31,480 nucleotides of DNA from a virus. The notes under the pieces are model-generated. The model saw only the letters and a program-made list of their open reading frames with translations, did not search any database and was not told the DNA's origin. The translations under genes were made by a program, and so were the position numbers. Location of the stretch: IMG/VR virus record IMGVR_UViG_3300009124_000060, positions 1 through 31,480 of that record, one strand, 5' to 3'. This document shows positions 1 through 31,480 of the stretch, one piece after another (the first letter of the stretch is position 1; each line of letters begins with the position of its first letter).

Positions 1-77
1 CCACAAGAACCCAAGTGGTCAGCAATCAACTGCATCTTAACGTACAACTGAGCAGCTCTAGCAGTAGAACCAGATAC
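1..77. repeat. Terminal direct repeat, copy 1, identical to 31404-31480. Either an assembly overlap from a circular contig or true terminal redundancy.
   Basis: I compared 1-77 with 31404-31480 base by base and all 77 nt match. The open reading frame continues across the junction. Confidence 0.95.
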
Positions 78-1019
78 ATTCTCAAAAGCAGAAAGAGCGA
101 AGTCAGCGTCTTTGTGCATACACAATTTGATAGCATCGAAGTTGATAAAGTAACCAGAAAGAGCAGCAGTAGTAGGTGCACTAGCAGTTTGGAATGATTG
201 TGATGTTACGTCAAAACCAAGTTCAAGGTCTTGCTCAACAACAGCACCACCGAATGCCAACTGCATTCTACCAGCGTCTAATGTTTTTTCATTAATATAT
301 CTTTCTTGTTGGAACAAGGCTCTACGATAGTTAGCCATAGCTTGTTCAGAAAGAAGTACAGTTTGGATTTCTCCCATAGGAGCAACAGATCCAGCCTTGA
401 TAGCAAGCTCTTGCATTTTTCTGATACCGTTAGTACCGAATGCACCTGAAGCTGTAACAGCTTGGTTACACCAACCAGTAGCATTTGGGTAATCTTGTTT
501 AGAGATTCCACCAACAGTGTTACCAGCCAACTTTTGTTGAGCTACAGTTTCTGCTTCCAAGAATCCACCAGAAACAGCACCGTTCAAAGTATTGAGGTTT
601 GTCAATACAGAGCTATCTCCTCTAAGAAGCTGGCGATTTATATTCTTCCTAAGCATCGTCATTACCGATCTCATACGTGCTTCAAGAATTTTAACAATCG
701 CTTTTTCCCCAGAATTTTCTAATTCTTCTCTCTTACTGATCACGATTGGAGCTACATAGTCTGCCCAGTCAAAAATAGCAGGTCTCATTACGTCTCTTAC
801 AGACATATCGATTCCTTCGTATCCAGAGCTGATTTGTGTTACTGTTGAATGTTCTTCCAATGCCAATGGGCGTTGAATTTTGATACCACCATCTTCGTAT
901 TCGATTCCACCAAATTTCTTGGCGTTATCTAAGAAGGCAGTCTTTTGAAATAGCTGATCGACTTCACCATCTCTAATGCTATAGAGGGTTGACGACAGCA
1001 GGTCATTTGAAATAGCCAT
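1..1019 (-). CDS. Major capsid protein, first 339 codons. The ORF runs off the left edge and finishes at 31403->31376, giving 348 aa in total.
   Basis: I translated it by hand from the ATG at 1019-1017 (MAISNDLLSSTLYSIRDGEVDQLF...YVKMQLIADHLGSCG) and met no stop before position 1. It is missing from the ORF track only because it crosses the window edge. It has an SD (GAGAGGAAAATTATTATG). It sits after the scaffold-like genes and before a decoration-like gene, and its size is typical of T7-type capsids. Confidence 0.75.
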   Translation of the reverse strand, partial: MAISNDLLSSTLYSIRDGEVDQLFQKTAFLDNAKKFGGIEYEDGGIKIQRPLALEEHSTVTQISSGYEGIDMSVRDVMRPAIFDWADYVAPIVISKREELENSGEKAIVKILEARMRSVMTMLRKNINRQLLRGDSSVLTNLNTLNGAVSGGFLEAETVAQQKLAGNTVGGISKQDYPNATGWCNQAVTASGAFGTNGIRKMQELAIKAGSVAPMGEIQTVLLSEQAMANYRRALFQQERYINEKTLDAGRMQLAFGGAVVEQDLELGFDVTSQSFQTASAPTTAALSGYFINFDAIKLCMHKDADFALSAFENVSGSTARAAQLYVKMQLIADHLGSC

Positions 1020-1167
1020 AATAATTTTCCTCTCATATGGTTTTAAAAAGTTCTTTCGTTAGAAAGTAGTGTAAGTAATAATTTTCTTTGTTACGTGTTC
1101 CTTGCGGAATGTACTAGGAAAGCTATTCCTTACAAGTGTTCCCATATGGGAGGTTGCATTGGATGCT
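1020..1167 (-). promoter_or_regulatory. Long structured leader upstream of the capsid gene, with three GGAACA(C/G) repeats and several small hairpins.
   Basis: On the minus strand, GGAACAC lies at 1095-1101 and 1136-1142, and GGAACAG at 1166-1172. Other elements are the palindrome CCCATATGGG (1141-1150), TTCC-GCAA-GGAA (1098-1109, a GNRA-type loop) and CTTTC-TAAC-GAAAG near 1045-1060. No ORF is present. Confidence 0.4.
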
Positions 1168-1194
1168 GTTCCTACTGTACAGAAAATGTAAAAT
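1168..1194 (-). promoter_or_regulatory. Motif C, copy 1: ATTTTACA-N7-TACAGTAG-GAAC. Candidate phage-specific promoter or operator upstream of the capsid gene.
   Basis: The minus strand reads ATTTTACATTTTCTGTACAGTAGGAAC. It aligns with 7823-7849 and 15058-15085. Confidence 0.45.
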
Positions 1195-1200
1195 AAATAT

Positions 1201-1626
1201 CTAGACATATCTTTGCTTTATCTGCAGAAGTACCTCTACTAGCTTTTCACCAGGGCAGGCTGTAGCTTGCCAGTTCTTATGCCAAGTCACTTCATTCCAA
1301 GTAAGGTCATGGGTTTCTAGCAATCTATTTATAAAAGTTTCTAAGGTATCCATCATAGGTTTACGAGGTACTTCATTCTCATAATTACCAACAACACAGA
1401 TCCCAATAGAATCTTTATTTCTAGGTGGTGAATGTGCACCACGTCTGTTCTCAGGTCTAGCCTTGTACACTGTAGCATCATTCTTAATAATATAATGGTA
1501 GCCTATATCAGACCAGCCATTGTCCTCTACGTGCCACTTACGAATACGCTCAGGTGTAGTTCTATCAATGGGTGATGCAGAATGATGTATTACAATATAT
1601 TTAATTTCTCTCTTTCCTTTCGGCAT
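1201..1626 (-). CDS. N-acetylmuramoyl-L-alanine amidase (Amidase_2/PGRP, T7-lysozyme-like), the endolysin.
   Basis: Recognisable motifs are IVIHHSA, GWSDIGYHYII, GAH, SIGICVVGNY and H..W.ATACPG. Length is 141 aa, with an ATG start and SD AGGAG. Confidence 0.9.
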   Translation of the reverse strand: MPKGKREIKYIVIHHSASPIDRTTPERIRKWHVEDNGWSDIGYHYIIKNDATVYKARPENRRGAHSPPRNKDSIGICVVGNYENEVPRKPMMDTLETFINRLLETHDLTWNEVTWHKNWQATACPGEKLVEVLLQIKQRYV

Positions 1627-1645
1627 TACTTCTCCTAGTGAAGCA

Positions 1646-1697
1646 GGAGGCCTTCGGGGCCTCCCCTTAGATGTACTTCCCTAAGTTACCCTATTGG
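1646..1697 (-). promoter_or_regulatory. Motif A, copy S1: CCAATAGGGTAACTTAGGGAAG (1697->1676), a 15-nt spacer, then the 7-bp hairpin GGAGGCC/GGCCTCC (1664->1646).
   Basis: The 18-nt core is identical to the cores at 10866-10883 and 24917-24934. It starts 1 nt after the stop codon of the upstream gene and ends 20 nt before the amidase ATG. Confidence 0.6.
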
Positions 1698-1698
1698 A

Positions 1699-2547
1699 TT
1701 ACTTAGCTGCTTTATTATTCTTATGATACTGAAATGCTTCCCAAGCAGATCTAAACTGAGGTGTTCCTGAAGGAGACACCGACTTACCAGTAGAAGTTTT
1801 TTGAAATGTTTCTCTTCTGGTTTGCTTAGTTCTCTTAGCTTCTTCTTGAGCAATCAAAGCCTTCTGGGTTTCATACTTACTTTTTACTATATAGTAAGCA
1901 TCTTCCAATTTCAGCTCAGGTCTTTCCACAAGCATTTGAGCAATAGGTTTTCTCAGTTCATCTGACGTCAGATCAGGATGCTCAGATTTAAATCTTTGCA
2001 ATTCCATTTGTCTTTGTTCCAGCTGGATCTGCTGTTGTGCAGGCTTCATCATTTCTTGCATCATTAGTGCTGCTTGCTTTTTAATTTCAGCCTGTAAACC
2101 TGCTTCAGTATACACATCGTTCTCAGTCTCTGCATACTGCTGCATTTGCTTAATCACAGGATTATTTACCGCTAAATCTTTCTGGTTTAAAAGTTCTTGC
2201 TTTAAATTTTCAAGTTCTTTTCTTTGCTCTGCAATAGCCTGCGTTTTTCTAGTGTAAGAAGCTCTCATATTAGCTACGTGCTTTCTTACGTCTTCAGGCA
2301 TATGCTGCATCCAGTGATGTAGTGGCTTCATTCCCTTATGATTAGCATCATCCTCAAATTCAGGATAGTCCTCTTCATTTAATTTTAAAAGCTCGTCAAT
2401 GCTCATCAGCTCTGCTTCAAGCTCTTCTATTGTTTGTTCTGTTGTAGTCTCACCCGCAACTTCTTCAGCAACCTCTGTGGTTGCTTCTGCTGTTTCTGTA
2501 GGCTCGACAGTTTCTACTGGTGTAGAAGTATTGTCTGTATTTTCCAT
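1699..2547 (-). CDS. Acidic coiled-coil protein, candidate scaffolding protein.
   Basis: The track ORF begins at a TTG (2562). An ATG at 2547 preceded by GGAGGAAATTAAA is the likelier start. The N-terminus is acidic and Thr/Glu-rich, followed by long Q/E/K helical segments. It lies between the portal and capsid genes, as T7 gp9 does. Confidence 0.45.
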   Translation of the reverse strand: MENTDNTSTPVETVEPTETAEATTEVAEEVAGETTTEQTIEELEAELMSIDELLKLNEEDYPEFEDDANHKGMKPLHHWMQHMPEDVRKHVANMRASYTRKTQAIAEQRKELENLKQELLNQKDLAVNNPVIKQMQQYAETENDVYTEAGLQAEIKKQAALMMQEMMKPAQQQIQLEQRQMELQRFKSEHPDLTSDELRKPIAQMLVERPELKLEDAYYIVKSKYETQKALIAQEEAKRTKQTRRETFQKTSTGKSVSPSGTPQFRSAWEAFQYHKNNKAAK

Positions 2548-2567
2548 TTTAATTTCCTCCAAATGGA

Positions 2568-2858
2568 TTAAGTTTCTTTCTTGCCACCTGGATTGGTGGT
2601 CTTCTTGTTTCTAGGCCAAAGATCTTTGCAAGCCCAATATGAGGCTGACATCTTATCCTTAGCTCTGTCACACTTATGTCTGGCTCTAAAGGACTTCTTA
2701 GCAGAATCAGAATAGTTATGCTTGTAGCCCTTAGCTCCGTAATGAACTAATTTTTCTTTTCCATCCTCACAAGCCTTAACCATCTTCTTCTTACCTGGTC
2801 TGGTAGAACGTCTAGGTTTGTTGCAAGGCATATCATCTTTATTTACTTTTCTTGGCAT
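2568..2858 (-). CDS. Small, very basic Lys/Arg-rich protein of unknown function.
   Basis: 96 aa with an ATG start and many K/R residues. Conserved-looking Cys/His residues (RARHKCD...YWACKDLW). Confidence 0.5.
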   Translation of the reverse strand: MPRKVNKDDMPCNKPRRSTRPGKKKMVKACEDGKEKLVHYGAKGYKHNYSDSAKKSFRARHKCDRAKDKMSASYWACKDLWPRNKKTTNPGGKKET

Positions 2859-2999
2859 TACCCTTTCCTTTCTTCTTCTTAGGCTTGAACTTACCTTTCT
2901 TTTCCGACATCTGCTTATAGACCTTGGGATCTATAGTAGACTTCTTCTTAGAGCGTGATGTCCCAGCTTTCTTTCTTTTATTTATATTTCTATACAAGC

Positions 3000-3212
3000 T
3001 CACTTCTTCTCCCACTTTTCTCTTTCGATACGCCTAAGTTCATCCCATTCGAATTGAGCAGATTCATAAGCTTCTTTTGCTTCCTCTTTAGTAGAGAACA
3101 CATTAACCAAAAGATTCATTGTTCCTTTGCGAATTACAGCCCACCAACGGTTAGGTGAATGTTCCCAATACCCAGAGCCGTTAGCTAACTGCATTCCTTT
3201 TTTATTTTCCAC
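3000..3212 (-). CDS. AP2-like DNA-binding domain protein.
   Basis: GYWEHSPNRWWAVIRKGTMNLLVNVFSTKEEAKEAYESA fits the AP2/integrase-type DNA-binding pattern (RW.A.I......lG.F.t.EEA..AY). The track start is a GTG at 3212, and an alternative ATG lies 6 codons downstream. Confidence 0.5.
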   Translation of the reverse strand: MENKKGMQLANGSGYWEHSPNRWWAVIRKGTMNLLVNVFSTKEEAKEAYESAQFEWDELRRIEREKWEKK

Positions 3213-3214
3213 GA

Positions 3215-3745
3215 TTACATTCTCGCTGCAAAGAGATCATCCATCTCTTCATCTGACATAGCTGCATCTTCTGCCATAGCTTCTTCCATTGGCTCTTCTT
3301 CTGGCTCTGTCTCAGGTGGGTTCTGTAGAAAAGATTTAAAATTTCTATCATTAGCCAACTTAGTCAACTTACCAGCCAACATCATAATAGCTCTATCGTC
3401 ATTGATATCTTCCATAAGAAAATCATTTTCTTCATCGATAACATCGTAGTCAACAGCCATATTGACAGCACCTTGAAACATAGCTAGGATACGAACAAAG
3501 TCGCCAGGAAAGCTAGTTACACGATCAGAGAACTGTGGGTAGTTAGGCTCTTGATCGAAGGCAGGTAGTAATTTATTTGTTGCATCTACTAAGCGGTTCA
3601 TAGCATTAGCAGAGAAGTCTCCCATAGGAGCCATTTGTGCAAACATTTCATCTTCAGATTGTTCAGCTTCTGCAATTACCACTTCCATTTCCATCGCTGG
3701 TTGTGCTTCTGCATCAGGCATTTTATTTTTATATTCCATAGCCAT
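3215..3745 (-). CDS. Highly acidic protein of unknown function, possibly a scaffold or head-assembly accessory.
   Basis: 176 aa, rich in D/E/M, with SD GGAGGG and an ATG start. No enzymatic motif was seen. Confidence 0.5.
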   Translation of the reverse strand: MAMEYKNKMPDAEAQPAMEMEVVIAEAEQSEDEMFAQMAPMGDFSANAMNRLVDATNKLLPAFDQEPNYPQFSDRVTSFPGDFVRILAMFQGAVNMAVDYDVIDEENDFLMEDINDDRAIMMLAGKLTKLANDRNFKSFLQNPPETEPEEEPMEEAMAEDAAMSDEEMDDLFAARM

Positions 3746-3756
3746 AAGGCCCTCCG

Positions 3757-4299
3757 TTAGTGTTTTATTGAATCATCATATACTTTGTCTAAAGTTCCAT
3801 CGACTGCATCTTTTGCAGACCAAGTTTCCATAACAGCGTCTTCCTTGCTAACACCAGAATCAACAAGTGATTGGTATTTGTTCTCAAGATTACTTTGCTG
3901 TTGTATTTTTGTTTTTCTTTCATTAGTCGCATCCTCGAACCACTTATCTCCACCTAGATCCGAAAGAGGAACGAAGCCTGACTTGTCCATTATTTTTCTT
4001 TCTTCCATTCTAGACTTCACATACTTACCTAAAGAAGCAGAGAAGTAACCTCTAGCATCACAGCCAGAGCCTGTAGATTCTCCTTGTATACCAAATGATC
4101 TAGGCAGTTGTCTGTGGATATTCTCGGAACCACAGCCTACAATTTGCTCACCTGATTCAAAGTCACACCACAGTTCTTCTTGACCGCAGTACTTGGCACT
4201 ATCCATATAAGTTTCTTTTGTTTCTGGATTGTACTTGGTTCTCTCAAACGCTTCACCTTCTGAACCGCAGTCCCCACATTTATATTTAAAAAATGGCAT
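3757..4299 (-). CDS. Protein with an N-terminal zinc-ribbon (FmdB-like CxxC) motif.
   Basis: MPFFKYKCGDCGSEGEAFE resembles the start of an FmdB-type zinc ribbon, and further Cys residues follow (WCDF...VGCGS). Its start overlaps the portal stop (TAATG). Confidence 0.4.
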   Translation of the reverse strand: MPFFKYKCGDCGSEGEAFERTKYNPETKETYMDSAKYCGQEELWCDFESGEQIVGCGSENIHRQLPRSFGIQGESTGSGCDARGYFSASLGKYVKSRMEERKIMDKSGFVPLSDLGGDKWFEDATNERKTKIQQQSNLENKYQSLVDSGVSKEDAVMETWSAKDAVDGTLDKVYDDSIKH

Positions 4300-5948
4300 T
4301 ATGCTCTCCCACCCCTTTGCATTAACATCTGACTTAACTGCTCAGCAGGTAGCTCTCCTGCAGGGCCTATATCGCCTTCTGGAGGCAGTTCTCCTGCAGC
4401 TCCTTGTGGTAACCCTCCTGCGGCTTGAGGAGCCGCTTCAGGTGTATCCATGAAGCTCTTAGGCAGGTCATACAGTCTGATGATTTCTTCTTTTATTTTC
4501 TCTGCTGGTACACCCAACTGCATAAGCTGAGGTGCCAACATAATTAAGTTATTCTTCTTGATAGAATCTGATAACGGTGTAGAGGATTGGTCCAGTGCTA
4601 CAATTTTAAACTTTGCATCTAGATCTTCTACGGTGATAATCTTCGGCATATCATCTATCTCAATAGTAGCTGTCTCACCTTCTTCGCAAAGCAAAGATAC
4701 AGTTCTTAGATAAGCTCTGGCTAGAAGTTCAATAGAATTATCTTTTTCTCTTGCTAACTTTCCAATCTCTGACGCACTGTATTGAGCTAAAGCAGTAATC
4801 TCTGTAGCGGTAGCTTTAGTAGCTTCACCTCTAGAGAATGGAGCAAGGATAGATCCTCTGTTTATATCTGCTTCAATCTGTCCTAAGTACCTGTCAAAAT
4901 TTGTAGAAATAGATTCTACACCAATAGGCTGGATAATACCAGCAAGTGATTGTTCATCTACAGGTATCATAGCTCCATCAATACCAGCAGTAATAGCTGC
5001 TAAGGCTTCAGGATCTAAAGTTCCTTCTTTGTACAAGTATTGTCTGGAATCCCTACGTATAGAATTAGCCCAGTAAGTCCTAAGAATATTCTTTTCAAAA
5101 AACTGGTCATATACCCTTGCCACAGCTGAGAGACCACACATAGGTCTCTCTGGTTTTCTAGCAAAATAAATAGGGCAAAGAGGAGATAGTGGTTTGTCAT
5201 CATAGGTTCTCAAAGGTATTTCAGATTTTTCTAGTAGCTTGTCGCCATCAGAATAGTTAGGGGACCAGATGTACAGATGATCATAGGAGAAGTCATACAG
5301 TTCAACCACTTGGATGTACAGGTATTCTTCAGGTAAATTATTTATCTTTCCATTGTATGCAGCGTTGTTGTCTGTGTCGAAGTAATCTACTTTAGGAATA
5401 GCCGAGAACTTTTTGTTCCCAAACTTCTGCTTAGCTTCTGCAACTGTAAGGTAGTATACGTGGCCACAGAAACGCTGTGAATCCCAAGAAGAAGCGTCCA
5501 TATCTGTTATCACTTCCCAAGGTGGTAAAGCCTTTATAGCTACCTTCTCAAGCATATCCTCTGACTTAGCATCGGATAATTTTAAAAAAGAATTAGGGTA
5601 GATTAGTGCAAGCCTTGATGCAATTTCAATCTGTTCTCTTTTCTCGAATAGAAATCTGTTGACTACTTCCTGTGCCATTGAAGCATTACCAGAAGTCATA
5701 CTTGGATCTTTGCCTACAGCTACTGCAGGAGATCTAGAAAATAAACTTGCGATGAATCCTTCGATGTAAGAAAAGCAATCTGCAGTTTCTACACGGATCA
5801 TACTGTCGTCTACTTGTTGTCCTTCCCAGAACTTATTCTCATAAGAATTTTTAAATCTCTTTAGCTGTGGCCTAAGATGATCAAAGTATTCTTCGTGTTC
5901 TGTAAGGATGGTTCTGATTAGCTGTACAGCCTGTTCTATAGTTCTCAT
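4299..5948 (-). CDS. Portal protein.
   Basis: 549 aa, directly downstream of the large terminase. Size and position are canonical. The tail is acidic with a Pro/Gly-rich repeat. Confidence 0.7.
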   Translation of the reverse strand: MRTIEQAVQLIRTILTEHEEYFDHLRPQLKRFKNSYENKFWEGQQVDDSMIRVETADCFSYIEGFIASLFSRSPAVAVGKDPSMTSGNASMAQEVVNRFLFEKREQIEIASRLALIYPNSFLKLSDAKSEDMLEKVAIKALPPWEVITDMDASSWDSQRFCGHVYYLTVAEAKQKFGNKKFSAIPKVDYFDTDNNAAYNGKINNLPEEYLYIQVVELYDFSYDHLYIWSPNYSDGDKLLEKSEIPLRTYDDKPLSPLCPIYFARKPERPMCGLSAVARVYDQFFEKNILRTYWANSIRRDSRQYLYKEGTLDPEALAAITAGIDGAMIPVDEQSLAGIIQPIGVESISTNFDRYLGQIEADINRGSILAPFSRGEATKATATEITALAQYSASEIGKLAREKDNSIELLARAYLRTVSLLCEEGETATIEIDDMPKIITVEDLDAKFKIVALDQSSTPLSDSIKKNNLIMLAPQLMQLGVPAEKIKEEIIRLYDLPKSFMDTPEAAPQAAGGLPQGAAGELPPEGDIGPAGELPAEQLSQMLMQRGGRA

Positions 5949-5954
5949 AGGTGT

Positions 5955-5981
5955 TCCCTCATATATATTAAAAAGTAAAAG
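5955..5981 (-). promoter_or_regulatory. Motif B, copy 1: CTTTTACTTTTTAATATATATGAGGGA, immediately upstream of the portal gene.
   Basis: Near-identical to 30831-30856 (CTTTTACTTTTTATTATATATAGGGA). The first 13 nt are identical, followed by TATATAT and an SD. Confidence 0.45.
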
Positions 5982-5983
5982 AC

Positions 5984-7492
5984 TTAGTATCTACGGTGTG
6001 CCTTTGTGCCTGCACCAGCTAATTCTTTAATTCTTTGTGCTTTTCTCTGTAGTATCCAATCTGGTAAATAAGCAGAATCCTTTAGCCTTACTGCATCTAA
6101 ACACCAACAAGCAAGAGCCAGTGCCATAGCCGAATCACTGTGACCTTCTTTAGAAGAATCTAAGAATTTAATTCTTCCTCTGTCATCTGTCTGTATCGTT
6201 CTCAGTTCAGCTGCAGTAGTGCTATCTAGTAAAGAGATCTTACCAGTTTGTATTTCTTTTTTTAATTTCTCGAACAGTAAGGGCTTGGACTTTGCAGTGG
6301 TAAGAAAGTCTTTTCCATCTTCTTTCCATATACGGCTACATCCTTGGTGGCCCAGTTCATTGATTGTTGCCAGTCCATAGTTGTTTGCTTCCACAAGTAC
6401 TAGGGCGGAATTATACTGTTCAGATATTTCAAAAATATATTCTGCTAACTGTATGGGTGTTACCTGATTAGATCTCCACATACACACTGGTACATTCATA
6501 CGCTTAGACATCACTGTAATTACGCTGTAGTCCCTTCCTACACCTCCACCTACGTCTACCCCTATGGCATACGCATCAGATTGGTCAGGCTCAGCTATGG
6601 TCAGCCATTCCTCTCCATCGTGTGTAATGATCTCACAGTCTTGGAAATCTTTAAAAGAAAAGTATGTATTCCCTACTATCCTGTATGCTTCTTCTAATGT
6701 AGTAGGATATTCTCTTGTAAATTTCTCTATCCCTAACTTACCTACTTTACGCCTACGCCAAGTAATCTGTTCTGGCGTTACACCACTTTTTACTAAAGAG
6801 GATTCATAGTCAGTTAGATCTTTGGCTGGTACCTCCGAAGTGTATTCCTCGTGTTCATACCAAGGAAAAAATAAATAATTCCATTGTGCTTGCTTTAGCT
6901 CGTAGGTCTTAATCTCTTTGTGCAGGCAGTCGTTGTAGTAGTTGGCTGTAGATTCTATTATAATTTGTCCATCATTTACTGCGGCTAATGCTGTAGCCTT
7001 TAGTTCTTCTGGGTCATCAGCGAACGCATATTCCGATATATGGATCTTTGTAGCTGTGAAGGAGCGTAACCCTCCCTGCTGTGTTGCAGCGGCTGCTATG
7101 ATGCGTCCTCCGCCTTCAAATGCAAGCTGTGTAGTATTGTCCACCTCAAGTGGACGCTGTAGTGCAGTGGGTAAAGAATAATAAAAGTTCTTGTGCATCT
7201 TCAGGATCTGCTTAGAGGATTCCAATTTATAACTTAAGATAGCATAAGTCACTGGTTCATCAGAGCGATAAGCTAAGGCAAACAGATAAGCTGACCAGAA
7301 GGTAGTGCTACCCATCTGTCTAGCTTTTAAAATTAAAATATCCTCACCAGTCTCTGCAGCTTCCAGCATACGTTTCTGTTCAGCATTGAGCTGAAACTGT
7401 TGTTGCTTTCCGTGCTTATTGATGATGGTAAGTTTCTCTATAAATTCTTCTAGCGGCATCTGCTGAATAATTTCTAAAAGTTCTTTGTCCAT
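5984..7492 (-). CDS. terL: Terminase large subunit.
   Basis: A Walker-A-like KARQMGSTTF lies near the N-terminus. Nuclease-domain signatures are present (GVDVGGGVGRDYSVITV ... HSDSAMALALA). Length is 502 aa. Confidence 0.88.
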   Translation of the reverse strand: MDKELLEIIQQMPLEEFIEKLTIINKHGKQQQFQLNAEQKRMLEAAETGEDILILKARQMGSTTFWSAYLFALAYRSDEPVTYAILSYKLESSKQILKMHKNFYYSLPTALQRPLEVDNTTQLAFEGGGRIIAAAATQQGGLRSFTATKIHISEYAFADDPEELKATALAAVNDGQIIIESTANYYNDCLHKEIKTYELKQAQWNYLFFPWYEHEEYTSEVPAKDLTDYESSLVKSGVTPEQITWRRRKVGKLGIEKFTREYPTTLEEAYRIVGNTYFSFKDFQDCEIITHDGEEWLTIAEPDQSDAYAIGVDVGGGVGRDYSVITVMSKRMNVPVCMWRSNQVTPIQLAEYIFEISEQYNSALVLVEANNYGLATINELGHQGCSRIWKEDGKDFLTTAKSKPLLFEKLKKEIQTGKISLLDSTTAAELRTIQTDDRGRIKFLDSSKEGHSDSAMALALACWCLDAVRLKDSAYLPDWILQRKAQRIKELAGAGTKAHRRY

Positions 7493-7767
7493 TATCCAGC
7501 CTTCTTTAACCAGTCCTTCACTTCATTAATCTGCTCTTTGCTATCCGCACCTTTTGCAGCATCTAACTTCTGCAGTGAATCTAACATTGATACGATGTGG
7601 TTACCAGAAAAGGTTTTAAGTTCTCCATCTTGCCTAAGTTCGTGTACAGAATGCGATAAGAAAGCCCAGTATAAATCTTCTAAAGATCTGTTTTCAACGG
7701 CCTTCTGGATGATTGTGGTAGTTTTCTTTGGTCTACCACCTAAGTTTTTTTGTTTAGAATTTGCCAT
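7492..7767 (-). CDS. Putative terminase small subunit or DNA-binding protein.
   Basis: 91 aa with a basic N-terminus (GGRPKKTT). Its stop overlaps the terL start (TAATG). Strong SD AGGAGG. Confidence 0.5.
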   Translation of the reverse strand: MANSKQKNLGGRPKKTTTIIQKAVENRSLEDLYWAFLSHSVHELRQDGELKTFSGNHIVSMLDSLQKLDAAKGADSKEQINEVKDWLKKAG

Positions 7768-7822
7768 AGTATCCTCCTGGTATAATAGGGTTAGGGCAAA
7801 GTTTTTAGTAAAAACCTTTCGT

Positions 7823-7849
7823 GTTCTCTACAGTATCGAGAATGTAAAA
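7823..7849 (-). promoter_or_regulatory. Motif C, copy 2: TTTTTACATTCTCGATACTGTAGAGAAC.
   Basis: Matches 15058-15085 at 22 of 28 positions without gaps. It lies just downstream of the terminator at 7846-7881 and upstream of the small terminase gene. Confidence 0.45.
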
Positions 7850-7881
7850 AAAGAGGCTGATAGCTCTTAACTACCAACCTC
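7846..7881 (-). terminator. Rho-independent terminator after the sigma-r4-like gene.
   Basis: An 11-bp stem (7853-7863 with 7871-7881). It is fully paired only in the minus-strand RNA, where two plus-strand mismatches become G-U pairs. A run of U7 follows (A7 at 7846-7852 on the plus strand). Confidence 0.75.
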
Positions 7882-7920
7882 TGAAAAAACCCATATGACG
7901 ATAGGATTTGTTTCTTCTCC

Positions 7921-8313
7921 TTATGTCCAGCTCTCCTTTAATTTCTTTATTATTCTTTCGTAATGATACTTGATGTTCTGTCTTGTGCAACCTAAGTCTC
8001 TTGCAATTGCTGCGTATGATCTTCCGTGTTCTAAATGCTGTCTTACTATGTACTGATCTTTTTGTTTTAATGATGCGATCATCTCTTCACCTAGCTTGAT
8101 GTTTGCTTCATAATCTACAGTATCGATTTCTTCTTCTACACCATCAAGTCTTCTTTCTATTTCATCTTCAAAATCTACAGTATCGTTTTGTGCATAGTCG
8201 AATAACCATTCTCTATCGCCGACATAAACATTTCTAAAAGTATTTGTTTTGATCTCTGGATGCTCTTTGTCTAGTTCATCCATTATCTTTTGCCATTTGC
8301 TATCAAGTTTCAT
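7921..8313 (-). CDS. Sigma-70 region-4-like HTH protein, a candidate phage transcription factor.
   Basis: The C-terminus LKQKDQYIVRQHLEHGRSYAAIARDLGCTRQNIKYHYERIIKKLK fits the sigma region 4/LuxR-type HTH pattern. No sigma region 2 is visible. Confidence 0.55.
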   Translation of the reverse strand: MKLDSKWQKIMDELDKEHPEIKTNTFRNVYVGDREWLFDYAQNDTVDFEDEIERRLDGVEEEIDTVDYEANIKLGEEMIASLKQKDQYIVRQHLEHGRSYAAIARDLGCTRQNIKYHYERIIKKLKESWT

Positions 8314-8337
8314 ATTACCTCCGTAGCTACTATATGT

Positions 8338-8365
8338 ATTCTAATTAGTAGATTCGAAGTGCAAA
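8338..8365 (-). promoter_or_regulatory. Sigma70-type promoter candidate, TTTGCA-16-TAGAAT, for the sigma-r4-like gene.
   Basis: On the minus strand, TTTGCA lies at 8365-8360 and TAGAAT at 8343-8338, with a 16-nt spacer. Confidence 0.35.
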
Positions 8366-8409
8366 AGTCCATTTTCTCCATAAAAAGTTGTTCCTAAAGT
8401 AATAATAAC

Positions 8410-8482
8410 TGGAAGGGCAGGTGGGATTCGAACCCACGGCTCTCTGGTTCGCGGCCCAAGAGATGATCCATCCAGCTGCCCC
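8410..8482 (-). tRNA. Atypical tRNA gene with an encoded CCA. The anticodon is probably GCG (Arg), but the isotype is uncertain.
   Basis: The minus strand reads GGGGCAG CT GGAT GGATC ATCT C TTGGG CCGCGAA CCAGA GAGCC GTGGG TTCGAAT CCCAC CTGCCCT T CCA. The acceptor stem has 7 bp and the T arm is canonical (GTGGG-TTCGAAT-CCCAC). The D loop has only 5 nt, the anticodon stem has one mismatch, and position 33 is C rather than U. Confidence 0.6.
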
Positions 8483-8485
8483 AGA

Positions 8486-8737
8486 TCAGATTCGTAGAAA
8501 GAATTTATGATCTGGTGTGACAGGTATCTCTGATTGAAAGTCTGTCTCGTAGTAATAGATTAAGTTTCCGTTTGGTTGCGGATGAGCTTGTATAGCAGAT
8601 ACAGGAAGTAGTCTTAGTCTCTCTCCACAGATATCCTCTACATAGATTTCCATATTAGCCATAAGCATTTTGGCGGCGGCCAAAAAAGAAACTTCTTGTA
8701 GTTGTACAGTTTCTATCTTGAAATCATTCCCTTCCAT
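8486..8737 (-). CDS. Hypothetical protein.
   Basis: 83 aa with an ATG start. It is translationally coupled to the upstream small ORF. No motif was recognised. Confidence 0.5.
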   Translation of the reverse strand: MEGNDFKIETVQLQEVSFLAAAKMLMANMEIYVEDICGERLRLLPVSAIQAHPQPNGNLIYYYETDFQSEIPVTPDHKFFLRI

Positions 8738-8885
8738 CTTCTTCTCCTCTGCTATCTCTAATGGCTTCTCTAGTCTTCCTATATACCATCAGTTGTAAAA
8801 CGTCATATACGCCCCAGGCAAACATACCCAGGGACATACAGCACATCATTAATATTAAAGTTCTAAAAGCTACATCAGCTAGCAT
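8724..8885 (-). CDS. Small hydrophobic protein (53 aa), absent from the ORF track.
   Basis: Translated by hand: MLADVAFRTLILMMCCMSLGMFAWGVYDVLQLMVYRKTREAIRDSRGEEDGRE. SD GGAGAG lies 4 nt upstream. One predicted TM segment. Its stop overlaps the next gene's start (ATGGAAGGGAATGA). Confidence 0.45.
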   Translation of the reverse strand: MLADVAFRTLILMMCCMSLGMFAWGVYDVLQLMVYRKTREAIRDSRGEEDGRE

Positions 8886-8895
8886 AGTTCTCTCC

Positions 8896-10167
8896 TTACC
8901 ACTGTGCCTTGATGACCAGTGGTGAATTCCAATTCTTTCTTCTAAATTCGTTAGATATAAGTCTCAACCTTGCAGGTGAGATCTTCTTGTTGATAATCAA
9001 ACCATCAAACTGGTATGACATTACTTCGTATCCTGCGTCAGCAAGTAGTTCTGCATACTTAGAAATTTTATAAGTTTCCATTCTGCAAAGCATTCTTGAC
9101 AACACCTTGTTCAGTTCTTTGTCTGTCAGTGATCCTGCAGTTCTTTCTTCATAGCCACAAAGGTTCTTGAATGAATCCAAGTTGTACATATACTTGGTCA
9201 ACTTAGCCTTTGCTCCTCTGTATTCTTTCATAGTCTCTTCGCCATATACAAAGTCAGCGTTCTTGTTCCCGAACAAGATCGCAAGATGCAACAGCTTTTT
9301 ACTAGAGAACTGTTCGTATCCTTTCTTAGCTCTGTAAGCATTGATCTTCTCTAAGTCTTTATCGGATACCCAAGACAAGATAGCATCTCTAGAATCTTTT
9401 CCTGAAAAAGTAAGCAGCAATTCTTTCTGTTCTTTAGTCAAGCCAGCCTTGAACCAGTGCGACTTAACCAAGTATTCGAAGTCACAGTTGTAAGAAGCCT
9501 TGGCATCGATGTCTACATAGCCAGTGTTCTTTAGTAAAAAGTCTCTAAGTCTAGAAGAAGCACCTTGTAGAGAAGCATCCATAGCGAATGCTCTTTCACC
9601 TTGCTTTCTGTATTCTGTCCACAGACAAGCATCATCGGGAGAGATGTTCAACTTCATAGCTTTTAAATATTCTTTATCGTGATCATTCAAACCGAGAGCT
9701 TCAATTTGTACTGCATCAGTGAATAGATCTTGTCTAAGTGGGCAAGCAGTAGAAGCTATACCAGTCTTAGCATTCAGTCTTTCAACAGCTACCTTCTTAT
9801 CTACAAAGAAACCAACAGGCAATTTGCACAGCTCATTGAATACTGTATTGATTGCGGCAAGATTTCTTTTGAAAGTTTTGCAGTAAGCACCTTGGCTATA
9901 GCTGTCACTAACGATCTCACCGAATGGACCGTAGTCTCTGTCGAAGTTCTTCTTGTAGTTTCTATCAAGAGAGATAGCAAACTGAGAAGAGAAGTAGGTG
10001 TATTCCCAAACCTGAAGTGTTCTGTGTTGTTGCTGGAACTTTAGTCTGGTTACAATTCTTTTTAATTTCTTAAGCCACTGGATTTCTCTAGTGCTGTAGT
10101 CTTCTTTCTTAAGAGAAGGATCAATGGTTAGATCGGTTGGATTGTCTTTGTATTGTAGTATCGTCAT
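8896..10167 (-). CDS. Divergent protein resembling a family A (Pol I/T7-like) polymerase domain, with no exonuclease domain.
   Basis: The motifs appear in canonical order. ERAFAMDASLQGAS (aa ~191-204) compares with GRLSSTDPNLQNIP. YVDIDAKASY (aa ~217-226) is motif-A-like. KKLLHLAILFGNKNADFVYG (aa ~290-309) compares with motif B K...NFG..YG. SYQFDGLII (aa ~384-392) compares with motif C QVHDE. Spacing is close to that of the Klenow polymerase domain. At 423 aa there is room for thumb, palm and fingers only. Confidence 0.45.
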   Translation of the reverse strand: MTILQYKDNPTDLTIDPSLKKEDYSTREIQWLKKLKRIVTRLKFQQQHRTLQVWEYTYFSSQFAISLDRNYKKNFDRDYGPFGEIVSDSYSQGAYCKTFKRNLAAINTVFNELCKLPVGFFVDKKVAVERLNAKTGIASTACPLRQDLFTDAVQIEALGLNDHDKEYLKAMKLNISPDDACLWTEYRKQGERAFAMDASLQGASSRLRDFLLKNTGYVDIDAKASYNCDFEYLVKSHWFKAGLTKEQKELLLTFSGKDSRDAILSWVSDKDLEKINAYRAKKGYEQFSSKKLLHLAILFGNKNADFVYGEETMKEYRGAKAKLTKYMYNLDSFKNLCGYEERTAGSLTDKELNKVLSRMLCRMETYKISKYAELLADAGYEVMSYQFDGLIINKKISPARLRLISNEFRRKNWNSPLVIKAQW

Positions 10168-10277
10168 AGTTACCTCGAAATGTAAAATGGGCAGTTGTGA
10201 TTGCCACTATTAGTATTATACCATATCGGAAAGGGTTTCGCTGAACTTTCTTCCCTCTATACTATATAGTCTTATTA

Positions 10278-10730
10278 TTAGCAGAAAGCCTTTAATTTCT
10301 TAAGTTTTTTTTCTGCATCGGACAATTTTTCGTAGTGTCCGTGGTAAGTTCTCTTACCCAAATGTCTCTCAGTAATTCTATATCTAGCATAGCCATTGTT
10401 ATTTACTAAAGAGATCTTGTACCTTGGGCTGCCATTGTTAAGAAGGTTTTCGCTTCTGGTTACAATTCTAAGATTAGAAACATTATTGTTTGTTCTGTCT
10501 CTGTCTATGTGATCTACGTGCAAGCCATCGTGTTCCCCAAAGTAAGCTAAAGCAACAAGCTTGTGTACGTGCCTAGTATATGCTTTGTTGTCTTTCATAA
10601 CCTGAACATACAGGTAGTTAGTCTTCTTGTTAACAGATTGCTTTAGTTCTCTCTGCTTGCTTCTTTTGTTAGAAATTATTCTTCCATCGTCTGTTGCGTA
10701 GTATCCAGGGAATCCTGCTATCTCTTTCAT
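10278..10730 (-). CDS. HNH homing endonuclease (NUMOD4 plus HNH_3 type).
   Basis: The N-terminus IAGFPGYYATDDGRIISN is NUMOD4-like, and HVDHIDRDRTNNNVSNLRIVTRSEN is an HNH motif. Confidence 0.88.
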   Translation of the reverse strand: MKEIAGFPGYYATDDGRIISNKRSKQRELKQSVNKKTNYLYVQVMKDNKAYTRHVHKLVALAYFGEHDGLHVDHIDRDRTNNNVSNLRIVTRSENLLNNGSPRYKISLVNNNGYARYRITERHLGKRTYHGHYEKLSDAEKKLKKLKAFC

Positions 10731-10754
10731 AATACCTCCATAGTGTATAAGTAT

Positions 10755-10783
10755 ATTATACCCACATTACTAGAAAAAGTAAA
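10755..10783 (-). promoter_or_regulatory. Sigma70-type promoter TTTACT-17-TATAAT upstream of the HNH gene.
   Basis: On the minus strand, TTTACT lies at 10783-10778 and a perfect TATAAT at 10760-10755, with a 17-nt spacer. Confidence 0.5.
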
Positions 10784-10831
10784 CACTTTCCTCTAAAGAT
10801 TTCTTAATAAAGTTTCTTCTTCTGTATACCA

Positions 10832-10883
10832 GACCGCCTTCGGGGCGGTCCTTGGTGGTGTCTCTCCTAAGTTACCCTATTGG
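10832..10883 (-). promoter_or_regulatory. Motif A, copy S2: CCAATAGGGTAACTTAGGAGAG (10883->10862), a 15-nt spacer, then the hairpin GACCGCC/GGCGGTC (10850->10832).
   Basis: The 18-nt core matches S1 and S3 exactly. The hairpin stem sequence differs from both but still pairs. It lies in the divergent intergenic region between the HNH gene (-) and the acidic-protein gene (+). Confidence 0.6.
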
Positions 10884-11040
10884 TTAGAGCTAGGAATAGC
10901 CGTAAGAATTTAAAGTTAGGAATACCCCCATACGACTTTATTTAAAGTTTGCCAATTCCTCCTTCTCAGATATCTTCTCATAGGTGTAGTAAGGTTAACC
11001 CAACTGTATCTTTACAAATTTAGTATGGTAGGGAGGACCT

Positions 11041-11424
11041 ATGCAGATTAATCTTCAGGCTAAACTAGATTCGATTGTATTACGTAGTGTAACGAGAGAC
11101 TTCTTTCCTCACGCTGTAATCACTTCAAAGGAAGAATATATAACCATTATGGAAGTAGAAACAACGGCAGAGGACTTAGTATCCTACACAGAGCTTATGA
11201 ATATGATCTGCCCTCCCGACATTTATATAGCTGTCATTGGTGAGGATCCTGATGAGCCTGCTTTCATTAGCTACAGGTATGGTGACATAGAAGAGATGAC
11301 AGTAGAGCAATTTGAGGAAGACAGAGAAGTCTTCCGTTTAGTTATCAAACCGCACAGCTTACCTTCAGAAGACGATAGTGTAGATTCTACACCCGAAGAT
11401 GATTCAGACTGGGATTGGATCTAA
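11041..11424 (+). CDS. Strongly acidic small protein of unknown function.
   Basis: 127 aa with about 31 D/E against about 8 K/R residues. The tail is acidic (EDDSVDSTPEDDSDWDWI). SD GGGAGG. It is the first gene of the short plus-strand block. Confidence 0.6.
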   Translation: MQINLQAKLDSIVLRSVTRDFFPHAVITSKEEYITIMEVETTAEDLVSYTELMNMICPPDIYIAVIGEDPDEPAFISYRYGDIEEMTVEQFEEDREVFRLVIKPHSLPSEDDSVDSTPEDDSDWDWI

Positions 11425-11453
11425 CCCAGCTTCCACACTTTTTAGTAAAAAGT

Positions 11454-11483
11454 TTTACCAGTCTATGAATACTTGCGTATAGT
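11454..11483 (+). promoter_or_regulatory. Sigma70-type promoter candidate TTTACC-18-TATAGT.
   Basis: TTTACC lies at 11454-11459 and TATAGT at 11478-11483. An AT-only palindrome, ACTTTTTAGTAAAAAGT (11437-11453), precedes it. Confidence 0.3.
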
Positions 11484-11521
11484 GTATGGGCAGCTGATGC
11501 TTAACTTACTACGGAGATATT

Positions 11522-11656
11522 ATGGAAAAAGAATTTATGCAGACAATCTACAAAGAACTTAAGGCACTTCCACAGCCAGTACAGGATGACAAGAGAGCTG
11601 TGGAAATGATCAGAATGTTAGAAGAAATGTTGAAAAAAGATAGCAAGGGGGCTTGA
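11522..11656 (+). CDS. Small hypothetical protein (44 aa), absent from the ORF track.
   Basis: Translated by hand: MEKEFMQTIYKELKALPQPVQDDKRAVEMIRMLEEMLKKDSKGA. SD GGAG lies 7 nt upstream of the ATG. Confidence 0.4.
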   Translation: MEKEFMQTIYKELKALPQPVQDDKRAVEMIRMLEEMLKKDSKGA

Positions 11657-11681
11657 TTTTCTTTTACATTAGGGGTATAAT
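11653..11681 (+). promoter_or_regulatory. Sigma70-type promoter TTGATT-17-TATAAT.
   Basis: TTGATT lies at 11653-11658 and a perfect TATAAT at 11676-11681, with a 17-nt spacer. No ORF follows before the terminator at 11746-11783. Confidence 0.5.
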
Positions 11682-11687
11682 GATAGT

Positions 11688-11783
11688 ACGGAAGTTGTGA
11701 GCCGTGTTATTCTCCTAAGAGATTATTAAAGTTAAGATTGTCTAAGGCCACAGGGTGTTACCTCCCCTGTGGTCTTTTTCTTT
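11688..11783 (+). ncRNA. Candidate small non-coding RNA of about 90 nt, defined by a promoter-terminator pair.
   Basis: It lies between the TATAAT at 11676-11681 and the terminator hairpin with its T-run at 11746-11783. The longest frame is about 10 codons. It contains CUCCUAAG, which is anti-SD-like. Confidence 0.35.
11746..11783 (+). terminator. Rho-independent terminator.
   Basis: A perfect 8-bp stem, CCACAGGG (11748-11755) with CCCTGTGG (11765-11772), and a 9-nt loop, followed by TCTTTTTCTTT. Confidence 0.7.
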
Positions 11784-12162
11784 ATATGACTTCTACGTCT
11801 ATCTTAAACTTCCACGTATCCTTCTCATATTCCTTCTTACCGTATATCTCTACGATCTGGCAGTCATCATCATAGACAATGCCTTCAAGGGCATCACAGA
11901 TACAGGAGAAGGTATTCTGTACATCTCTGCGAACCTTGTCTCCGAAGGTCACTGTAAGAATTAATCTGTATTTCTTGTCGGTAGGCCATATCACACAGGT
12001 AGCTGCTTCGTATTCCTGTCTAGCTTTGTCTGCTACTTCTTGTACGTAGGCTTCAAATTCCTTCACGTCTTTAGGTTTGTATGCCCTGCCGTGTCTTCTA
12101 GAGAATTTTAATTTGTTCTTTTTGCTCACTACCTTTCTGTAGCCTTCAATTTCTAGTTTCAT
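11782..12162 (-). CDS. rusA: RusA-like Holliday junction resolvase.
   Basis: RRDVQNTFSCICDALEGIVYDDDCQIVEI fits the RusA pattern (D..N..K...DAL.G....DD.QI). The track start at 12213 is a GTG. The ATG at 12162, preceded by GAGGA, is preferred (MKLEIEGY...). Confidence 0.6.
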   Translation of the reverse strand: MKLEIEGYRKVVSKKNKLKFSRRHGRAYKPKDVKEFEAYVQEVADKARQEYEAATCVIWPTDKKYRLILTVTFGDKVRRDVQNTFSCICDALEGIVYDDDCQIVEIYGKKEYEKDTWKFKIDVEVI

Positions 12163-12255
12163 CTTAGTGTCCTCACACATTACAGCAGATGTAAAGAACC
12201 ACTTAGTTGTCACTAAATGTAACTTTTATAAACTTTCTTTTACTTTCTTAGTCTT

Positions 12256-12284
12256 TTACTTGCAGTTTCTACTACTTATATAGT
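12256..12284 (+). promoter_or_regulatory. Sigma70-type promoter candidate TTACTT-17-TATAGT for the nuclease gene.
   Basis: TTACTT lies at 12256-12261 and TATAGT at 12279-12284, with a 17-nt spacer. Confidence 0.4.
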
Positions 12285-12354
12285 ATGGTTATGTAAGGGC
12301 AATAAAGCTCTTATGTACAATCTTTATAAAACTTTAGAAACGAGGTAAATAGAA

Positions 12355-12885
12355 ATGGGAAATTTTCACAGTAGTAACGACATAGGCTCTAAGTCTGAGA
12401 ATCAATTCAAACAAGAATATCTTCTTCCTTGGATGGAAGCAGGACACATTGACAAAGTATGGCACGTACCACACACTGAATTCAGAAAGCGTGGTTACAA
12501 GTATGACTGGGACTTTGTAGTTAAGATTGATGTTCTTGGTGCTTGTGAGCAAAGAAATATAGAAATGAAATCTTTAGCTGGTGGCTATCCTACTGGCGTT
12601 GTAGAGAAGTGGAAGTATGATGATAGAACTGGTAGAGCTGGTTGGTATCTGGCAACAGAGAAAGGTTTGTTGGATTACGTTATTGTTCACGACAGATCAG
12701 TAAATAAGTTTTACTTGTTCGATGCTCAACTTCTTAAGCAGCACGTAGACAATACTTCTCAGTGGGAAGAAAGACAATGCTACGATAAGAACACAGATGC
12801 TATGGGTTGGGTTGTTAAGTTCAGATGGACTGACAAGGATGCAGGATACATCTGCACATTAGATCCAGAAGTTTATTCTTTATAA
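12355..12885 (+). CDS. Putative PD-(D/E)xK-fold nuclease.
   Basis: YDWDFVVKIDVLGACEQRNIEMKSL gives a D...(E)xK arrangement, preceded by an N-terminal helix carrying a conserved Glu (GSKSENQFKQEYL). 176 aa. Confidence 0.4.
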   Translation: MGNFHSSNDIGSKSENQFKQEYLLPWMEAGHIDKVWHVPHTEFRKRGYKYDWDFVVKIDVLGACEQRNIEMKSLAGGYPTGVVEKWKYDDRTGRAGWYLATEKGLLDYVIVHDRSVNKFYLFDAQLLKQHVDNTSQWEERQCYDKNTDAMGWVVKFRWTDKDAGYICTLDPEVYSL

Positions 12886-12914
12886 TCTACACTGTAGATT
12901 CTCTAGTAAAAAGT

Positions 12915-12947
12915 AAAGCCATCTCTTTCGGGATGGCTTTTTTGTTT
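12915..12947 (+). terminator. Rho-independent terminator in the convergent gap. It may work in both directions.
   Basis: The stem is AAAGCCATCTC/GGGATGGCTTT around a TTTC loop, followed by TTTTTGTTT. An A-rich tract upstream could serve the minus strand. Confidence 0.7.
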
Positions 12948-12964
12948 GCTTTGTAATTAGTAAT

Positions 12965-13123
12965 CTATTCTGGCTTTACATCAGATAGGATCATCATAGC
13001 AAGCTCTATAAGGTCTCTCACAAGCTCTTGTTTCTCTGCTGCGGTAAAACCATCTTTAGAATATTTGATGGCCTTGATGGCTACAGCAAGAGCCTTCTGT
13101 GCTGTTTTATCTACGTTTATCAT
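12965..13123 (-). CDS. Small hypothetical protein (52 aa), absent from the ORF track.
   Basis: Translated by hand: MINVDKTAQKALAVAIKAIKYSKDGFTAAEKQELVRDLIELAMMILSDVKPE. Its ATG overlaps the upstream stop (ATGA at 13120-13123). Confidence 0.4.
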   Translation of the reverse strand: MINVDKTAQKALAVAIKAIKYSKDGFTAAEKQELVRDLIELAMMILSDVKPE

Positions 13124-13377
13124 CTCTCTTTCTCCAGTACTTTCTCAATGTAGTGTAATCTAGCATCCAACTTTGTTACTGCTTCAGAGAATATTTTTCT
13201 ATCTTCTTTCATTTCGTGGATCAAGGCTTTGCGTTCTTCCTTGTTATCGTCAATGATCTTGTCGATAGATTCTCTCTGGAACTTTGTGAATACATAGATG
13301 AAGTAGACAGATAGAAGTGTTGCAGCCCCTGCAGATCCTAAACTTGTAATTACTTCTGGTGTGAACATTTCCAACAT
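13120..13377 (-). CDS. Single-pass membrane protein with a charged coiled-coil tail. Holin-like lysis candidate.
   Basis: An N-terminal hydrophobic segment (VITSLGSAGAATLLSVYFIYVF) is followed by a K/E-rich helix. SD GAGGAG. Confidence 0.4.
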   Translation of the reverse strand: MLEMFTPEVITSLGSAGAATLLSVYFIYVFTKFQRESIDKIIDDNKEERKALIHEMKEDRKIFSEAVTKLDARLHYIEKVLEKER

Positions 13378-13404
13378 CTTGTCTCCTCATAATAATCTAT
13401 TTGT

Positions 13405-13439
13405 AAAAAAAGGGACAGTAAGCCGAAACCTACTGCCCC
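13405..13439 (-). terminator. Rho-independent terminator after the fiber gene.
   Basis: The minus-strand stem is GGGGCAGTAGG / CTTACTGTCCC, about 11 bp with two G-U pairs, followed by U7 (A7 at 13405-13411 on the plus strand). Confidence 0.75.
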
Positions 13440-13486
13440 AGGGTGAGAACTACACTATCCTAGGGAAAGCGTAGGAAAATAAATTA

Positions 13487-14362
13487 TTAAGCGATGTAGA
13501 ATACGCGAATAACGTCACCTGAATCAGGAGCAGCACCGAATGTAATCTGTCCAACACCACCAGCACCACCAGTAGGATTAAGAACAAATTCATCTTTAGT
13601 GGTAGCACCTGATTGAAGTTGCTCGATCAAAAGACCGTTTACGTGTACCAAGATCACAGCAAATTCGTTAGCAATAGGCTCGCTAAGATCGAAAGAAGTA
13701 GTTGATCCGTTACCAGAGAATGGGTCAATCTGTGTAGCAAAAGCAACCTTAGCTGCAGTGATAGAAGAATCAGCAACGCTAACCCCACCTGCACCAACAG
13801 CAATAGTGCCGTCAGTAGCATCTGCTTGTACAGCGAAAGACTGTGCACCAGATCCGTTGTAGTCAGTACCAGTAAGACCATTTCCAGCAGACAAGTTGTC
13901 AAGGTTTGTACCAAGAGCCTTACCAGAAATACTGCTGTTAGCCAACTTAGCATTAGCTACTGCACCGTCTGCAAGGTAAATACCGTCAGTGTCTACAGAA
14001 ATAGTACCACCAGATTCTGCTTTCAACTTAACCTTGACACCAGCACTATCTTTGATAAGAGAATTTTCGGCAATCTTAAGATCAAGCTTGTTAGAAGTAA
14101 ACTGCAAACCTGGGTTAGTAGCAAGATCAACAGAGATAACATCTGGATCTCCACTGGTATTGATGTCGATACCGTCACCGCCTGAGAAAGTATCAGGAAG
14201 TTGAGAATCTACATAAGCCTTAGTGGCGGCATCGTCTGTCGCTGTAGGCGTAGGAACTTTGACAGCACCAGTAAACGTATAGTCATCGGTGAGGTCCAGT
14301 TTTGAGGCATCAACTGCGGCATCCGCTAGCTGTCTACCCTTAATTTGAATATCTATTGGCAT
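13487..14362 (-). CDS. Tail fiber-like or receptor-binding-like structural protein.
   Basis: The N-terminus has a motif common in phage fibers (PTPTATDDAATKAYVDSQL). The body is Gly/Ser/Thr/Ala-rich and repetitive. The C-terminus is a small beta domain containing VNGL. Confidence 0.5.
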   Translation of the reverse strand: MPIDIQIKGRQLADAAVDASKLDLTDDYTFTGAVKVPTPTATDDAATKAYVDSQLPDTFSGGDGIDINTSGDPDVISVDLATNPGLQFTSNKLDLKIAENSLIKDSAGVKVKLKAESGGTISVDTDGIYLADGAVANAKLANSSISGKALGTNLDNLSAGNGLTGTDYNGSGAQSFAVQADATDGTIAVGAGGVSVADSSITAAKVAFATQIDPFSGNGSTTSFDLSEPIANEFAVILVHVNGLLIEQLQSGATTKDEFVLNPTGGAGGVGQITFGAAPDSGDVIRVFYIA

Positions 14363-14405
14363 AATTATGTCTCCATATTAATATATTATGTTTTGTGTAC
14401 ACCCT

Positions 14406-14645
14406 CTAGAGAGGTAGGAATACAGCCTCAACAGTGTCACCGTCTTCGATTTGACTGCTAAGTCTGAACTGATTGTGGCTTATGAATGTCACATCAGAGG
14501 GGGTCCTCTGCTTCAAGCCATTTACATATACTTGAAGCGTGGCAAAGTTAAAGGGCTGGCTAGTCGTATAAACATACTGACCAGCACTAACTTGCGATGT
14601 TAGATTTTCTTGAACTGGAGCTTTACTAAAAACATCTACCAACAT
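14406..14645 (-). CDS. Small structural protein sharing the VNGL beta domain with the C-terminus of the fiber.
   Basis: LQVYVNGLKQ...DVTFISHNQFRLSSQIEDGDTVEAVF compares with ILVHVNGLLIEQ...ITFGAAPDSGDVIRVFY at the end of the 291-aa protein. Confidence 0.45.
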   Translation of the reverse strand: MLVDVFSKAPVQENLTSQVSAGQYVYTTSQPFNFATLQVYVNGLKQRTPSDVTFISHNQFRLSSQIEDGDTVEAVFLPL

Positions 14646-15034
14646 TATCTGTCCATCCTATAAGAAAGAATAACTTCATCTAACGTGGCTTCTGCTATAC
14701 CTGTTTTGACAAATAGATTTAGAGGATATTCGTCAGAGAACTGTGCCTCAAATTTAAAAACTGAAGTAGTTTTATCTGTACTGGTTAAACCTCTGGATAA
14801 ACCGCAGGAAGTATCAGGCATAGTACACAGATCACCATCGCTGTCTTCGGTAAGTCTTGCTGTTATAGCGATTTCTTCTGAATCCATTCCTGACATCCTT
14901 AATGTTACTGTTGATAAAATTCCTGTAAACTGTCTATCCCCAGGCGATAAGTTGTTAGGTTGTAGCTGGATTGCTGTACCGTATGCTGTACTTACCGTTT
15001 CGTTAGGAGACAAACGCAAATTATAAAATCTCAT
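14645..15034 (-). CDS. Hypothetical virion-module protein.
   Basis: 129 aa with an ATG start. Its stop overlaps the next gene's start. No motif was recognised. Confidence 0.45.
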   Translation of the reverse strand: MRFYNLRLSPNETVSTAYGTAIQLQPNNLSPGDRQFTGILSTVTLRMSGMDSEEIAITARLTEDSDGDLCTMPDTSCGLSRGLTSTDKTTSVFKFEAQFSDEYPLNLFVKTGIAEATLDEVILSYRMDR

Positions 15035-15057
15035 AGCGTTTCCTCAATTCAAATGTA

Positions 15058-15085
15058 GTTCTCTACTGTATACAATTTGTAAAAT
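15058..15085 (-). promoter_or_regulatory. Motif C, copy 3: ATTTTACAAATTGTATACAGTAGAGAAC.
   Basis: Located in the 57-bp gap between the giant gene and the 129-aa gene. It aligns with 1168-1194 and 7823-7849. Confidence 0.45.
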
Positions 15086-15091
15086 CCTACC

Positions 15092-18000
15092 TTATTGATC
15101 TCCTTTCTCAGCATCTTCTCTAGCCTTTTCTTCGATGGCTGCATCTCTTGTTCTTTCCAAAGACTTTAATCTTCTGATTTCTGCTTGTATAGCTTGGCGT
15201 CTAGAATACAAATTAAAGAGATCTTGCTTAGCTGCAGGTGTTACCCCTACAGGCTTCCCTACTACCCTCTCAGCTATGTTAAACGGTTCATAGGCACCAG
15301 TACCTGCCATAATCCTTGTAAGCTCTACAGGGACCCTTGACAGCCCTACAAAGTTAACAGCACCCATAAAGCCATTGAAGTTCTCAGCTTGCTTAGCATC
15401 CATAGGAAAAATATAATTCTTTCCGTTTATCTCAATACCTTTATCAGATGTAGTGATTGTAGGTGTTATTGTACCACCAGTAATAACTTGTATTGTCTGA
15501 GCGATATCGAATGGGTCTTGTGTGCCGTAGTAAGTCTGCACTAACTTAGTCCATTCTACAGGAACTTTATTGCTAGCTTTAAAATCTGATTCTAAATCTA
15601 AACCACCACGAACTACAGGAGATACCATTCTTCTTAGTGTCTCTTGTGTTTCATCAACAGGAGAAGCTATTAGCCCAGCTACCGACATCATCGCATCTAG
15701 CGTAGGTATAGCAGGTGTAGTCATATAGAAGTTTCTATCTTGTCCGTTGTGTACTGACAAGATGGTTCTGTTTAGTGTATAGTCTGGCATATAAACTTTC
15801 GGATCGAACTGCTTGTCATCGTTCATTGTGGTCATAAACCTTTCAACACCATTGTCCATCTTCAAGATGTTTGCAATTCTTTTTGCTTTTGCAGGCTCGC
15901 TTAAGTTCTTCACAAACGTAGTCATATTCTGTCTGTAGAAAGAATAAAAAACAAATGCTGTAGCAGCAAAGGCTTTCTCTGTTGGGTTCATATTGTTGTA
16001 GTCAAACATAGACTTTCTAGCCAACACAGTTGCTTCTTCTATGGATGCACCGTTCTTTAGGGCATCTTGCATTACCGCAGCCCTGAACACCATATCTTCA
16101 GCAATCATCAGTTCACCACCAACATCACCAATTCTAGCAAGAGGTCTTTGTACAAGTGCACCAGCCACTGCACCTTTTGGTCCAGCTACAGCTCCTCCGA
16201 CAGCAGCGGCGGTAGTGTTTCTAGACCAGTCTGTCATCCAGTTCATAGCTTCTTTGGACAGCCCTGTTCTTCTAGTATTGTTGTCTTCGATATATTTTAT
16301 TAAAGATCCGTCATTGATTGTACTAGTAATCATAGAGAATTCAGATCTAGCACCACCAGCATACACTGCTTTGTTCAGATCTCCGTAGGTATAGAGCCTA
16401 CCATCTGGTGTTTCTACTGCAATCTCATAGTATCTAGGAGCTGTTGGACTGTAAGCCTGCAGAGCCTTAACACCGTGCTTTACACCATTGGGACCTACAA
16501 TCTTACCTGTGGTCATATAAGTGATTGTAGAGGCTGTAGTAATGTTGTTCATATGGAACTGAGGGGCGTATGTAAGAACGCCCTTGTAGAAGATAGACAT
16601 TACCCCGTTCATAAAGTTAGATAAGCCTTTTAAAGTTTTATCTTTTAGGGACAAATCCTTTAGTAACTGGTCAAGCTGTCTAGATATCGGAGCAATTCTA
16701 CCTGATGCTAGTGCTTTGTTAAGTTCGTTGTATACAGTTTCACCCATATACAGTTTACCCATACGCTCATCTTTGAACAGTTGGTTAATGAAATCTGCAG
16801 CCTTGTCTGCGTCTGTATCAAATTTAGCCCACAAGTTATTATTTCTAATGATTTGATCACCTGCATCTGCTACGTATCTTTGGTATCTAGCAGCAAATGA
16901 CAGCTCTCTTTCTACGTATCCATACAGACCTTGGTTAGCTTGTTGCTGTTTAAGTTGCTCTACAGCTTGTTCAAATTCATCCCAGTTCTTAGCGTTAACC
17001 AAAGCAGCATTGTAGTTCTGTACACCGCCAGGTCCCATATTACCCAGTGTTCTTTGGATAGCACCGAGGTCTGCTCTTTCTGGTCTGTTGAAAGAATCTA
17101 AGATATAAGATTTTAAATCTGCTTCTAAGTAAGTCGATGGATCCATATTGGCGTTCTCTGCCATCTCTTCAAGCATAAACTGAGAAGCCATATCGCTTCT
17201 CATAGTGTCAATGAGATCATCAGTACCTGCTATAATTACATCTTCGTTTACAGCTCTTACAAGATGCTTGCTTACAATTCTATCACCCTCTGCCCAGTAG
17301 TACATACCCAGACTAACTTCATTCTGCATTGTATCTTTTAAAGAAGCAAACTTCTTTTCTATCATTCTATCTGTTACACCAGGTGCAAGTGACTTCTCAT
17401 CACCAAGAATCTTCACGTATTCTGTTATAAGTTCACTGAAGTTATCCCAGTATTTAGCTGGGTTCTCGTAAGTCTTAGCTACAAAAATCTCTACTACATC
17501 ATCCAACTGCTCTTTACCGAACTTAGATAAAAAAGTATTTCTTTGTGCTAGCTGGTTTAAGCCTACTACCCTGTCAGTTACAGATGTAGATTCCTTAACG
17601 TGATAGAACAATCTACCTAATGCCCAGTCTGCAGTGTCGTACAATCTGTTTAGTTGTATTGATGTCTGTACATCATCAGCTCTAATCTTATAAGCATCAG
17701 AAAGATTAGGAGATTCTATCACCCCAGTAGCGGCTTCTTCCGCTTCAGCAATTTTTCTTTTTGTTTGCTGTCTGAACAAATCAGATTCTTCTTTGTACTG
17801 AGCAGCCTTCTCTTCTCTGCTAGCTGTCTTCTCTGCTCTCAAGTCTTGTACAGCTTCATCGTAAGACTTTCTTACTTCACCTTTGTTGAAGTCTCTGATT
17901 GTAACCAGTTCTTTCTTTTCTACTTCAAGTGCATCTGCAAGTTCTGACTTTTTAGTAGAGAGAACTTCATCTGCTTGTTCTCTGGCTATCCTTATATTTT

Positions 18001-21000
18001 CTTTTCCACGAAGTTTTACTTGTTTTAAATCTGCTTTAGTGGCTTTTTTAAAATTAGATAATTCTTCTCTGGCATCACGCACTATATTACTAAAGCGATT
18101 GTTAACTTCGTTTAGGGCAACAGTTCTCTTTTGCTTAATGCTTCCTTTATACTTCTGCATTTCAGTTTTAAGTGCTGCAGCATCATCTGCAAAGTCTGCT
18201 CTGATCTGTGCAGTTTGTGCTTTGTAGCCCTCTCTAACGCTCGCTGCAGCGTCTTTCTTGGCTTGCCTTACTGCTTGCCTTACTGTGTCGAAAGAATCCC
18301 CTAGAGCTTGTCTGAAGGCTGCTTTCTGGTTTCTATTAGACCAGCCTAGTTGTGCACGAAAAGACCTAACATCAAAGTCTGCTTGACTAAGACCAGCTCT
18401 TCTTGCCATCTCTGTATCAAGCATATCATCAATTAAAGTTTGTAATTCTTCTCTACGTCCAGCATCATCAAGCCCATCCATTCTGGCAACCATATTGTCT
18501 AAGGCTTCTTCTCTAATCAAACCTATGGTTTCTTCGTATTCAGTTTCTACTTGTCTAACTGTATCATCAAACATCTCTGCAGCATCTTTCTGAGCTTGTC
18601 TGTATGAGCGTCTGTAGGCTTTCATAGCCTCAGACATATCATCAGCCTCGTCAAGGAATTCAATGTCGTCAGCATTCCTTATGCGGGCAAGTTCGTCAGT
18701 AACATCTATTTGAGCTTCTTCAAGTTCTAATTTCTTATTAGCCTTAAGTTCTTTATCTCTGGCTACGTAGGTAGCTTTGGTTTCATCATATGCTTGCTTA
18801 GCTTCTGCTTCAATCTTTTCTACTTTTGTTTTTCTAACTTCTTCTGCTTCAGCAATAGCTAACTTGTTGTTGTTCTCTAAGTCTTTCAGATCTTTTTCAG
18901 ATTGCTTTTGAACCTTCTCTATCTCTGCATCTCTAGTTTTCTTTGCATTATCTACAGCCTTTGCTCTTTCGGCTTCCAGTTTCCTAAGTGCAGCATTGTA
19001 ATCTGCTTGTGCTGCAGCCTTAGCTTCCGCTGTAGTAGCACTAAGAAGTTTTAATTTTTCATCTCTAACTTCTTGCTGTGCTGCTCTTGCTGACTTGAAT
19101 TCATCTTCAAGTGCTTTCTTAGATTCAGAGAACTGTTTTTGTGCATCAGCTCTAAGAGACCTTTCTTCTGCTCTAATGGCTTCCTTAGTCTCAGGAAGTT
19201 TTCTTTCCAATTCAACTTGCTCAAGTCTTCTTTGTCTAACTTCAGCTCTTTTAGATTCAGCCCAGTTTTGGTATTCAGTTGCGGATACTTGCTTAGTTCC
19301 TCCCTGTCCATCGGGTATGTGGAGCTGTGCAATCTCTGGTGATCTAGGCCCAACAATAGCAGCACCAAGGGCTTCTTCTGACGTAGGAATAACTTTAGGA
19401 TCTAAGCCATACAGCTCTCTTAATTCTTCTGCTTGTTTGCCTTTGCTTCTCAATCCGTCTATGGTATTTCTAAGCTGGATATCCATAGCTGAGGCTTCTT
19501 GTTTTACTTCCTCGAATAATCTACGCTGCTCAAAGGTAGCAGCGTCTGGTGTAGCTGTTTCAGGTACACTATTCTTTCTAGCTCTCTCTGCCATTTTTGC
19601 TATGTAATCTTTTCCTGATCCAAAGAATTCTACAAAGAAACCATCATCCCTTACACCTGGAGCATCAAGAAACTTTCTTTGCATCTTTGGTGGTAACTTA
19701 GAGATATCTGCTGTGGTGTATACCCCTCTTTGCAGATTCATAGCTGCATCGTCTATGGTCATACCCTTTAGTCTATTGAAATCTTCGAAGTACAACTTGC
19801 CATCTTTCAAGTTATCAAGAATGTTTCTGAATTCAATGTTACCCAATTTGTTCTGTGCTTTGGCATCAAAGAGCAGCATATTCAAAGCATCGGTATCTTC
19901 AGGTTCTAAATAGAAAAACTTTTGCGGCTTTGGTGCTTCAGCATACCCACCCAGTTCTGCCATCTGTGACTTTGATGCTGATATTCTCTCGGCATCAATA
20001 CCGATCTTTCTTGCAGGTACTACATCGCCTGCAAACACCCTACGTATGGGAGCTGTCCACTTACCAAAAACACCTTGTGTATCTATGGTTTGCTTTCTTC
20101 CGTGATAAATTTGAGAAAGATATTGTGATAGTGGAGATTTGTTTGCTTCTGCGTAAAGCTCAGCTTCTCTTGCTGGATGGGTAAAGGTCTTTCTGGTTAC
20201 TGCTTTTACACCATCTAAACCTCTTAGGCCAGGTGCTGCTTCAAAAACCGAAGACCTTGCGTAGTGATAGTCTACAAGTTTTTGTACATCTGCTAGTTCA
20301 TCACCACCCATTCTAGCAATTCTTGTTCCTCTGGATGTGGCAATCCTATCAAGCAATTCTTTATTTACCCTAGGGTTGTCTAGTAATGCTTGCTCAGCAA
20401 AGTCAAAGCCTTCGTCCGCTACTTCGTCAAGGTATCTTTGGGTAGCATCGTGTTCTAATTTGGATTGCTTTGCATTTCCAAACATTTTTTCGTCAACTGC
20501 TTTAGATGCTTCAGTTACGTCATCACCAGTTCTAGCAATGTGTTCATCTAGTAACTTAGCGTACTTAGTATCAGGGTTAGGAATCTGACCTTTAGCCGCA
20601 GTTCTAGAAGCCTCTAGTTCTCTGGCAGTCTTAGCACCTACAAGAGATCTGATATCTCCGTAATCATCAGTAGCTTTAATTACTTTCTTTGCTAGTGGCT
20701 TACCTACAATTGGCATATGTGTAATAAAGTTTACATCTTTTGCAAAAGCATTTAGTCCAGCACCACCTGCTGCTTTTAAAACTTCACCTACAGCCTTTGC
20801 GTCTGTAGAAGTATTTAGAACTTTTTGTGCTTTGTACATTTGACTACCGCCCTTGAGGGCTTTTGATCCAGCAATCAAAACACCAAAGTCTGGTGACAGA
20901 ATATCTCCAGCTAAACCACCACCAACAACTACAGCGGCTTGCCAACCTTCTAATCCAAGAGCGTTAGATACGTCTTGGAATTCACCTGTAAGCCCTTTGT

Positions 21001-22570
21001 TAAGTGCTATCGAAGCCATATAAGAAGAATCTGCGTAGTCAGGTGTTGCTTCTGCTCTACCCTTTCTTCTTGCCATACCCAGTGTAGATGGTTCACCGCC
21101 AGCAAATTCTGGAATAAAAGAAGATAATCCTGTTGTAAAGTAATCAGCTTCTTCGATCAAACCAGCTTTTGCAGCAACTTCAAAGCCTACACCCATAGCG
21201 GTTTCTACAGCAGGTTCTAGAACAGGCTCAATCACGTTTTCTTGTACAGCTACAGCCAATACGTTTAGCGGAGCCATACCCATACGAAAAACATAATTCT
21301 TAGAAGTCTCGGCTTGCTTACCCATATAGTCCATGTCAGTGAAGAAACCTTCAACAACATACTTGTCGGGATTAGCTTTGATATCTGCTTTTAAAGCAGG
21401 GTCAAGAAACCAAGCATTAGGATCACCAAATTCATTAATAGCTCTAACAGAAGTTAAAGCACCACCCATAGTGGGGCTGATACTATTTGATGTACCTCTA
21501 CCAGCTGACATAGATACACCACCAGCGTTTCTAATAGCTTGGTCTGCTTGTGGCGATATAAGCGTTCTTGTAGTCTTTGGGTTTGTGTTTGTAAGATAAT
21601 CAAATACTTCTCTTGGCACAGTACCAGTTGCAGTACCGCCAATAGGGAAGCTAACCAAATCTACTTCTTCTTCACCAATCTTCTCTCTGTTCTCAGAAAA
21701 AAACTTATAATAAGGCTTCTCAATGGTCTTCTTAACGTAAGCCATCTGTGCTGGTGTGTAGTCCTTAACCTGTCCTTTGTTACCTGTTACCTGCAATTCA
21801 AATGCACCAACAGTATCTTCAGAGAATCTATCTTGTAGTTCGGTTTTTGCAGGTTCAAATGTAGGAGCAGAATCTATTGCTGCTATCTCATCAAGTGCTT
21901 TTCTAAGTGCATCATCAGTACCTTTTGATAGGGGCAACAAACGAAAGTAAGCTTCTTCAATAGCGTCTACTTGTGTCTGTGCATTATCAAAGTCTATATT
22001 AGGATTAGCAGTTATGACAGCATTGTACAATCCGTCTCTGTCCAATCTTGTATCTGACTTTTTACTAGAGAACTGCTGAGGTCTAAGTGGAGATACAGCA
22101 CCAGTGAGAGAAGGCAGCTGACCTGTAGCTGTTTCAATAGGAGGAGCGGCAGGAATATCTACACCTAAAAATTCTGCAGGTGCAGTCTTTTCTGCAAAGT
22201 CACCAAAGGTAGCAGTAGTAGGTGGCTTTACATAAGTCTCTCTAATCTCTTTGTCGAACTTATTGTAGATGCTATCGTAGCTAATAGAAGATGCAGGTAT
22301 GCCAGAATCTATCATGGCTTGCATCTCTTGTTGCGTCTTTAAATCAGCAAGCTGACCAATAAGCGTTTGCTTTTCTGTTTCGTTAGGAATTAAACCTGAC
22401 AGCAAAGGATCTGGAGCAGAAGGAGAATAATAATAATTACCCAAGATAGAAGACATTGTAGGAATACCATACTGGTTTTCTTGTATCTCTCTATCTGCAT
22501 ATCCTCCAAGGATCTGGGCTTCTAAGGCTTTCTTTTTTCTTTCTAATTCCAGTTCTTCTGGCGTTGGCAT
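15092..22570 (-). CDS. Giant 2492-aa virion protein, a candidate internal/ejection protein in the position of T7 gp16.
   Basis: A single uninterrupted ORF covering 24% of the genome, with SD GGGGTGA. It contains a central E/K/A/R coiled-coil block of about 500 aa (roughly nt 17,730-19,270) and Gly/Ala-rich hydrophobic segments (about nt 20,860-20,950 and 16,130-16,230). It follows two other internal-protein-like genes. Confidence 0.55.
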   Translation of the reverse strand: MPTPEELELERKKKALEAQILGGYADREIQENQYGIPTMSSILGNYYYSPSAPDPLLSGLIPNETEKQTLIGQLADLKTQQEMQAMIDSGIPASSISYDSIYNKFDKEIRETYVKPPTTATFGDFAEKTAPAEFLGVDIPAAPPIETATGQLPSLTGAVSPLRPQQFSSKKSDTRLDRDGLYNAVITANPNIDFDNAQTQVDAIEEAYFRLLPLSKGTDDALRKALDEIAAIDSAPTFEPAKTELQDRFSEDTVGAFELQVTGNKGQVKDYTPAQMAYVKKTIEKPYYKFFSENREKIGEEEVDLVSFPIGGTATGTVPREVFDYLTNTNPKTTRTLISPQADQAIRNAGGVSMSAGRGTSNSISPTMGGALTSVRAINEFGDPNAWFLDPALKADIKANPDKYVVEGFFTDMDYMGKQAETSKNYVFRMGMAPLNVLAVAVQENVIEPVLEPAVETAMGVGFEVAAKAGLIEEADYFTTGLSSFIPEFAGGEPSTLGMARRKGRAEATPDYADSSYMASIALNKGLTGEFQDVSNALGLEGWQAAVVVGGGLAGDILSPDFGVLIAGSKALKGGSQMYKAQKVLNTSTDAKAVGEVLKAAGGAGLNAFAKDVNFITHMPIVGKPLAKKVIKATDDYGDIRSLVGAKTARELEASRTAAKGQIPNPDTKYAKLLDEHIARTGDDVTEASKAVDEKMFGNAKQSKLEHDATQRYLDEVADEGFDFAEQALLDNPRVNKELLDRIATSRGTRIARMGGDELADVQKLVDYHYARSSVFEAAPGLRGLDGVKAVTRKTFTHPAREAELYAEANKSPLSQYLSQIYHGRKQTIDTQGVFGKWTAPIRRVFAGDVVPARKIGIDAERISASKSQMAELGGYAEAPKPQKFFYLEPEDTDALNMLLFDAKAQNKLGNIEFRNILDNLKDGKLYFEDFNRLKGMTIDDAAMNLQRGVYTTADISKLPPKMQRKFLDAPGVRDDGFFVEFFGSGKDYIAKMAERARKNSVPETATPDAATFEQRRLFEEVKQEASAMDIQLRNTIDGLRSKGKQAEELRELYGLDPKVIPTSEEALGAAIVGPRSPEIAQLHIPDGQGGTKQVSATEYQNWAESKRAEVRQRRLEQVELERKLPETKEAIRAEERSLRADAQKQFSESKKALEDEFKSARAAQQEVRDEKLKLLSATTAEAKAAAQADYNAALRKLEAERAKAVDNAKKTRDAEIEKVQKQSEKDLKDLENNNKLAIAEAEEVRKTKVEKIEAEAKQAYDETKATYVARDKELKANKKLELEEAQIDVTDELARIRNADDIEFLDEADDMSEAMKAYRRSYRQAQKDAAEMFDDTVRQVETEYEETIGLIREEALDNMVARMDGLDDAGRREELQTLIDDMLDTEMARRAGLSQADFDVRSFRAQLGWSNRNQKAAFRQALGDSFDTVRQAVRQAKKDAAASVREGYKAQTAQIRADFADDAAALKTEMQKYKGSIKQKRTVALNEVNNRFSNIVRDAREELSNFKKATKADLKQVKLRGKENIRIAREQADEVLSTKKSELADALEVEKKELVTIRDFNKGEVRKSYDEAVQDLRAEKTASREEKAAQYKEESDLFRQQTKRKIAEAEEAATGVIESPNLSDAYKIRADDVQTSIQLNRLYDTADWALGRLFYHVKESTSVTDRVVGLNQLAQRNTFLSKFGKEQLDDVVEIFVAKTYENPAKYWDNFSELITEYVKILGDEKSLAPGVTDRMIEKKFASLKDTMQNEVSLGMYYWAEGDRIVSKHLVRAVNEDVIIAGTDDLIDTMRSDMASQFMLEEMAENANMDPSTYLEADLKSYILDSFNRPERADLGAIQRTLGNMGPGGVQNYNAALVNAKNWDEFEQAVEQLKQQQANQGLYGYVERELSFAARYQRYVADAGDQIIRNNNLWAKFDTDADKAADFINQLFKDERMGKLYMGETVYNELNKALASGRIAPISRQLDQLLKDLSLKDKTLKGLSNFMNGVMSIFYKGVLTYAPQFHMNNITTASTITYMTTGKIVGPNGVKHGVKALQAYSPTAPRYYEIAVETPDGRLYTYGDLNKAVYAGGARSEFSMITSTINDGSLIKYIEDNNTRRTGLSKEAMNWMTDWSRNTTAAAVGGAVAGPKGAVAGALVQRPLARIGDVGGELMIAEDMVFRAAVMQDALKNGASIEEATVLARKSMFDYNNMNPTEKAFAATAFVFYSFYRQNMTTFVKNLSEPAKAKRIANILKMDNGVERFMTTMNDDKQFDPKVYMPDYTLNRTILSVHNGQDRNFYMTTPAIPTLDAMMSVAGLIASPVDETQETLRRMVSPVVRGGLDLESDFKASNKVPVEWTKLVQTYYGTQDPFDIAQTIQVITGGTITPTITTSDKGIEINGKNYIFPMDAKQAENFNGFMGAVNFVGLSRVPVELTRIMAGTGAYEPFNIAERVVGKPVGVTPAAKQDLFNLYSRRQAIQAEIRRLKSLERTRDAAIEEKAREDAEKGDQ

Positions 22571-22579
22571 AATTCACCC

Positions 22580-24220
22580 CTATTCGTTCATAAAATGCAA
22601 AGCAACTAATAGCTGTTGTGCTTCCTTCATCTTCTCAGGCTTATCCTTATAGAACACTTCCAGCTCTCTATACGCATTTGTAAAAAGCTGGTCTCTCTTA
22701 TCTTTGGAGGTATCTTTGGGTGGATTGTATAGTGATAACACCATCTTGGTTGTTTCAGTTTTTTCTTCGGCATTTACCTTTGCACTTAAATCTTCTTCGG
22801 CTATTGCCATACCTGAAGAGATAGTATCGATAGCTGCGGAATCTCTTTTCTGCTGTCTAGTCTTATCCATAGTCACAGGCTGACCTTGAGGGGTACTTGG
22901 GGGTGCAGCTAGTTCATCAATAGACAAGCCCATAGCTTCAAATTCTTGTCTTCTTTGAGCATACGGATCAACAGGTTCTGGAGGTGGAGGAGGTACAGTT
23001 CTTCCCAACTGCTGTGCTTGTGCAAACGGAAGTGGTTGCCCTACGTCCATAGAGCCTGCAGGTTGTTGTAGCAAGTCCATTGGAGCTGGGCCAGCAGTAG
23101 GTTCCATAATAGCAGGAGAATCTTCTAGAGGTGTAGGTTCTAGTGCAGGAGAAAAACTTCCTAAAGGTTCTGTTCTCATAGAGACATCACCTCTCATTTG
23201 TTCTCTGAGGTCATATTCTTCAGGCTTCATACCAGTAGCAAAGAATTCTTGTGCCTGACCTTGGCTAAGTCTTGGAGGCATAGAACCCTTTGGTTCTTCC
23301 AAGAAAGACATTAAGTATTCTCTTTGTCCAGCCTGTGATCCCATATCAAAGTCAGTACGCGTAGGTGGGGGAGCAGGTGCACCACGCAGTCTAGCCCCTT
23401 CCATTCTAGTTCTACCAGTGAGATCCATAGTAGGAGCAGGACCGAAGTCTGGTGCTGTTGGTCTTTGGGTTTCAGCAACTTCTAAAGTAGAAATCTTTGT
23501 AGTGGTTTCACCTAGCAAATCTTCTAATCTTTTTATTTCTGCATCTCTAGCAGCCTTGGCTTCTTTCGACAACTTCTTTTGTCTACCAGAACCAGAAGAA
23601 GATCTTGTGGTTTCTATTGTTCTACCAGCAAAAGGTGTGTATCCTTCACCTTCAAGTTTCTCAATACCTGTGCCAAGTTTAGTAGAGATTTCTCCCTGTG
23701 CTGTTTTCTGTCCTTCCAATTGCTGTCTTCTAGCAGGGGGAAGTGTAGGATCTTTTAATTTATCATCAATAGCTTGGATAAGTCTGTCAGATTCACCTTT
23801 ATCTTTGGTAGCTCTGTCCAGTTCTCTTTGCTTTGGATCTAACTTTGTAGTTGTTGAAGAACCTCCACCGCCACCACCAACAGTAGTAGTACCTGCTTCG
23901 ATCTTCATCTTAGTAAGATCTCTATTTGTTTTTTCTCTTAATCTTGTCAGGTCTTGAATCTGATCAAGTCTTATTTTTTCTTGTTGTTGTGCAAGTCTAA
24001 GTTCATCTTCGTATGTAGCTAACCCTTGTCTTACCTTAAGTTCGTAAGCCTTCATATCGGACTGTAACTGCAATTTGGCTGCTTCTTGAGCCATCTGCAG
24101 TTGTTTGTACTTTGCTTGAGAAACAGTTTGTGCAAACTGCTGTCCCAAAGTCATAGGGTCTACGTTCCCTTTAATAACATACACCGTACCTGGTGCACCT
24201 TTAACGCCTTGTATAGCCAT
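22580..24220 (-). CDS. Internal-virion-like protein with low-complexity Gly and Pro tracts (gp15 position).
   Basis: 546 aa with an N-terminal coiled coil, a GGGGGGSSTTT tract and a Pro-rich middle section (PPPPPEP). Confidence 0.45.
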   Translation of the reverse strand: MAIQGVKGAPGTVYVIKGNVDPMTLGQQFAQTVSQAKYKQLQMAQEAAKLQLQSDMKAYELKVRQGLATYEDELRLAQQQEKIRLDQIQDLTRLREKTNRDLTKMKIEAGTTTVGGGGGGSSTTTKLDPKQRELDRATKDKGESDRLIQAIDDKLKDPTLPPARRQQLEGQKTAQGEISTKLGTGIEKLEGEGYTPFAGRTIETTRSSSGSGRQKKLSKEAKAARDAEIKRLEDLLGETTTKISTLEVAETQRPTAPDFGPAPTMDLTGRTRMEGARLRGAPAPPPTRTDFDMGSQAGQREYLMSFLEEPKGSMPPRLSQGQAQEFFATGMKPEEYDLREQMRGDVSMRTEPLGSFSPALEPTPLEDSPAIMEPTAGPAPMDLLQQPAGSMDVGQPLPFAQAQQLGRTVPPPPPEPVDPYAQRRQEFEAMGLSIDELAAPPSTPQGQPVTMDKTRQQKRDSAAIDTISSGMAIAEEDLSAKVNAEEKTETTKMVLSLYNPPKDTSKDKRDQLFTNAYRELEVFYKDKPEKMKEAQQLLVALHFMNE

Positions 24221-24226
24221 AGTTCT

Positions 24227-24874
24227 CTACCTCACTAGCATAAAATAATTTAACATTTCAGTTTGGCCTGATTGCATCATCTTCTGCTGAATCTTCTGAG
24301 CATCATCCAAAGGAATGTTGTATTGCTGAGATATCATCTGTGCATAATTTGGAGAACCAAACCCACCGTAAAGACCTTGAGATGGAGCCATAGATGCTAC
24401 AGCGGCTTGTGAACCTGCAACAAAAGGAGAAGCTAGAGCTTCTCTTCTAAGCATTTGCTGTTCTGATAAGGCAGCTTCCATATCTCTTAGCATTTGTTCT
24501 TCTTGTTGCTTTTTCAAAAGATTTTGCTCGGCTATTCTTCTATCTGCTTCTGCAGCCATACGATCTGCAGATTCTTGTTGAAGGGTATCTTGAAGTAGTT
24601 GTTGACCACCTTGTACCATACCACCACCAGCCATAATCTGTTTACGCTGTTGTTCTGCTAAAGCTTGCGTCTGAGAAGTCTTAGCTTGCATTTGACCTTC
24701 CATTACACGCCTTTCTTCAGGTGTAAGTCCAAGCAATCCAAGTTCTTCTCTGCGTTGCAGTTTCTTATAATCTTTTTTTAATTCTTTCTCTGCCAAGGTA
24801 GGAACCACTTGAGGTATAGCACCAATAGCTGAACCACCTGCTGCAATTAATGCCGACAATGTTATAGGATCCAT
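24227..24874 (-). CDS. Gln/Met-rich internal-virion-like protein with an N-terminal hydrophobic segment (gp14 position).
   Basis: 215 aa. MDPITLSALIAAGGSAIGAIPQVV is followed by Q/E/M-rich helices. Confidence 0.4.
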   Translation of the reverse strand: MDPITLSALIAAGGSAIGAIPQVVPTLAEKELKKDYKKLQRREELGLLGLTPEERRVMEGQMQAKTSQTQALAEQQRKQIMAGGGMVQGGQQLLQDTLQQESADRMAAEADRRIAEQNLLKKQQEEQMLRDMEAALSEQQMLRREALASPFVAGSQAAVASMAPSQGLYGGFGSPNYAQMISQQYNIPLDDAQKIQQKMMQSGQTEMLNYFMLVR

Positions 24875-24916
24875 AATTCATCTCCTGTCATAAATACTGA
24901 TTTGTAAAGGGTTATA

Positions 24917-24970
24917 CCAATAGGGTAACTTAGGGAAGAGCTACTAGAGAGGGACCTCCCCAAGAGGTCC
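24917..24970 (+). promoter_or_regulatory. Motif A, copy S3, inverted relative to S1 and S2: CCAATAGGGTAACTTAGGGAAG (24917-24938), a 17-nt spacer from the 18-nt core, then the hairpin GGACCTC/GAGGTCC (24952-24970).
   Basis: The exact 18-nt core reads on the plus strand here. Both flanking genes are on the minus strand, and no plus-strand ORF lies downstream. Confidence 0.6.
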
Positions 24971-24973
24971 TGA

Positions 24974-25696
24974 CTATACATAGAAGACCTCTGCTGTCAT
25001 AGACTTAACAGAACAATAAGCTACTTCATTATGAGGATCTACTGAAGCTGTAAAGTTATAAGTTCCTGCATCTAAGGTTACAGATACTGTTGTCATAATA
25101 GATCTATAAGATGCCATCTGATCTCCAGCCCAAGGATCTAAAGTATCTGACGTAGAACCTGCTGGATCAAATGCGTAGTTGTCTGTAACATTACCTAGAA
25201 AGAATCTCTTGCTATCTACCCCTCTGGTATAAGTAATAATAATTTCATTTTGCCAAAGACCATTACCAGGTCCTTTTGAGGAAGTGGGAGCTTCATTTCC
25301 TTGTACATAATAGTGAAGATACATTGTAAGTAGACACTTTGCTCCGTCTTGCTTTACGTGTACCCTGCATCCTGAATTTGTGATGTCTTGCCAATCTTTT
25401 ACCAGCGGATCTGTCTGAGAATTATTTTTAGTTGTAGAAGTTTGGTATGACCTGTTGGTGTAATTGGCTAGCTCTGCAGAACCTACTACTTCTCCAGTTT
25501 CAAAAGAATAAGCACCCTCTAGTGGAGAGAACCTACCCAAAGCTATATCTGACTTATCTAAGGACAAACCATCAATATCTCCAGCTACAATCTCTTGGTT
25601 AAGGAAATCTTTTAAAGATTCTTCATTGTTTTGCAGATGCTGCGTTCTTAATTCGCTAGTATCTGTATATTGATTTGGTTGTGTATATGTAGACAT
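24974..25696 (-). CDS. Beta-rich tail-associated protein, third of a tandem trio.
   Basis: 240 aa, S/T/N/Y-rich. Its start overlaps the upstream stop. Confidence 0.4.
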   Translation of the reverse strand: MSTYTQPNQYTDTSELRTQHLQNNEESLKDFLNQEIVAGDIDGLSLDKSDIALGRFSPLEGAYSFETGEVVGSAELANYTNRSYQTSTTKNNSQTDPLVKDWQDITNSGCRVHVKQDGAKCLLTMYLHYYVQGNEAPTSSKGPGNGLWQNEIIITYTRGVDSKRFFLGNVTDNYAFDPAGSTSDTLDPWAGDQMASYRSIMTTVSVTLDAGTYNFTASVDPHNEVAYCSVKSMTAEVFYV

Positions 25697-26355
25697 TATG
25701 ACCTCGCTAGTACAACATTTATATTGTATCTTGTTACTTCTACAGACTGATGACTAGCGTCACCGATAACCGCTTGCAGTTCTACCCTCTCTACAGTATC
25801 GAGAGGAGAAATTAAAATTAATTCTGTACCAGAACAAGATCTCCACTGGATACCATCGGTATTGATAGCAGATGAATCAGTTTCTATCGACCTGTTAGAA
25901 AAAGAATAAATTCCTGGAGCTATATATTCTGTACCCAAAGTTGTTGTTACCTTAATTCTAAAGCCATAATCAAACCCTGCTTGTACGTCATTACCTGGAT
26001 CGGTAAAGCTAAGTTCTCCTACTAGAAGATCCCAGTGTACCCTTAGTAACGATGTATTCACTGCCTGCTTATCTATGTCGATGTACGCTTGTTCTCCACC
26101 ATTCATAGATATGGTTTGCCAAGTCTCAGAGGTACAAACATAAGATGCAGAAGTTTCAAATCTTTGAAAATTAAATAATCTGTTCATTGGTTCTTCAGAG
26201 CCTACATCTCTATCGAAGTGTTCTCTTGTAGCCCAATTAGCATCAGTGTTTTCACCGTCTATATCCATATTCTCTACAGCAACATAAACTTCGTTTAGCT
26301 CTGTAGCAGTAGGTGCATCACCTTCTTTAAAATGTTTTCCGTTTACTTTTCCCAT
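25696..26355 (-). CDS. Beta-rich tail-associated protein, second of the trio.
   Basis: 219 aa. The N-terminus APTATELNEVYVAVENMDIDGEN resembles the N-termini of its two neighbours. Confidence 0.4.
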   Translation of the reverse strand: MGKVNGKHFKEGDAPTATELNEVYVAVENMDIDGENTDANWATREHFDRDVGSEEPMNRLFNFQRFETSASYVCTSETWQTISMNGGEQAYIDIDKQAVNTSLLRVHWDLLVGELSFTDPGNDVQAGFDYGFRIKVTTTLGTEYIAPGIYSFSNRSIETDSSAINTDGIQWRSCSGTELILISPLDTVERVELQAVIGDASHQSVEVTRYNINVVLARS

Positions 26356-26361
26356 AGTTCC

Positions 26362-27093
26362 CTACCTATATGTATTTCTTGCCCAGATACCAGCAGACCA
26401 CAGCTCTAAAGGTGTGGTTGGATTATCTGTGTATGATGGTGTGTTAAGGGCATTTGATGTAATAGATTTCCAGCGAATATCTATCCTTACTTTCTGACTA
26501 CCAACAGGAATAGAAAAAGGAATTACTAAATTTTCTCCTCTTGGATAGCATTCTCCAGATTCTGCTACAAGAACATCATTTACAAATACACCCCATCTAG
26601 TCCACCAGTCATAGCCTGTTTCAGCGTGTAGCGTTGTTTCTCCAGAAATATAGGTCACTACATTGATACCGTGCCTAAAGTTTATTCTCGCACATCCTGA
26701 CAACATTCCCTCAACCATTTGATCTTGGATAAAGATATCGTCAAACTGCCCTATTGCTTCTAGCTTGTTCCAGTTCTTTCCCCAATTATAAGTTTTTAAA
26801 TCTAAATCAATGATGGTATCGTGCCAAGTTGTATCGGAATCTAAGTTCTGATACTTAGTGCTTTCATAGTAAGTTTGCGTAGCTGCTTCCCACTTAAACT
26901 TTTTTACATCTCCAGCGGAGAGATCTGTGATTGTTACTGGCTCAAACTTCTTAAAGCTAAGAGAATCTACAGGCAGATTAGTAGAATCTAAGCCGCCATT
27001 AAGCTCTCCTGCATAGTGTTCAACATTCTCATTGAATGTTTCGGGTACAACTTGTGTGTAGTCCCACTGTAGTTTTTTAGGAAATTTCTTCAT
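26362..27093 (-). CDS. Beta-rich tail-associated protein, first of the trio.
   Basis: 243 aa, Trp/Tyr-rich. Its start overlaps the upstream stop (ATGA). Confidence 0.4.
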   Translation of the reverse strand: MKKFPKKLQWDYTQVVPETFNENVEHYAGELNGGLDSTNLPVDSLSFKKFEPVTITDLSAGDVKKFKWEAATQTYYESTKYQNLDSDTTWHDTIIDLDLKTYNWGKNWNKLEAIGQFDDIFIQDQMVEGMLSGCARINFRHGINVVTYISGETTLHAETGYDWWTRWGVFVNDVLVAESGECYPRGENLVIPFSIPVGSQKVRIDIRWKSITSNALNTPSYTDNPTTPLELWSAGIWARNTYR

Positions 27094-29324
27094 CTTGGTG
27101 ATCCTGCGTTTAGATTGATCGACTGGTTCAGCGGCTTGATAGCTTCAGAAGAAGTAGTTAGACGGTAAGAAACCACGGTAAATGGATCTAGTATCTCGCC
27201 TAGCAACTTGAACTTAAACGAACCTACAAGTCCTGTGTTTACGTCAAATCTTAAAGTAATTTTTCTGTGACCGTGTATCAGGCTTTCACCTACAATAAAA
27301 GGATTGTTGGTAACACCATTGGCCCCTGCAGGGCCGACAGATACGGGCGGTTCTTCTTTAGTAAAAACATAATCTGAATAAGCTTGCTTTTGAGGTTTGG
27401 TTTCGTTGTCTGTTAGAAAGTGATCTGCATACCAAGCTACTTTCATCTCTACATCACCCCAAGCTATGATGTCAACTTCTACAGAAAACACCCTTACCTT
27501 TGCTCCTTCGAATTCTATCCAAGAAGATTCCCAAGACTTTTTAGTAGAGAGAACTTGAGCAACTTGGTAAGTAATTGTTCCATCGACATTACTAGTGATG
27601 GTAGCTGTTTGACCGTGGAAATGAGAAGCACACCAAACGTGTAGAGGTCCGAACAGGGTAGTTCTAGAATCTATATTATTATCATCTGTCCAGTTAGGAG
27701 AAGATCCAACAATAAATCTACCAACCTCATCTACACCTAGTCTGTTAAAGGTCCATAGGTTGTCGTTAATGGGGTTTAAAGCCTTTCTAAAAGAGAACTG
27801 GGGTTCTTGCATATCCGTATGAATTACAATCCCTCTAGAAGGAACTGTGGAATAGTCAGCAGGGTAATGAATCCAAAGTTCTTTTTCTACATCAGAATAA
27901 GCAGATGTTACCCTTGCTATGCTTGCATCGTTACAAGTCTTCCATTCTTCGTTTACAGCATCAGATATTTTTTTAATTTCTATTCTAGAGCCACCATCAA
28001 ATCCACCTGTTAAGGAATAGATACCATCAACAGTAACAAAAGTAAGTCCAAGTCTAGGTACAAACTGTATAGCATTTGAAGCAACAGTACCAATAGAAGT
28101 CGATACTGTAGAGAATGTATAGCCGCCAGATCCATTCGGTCTTACAATGTTAACAGCATTCTCTCTAAATATAATTAGATTATTATAGTAAGCCTTTATC
28201 TGCGTAACCTTACCACCTACTGTATTACCTAGATCAAAGTAAGAAGTAGCTGCAAATTGCTCAGGTATTCCCTTATCAGAATAGATTACTGTGTCTCCCT
28301 TAGCTAACCAAACACGCCCATCCCAGTTTTCACCGTAAGCATAATCAGAGCGAATCATCGATGATGCCGTAGCACTGGGAGCTAGAGAGACTAGGAAGGT
28401 GTCGCCCATATAGTCAATGTACATCTCAGAAGAATTTTCTTTTATTTCTTTTAGAAAGAAGAATTCACCTGTCGTGTCTTTGCTGTCTTTCATATTCTTT
28501 GTTCTGTACAATCTACGAGCAACACAACCTTCGGGAGCAAAAGGTAGTTCTAGATAAATTCCATATTTATATTCTGCAGTTCCAGAATTATCAGGGACCC
28601 TCCACACTTCGTACCAAGGGGAGCTGAGAGGCGATTCAGCACCGTCTTCAGTGATCCAAGACATTCTATAGCCGTACTGGTTTAAAGTGTGGTCAATGTC
28701 CCCTAAGCCAAGCGTAGAGCTAGTACTAAACCAAGGTGCACCTGTACCATATTCTAGTTCTTCTCCTTGCTGGTAGTTAGCTTGAACATTTGCAGGAAAA
28801 ATATCTGGTGCAGGGAAAGTAAAAGAAAAATCTCTCCAGTTACCGTTACCACCAAACCAGATAGGTTTGTCATAGCCGTTGATAATAAGTAGCTTAGATC
28901 CGTAAGGAATATATTGTGTACCTGCTTCACCTGCTTTTGGTATATGTCTCTTATCATCTACAGTGTGTATATCGTTCTCATAGTATGTACCTGTGTAAGA
29001 AGTACCTTGTCCTTTGTTTCCAAAGAAATAATATAAGGTCCCTGCTTGCTCAACAAAGATGTAAACTTCTCCAGAACCAGGTCTTTTCCAAAAATAAAAA
29101 GAATCTACTTTCTCGTCGAAGTAGAAGGCAGGTGTAGCTGTTGGCTTTACAAAGTTATTAGGAAATTTCCAGTAAGGCTGTAATGACCTGTCAGAGATCC
29201 AAGCACCTAAGTTAGAATCAAATCTTAAATCTACAATCTCAGAAGCATACTGGGGTGTAGCGGATAAAGATCCGTTAACACCTAATGCTGTTATTGTTTT
29301 TGTCTTCGCACCCTTGATAGCCAT
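27090..29324 (-). CDS. Large tail protein, candidate nozzle / tail tubular protein B analogue.
   Basis: 744 aa, beta-rich. It is the second gene after the capsid/decoration genes, as T7 gp12 is. The call rests on position and size only. Confidence 0.4.
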   Translation of the reverse strand: MAIKGAKTKTITALGVNGSLSATPQYASEIVDLRFDSNLGAWISDRSLQPYWKFPNNFVKPTATPAFYFDEKVDSFYFWKRPGSGEVYIFVEQAGTLYYFFGNKGQGTSYTGTYYENDIHTVDDKRHIPKAGEAGTQYIPYGSKLLIINGYDKPIWFGGNGNWRDFSFTFPAPDIFPANVQANYQQGEELEYGTGAPWFSTSSTLGLGDIDHTLNQYGYRMSWITEDGAESPLSSPWYEVWRVPDNSGTAEYKYGIYLELPFAPEGCVARRLYRTKNMKDSKDTTGEFFFLKEIKENSSEMYIDYMGDTFLVSLAPSATASSMIRSDYAYGENWDGRVWLAKGDTVIYSDKGIPEQFAATSYFDLGNTVGGKVTQIKAYYNNLIIFRENAVNIVRPNGSGGYTFSTVSTSIGTVASNAIQFVPRLGLTFVTVDGIYSLTGGFDGGSRIEIKKISDAVNEEWKTCNDASIARVTSAYSDVEKELWIHYPADYSTVPSRGIVIHTDMQEPQFSFRKALNPINDNLWTFNRLGVDEVGRFIVGSSPNWTDDNNIDSRTTLFGPLHVWCASHFHGQTATITSNVDGTITYQVAQVLSTKKSWESSWIEFEGAKVRVFSVEVDIIAWGDVEMKVAWYADHFLTDNETKPQKQAYSDYVFTKEEPPVSVGPAGANGVTNNPFIVGESLIHGHRKITLRFDVNTGLVGSFKFKLLGEILDPFTVVSYRLTTSSEAIKPLNQSINLNAGSPR

Positions 29325-29326
29325 AA

Positions 29327-30820
29327 TTACCCTCTATAGTGTAGATTCGAAATATCAAAGCGAGCAGAGCGTTGTCCCATAGAAAACTGTCCTCTCTGTA
29401 CTTGGAAGTCAATCTTATCTACATATCTTTTCTCTAAACCTTTCACTTCGGTTTCGTATTTCTTTTCATAAATCCTAGCCATATCAATCTGACCTAGCTT
29501 TAGATAGATATCTTCTAGAGCCTTGTAGACAATAAGCTGATGGAATTCAACAGGCATATCAGGTACATCTGTTCCTAGAAGAAGATCTTGTGGTTTCTTC
29601 ATATAACGCATAATGCCCTGTCTTACGTAGTTGTGGAACTGTGTAATAATAGCAAAGTCTGTTTTCCTAGGTAGCTCAATGTCATATCCATTTACACGAG
29701 GATAAAAACGAATTTGTTGGTGCAACCCATCTCTTTCAATATATCTTTCATTTCCAGAATCCAACTGGGTTATGTCATCGATTGTAACCTCAAAGTCTTC
29801 ATCAGATACAAGCAAAGGCTCTAAGTAAGTGTTTGTACCCCTAGAACCACCTTTCGTTACTTGCACCCAACAGTGTAGACCTTTGTGTTCTCCAGTCTTT
29901 CTGTCTAGATTTTTATTAAAGAATATAACCTTACGATAACCTTCCCACTGTGTAGGTGTCTTGTCGTTTGCATAGAAACCGTCAGAGAATATCTCTTCAT
30001 CATTCCAAGACATAAATTTTAAAATTACAGATCCGTTGTTACCGTGTGTGTGTACCTGTGAAGGTTCTGATAAAGGCCCAATCTTACCGTCCTTAACAAA
30101 CGCATAACAGAATTCCCAGTAGGTATTGTTTGGTAGCGTACCAGTCTCACCGTCTCTAATCTCTAATCTTTCTGCAGGTTTAATCTGTACCGTAGGACTG
30201 TTGATGTAAGCCTCTGCGTAAGGCTGATCGTAGTCTACACGCATATTAAGGCGTTCTTCCATTGAAGGAAGAATAGCCGAAGATTTACCGTATGGATTAG
30301 ACATACCAGATACTGTTGTGTATGGGTAATCTCTGTGTCCTACATAAAGCAATTCAGAGCAGTCTTGTGGTAAGTCATAGTATCTTTTTTTAATTTTCCA
30401 AGCAGTAGAATCTGTGAGGTCTTCGCCTCTGTATTCTTCTGTTAGCTGTATGTTTCCGCTGACATCGATATAGTTGATGATGTATTCTTGGTTGTTCAGC
30501 TCAATTATAGCTCCTTCCCATACATCTCTTTGAGAGACAAGGCGGTCTACAAAAGTAAAGAATACAACTTTTCTTGATCCAGATGCGATGGTGATGGTTT
30601 TCTCTGCACCAAGGGGCATACCTTCGTTATCTCTTGCAGGTGTAATATCTGGATAAAAATCAAAGATAGCTAGCTTTGTTGTGAAGTTCCAACGCTTTTT
30701 AGTATAGATAGAATAGTAAGCGTCGTTGATAAGATCATCTAGCTGTTCATTGTACTGTTGCAGCTCTGGGCTGTAGTCAGTAATGTTTTTAATTTTCTGG
30801 CGTAATGCAGTTAGGTTCAT
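29327..30820 (-). CDS. Candidate head-tail adaptor / tail tubular protein A analogue.
   Basis: 497 aa. It is the first gene after the capsid/decoration terminator. The call rests on position only. Confidence 0.3.
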   Translation of the reverse strand: MNLTALRQKIKNITDYSPELQQYNEQLDDLINDAYYSIYTKKRWNFTTKLAIFDFYPDITPARDNEGMPLGAEKTITIASGSRKVVFFTFVDRLVSQRDVWEGAIIELNNQEYIINYIDVSGNIQLTEEYRGEDLTDSTAWKIKKRYYDLPQDCSELLYVGHRDYPYTTVSGMSNPYGKSSAILPSMEERLNMRVDYDQPYAEAYINSPTVQIKPAERLEIRDGETGTLPNNTYWEFCYAFVKDGKIGPLSEPSQVHTHGNNGSVILKFMSWNDEEIFSDGFYANDKTPTQWEGYRKVIFFNKNLDRKTGEHKGLHCWVQVTKGGSRGTNTYLEPLLVSDEDFEVTIDDITQLDSGNERYIERDGLHQQIRFYPRVNGYDIELPRKTDFAIITQFHNYVRQGIMRYMKKPQDLLLGTDVPDMPVEFHQLIVYKALEDIYLKLGQIDMARIYEKKYETEVKGLEKRYVDKIDFQVQRGQFSMGQRSARFDISNLHYRG

Positions 30821-30830
30821 AGCAGGATCC

Positions 30831-30856
30831 TCCCTATATATAATAAAAAGTAAAAG
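30831..30856 (-). promoter_or_regulatory. Motif B, copy 2: CTTTTACTTTTTATTATATATAGGGA, upstream of the adaptor-like gene.
   Basis: Near-identical to 5955-5981. It partly overlaps the T-tract of the terminator at 30845-30883. Confidence 0.45.
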
Positions 30857-30883
30857 GGGCGGCAGCGAATGCCACCAGCCCCC
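30845..30883 (-). terminator. Probable intrinsic terminator after the decoration gene.
   Basis: A GC-rich stem, GGGGC...GCCCC, encloses an inner GGCA-GCGAA-TGCC hairpin. On the minus strand it is followed by TTTTACTTTTT. Confidence 0.45.
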
Positions 30884-30913
30884 TTATTGAAGAACTACGT
30901 TATAGTAATTTAA

Positions 30914-31363
30914 TTAGAAGTTCTTACAAACGTAAACTGAAATGCTCTCAGCAGTAGTCGAAGCAGCCAAAGCAACAGCAGCGTAAGGCGTAATGTTAGC
31001 ACCTGTAGCATCTGTTTTAGCAGCACCTACACCAGCAGCAGCAGAAGGAAACAGAGCGTCTCCTACAGCGATGTTTACCGAAGTACCATCTACTTTCATA
31101 TCTACTACACCTTTGATGCAAACACGAACCTTTCCGCCTTCATCAGCAGCAGCCAAAGCTACACCGATAGGGCAAGCATCAGTAGCATCACATTCTTTTA
31201 CGAAAAGCATTTGATCAGCAGCATCAGTTTGGCTCAAGTCCAAAGCAACCAACGCACCTTCAGCAATAGCTTCACCAGCCAAGAATGATTCAGTTTGATT
31301 TCTGTTAGAGGTATCAACCCCAGAACCAGATTCTAAATAATTAATTAATGTATTTGTTGACAT
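30914..31363 (-). CDS. Head decoration / cement-like protein (DUF2190-like pattern).
   Basis: 149 aa, Ala/Gly/Val-rich, with GEAIAEGALVAL...PIGVALAAADEGGKVRVCIKGVV...IAVGDALFPS. It starts 12 nt after the capsid stop. Confidence 0.5.
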   Translation of the reverse strand: MSTNTLINYLESGSGVDTSNRNQTESFLAGEAIAEGALVALDLSQTDAADQMLFVKECDATDACPIGVALAAADEGGKVRVCIKGVVDMKVDGTSVNIAVGDALFPSAAAGVGAAKTDATGANITPYAAVALAASTTAESISVYVCKNF

Positions 31364-31375
31364 AATAACCCCCTA

Positions 31376-31480
31376 TTAGTAAGTGTCTGCATTGAATAGA
31401 ACGCCACAAGAACCCAAGTGGTCAGCAATCAACTGCATCTTAACGTACAACTGAGCAGCTCTAGCAGTAGAACCAGATAC
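31376..31480 (-). CDS. 3' end of the major capsid gene. 31404-31480 duplicates 1-77. The unique tail at 31376-31403 encodes ...GVLFNADTY followed by a stop.
   Basis: The frame carries over from position 1: ...TCT TGT GG|C GTT CTA TTC AAT GCA GAC ACT TAC TAA, with the TAA at 31376-31378. Confidence 0.75.
   Translation of the reverse strand, partial: VSGSTARAAQLYVKMQLIADHLGSCGVLFNADTY
31404..31480. repeat. Terminal direct repeat, copy 2, identical to 1-77.
   Basis: Exact 77-nt identity with the window start. Confidence 0.95.

Follow-up and report, generated by a model that had tools for sequence, protein, structure and literature searches.

The window, a 31,480-nt stretch of viral DNA (IMG/VR record IMGVR_UViG_3300009124_000060), is a complete circular phage genome of about 31.4 kb. 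Based on an AF2 model, Foldseek and hhalign, we identified the gene at 8896..10167 on its minus strand (ATG start, 423 aa plus stop) as a TV-Pol-type minimal family A polymerase gene. The protein fits the TV-Pol class as a divergent new member; the class has been known since 2008, and this is no new kind of polymerase. The analyses below establish its fold, its relationship to family A and the conservation of its catalytic set, and they show that it has no exonuclease site and that the genome encodes no further replication enzyme that can be recognised. We lean towards the view that it is a stand-alone TV-Pol, acting as a DNA polymerase that primes its own synthesis and initiates replication of the phage.

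The ORF boundaries, the quoted strings and the residue numbers of an initial annotation, made from the letters of the DNA, were all correct on checking. Upstream of the gene (10173..10223, minus strand), an extended −10 element TGGTATAAT (10215-10223) and a GAGG Shine-Dalgarno sequence (10173-10176) are predicted expression signals, read from the sequence by consensus match. Neither the 423-aa protein nor a 15-sequence profile gave a significant match in Pfam, PHROGs, NCBIfam or the PDB sequences. The HMMER comparison with Pfam DNA_pol_A and RNA_pol proposed in the initial annotation was run, and neither model matched the 423-aa protein; for DNA_pol_A, it was unmatched at E values up to 10, and ten relatives were unmatched at E values up to 0.1. 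A tblastn query with the protein found no match in 50,697 deposited phage genomes, megablast of the polymerase region found none either, and a family alignment found no related loci in IMG/VR or GTDB. An exhaustive HMMER search recovered approximately 14 relatives, and repeating the homologue search with the 15-sequence profile added no further ones. The conservation counts given below refer to 37 homologues, those of the 37-sequence family profile, with some columns covering 36, 35 or 31 sequences.

An earlier AlphaFold model from 3 sequences was poor (pLDDT 49.6); the AF2 model from the 15-sequence alignment reached a pLDDT of 89.0 and a pTM of 0.86. When it was compared with the PDB by Foldseek, 50 of the 50 listed matches were family A DNA polymerases (probability 0.99-1.00, E from 2e-4), all with the Pol I-type right-hand fold, the lack of which would have spoken against the family-A-like polymerase of the initial annotation. 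In BFVD, the top matches were the Zamilon virophage 'DNA replication protein' (6e-7) and the Qinghai Lake virophage 'helicase/primase/polymerase', together with proteins of Catovirus and Pyramimonas orientalis virus and with 400-550-aa proteins from uncultured tailed phages. TM-scores of the PDB and BFVD matches were modest, at 0.36-0.49.

Sequence profiles gave the same assignment as the confident model. The family profile (37 sequences) aligned with the Pol A profile in hhalign with an E value of 2e-4 over 229 collinear columns, scoring 38-41, compared with at most 16.2 for 30 column-shuffled control profiles. The layout of the elements and of the putative active-site residues is read from the secondary structure of the model and from the alignments; pairs with E. 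coli Pol I are given in brackets in the following, and all elements lie on the minus strand.

The TV-Pol core spans about aa 150-423, approximately 270 aa. It begins with a short two-helix element in the thumb position (aa 151-172, 9652..9717; model helices 151-159 and 162-172), which aligns with Pol I from residue 639 onward. In TV-Pols the thumb is described as a pair of antiparallel helices ahead of the hairpin, and the two short helices of the model lie at that place. A β-hairpin and loop follow (aa 181-201, 9565..9627; strands 181-189 and 192-195), whose string GERAFAMDASLQG contains R192 (R668 in hhalign) and Q201 (Q677). The motif A strand (aa 217-226, 9490..9519; strand 218-222), with the string YVDIDAKASY, carries D219, the catalytic D221 and the putative gate residue Y226 at D+5; judged by invariance and spacing rather than by automatic alignment, D221 would pair with D705 and Y226 with E710. 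The helical fingers insertion (aa 227-377, 9037..9489; helices 225-377) contains R260, K291 (K758), L295 at the F762 position, F299-G300 (Y766-G767), R358 and E364, with K291, F299 and G300 falling in KKLLHLAILFG. Motif C is a β-hairpin (aa 382-392, 8992..9024; strands 382-386 and 389-392), in which F387-D388-G389 of YQFDG aligns with H881-D882-E883 in hhalign. The C-terminal palm helix and strand (aa 398-423, 8899..8976; helix 398-411, strand 417-422) bears K420 and the terminal aromatic W423; its strand SPLVIKAQW, overlooked in the initial annotation, resembles the Pol I C-terminus VPLLVEVGSGENWDQAH (from the Pol I translation). The palm is thus predicted to have an RRM-like order: β(218-222), fingers, β-hairpin(382-392), α, β(417-422).

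The degenerate Pol I motifs described in the initial annotation are real: they occur in the stated order, are conserved in the 37 homologues and are collinear with Pol A. R192, D221 and E364 are invariant (37/37), the last of them absent from the first motif list. Nearly invariant are D219 (36/37), Q201 (35/37), K291 (35/36), D388 (34/35) and G389 (35/35), and further conserved positions are R260 (30 Arg and 6 Lys), R358 (29/37) and K420 (29/31). No conserved Asp was identified in the fingers, where R260 is conserved instead. From the canonical DYSQIELR, RxxxKxxxFGxxYG and HDE, the family keeps the motif A Asp, the motif B K...[F]G and the motif C Asp alone. For motif B, the initial annotation had K291 and the FG right; its register, equating LFG with NFG and VYG with YG, was not, as the pattern is K291-x7-F299-G300, corresponding to K758-x7-Y766-G767 of E. 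coli Pol I, and 'VYG' is conserved among the closest relatives and not outside them. The Arg of RxxxK is not conserved, position 287 being Phe here, and most relatives have Asn at position 299.

Preceding the core is an accessory domain (aa 1-150, 9718..10167), predicted to be α/β, with conserved K46, H48, K97 and P143. According to the alignment, this domain is missing in the helicase-fused homologues, which begin near aa 150, and its residues 61-150 align with the N-terminal region of gp030 of cyanophage Ma-LMM01. Within aa 1-150, none of the acidic columns is conserved and the sequence does not resemble the exonuclease domains of Pol I or T7, in agreement with the earlier claim that an exonuclease domain is absent. 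A vestigial 3'-5' exonuclease was also considered for this domain and is unsupported by its sequence.

The gate residue is not Glu and the second carboxylate of motif C is Gly, as first noticed (Y226, and G389 at the E883 position). This non-Glu gate and the DG of motif C could indicate an RNA polymerase, which would either transcribe or, as a primase, synthesise RNA primers; a further point for it is the proposal that TV-Pols are similar to an ancestor that had both activities. We consider an RNA polymerase very improbable. The hhalign comparison with T7 RNAP was not significant, and no RNAP structure was among the 50 listed PDB matches. The gate is occupied by a bulky Tyr, and the position of Y766/Y639 is held by Phe (F299) rather than the Tyr of Y639; together, Y226 and F299 probably favor the use of dNTPs, which the tested relative CcPol-MP prefers (PMC7581432). 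T7-like promoter motifs had been reported for the window; a direct-repeat search returned low-identity matches, none with T7-type conservation, and no conserved repeated motif of promoter length was found. The genome does encode a sigma-70 region-4 protein and contains sigma-70-type promoter elements, which argue for the host RNAP and therefore make a transcriptase unlikely. The 2492-aa ORF of the window was also considered as a hidden RNAP and rejected: it had no profile or PDB match, no DxDGD and no P-loop motif.

An AEP/PrimPol primase, in which the DxD would be motif I and D388 would be motif III, was another candidate, prompted by the DxD on a strand and by homologues placed N-terminal to D5_N/SF3 helicases. 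It can hardly be correct. No AEP was among the listed PDB or BFVD matches, the motif II candidate H294 is not conserved, and an AEP would be at odds with the Arg of the hairpin, the Lys of the O-helix and the collinearity with Pol A; the reading was rejected on this fold search and motif analysis. The same mis-assignment to AEPs was put right for Sputnik V13 (PMC2579912).

We then compared the protein with the TV-Pol family, predicted by Iyer, Abhiman and Aravind in 2008 as a minimal family A core found in virophages, transposons and some phages (PMC2579912). As in TV-Pols, an Arg-bearing hairpin is present (strands 181-189/192-195, with R192 in 37/37 and aligned to R668), as are two metal-binding Asp residues in the palm (D221 in 37/37; D388 in 34/35, aligned to D882). 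TV-Pols have no fused or linked nuclease, and the protein has no exonuclease site; helicase fusions are seen in homologues, and the protein itself has no helicase neighbor. The fingers of TV-Pols are inserted after the first palm strand and bear an RxxxK motif and a conserved Asp; here the helical insertion and the Lys (K291) are seen, with Phe at the Arg position and R260 as the conserved residue where no finger Asp was identified. In 2 of the approximately 14 relatives (P0013 and P0014), the same domain is fused to D5_N and DUF5906/P4-type SF3 helicase regions, and their homology is robust (65-76 bits compared with at most 7.9 for shuffles). The prediction of TV-Pols as primases rested on helicase linkage, whereas no such linkage exists for the protein of this window. 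Ma-LMM01, a Microcystis phage, is named among the TV-Pol carriers (PMC2579912). The family profile matched Ma-LMM01 gp030 in hhalign with 95.1% probability (E 3.2e-8, 269 columns) and in HMMER with 41 bits, and gp030 was the sole match among the 195 Ma-LMM01 ORFs. We infer that gp030 is the published TV-Pol, since the paper names this phage and gp030 adjoins transposases. Of the positions D219 and D221, gp030 has Asp at the D221 equivalent alone.

The genome context bears on what the polymerase does. In scans of about 35 larger ORFs against Pfam, PHROGs and PDB sequences, we recognised no helicase, primase, SSB, RNAP or second DNA polymerase, and as far as these scans show, the initial view of a single polymerase-like gene lacking a helicase, primase or RNAP holds. 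Many ORFs of the window are orphans, including the 2492-aa ORF, and a cryptic helicase or primase may be among them. A RusA-like Holliday junction resolvase gene (11782..12213, minus strand; PHROG 140/34) is a conserved upstream neighbor and lies directly upstream of the polymerase homologues in L001, L002 and L009. Between the RusA and polymerase genes of the window lies an HNH endonuclease gene (10278..10730, minus strand; PHROG 59, E 7e-30), which is absent there in relatives.

Rather than serving phage replication, the polymerase could replicate a selfish passenger element of the kind seen in Ma-LMM01 or SCCmec. TV-Pols are typical of transposons (PMC2579912), gp030 has transposases beside it, the Ma-LMM01 TV-Pol is not the replicase of its phage, and HNH endonuclease genes occur near the polymerase in the window, L006 and L011. 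We nevertheless regard a passenger origin as improbable: Pfam, PHROGs and PDB-sequence scans detected no transposase, integrase or resolvase in the window, and the order RusA - polymerase - sigma-r4 - TerL - portal is retained in a relative even though the two polymerases share only 34% identity, as would be expected of a core gene.

Under the favored reading of a replication-initiating polymerase, the protein would combine a short thumb, an Arg-bearing β-hairpin, an RRM palm (D221, D388) and helical fingers with the O-helix K291, preceded by the accessory domain of aa 1-150 and devoid of proofreading or 5' nuclease activity. It may bind single-stranded or opened origin DNA, and would then either start a DNA chain de novo, as a primase-polymerase, or extend a 3' end, in both cases with dNTPs. 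Unwinding, as well as processive synthesis in bulk, would fall to the host replisome, and before packaging RusA would act on branched intermediates of replication or recombination and resolve them. This accords with the prediction that TV-Pols are both primase and polymerase, replacing AEP primases in situ before D5 helicases (PMC2579912). Speaking against this reading are the missing helicase linkage, the need of CcPol for a partner of which no conserved counterpart ORF was found here, the non-conserved Arg of RxxxK, the Asn at position 299 of most relatives, the modest TM-scores, the Ma-LMM01 TV-Pol that is not its phage's replicase, and the orphan ORFs that may hide a helicase or primase.

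A narrower role is possible though rather unlikely, namely that of a primer-dependent DNA polymerase which only extends invading 3' ends or fills gaps together with RusA, leaving initiation and priming to the host. RusA is the only conserved neighbor, CcPol minus its partner merely extends primers, and no zinc finger, helicase or SSB partner was found here. On the other hand, homologous domains occupy the place of the AEP primase in D5/P4-type helicase fusions, the basis of the primase-polymerase prediction, and a gap filler that is not processive would be of little benefit to a phage of this size whose replication depends on the host replisome. A broader role, which we hold to be similarly doubtful, is that the protein alone is a complete primase-polymerase and the sole phage-encoded replication enzyme of a 31-kb tailed phage. 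In that case, N-terminal K46, H48 and K97 may hold the initiating nucleotide or ssDNA, so that this domain would stand in for the SSB partner needed by CcPol, and the protein would be the smallest Pol A-type replicative initiator known. A partner like that of CcPol-MP was also sought in the downstream 83-aa and 53-aa ORFs, which gave the idea no support: they have no family match and are not conserved, and the L001 homologue is followed by an 86-aa ORF to which the 83-aa ORF shows no relationship.

The 2008 proposal saw in TV-Pols a third type of primase and also the minimal core, perhaps the ancestral one, of Pol I and of T7-type RNA polymerases (PMC2579912). As of 2020, besides the atypical CcPol, none had been tested biochemically (PMC7581432), and we found no later test of another TV-Pol in the literature. 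The known polymerase categories are unchanged by the protein described here. Being small and stand-alone, with a conserved catalytic set in a very simple genome that has no other recognisable replication enzyme, it lends itself to asking whether priming is within reach of a bare Pol A core, how sugars are selected without a Glu gate, and by what route a small tailed phage can replicate when it has a single polymerase and RusA. A polymerase core of ~270 aa may also be of use in enzyme engineering.

Among known systems, CcPol-MP of SCCmec is the sole relative with biochemistry: an exonuclease-free A-family polymerase of a mobile element, grouped with TV-Pols like the protein studied here. It is a dNTP-using primase-polymerase whose primers can be extended by other polymerases (Bebel et al. 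2020, PMC7581432; the SCCmec system is also treated in Rice 2023, PMC10061031), and CcPol by itself cannot prime and requires the SSB-like MP partner (PMC7581432). CcPol resembles Pol I so closely that it can be annotated as Pol I, and it keeps the Pol I sugar-discriminating residues, whereas our protein does neither; CcPol also depends on the OB-fold MP protein encoded next to it and lies in an operon that includes a helicase, and neither was found around our gene. The best structural matches were Klenow and KlenTaq Pol I, with collinear motif equivalents R668, Q677, D705, K758, Y766-G767 and D882. Their polymerase domain is ~400 aa long compared with the ~270 aa of the TV-Pol domain here, which has Tyr for the Glu gate, Gly for E883 and Leu for F762, lacks the 3'-5' and 5'-3' nuclease domains and has no Pfam DNA_pol_A match.

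The polymerase domain of our protein is homologous in sequence to P0013/P0014, and its best structural matches in BFVD are TVpol-SF3 helicase replication proteins, which occur in virophages (Zamilon, Qinghai Lake virophage) and polinton-like viruses (bioRxiv 10.64898/2026.06.19.733378). Unlike our protein, these replication proteins carry D5_N and the SF3 helicase on the same chain and have no 150-aa N-terminal domain. Compared with TV-Pols in general, the protein lacks the Arg of RxxxK, has an extra D219 two residues before the catalytic Asp, and bears an N-terminal domain predicted to be α/β where TV-PolN was predicted to be all-helical; it has no linked helicase, transposase or resolvase, and the small tailed phage that encodes it seems to have no replication enzyme besides it. 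It shares with them the minimal nuclease-free Pol A core, the hairpin Arg, the two palm Asp residues, the finger Lys and the occurrence in viruses, and with gp030 also the 'xDG' motif C and the invariant Glu. Also shared is that one homologous family spans stand-alone or N-domain-bearing forms and D5-helicase-fused forms.

The gene for the predicted minimal family A polymerase lies on the minus strand at 8896..10167, as the initial annotation had placed it. It starts with ATG and encodes 423 aa, and the peptides and numbering (D219/D221/D388) of that annotation were verified on the translation. On the same strand, a GAGG ribosome-binding site is found 5 nt upstream of the ATG, and an extended −10 element, TGGTATAAT, at 10215-10223, about 45 nt upstream of the gene. 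None of the curated libraries recognized the protein: Pfam gave only noise (best E 0.016), PHROGs a best E of 0.11, PDB sequences E 0.39 or worse, and NCBIfam zero matches. Searching 50,697 phage records by tblastn also returned no match.

Word-indexed searching of 5.8 billion proteins brought up three relatives only, at 100%, 78%, and 34% identity. The profile of these three, run exhaustively with HMMER over 1.84 billion representatives, yielded 14 relatives, most of them stand-alone proteins of 344-404 aa. Two were long. In P0013 (792 aa), Pfam D5_N and a P4/D5-type helicase matching vaccinia D5 and mpox E5 come after the homologous region (residues 30-239); in P0014 (738 aa), it precedes a DUF5906/VapE-like helicase matching PDB chains 6k9c/6k9e (deposited name 'Primase'). 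An HMM made from just the 13 stand-alone proteins scored P0013 and P0014 at 65 and 76 bits, compared with at most 7.9 bits for 400 shuffled controls. The P0013 gene is located at 6449-8827 of L005, a 17-kb marine contig that also has A32-like packaging ATPase, GIY-YIG protein, ribonucleotide reductase small subunit, TAGT, and phospholipase-like genes. Because the A32-like ATPase, GIY-YIG protein, and reductase subunit share its contig, we attribute P0013 to a eukaryotic virus-like element; L005 resembles a virophage, a polinton-like virus, or a piece of a giant virus. Through this fusion, the phage and eukaryotic-virus subfamilies of TV-Pol, the minimal family A polymerases of virophages, transposons, and some phages, are detectably homologous by sequence. 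The D5-type helicase fusions also suggested an AEP primase; this reading was rejected, as there was no Pfam AEP domain and the candidate motif II residue, H294, was not conserved.

We added 31 further relatives of the helicase-fused subfamily, giving a family set of 37 sequences, and aligned it by hhalign with a Pol A profile made of E. coli Pol I, T7 DNAP, and eight phage Pol A domains. The alignment (E 2e-4) covered 229 collinear columns, with residues 166-417 of the target corresponding to Pol I 639-910, and scored 38-41, versus at most 16.2 for column-shuffled controls (n=30). It paired R192 with R668, Q201 with Q677, K291 with K758, L295 with F762, F299-G300 with Y766-G767, and F387-D388-G389 with H881-D882-E883. 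R192, D221, and E364 were conserved in 37/37 sequences, D219 in 36/37, Q201 and R208 in 35/37 each, K291 in 35/36, D388 in 34/35, G389 in 35/35, and K420 in 29/31. By this pairing and conservation, the initial annotation was right about the hairpin and motifs A and C, but not about the motif B register. We take D221 to correspond to D705 and Y226 to E710, on spacing and invariance rather than on the alignment itself. Judged from these residues, the predicted catalytic set is intact. An exonuclease site is indeed missing, as aa 1-150 have neither a conserved acidic column nor any resemblance to the exonuclease domains of Pol I or T7.

AlphaFold gave a pLDDT of only 49.6 from three sequences, and of 89.0 (pTM 0.86) from a 15-sequence alignment. 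The model comprises an N-terminal alpha/beta domain (about aa 1-150), two short helices (aa 151-172), a beta-hairpin (aa 181-195), a strand carrying D219/D221 (aa 218-222), a helical insertion (aa 225-377), a beta-hairpin with D388 at its turn (aa 382-392), and then a helix and a last strand. Among the 50 matches listed by Foldseek against PDB, we observed family A DNA polymerases only (KlenTaq, Klenow, Bst, and apicoplast Pol; probability 0.99-1.00, E from 2e-4, TM 0.31-0.40). Against BFVD, virophage and giant-virus replication proteins came on top, including the Zamilon 'DNA replication protein' (6e-7), the Qinghai Lake virophage 'helicase/primase/polymerase', and proteins of Pyramimonas orientalis virus and Catovirus. 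Further high-ranking matches were uncharacterised proteins (400-550 aa) from uncultured tailed phages, followed by ordinary phage Pol A enzymes. Neither AEP nor RNAP was among the matches listed from PDB and BFVD. The family A-like fold proposed from the raw sequence was thus a good and correct inference.

The exact recurrence of bases 1-77 at 31404-31480 marks the window as a complete genome, circularly assembled and 31,403 bp long, with nearly all genes on the minus strand. The major head protein gene (348 aa; PHROG 9953, E 2e-22) runs across the junction (1019..1 joined to 31403..31376, minus strand) and is absent from ORF lists of the linear window. Scaffold protein, portal/adaptor, large terminase (at most 29% identical to any deposited phage), amidase, holin, sigma-70 region-4 protein, HNH endonuclease, and RusA are also recognizable, among many orphan ORFs. 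One orphan, an Ala/Glu/Leu/Lys-rich ORF of 2492 aa (15092-22570, minus strand; about 24% of the genome), matched nothing in Pfam, PHROGs, or PDB sequences and lacks DxDGD and P-loop motifs; given its place among tail-like genes, a virion or ejection role is probable. A small plus-strand island (11041-12885) encodes a very acidic protein of 127 aa with the C-terminus ...EDDSDWDWI (11041-11424), which might mimic DNA or have a tail like that of SSB, and a 176-aa orphan (12355-12885), both without family match; a bidirectional terminator-like hairpin (12915-12940) closes it. Between the HNH gene and this block, a 311-nt intergenic region contains, within 10884-10949, two 18-nt direct repeats, TTAGAGCTAGGAATAGCC and TTAAAGTTAGGAATACCC, 26 nt apart, and two copies of ATTTAAAGTT, 32 nt apart. 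These may be due to chance, or could be iterons or operators marking a candidate site of replication origin or regulation.

RusA is the conserved upstream neighbour of the polymerase gene in three contexts, and the order RusA, polymerase, sigma-r4, TerL, portal is retained in the relative with the 34%-identical polymerase. Three unrelated contexts have an HNH gene beside or close to the polymerase gene: the window (10278-10730, minus strand) and two other loci, L006 (2044-2676) and L011 (7797-8267). RusA and polymerase are adjacent in loci L001 and L009, and in the window the HNH gene separates them, as a homing endonuclease would be expected to do.

Pfam, PHROGs, and PDB-sequence scans of the larger ORFs of the window (roughly 35) revealed no helicase, primase, SSB, RNA polymerase, or second DNA polymerase. 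We propose that the target begins phage DNA synthesis, probably de novo in line with the TV-Pol prediction, that the host replisome would then take over, and that RusA may resolve branched intermediates. Several observations point to DNA, not RNA, as the likely product: the structural neighbours listed are exclusively DNA polymerases, a bulky Tyr (Y226) occupies the D+5 gate position, and Phe stands where T7 RNAP has Tyr639. Tyr and Phe steric gates occur in other polymerase families. In addition, the only tested relative, the SCCmec primase-polymerase CcPol-MP, prefers dNTPs (PMC7581432). CcPol needs an SSB-like partner for priming (PMC7581432); a conserved gene for such a partner was searched for among the window ORFs near the target and not found, and we speculate that the conserved basic N-terminal residues K46, H48, and K97 might take this role.

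The suggestion that the protein is a transcriptase drew on T7-like promoters, which we could not reproduce: the window has no conserved promoter-length repeat. Sigma-70-like sites were about equally frequent in the window (26) and in shuffled sequence (20.2 ± 4.1). The genome's own 130-aa sigma-70 region-4-only protein (7921-8313, minus strand; Pfam Sigma70_r4_2, E 4.5e-8) also argues for the use of host RNAP, and a transcriptase is therefore unlikely. The gene of this region-4 protein is immediately upstream of the terminase genes, is conserved in the relative L001, and has an internal 24-nt repeat (8106-8129 and 8166-8189); the product may activate late genes or appropriate host RNAP.

The TV-Pol family was defined as the minimal core of family A polymerases, with a two-helix thumb, an invariant-Arg hairpin, a two-Asp palm, and RxxxK fingers (Iyer, Abhiman, Aravind 2008, PMC2579912). 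Its members are without nuclease and are predicted primase-polymerases; some are stand-alone, some have an N-terminal domain, and others, such as Sputnik V13, are fusions with a D5-like helicase; cyanophage Ma-LMM01 is listed as a carrier (PMC2579912). In the Ma-LMM01 genome, our family HMM matched one ORF only, gp030 (41 bits; next best 4.6), and the regular Pol A (gp178/gp180) was matched by the Pol A profile only. gp030 (506 aa, 22746-24266) adjoins two transposase genes and is labelled 'hypothetical protein' in RefSeq; gp134, by a second transposase pair, is labelled 'putative DNA primase' and is unmatched by the TV-Pol profile. By hhalign, the family matched gp030 with 95.1% probability (E 3.2e-8, 269 columns, including part of the N-terminal domain), and gp030 is probably the TV-Pol reported in 2008. 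It agrees with the target in the Arg hairpin, GLQG loop, Asp at the D221 position, Lys, and invariant Glu, and has an 'HDG' motif C, whereas the D219 position is Asn in gp030 and Asp in the target. On this match and these shared motifs, we file the target as a putative TV-Pol; F287 stands where the Arg of RxxxK would be, and the two short helices (aa 151-172) are in the position of the thumb. The target's interest lies in the scant biochemistry of TV-Pols and the simplicity of its genome; it is a divergent new member of a family known since 2008 rather than a novel type of enzyme.

Follow-up and report, generated by a model that had tools for sequence, protein, structure and literature searches.

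What reads a long, exactly repeated motif that is coupled to a hairpin and looks like a phage promoter, in a phage genome without a phage-type RNA polymerase? This is the question raised by positions 10,832 to 10,883 of the viral DNA stretch analyzed here, which is 31,480 nucleotides long in full (hereafter, the window). The original prediction held that three identical 18-mers, each followed by a stem-loop, resemble promoters of the T7 group, and it named as possible readers a 423-aa family-A-like protein, a domain of a giant virion protein, or the host RNA polymerase redirected by a sigma-r4-like protein.

A terminal identity check showed that bases 31404-31480 repeat bases 1-77 exactly; the window is therefore a complete, circular phage genome of 31,403 bp, assembled as a circle. 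The minus strand holds nearly all of its genes, and the features needed below are the following:

1201-1626, amidase
4299-5948, SU10-type portal protein
5984-7492, large terminase
7921-8313, sigma-70 region-4 (sigma-r4-like) protein
8486-8737, minus strand, 83-aa ORF, immediately 3' of the polymerase gene
8896-10167, minus strand, gene of the 423-aa protein (pol423), a minimal polymerase of family A and TV-Pol-like, which is proposed to read the elements
10278-10730, HNH endonuclease
10755-10783, minus strand, sigma-70-type promoter TTTACT-17-TGgTATAAT (extended -10), between copy 2 of the element and the HNH start codon
11782-12213, RusA
13120-13377, holin-like protein
15092-22570, giant protein of 2492 aa with no detectable homology
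29327-30820, SU10-type adaptor
30914-31363, cement protein
across the circular junction, capsid gene

There is no close cultured phage, the best capsid identity being 26%, to Mx8. As had been predicted, searches with Pfam and PHROGs revealed no full-length or T7-like single-subunit RNA polymerase gene in the complete genome, and neither a helicase nor an SSB was recognized in it. Strong intrinsic terminators and sigma-70-like promoters are present, and the HNH-polymerase operon, having its own sigma-70 promoter at 10755-10783, is therefore expressible by the host RNA polymerase. GC-skew was considered as an indicator of the replication origin and set aside, as it is dominated by the bias of genes toward one strand.

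The 18-mer, CCAATAGGGTAACTTAGG, occurs three times in the window with zero mismatches, as claimed, compared to a chance expectation of 0.03 matches, and three copies were reached in 0/100 shuffles. Allowing up to three mismatches (<=3) returned no further sites in the window, nor were additional degenerate copies of the element found there. The three copies and their hairpins are:

1646-1697, minus strand, copy 1: 18-mer 1697->1680, hairpin GGAGGCC-CCGAA-GGCCTCC 1664->1646
10832-10883, minus strand, copy 2: 18-mer 10883->10866, hairpin GACCGCC-CCGAA-GGCGGTC 10850->10832, fold z = -3.7
24917-24970, plus strand, copy 3: 18-mer 24917-24934, hairpin GGACCTC-CCCAA-GAGGTCC 24952-24970

The details of the predicted layout held at all three sites: the bases right after the 18-mer are purine-rich (GAAG, AGAG and GAAG for copies 1, 2 and 3, respectively), the spacers between 18-mer and hairpin are 15, 15 and 17 nt long (that of copy 1 being purine-rich/CAA), and every hairpin consists of a 7-bp stem and a 5-nt loop. 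A reading of the 18-mer as a host sigma-70 promoter was rejected, its hexamer-like parts being merely 3 nt apart.

The three copies differ in their genomic settings. Copy 1 sits between the stop codon of a 287-aa gene and the ribosome binding site of the amidase gene and points in the direction of the genes; copy 2 belongs to the early intergenic region between divergent genes, where the sigma-70-type promoter of the HNH-polymerase operon follows about 50 nt further on; and copy 3 separates two structural genes of the minus strand, of 240 aa and 215 aa, and is antisense to both. In about 40 relatives the junction that corresponds to copy 1 is only ~10 nt long, and in 24 relatives the distance from the stop codon of the 240-aa homologue to the next ATG, where copy 3 would be, is 8-12 nt. 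Given these short junctions, copies 1 and 3 represent inserted DNA of about 60-85 nt, at points where successive genes of one long operon are tightly coupled; in the case of copy 1, the insertion is specific to the lineage. Neither insertion junction showed target-site duplications or terminal repeats.

According to a whole-genome hairpin scan, the three hairpins are the sole GC-rich 7-bp stems with CC..A loops in the window, and their stems extend to an 8th pair, which is G.T in the window copies and G-C in relatives. The proposal that the stems covary, and hence that the copies are not simply duplicated DNA, was upheld on a larger set, since the search of related contigs for the 18-mer provided three more hairpin-bearing copies (L003, L075A and L075B), for a total of six distinct copies together with the three of the window. 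Counted on a hand alignment, these six copies carry six distinct stems (GGGAGGCC, GGACCGCC, GGGACCTC, GACGGTCC, GGACAGGC and GACACCTC), in which pairing is complete (48/48 cells, i.e., six copies x 8 positions), 6 of the 8 positions show two or three pair types, and only 1 of the 720 permutations of the 3' arms, the true one, restores full pairing. Copy 1 and the L003 copy, which occupy the same gene junction, share only 4 of 8 stem bases, and this represents direct evidence of compensatory change at an orthologous junction. More generally, stem identity between copies is 2-6 of 8 bases while the 18-mer stays 100% identical. That is, stems and spacers have diverged about neutrally, the 18-mer is invariant and pairing is perfect, which indicates old copies under long-term purifying selection rather than recent duplication.

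Across the six copies, the C-G pair that closes the stem is conserved, as is the loop CC(C)(C/G)(G/A)A, the latter within the window clade only. All stem pairs are Watson-Crick apart from the outer G.T, which forms on the motif strand only; on the opposite strand it would be A.C, and thus the motif strand, or its copy, is the strand that folds, with a defined polarity. The covariance models of Rfam 15 gave no match to the element (one sub-threshold, unrelated match was located elsewhere in the window). A reading of the hairpins as intrinsic terminators was dropped, there being no T-run after any of the stems.

To how many related phages does the element extend, and which gene accompanies it? 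Exact-pattern scans of IMG/VR with 16-, 17- and 18-mers added only L001-L003 and L010, and the matches in L081, L082 and L090-L155 were discarded as chance pattern matches without hairpins. The motif is present in the near-identical contigs L001 and L002 and in one diverged relative represented by two fragments, L003 and L075, of which the former has one copy at the copy-1 position, and the latter (polymerase identity 81%) has two copies in tandem, both in sense orientation, ahead of the polymerase gene. L070/L076 (polymerase identity 34%) have four copies of ATAGTTTAGTAACTATGGTA, arranged in two inverted pairs with a distance of ~200 bp. The first pair is flanked by RusA and the consensus sigma-70 promoter of the polymerase gene; the second is found at the amidase/capsid junction, and as one of its arms falls in frame within the conserved amidase coding sequence, this second pair is not an insertion. 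L077/L078 (polymerase identity 33%) carry AAAAGTAGTAACTATAG(G/A)AG about 440 nt upstream of the polymerase gene and two further copies, one sense and one antisense, within the giant gene. The versions of the motif are, accordingly, GGGTAACTTAGG in the window and L075, TAGTAACTATGG in L070/L076 and TAGTAACTATAG in L077/L078, and all lineages have in common the core GTAACT-(A)T(A)G-G, after which come a run of purines and a short GC hairpin.

A related motif was found in 4/4 lineages that encode a pol423 homologue. When the profile of the polymerase family was compared with six-frame translations of all 78 family loci, matches were obtained only in L070-L078, and the polymerase was the only gene found to track the motif across the four lineages. 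Relatives that have sigma-r4 or RusA homologues and no polymerase also have no motif, and L075 and L070 lack the HNH gene and still bear elements. The motif varies alongside the polymerase (33-81% identity) yet keeps its core, which is as expected if the two form a co-evolving protein-DNA pair. Among 66 capsid relatives, most of them sampled only within 10 kb of the capsid gene, one has the motif: L010, a 9.5-kb contig that ends short of the replication region and carries two copies, both antisense, at the terminase/portal and the 287-aa/capsid junctions. Some relatives have iteron-like repeats in place of the motif.

The placement of the copies follows two patterns. In the window as well as in L070, L075 and L077, one copy is just upstream of the polymerase operon, adjoining its sigma-70 promoter (a consensus promoter in L070, and sigma-70-like hexamers, read by eye, in L075). 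Further, both strands are used: across the family 8 copies are sense and 6 antisense (n=14), with three pairs being convergent; the counts per strand are two minus and one plus in the window, two plus and two minus in L070, and two plus and one minus in L077; and all polymerase-bearing genomes sampled over at least 12 kb have copies on both strands. The inverted pairs of L070 and L077 are 200-530 bp apart.

No sequence matches to pol423 were obtained in Pfam, PHROG or PDB; only 14 relatives exist among 1.8 billion representative proteins, a scan of JGI metagenomes yielded four loci, and none were found in IMG/VR and GTDB genomes. A distant clade, L156, has 21% identity, on a contig of only 4.3 kb. 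An AlphaFold (AF2) model built from a 13-sequence alignment reached a pLDDT of 86.9 and a pTM of 0.86 (pLDDT was 50 with 3 sequences), and it shows thumb, palm and fingers and no nuclease domains. When PDB was searched with this model by Foldseek, the leading matches were all family-A DNA polymerases, namely those of Klentaq, Bst and apPol together with M. smegmatis Pol1 (probability 1.0, E values from 1.6e-4 to weaker ones); the best matches in BFVD were virophage replication proteins of ~780 aa (E 8.7e-9 to 1e-5, TM 0.43-0.48), including the 'DNA replication protein' of Zamilon and the 'helicase/primase/polymerase' of Qinghai Lake virophage. Among the best 50 Foldseek matches, in PDB or BFVD, there was no T7-like RNA polymerase. 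An earlier view of pol423 as an AEP primase (DxD / H / D motifs) was abandoned on the Foldseek result.

The invariant residues agree with this placement. R192 (in a beta-hairpin, strands 181-195), D221 and D388 are invariant in the 13 sequences; the context of the invariant Arg is GER...SLQG, to be compared with TGRLSS..PNLQN of Pol I; and the alignment has DxDA..S as motif A, K..LAxxFG as motif B and FDGLI as motif C. As for the RxxxK motif of the fingers, K291, the lysine followed by LAxxFG, is nearly invariant, and the K-4 residue is basic in some members only. Alignments by hhalign against the single sequences of T7 RNA polymerase, T7 DNA polymerase and N4 gp16 gave nothing, and the family assignment therefore rests on structure and motifs. 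On these grounds pol423 is a minimal family-A polymerase of the TV-Pol kind, which makes the original description of the protein as family-A-like right and gives it a specific type. Iyer, Abhiman and Aravind (2008, PMC2579912) defined TV-Pols as the minimal core of the superfamily that unites Pol I and T7 RNA polymerase, predicted a primase-polymerase function for them, and described a fusion of TV-Pol with a D5 helicase for Sputnik V13. From their length and annotations, the virophage matches appear to be of this same fusion type. Two distant homologues of pol423 (P0013 and P0014) also have a D5_N or SF3-helicase module (DUF5906/VapE) C-terminal to the pol423-like domain, which is N-terminal, i.e., in the position usually held by a primase.

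One relative has been characterized. CcPol-MP of SCCmec is a demonstrated primase with a strong preference for dNTPs, and its preferred start site is at a putative origin that contains inverted repeats (PMC7581432; bioRxiv 10.1101/2022.12.02.518924). By analogy with the SSB-like MP subunit of CcPol-MP, the 83-aa protein may be considered a candidate, if unproven, small partner of pol423; it had no family matches, and its ORF is kept beside the polymerase only in the close clade (L002, L074).

Taken together, we favor the hypothesis, to which we assign close to an even chance, that the elements are the replication priming/origin sites of pol423 itself, on both strands. Under this hypothesis, pol423 would be a site-specific primase-polymerase and the three elements its cis-acting initiation sites. 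As we infer the process, including motif binding, de novo priming, the choice of nucleotide and the roles of the hairpin and the 83-aa ORF, pol423, possibly with a small partner, would recognize the conserved 18-mer and begin a purine-rich primer de novo at or near GG(G)AAG; alternatively, the start could be on single-stranded template just 3' of the hairpin, as in ssi signals. The hairpin, with its conserved C-rich loop and free stem sequence, would form in the displaced or nascent strand and might stabilize the open complex or position the enzyme, and sites on both strands would allow leading-strand synthesis in both directions on the circular genome. Two modes of action are conceivable for pol423. 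The T7-like core favors action on duplex DNA in the manner of T7 RNA polymerase, with a product of the same sense as the motif, and the outward-firing inverted pairs favor action on an exposed single strand like RepB', with the start 3' of the hairpin.

Several observations point in the direction of priming. The motif and the polymerase co-occur and co-vary in four lineages, and the outer G.T pair on the motif strand only shows that a single strand of defined polarity folds. The polymerase belongs to a class predicted to prime, one member of which does so, and the copies on both strands, with the inverted pairs in L070 and L077, may be likened to ssiA/ssiB. In addition, the 11-nt identity of the L077 variant (below) is to T7 phi1.1B, and phi1.1A and phi1.1B of T7 are located at the primary replication origin and prime there. 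On the other hand, the association is based on four lineages; L010 carries the motif on a contig that covers no replication module; copy 1 resembles a textbook T7 late-promoter cassette, that is, promoter, 5' hairpin, Shine-Dalgarno and ATG; and, as no helicase or SSB was recognized, the remaining replication machinery is unexplained. A bolder form of the hypothesis, which we hold to be unlikely, is that pol423 is a promoter-dependent, sequence-specific de novo initiator at a T7-like duplex promoter (GTAACT-TATAG-GGA). If true, pol423, a miniature family-A polymerase, would stand as a living intermediate between DNA polymerases of the Pol I type and RNA polymerases of the T7 type, and the promoter grammar would already be in place, for replication priming, transcription, or both.

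The alternative closest to the original prediction is that the elements are true promoters for mRNA, with pol423 as a miniature single-subunit RNA polymerase, the hairpin as a 5' stabilizing stem-loop of the mRNA, and the antisense copies as the source of regulatory antisense RNAs. The predicted resemblance to T7-group promoters was confirmed: the core resembles T7 and SP6 promoters, and the L077 variant TAGTAACTATAGGAGAGG shares 11 contiguous bases, ACTATAGGAGA, with T7 phi1.1B (-7 to +4). Phage RNA polymerase promoters are typically conserved in this way, exactly over about 18 bp and in a small number of copies; all copies here continue into a purine-rich initial sequence; and copy 1 has the order promoter, hairpin, RBS, ATG in front of the amidase and capsid genes. 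TV-Pols are, moreover, related to both Pol I and T7-like RNA polymerases (PMC2579912). However, 6/14 copies are antisense in almost wholly one-stranded genomes, three pairs are convergent, and copy 3 is an antisense insertion in the middle of the structural operon. The ~10-nt junctions of relatives lack the element, so no promoter is needed where copies 1 and 3 are inserted, and the window has sigma-70 promoters and intrinsic terminators of its own, with one such promoter driving the polymerase operon. Further, the structure of pol423 is nearest to TV-Pol and Pol I, with T7-like RNA polymerases missing from the best 50 matches in PDB and BFVD, and its characterized relative, CcPol-MP, strongly prefers dNTPs (PMC7581432). 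We therefore consider mRNA promoters unlikely, and this part of the original prediction is weakened.

It is also possible, although in our judgment quite improbable, that the reader is not pol423 but another phage DNA-binding protein (e.g., the sigma-r4-like or the 83-aa protein) or a host factor, with the elements serving in regulation, as nicking sites, or in RNA stability or processing, and with the link to the polymerase reflecting shared ancestry of a module. Indeed, the polymerase-bearing lineages are mutually related and co-inheritance could mimic a functional link, and the hairpin would form in mRNA in either orientation. Nonetheless, sigma-r4 and RusA homologues are present in motif-free relatives (homologues of the sigma-r4-like protein in L050-L052, for instance, which leaves the predicted role of this protein as reader unsupported), the 83-aa protein is restricted to the close clade, and the elements persist in L075 and L070 without the HNH gene. 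The motif is non-palindromic, unlike the site of a dimeric HTH protein, there is no Rfam match, and the lack of T-runs argues against intrinsic terminators. Finally, the elements could be mobile or selfish cassettes comparable to MITE, REP or PeSL, which would have colonized intergenic junctions with little benefit to the phage. Copies 1 and 3 are indeed clean insertions in tight junctions, in either orientation; copies are found at different junctions in different lineages; and L070 has inverted pairs ~200 bp apart. Yet, we regard this possibility as very remote, given that the 18-mer has stayed 100% identical and the pairing perfect while substitutions have saturated the stems and spacers, that neither target-site duplications nor terminal repeats were seen, and that one L070 pair extends into amidase coding sequence.

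Returning to the hypothesis that the elements are the initiation sites of pol423, it is important to note that each of its components is already known, be it TV-Pols, PolA-type primases, ssi signals or T7 promoters. Undescribed in the literature searched is their combination, in which a TV-Pol-like polymerase goes with a long recognition motif that is T7-promoter-like and has a covarying hairpin, the sites being dispersed over both strands of a phage genome. What results is a concrete, testable pair of enzyme and site, i.e., a TV-Pol-like gene that co-varies with a T7-promoter-like motif plus hairpin. If confirmed, the pair would reveal the way in which de novo initiation at a specific site is accomplished by a family-A polymerase, would bear on the origin of T7-type promoters and RNA polymerases, and would explain the swapping of replication modules in the abundant, uncultured 31-35 kb podophages of aquatic habitats. 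A further possible gain is a programmable polymerase-promoter pair of very small size.

Comparison with four known systems places the element more precisely. The virion RNA polymerase system of phage N4 is similar in having three promoter-type sites, a giant virion protein and a hairpin in the signal. The hairpins of N4 promoters have 3-nt loops and are located upstream of +1, and, to our knowledge, no long flanking motif accompanies them. In sequence-level tests the 2492-aa protein of the window had no match in Pfam, PHROG or PDB and neither a T/DxxGR...RxxxK..YG nor a DxDGD pattern, and the proposal that the giant virion protein is the reader thus found no support.

The promoters of the T7 group share more with the element, namely a conserved block of about 18-22 bp in few exact copies, a TATA-like melting block, the core (C/A)ACT(A)TAG with a G-start and a purine run after it, a stem-loop shortly downstream, and a (proposed) reader of the family-A type. 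In contrast, the window genome has no T7-like RNA polymerase and its candidate is a 423-aa protein of TV-Pol/Pol I-like character, the window motif has 1-2 nt fewer from the GGG block to the start, and the element copies occur on both strands, also against the genes.

On the side of the enzyme, pol423 shares with TV-Pol and CcPol-MP (PolA-SSB) a minimal family-A core of 400-600 aa without proofreading, the conserved beta-hairpin Arg and two catalytic Asp, relatives fused to D5-like helicases, and a phage- or mobile-element-encoded membership. It differs in that the window phage has no linked helicase and only a candidate for the SSB partner, and in that no long conserved recognition motif with a covarying hairpin has been described for TV-Pols in the literature searched.

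On the side of the site, the closest parallel in form, without sequence homology, is provided by ssiA/ssiB of RSF1010, single-strand initiation signals that consist of a specific single-stranded sequence beside an essential base-paired hairpin and are read by the primase RepB', which starts its primer at a defined base 3' of the hairpin (PMC8567376). The two systems differ in the enzyme (RepB' is AEP-type, pol423 family-A-like), in the length of the recognized 5' sequence (6 nt in RSF1010 vs. 18 nt in the window), and in the arrangement of the sites, which are paired in one oriV in RSF1010 and dispersed around the genome in the window. They agree in a specific sequence 5' of a hairpin, in sites on complementary strands (as inverted repeats in the case of L070), and, if our hypothesis is correct, in bidirectional leading-strand starts made by a dedicated, element-encoded primase, the role proposed here for pol423.

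The first and last 77 nt of the window (1-77 and 31404-31480) are identical, and this exact terminal overlap shows that the window holds the whole genome, assembled as a circle of 31,403 bp, with the capsid gene running across the circle junction. The features considered here, beyond the motif copies themselves, are as follows.

Features of the window
2568-2858, minus strand: 96-aa ORF, matching PHROG 220 ('minor head protein and DNA pilot', E 4e-20)
7852-7882, minus strand: strong intrinsic terminator
8410-8482, minus strand: tRNA-Arg (anticodon GCG), inside the polymerase operon, flanked by the 83-aa ORF and the sigma-r4-like gene
10278-10730, minus strand: HNH/NUMOD4 endonuclease gene, downstream of the sigma-70 promoter and upstream of the polymerase gene
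12915-12940, both strands: strong intrinsic terminator
13412-13439, minus strand: strong intrinsic terminator
15092-22570, minus strand: 2492-aa ORF, 24% of the genome

The three terminators appear to bound the late operon, the operon of the polymerase and the sigma-like protein, and a small divergent early region. Within the polymerase operon, the HNH/NUMOD4 gene appears to be an inserted, free-standing homing endonuclease gene; it is missing from the corresponding position in L075 and L070, two related loci that encode the polymerase, and in L075 two small ORFs occupy that position. The 2492-aa protein has a central part with a high content of Ala, Glu and Lys. It had no match in sequence searches of Pfam, PHROG and PDB, no polymerase motifs were seen in it, and its probable role is that of an internal or ejection protein of the virion.

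Among the relatives, L070 carries an exact 20-nt copy of its own motif (11312-11331) in frame within the conserved amidase coding sequence, where it encodes DSLVTMV; that is, a cis site is embedded within a gene. The fragments L003 (IMG/VR 3300006802) and L075 (Ga0070749), each with ~80% protein-level identity to the window, may come from one metagenome and represent one phage population, and, if so, this relative also has at least three motif copies. Relatives without the polymerase carry other repeats, namely iteron-like direct repeats in L066 (CATGTGCAGCATCC) and L006 (GGTTTGGCGAAACA), and, in L066, a leader, AACAACCAACCAAC(G/A)AGGACA, that recurs 5' of several start codons (repeats at about 1959-2130 and 14900-15800 in L066, and at about 17500-17600, minus strand, in L006). 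The presence of these other repeats in the polymerase-less relatives suggests that replication modules are exchanged within the phage group.

Follow-up and report, generated by a model that had tools for sequence, protein, structure and literature searches.

A word-and-hairpin cassette placed in both orientations in a phage genome: candidate strand-specific initiation sites for a TV-Pol-like polymerase

The window (the whole stretch of DNA that was analysed, 31,480 nt) holds a 31,403-bp genome, which is a circular or terminally redundant assembly, as bases 1-77 repeat at 31404-31480. The minus strand carries almost all of its genes. An 18-mer, CCAATAGGGTAACTTAGG, occurs in three exact copies in this genome, of which S1 and S2 are on the minus strand and S3 is on the plus strand. 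The question raised by the locus is what a copy that opposes its flanking genes is for. An earlier note on this DNA had placed the S3 copy between two minus-strand virion genes, and this was confirmed by an exact match read from 24917 to 24934. The coordinates of the cassettes and of the genes around them are given in Table 1.

Table 1. Positions of the cassette parts and of the neighbouring features in the window; for minus-strand cassette parts the reading direction is given in brackets.
Feature	Position	Strand	Remark
S1 exact 18-mer	1680..1697 (1697->1680)	-	co-directional with the amidase and capsid genes that it precedes
S1 hairpin GGAGGCC-CCGAA-GGCCTCC	1646..1664 (1664->1646)	-	perfect 7 bp, 5-nt loop
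Scaffold-to-amidase gap	1627..1698	.	71-72 nt, made up of the S1 cassette and a ribosome-binding site
S2 exact 18-mer	10866..10883 (10883->10866)	-	divergent intergenic region upstream of the early operon
S2 hairpin GACCGCC-CCGAA-GGCGGTC	10832..10850 (10850->10832)	-	perfect 7 bp, 5-nt loop
Sigma-70-type promoter TTTACT-17-TATAAT	10755..10783	-	downstream of S2; early operon
Minimal family-A (TV-Pol-like) polymerase, 423 aa	8896..10167	-	assigned by fold model and homologues; candidate reader of the 18-mer
Small ORF, 83 aa	8486..8737	-	directly after the polymerase gene
S3 exact 18-mer CCAATAGGGTAACTTAGG	24917..24934	+	opposes the flanking minus-strand genes
S3 purine-rich spacer GAAGAGCTACTAGAGAG	24935..24951	+	17 nt; the S1 and S2 spacers are 15 nt
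S3 hairpin GGACCTC-CCCAA-GAGGTCC	24952..24970	+	perfect 7 bp, 5-nt loop
99-nt gap holding S3	24875..24973	.	between minus-strand ORFs 24227-24874 and 24974-25696; S3 fills most of it
240-aa virion-module gene	24974..25696	-	upstream of S3 in the sense direction; 25 loci carry a homologue
215-aa gene	24227..24874	-	downstream of S3 in the sense direction; N-terminus MDPIT resembles that of the next gene in relatives (MDPLT)

Anatomy and setting of the three cassettes

When up to 3 mismatches were allowed, the 18-mer returned the same three copies only (0.03 expected, with no shuffle giving three), and a 14-mer core with up to 3 mismatches added nothing above chance. The words of S1, S2 and S3 run into GGGAAG or GGAGAG, and those of relatives read ACTATA followed by GG. 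Together, the 18-mer and the hairpin form a self-contained cassette of about 55 nt, and in predicted single-strand folds of either strand the hairpins dominate in all copies. The three copies are 8-14 kb apart in the window. No iterons were found beside S2, and neither iterons nor an AT-rich unwinding region were identified in the window.

Three nucleotides separate the end of the S3 hairpin from the TAG stop codon of the 240-aa gene. On the opposite strand, just before the hairpin, a -10-like box (TATAGT, TATACC or TATAAT) is seen in S3, in S2 and in relatives described below (L083, L001 copy D and L012), and in S3 this box is partly just the Val-stop codons of the 240-aa gene. There is no plus-strand ORF of at least 60 aa after S3 until 27420, in agreement with the earlier note; the sole candidate for a small plus-strand ORF there, MRIY and then a stop, was rejected. 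S1 and S3 do converge on the circular map, across about 8.2 kb that hold the major capsid, SU10-type adaptor and tail-region genes, and it is also correct that exactly one of the three copies is antisense under either polarity of the cassette.

Read along the minus strand, the early operon consists of a sigma-70-type promoter, an HNH_3/NUMOD4 endonuclease, the 423-aa protein, the 83-aa ORF, a tRNA-Arg, a 130-aa sigma-70 region 4 protein and a terminator. The tRNA-Arg is the single tRNA found by a tRNA scan and has no relation to S1, S2 or S3. A terminator scan placed the strong intrinsic terminator that closes the operon at 7882-7852 and also called a clear terminator at 13439-13412. As the sigma-70-type promoter lies downstream of S2, the early operon needs no 18-mer as a promoter; equivalent TTGACA/TGnTATAAT promoters are present in the related loci L001, L085 and L086. 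The sigma-70 region 4 protein or the HNH nuclease, both encoded by the phage, could be the reader of the 18-mer in place of the polymerase that is favoured below.

The virion genes are arranged, in minus-strand order, as large terminase, SU10-like portal, scaffold-like gene, S1, amidase and major capsid, with the major capsid gene spanning the window ends (1019 wrapping to 31376). After the capsid gene come an SU10-type adaptor, a 744-aa protein, three proteins of about 220-240 aa, S3, and then proteins of 215, 546 and 2492 aa. The gene labels given earlier hold: the amidase comes after S1, the HNH_3/NUMOD4 gene after S2, and a polymerase-fold protein next. S1 lies precisely at a place where a late promoter of the amidase and capsid genes would be of use, a point that speaks against the initiation-site reading set out below.

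Megablast of 25 kb against GenBank phages gave no match. By tblastn, the capsid protein had only matches of about 25% to Mx8-like phages and the polymerase had none, so by these searches no cultured phage is close. No RNA_pol family match, the mark of a T7-type RNA polymerase, was obtained in any ORF searched. The 2492-aa giant protein had no Pfam, PHROG or PDB-sequence signal and so gives no evidence of an N4-like virion RNA polymerase. No transposase or recombinase genes were found among the ORFs, only RusA and HNH. An Rfam search of the whole window (E up to 1) gave nothing at S1, S2 or S3 and only a weak L20-leader match elsewhere.

Several familiar identities for the cassette were tried and rejected. 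A sigma-70 or ECF promoter inside the 18-mer was considered, with GGTAACTT resembling the ECF -35 element GGAACTT, but there is no -10 at a workable spacing and no sigma-70 hexamer pair. An intrinsic terminator is excluded, as the hairpins run into TGC, TGG or TGA or, on the other strand, into CTCTC or CCTT rather than into a stretch of T, and none was called by the scan. A pac site is normally single, and a pac or cos site was rejected with three dispersed copies in a circular assembly. An invertible segment or site-specific recombination was rejected with no recombinase gene present, and a MITE-like element was rejected with the edges of S1, S2 and S3 sharing neither inverted ends nor duplicated flanks. 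The resemblance to the I-SceI site TAGGGATAAC was judged coincidental.

Insertion, conservation and orientation in related phages

With the capsid protein, 66 related loci were retrieved from IMG/VR. The junction that follows the homologue of the 240-aa gene is 6-19 nt in all 21 relatives that cover it, typically ...GTG TAG GTGAACT ATG GAC CC..., an arrangement suggestive of translational coupling; its counterpart in the window measures 99 nt and contains S3 and a new ribosome-binding site. Similarly, about 45 relatives have only 6-9 nt, or an overlap, at the scaffold-to-amidase junction, which contains S1 in the window. Because the same junctions are tight or overlapping in almost all relatives examined, S1 and S3 are judged to be cassette insertions of about 65-90 nt, with that of S3 lineage-specific. 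At the edges of S1, S2 and S3, no terminal inverted repeats and no target duplications were found, and the positions of the cassettes are non-syntenic between lineages. With S1 and S3 taken as insertions into tight junctions, the question shifts from the reversed copy itself to why a cassette is placed either way.

A search of a metagenome collection with the 18-mer returned only L084, and L083 and L084 are one contig. L083 is a diverged relative (amidase 80% identical in amino acids) whose cassette occupies the place of S1 and has its orientation, also within the scaffold-to-amidase junction, which, as read from the sequence, measures about 76 nt there. Around the word, 20/20 bases are identical between L083 and the window, within a surrounding alignment that is 87% identical overall and with flanking coding DNA that differs at about 1/8 of positions. 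The L083 stem is ACGGTCC/GGACCGT with the loop CCCCGA. Across the four copies that share the 18-mer (S1, S2, S3 and L083), the stem arms differ at 3-6 of 7 positions, yet all 28 stem cells are Watson-Crick and 6 of the 7 pairs change on both sides. Stem pairs were counted by script, as MAFFT misaligned the short hairpins. The four loops (CCGAA, CCGAA, CCCAA and CCCCGA) are C-rich and then A-rich. Conservation of the word while the flanks diverge, together with the covariation of the stems, suggests that the word is read as sequence and that the stem acts through its fold, formed either in RNA or in single-stranded DNA; the hairpin loop is probably contacted too. Perfect conservation of the word between diverged genomes and covarying stems argue for selection for function rather than drift.

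Other relatives carry a word of their own with the core GTAACTnnGG, often ACTATAGG, and the closer versions share the core TAG(G)GTAACTnn(A)GG. L001, in which the polymerase homologue is 34% identical, has four copies of ATAGTTTAGTAACTATGGTA, two per strand, which make up two convergent pairs with spacings of 206 and 218 nt. The 206-nt pair, copies A (+) and B (-), is between RusA and the polymerase promoter. Copy C (+) is within the amidase coding sequence, whose reading frame it leaves uninterrupted, and has a 7-bp hairpin of its own, and copy D (-) is between the amidase and capsid genes and is followed by ACCTCC-CCAAA-GGAGGT. Copies B and D are antisense. L085 has the L001-type word with one change directly after RusA. 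L012 has two copies of AAAAAGTAGTAACTATAGG, both antisense, at the terminase/portal and scaffold/capsid junctions, and L240 is identical to L012 at the junction matched. When IMG/VR was scanned for the L001-type and L012-type words, about 190 loci came up, and all but L240 were chance matches. The words of two more distant polymerase-bearing phages, L281 and L283, may be non-homologous to the 18-mer: L281 has a tandem CTTAAGATGTCACTATAGCTAGAAG opposing scaffold-like and capsid-like genes, and L283 has three copies of GTGACACGACGTTGAC(CTATAGG), two of which form an inverted pair with a spacing of about 90 nt; one copy is on the plus and two are on the minus strand, and 2/3 are antisense.

When all copies were scored against the local genes, roughly 6 were sense and 8 antisense. 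Mixed direction is the rule for this element, so S3 is no oddity in the group, and the single reversed copy noted earlier is one case of a general two-direction pattern. A copy adjoins the polymerase gene in several lineages (S2 in the window, copies A and B in L001, and L085); the co-occurrence of polymerase and word is biased, as most motif-bearing loci were fetched via the polymerase itself, and the contigs of L083 and L012 end short of the replication module. Among the capsid-family loci, of which 12 reach 10 kb upstream of the capsid gene, no polymerase homologue, no 18-mer and no CCNAA hairpin after a motif-like word was detected.

A minimal family-A polymerase and the readings of the cassette

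Among 1.8 billion representative proteins, only about 14 could be detected as relatives of the 423-aa protein of the early operon. Its sequence and profile gave nothing in sequence searches of the PDB, and pattern scans of IMG/VR and GTDB genomes for the polymerase gave nothing. A 3-sequence model was unusable (pLDDT 49.6), and an AlphaFold model from a 13-sequence alignment (pLDDT 86.9) was used instead. The best solved-structure matches of this model are the Taq, Klenow-type, Bst and apicoplast (apPOL) family-A polymerases (E about 1e-4), and the best BFVD matches are replication proteins of the Zamilon and Qinghai Lake virophages ('helicase/primase/polymerase', E 1e-8 to 1e-5). Residues D221, K291, G300 and D388 are invariant or nearly so and fit motifs A, B and C. 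In the distant homologues P0013 and P0014, the domain is placed before D5_N or DUF5906/VapE helicase modules. On the model, the protein is assigned to the TV-Pol family, with a minimal family-A core of palm, fingers and thumb and the predicted catalytic residues. TV-Pols were predicted in 2008 to be primase-polymerases and relatives of T7-like RNA polymerases, near the ancestor that family-A DNA polymerases share with T7-type RNA polymerases (Iyer, Abhiman and Aravind 2008, PMC2579912). No description of a cis-acting recognition site for any TV-Pol was found in the literature.

Small ORFs were called in the position of the 83-aa ORF in L001 (86 aa), L005 (83 aa) and L085 (62 aa), and sequence similarity to the 83-aa protein was detected in L005 only. 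From its position, it is a possible partner subunit of the polymerase. T7 RNA polymerase recognises its promoter by an N-terminal domain and a specificity loop that TV-Pols lack, and recognition of the 18-mer would therefore need another surface or a partner.

The cassettes are tentatively read as strand-specific initiation sites for the TV-Pol-like polymerase of the phage, with S3 serving the other strand; this is a possibility that we prefer without regarding it as probable. It is favoured because of the exact word, the covarying hairpin, the presence on both strands, the inverted pairs, the copy beside the polymerase gene and the predicted priming family. In the proposed mechanism, for which we infer which protein binds, where synthesis starts, which way it runs and what part it has in replication, the 423-aa enzyme, possibly with its 83-aa neighbour, would read the 18-mer as a T7-type polymerase reads its promoter. 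Starting at the GG that follows ...CTTA, the enzyme would make a short primer, rich in purines, that spans the 15-17-nt spacer. The GC hairpin, folded either in the product or in the DNA strand that is displaced, would limit the primer or hand it over, and the host replisome would extend it. S1 and S2 would serve one strand and S3 the opposite strand. If each site primes one strand only, the genome would need sites on both strands, and S3 would be neither a mistake nor a promoter for antisense transcription but the opposite-strand copy, whose orientation relative to the neighbouring genes would be irrelevant. A more specific form, in which the 423-aa enzyme is a promoter-specific primase acting on a T7-promoter-like word of about 18 bp and starting at GG, with the two-strand cassettes including S3 as its origins, is doubtful.

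The word could instead be a phage-specific transcription promoter with a 5' stabilising stem-loop, giving mRNA from GGGAAG by a phage polymerase or a redirected host polymerase; S1 and S2 would then drive late and early genes, and antisense RNA from S3 would lower tail-gene expression or separate the tail from the internal-protein block. The shape of the words and their purine-rich starts (...ACTATA before GG, ...CTTA before GGGAAG) are like those of the T7, SP6 and K11 consensus promoters; S1 and L083 have the order word, hairpin, ribosome-binding site and amidase ATG, and S2 precedes the early operon. TV-Pols are, besides, related to T7-like RNA polymerases (PMC2579912). However, no T7-type RNA polymerase was found in any ORF searched, the sigma-70 promoter of the early operon sits after S2, about half of the copies oppose essential late genes (including both L012 copies and the pre-capsid copies of L001 and L281), L001 copy C is inside a coding sequence, and with no plus-strand terminator after S3 a processive enzyme would make a long antisense RNA. 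We consider this promoter reading unlikely. The cassette may have the reverse polarity, hairpin and then 18-mer, but under either polarity an ordinary mRNA promoter is unlikely because direction is uncorrelated with the genes, one copy is in a coding sequence, the operon has its own host-type promoter and there is no dedicated RNA polymerase. Of the three readings that the earlier note had offered, the plain promoter is thus weakened by the lack of a T7-type RNA polymerase, the operon's own sigma-70-type promoter and the mixed orientation in relatives, and a primer or origin, or a site acting at the DNA level, fits better, given the TV-Pol-like polymerase.

Equally unlikely, in our judgement, is a mobile or copy-and-paste intergenic cassette like the PeSLs of T4-type phages, spread by recombination and landing either way, with any function secondary (it might, for example, serve as a weak one-strand promoter, stabilise mRNA by its hairpin or be a hot spot of recombination). 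The insertions of S1 and S3 at junctions where dozens of relatives have a tight or overlapping arrangement, the absence of synteny, the random-looking orientation and the opposite-strand -10-like box before the hairpin in several copies all agree with such a cassette, and PeSLs are documented as mobile regulatory cassettes (PMC2839356, PMC4122927). On the other hand, there are no terminal inverted repeats, target duplications, transposase or recombinase, and only three copies per genome; the word is perfectly conserved in diverged genomes and the stems covary; the L001 word and hairpin are kept inside an intact coding sequence; and, in contrast to PeSLs, the cassette has neither a sigma-70 promoter as its word nor a U-tract at its hairpin. 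Less likely again is a double-stranded site that is bound by the 130-aa sigma-70 region 4 helix-turn-helix protein (a regulator or small-terminase-like protein) or cut by the HNH endonuclease (site-specific nicks as in T5-like or tf-like phages), in which case orientation would tell only which strand is contacted or nicked. Site-specific single-strand nicks are known in phage genomes. Both proteins are encoded in the early operon adjoining S2, an HNH_3 gene adjoins the inverted pair of L283, and homologues of the sigma-4 protein are present in L001, L005 and L087. By tblastn, however, no HNH homologue was found in L001 or L085, which both carry the word, sigma-4 homologues are present in L052-L054, where no 18-mer or CCNAA hairpin was found, and a pure double-stranded site would leave the covarying hairpin with its conserved loop unexplained.

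This phage group offers a candidate site for a TV-Pol, whose word is exactly conserved and looks like a T7-type promoter, whose hairpin covaries and which is present on both strands. If the enzyme were a promoter-specific primase, it would be an extant intermediate between the family-A DNA polymerases and the T7-type RNA polymerases, and a phage without a helicase or a DnaG-type primase could start replication on both strands. A true link between polymerase and site would show how promoter recognition could predate full transcription in an enzyme lineage, would explain how replication starts in small phages without helicase or primase genes, and would provide a compact orthogonal polymerase-and-site pair for engineering. 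Should the link to the polymerase fail, the cassettes remain a clear case of small structured elements inserted either way in virion-gene junctions that are tight and look coupled in translation.

Comparison with known systems

T7-group promoters are words of about 18-23 bp that are repeated nearly exactly, end in ...CT(A)TA with a GG(G)A-rich start and often have a stem-loop, and related phages carry shifted versions of them. They also serve priming in T7 and in mitochondria, and T7 phi-OL, phi-OR and phi-1.1A/B are 'replication' promoters, which serve replication rather than mRNA. The cassettes are alike in having a conserved word of about 20 bp that is repeated and ends just before a G-rich start. 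They differ in that the T7 system has an 800-900-aa polymerase and the phage only a 423-aa core enzyme, in that T7 promoters are, as far as is known, all co-directional with genes whereas about half of the copies in the phage group are opposed, and in the register of the conserved bases.

The TV-Pol family is matched by the 423-aa minimal family-A core, by best matches of the virophage TV-Pol type and by distant homologues fused to D5-like helicases, but the 423-aa protein itself is stand-alone, without a helicase, and belongs to a very small clade (14 matches among 1.8 billion representatives). In CCPol-MP of SCCmec, a family-A polymerase with a small SSB-like partner is a DNA primase that usually starts with G opposite template C and prefers origin-like sequence (PMC7581432, PMC10061031). 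The phage is similar in that a truncated family-A polymerase gene adjoins a small-protein gene on a mobile element; the start-site preference of CCPol-MP, however, is loose and not an 18-mer. The PeSLs of T4-type phages are likewise cassettes of a short promoter-like word and a stem-loop at gene junctions, tied to insertions (PMC2839356, PMC4122927), but they are sigma-70 early promoters with terminators, co-oriented with genes and numerous, whereas the word here is not sigma-70-like, has no U-tract after its hairpin and is present in three copies in both orientations.

By analogy, the closest match of the cassettes appears to be a strand-specific initiation signal such as ssiA/ssiB of RSF1010, which are 40-nt inverted repeats on complementary strands, each a word and a hairpin read by the plasmid's own primase, in leading-strand-only replication (PMC8567376). 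RSF1010 (IncQ) and the phage group share a specific word with a hairpin and copies on both strands, and the convergent pairs in L001 and L283 are similar to ssiA/ssiB. Each ssi site serves one strand with the element's own RepB' primase, and the counterpart here would be the TV-Pol-like polymerase from a predicted primase-polymerase family. The two systems differ in that RepB' is of the archaeo-eukaryotic primase family and the phage enzyme is of family A, in that the sites have no sequence similarity, and in that priming here is only proposed. Furthermore, ssiA and ssiB are together in one oriV beside iterons, whereas the phage copies are 8-14 kb apart, with close pairs only in L001 and L283. 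The element is rated as a variant of known initiation signals of the promoter-like or ssi-like kind, and the polymerase family with which it is associated has hardly been studied.

Sequence context of S3 and copies of the word

Coordinates of the features are provided in the table. The window holds three clear intrinsic terminators. A sense-strand ATGACA-16-TATAGT ranks in the top three sigma-70-like matches of the genome's second half and ends exactly at the hairpin of S3 (the plus-strand copy of the 18-mer word). This match may be a coincidence, since the Val-stop codons that close the 240-aa gene share bases with its -10 element. S3 stands 7 nt downstream of one copy of the 10-mer ATTTGTAAAG. 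The other copy is in the intergenic region on the side of S2 (a minus-strand copy of the word). It precedes a degenerate word-like stretch, TTGGGTTAACCTTAC, which has no hairpin and may be a decayed fourth copy of the word. In the related phage locus L001, the amidase coding sequence is intact despite the embedded copy of that phage's word, which is followed by the hairpin TATGGAG-ACATA-CTCCATA and forms a convergent pair with a copy 218 nt downstream.

Features of the window and of the related phage locus L001
Feature	Position	Strand	Remarks
Intrinsic terminator	7882-7852	-	End of early operon, after sigma-4-like gene
Intrinsic terminator	13439-13412	-	After 291-aa fibre-like gene
Intrinsic terminator, bidirectional	12915-12940	both	After plus-strand gene 12355-12885
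Sigma-70-like match	25000-24973	-	10/12
CTTTTTACTAGAGAAC, exact copies	9295-9310; 22058-22073	+	Exact match
CTTTTTACTAGAGAAC, further matches	3084, 6221(-), 6786, 9526(-), 12898(-), 17948, 27353(-), 27537, 27783	- where marked	<=3 mismatches
Words related to CTTTTTACTAGAGAAC	~7800-7840	-	Similarity
10-mer ATTTGTAAAG	24900-24909; 11019-11010	+; -	Two copies
22-mer AGAAGAAGATCTTGTGGTTTCT	23594-23615; 29577-29598	+	Exact repeat
2492-aa ORF	15092-22570	-	
Rfam L20_leader match	24418-24514	+	27.4 bits, E 0.16
HNH_3/NUMOD4 endonuclease gene	10278-10730	-	Between early promoter and polymerase gene
Orphan minimal family-A (TV-Pol-like) polymerase, 423 aa	8896-10167	-	
Small ORF	8486-8737	-	Directly after polymerase gene
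tRNA-Arg (anticodon GCG)	8410-8482	-	Inside early operon
Word copy, L001	11312-11331	+	Perfect, 20 nt; within amidase gene 11047-11457

A second over-represented word and other matches

The second over-represented word of the window is CTTTTTACTAGAGAAC, with 11 matches at <=3 mismatches against 0.81 expected, on either strand and mostly within coding sequences. Both exact copies code for QFSSKK, in proteins unrelated to each other. L001 and a further related locus, L054, contain similar words, and one of those in L001 lies immediately 5' of the amidase ribosome-binding site. The sigma-4-like protein may be the reader of CTTTTTACTAGAGAAC. The two copies of AGAAGAAGATCTTGTGGTTTCT sit within different minus-strand genes, encoding a 546-aa protein and an adaptor-like 497-aa protein. 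The L20_leader match, antisense within the 215-aa gene, is weak against the gathering score of 58.7 and is most likely due to chance. The 2492-aa ORF has a long coiled-coil middle rich in Glu, Lys, and Ala and gave no match in Pfam, PHROG, and PDB-sequence searches; from the position of its gene, an internal or ejection protein is the probable product.

Early operon and polymerase

The HNH_3/NUMOD4 gene looks like a free-standing homing-endonuclease insertion, judged from gene order, because in three related loci (L001, L085, and L086) the polymerase comes straight after RusA without an intervening HNH gene. L085 also carries a tRNA-like sequence with a CCA end, flanked on one side by the word of L085 and on the other by the polymerase promoter. 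Only ~14 relatives of the polymerase were found among 1.8 billion representative proteins. Small ORFs occupy the equivalent place after the polymerase gene in L001, L005, and L085, and among these similarity to the small ORF of the window was detected for L005 only. By analogy, the product of this window ORF could be a partner subunit, like MP of CCPol-MP.
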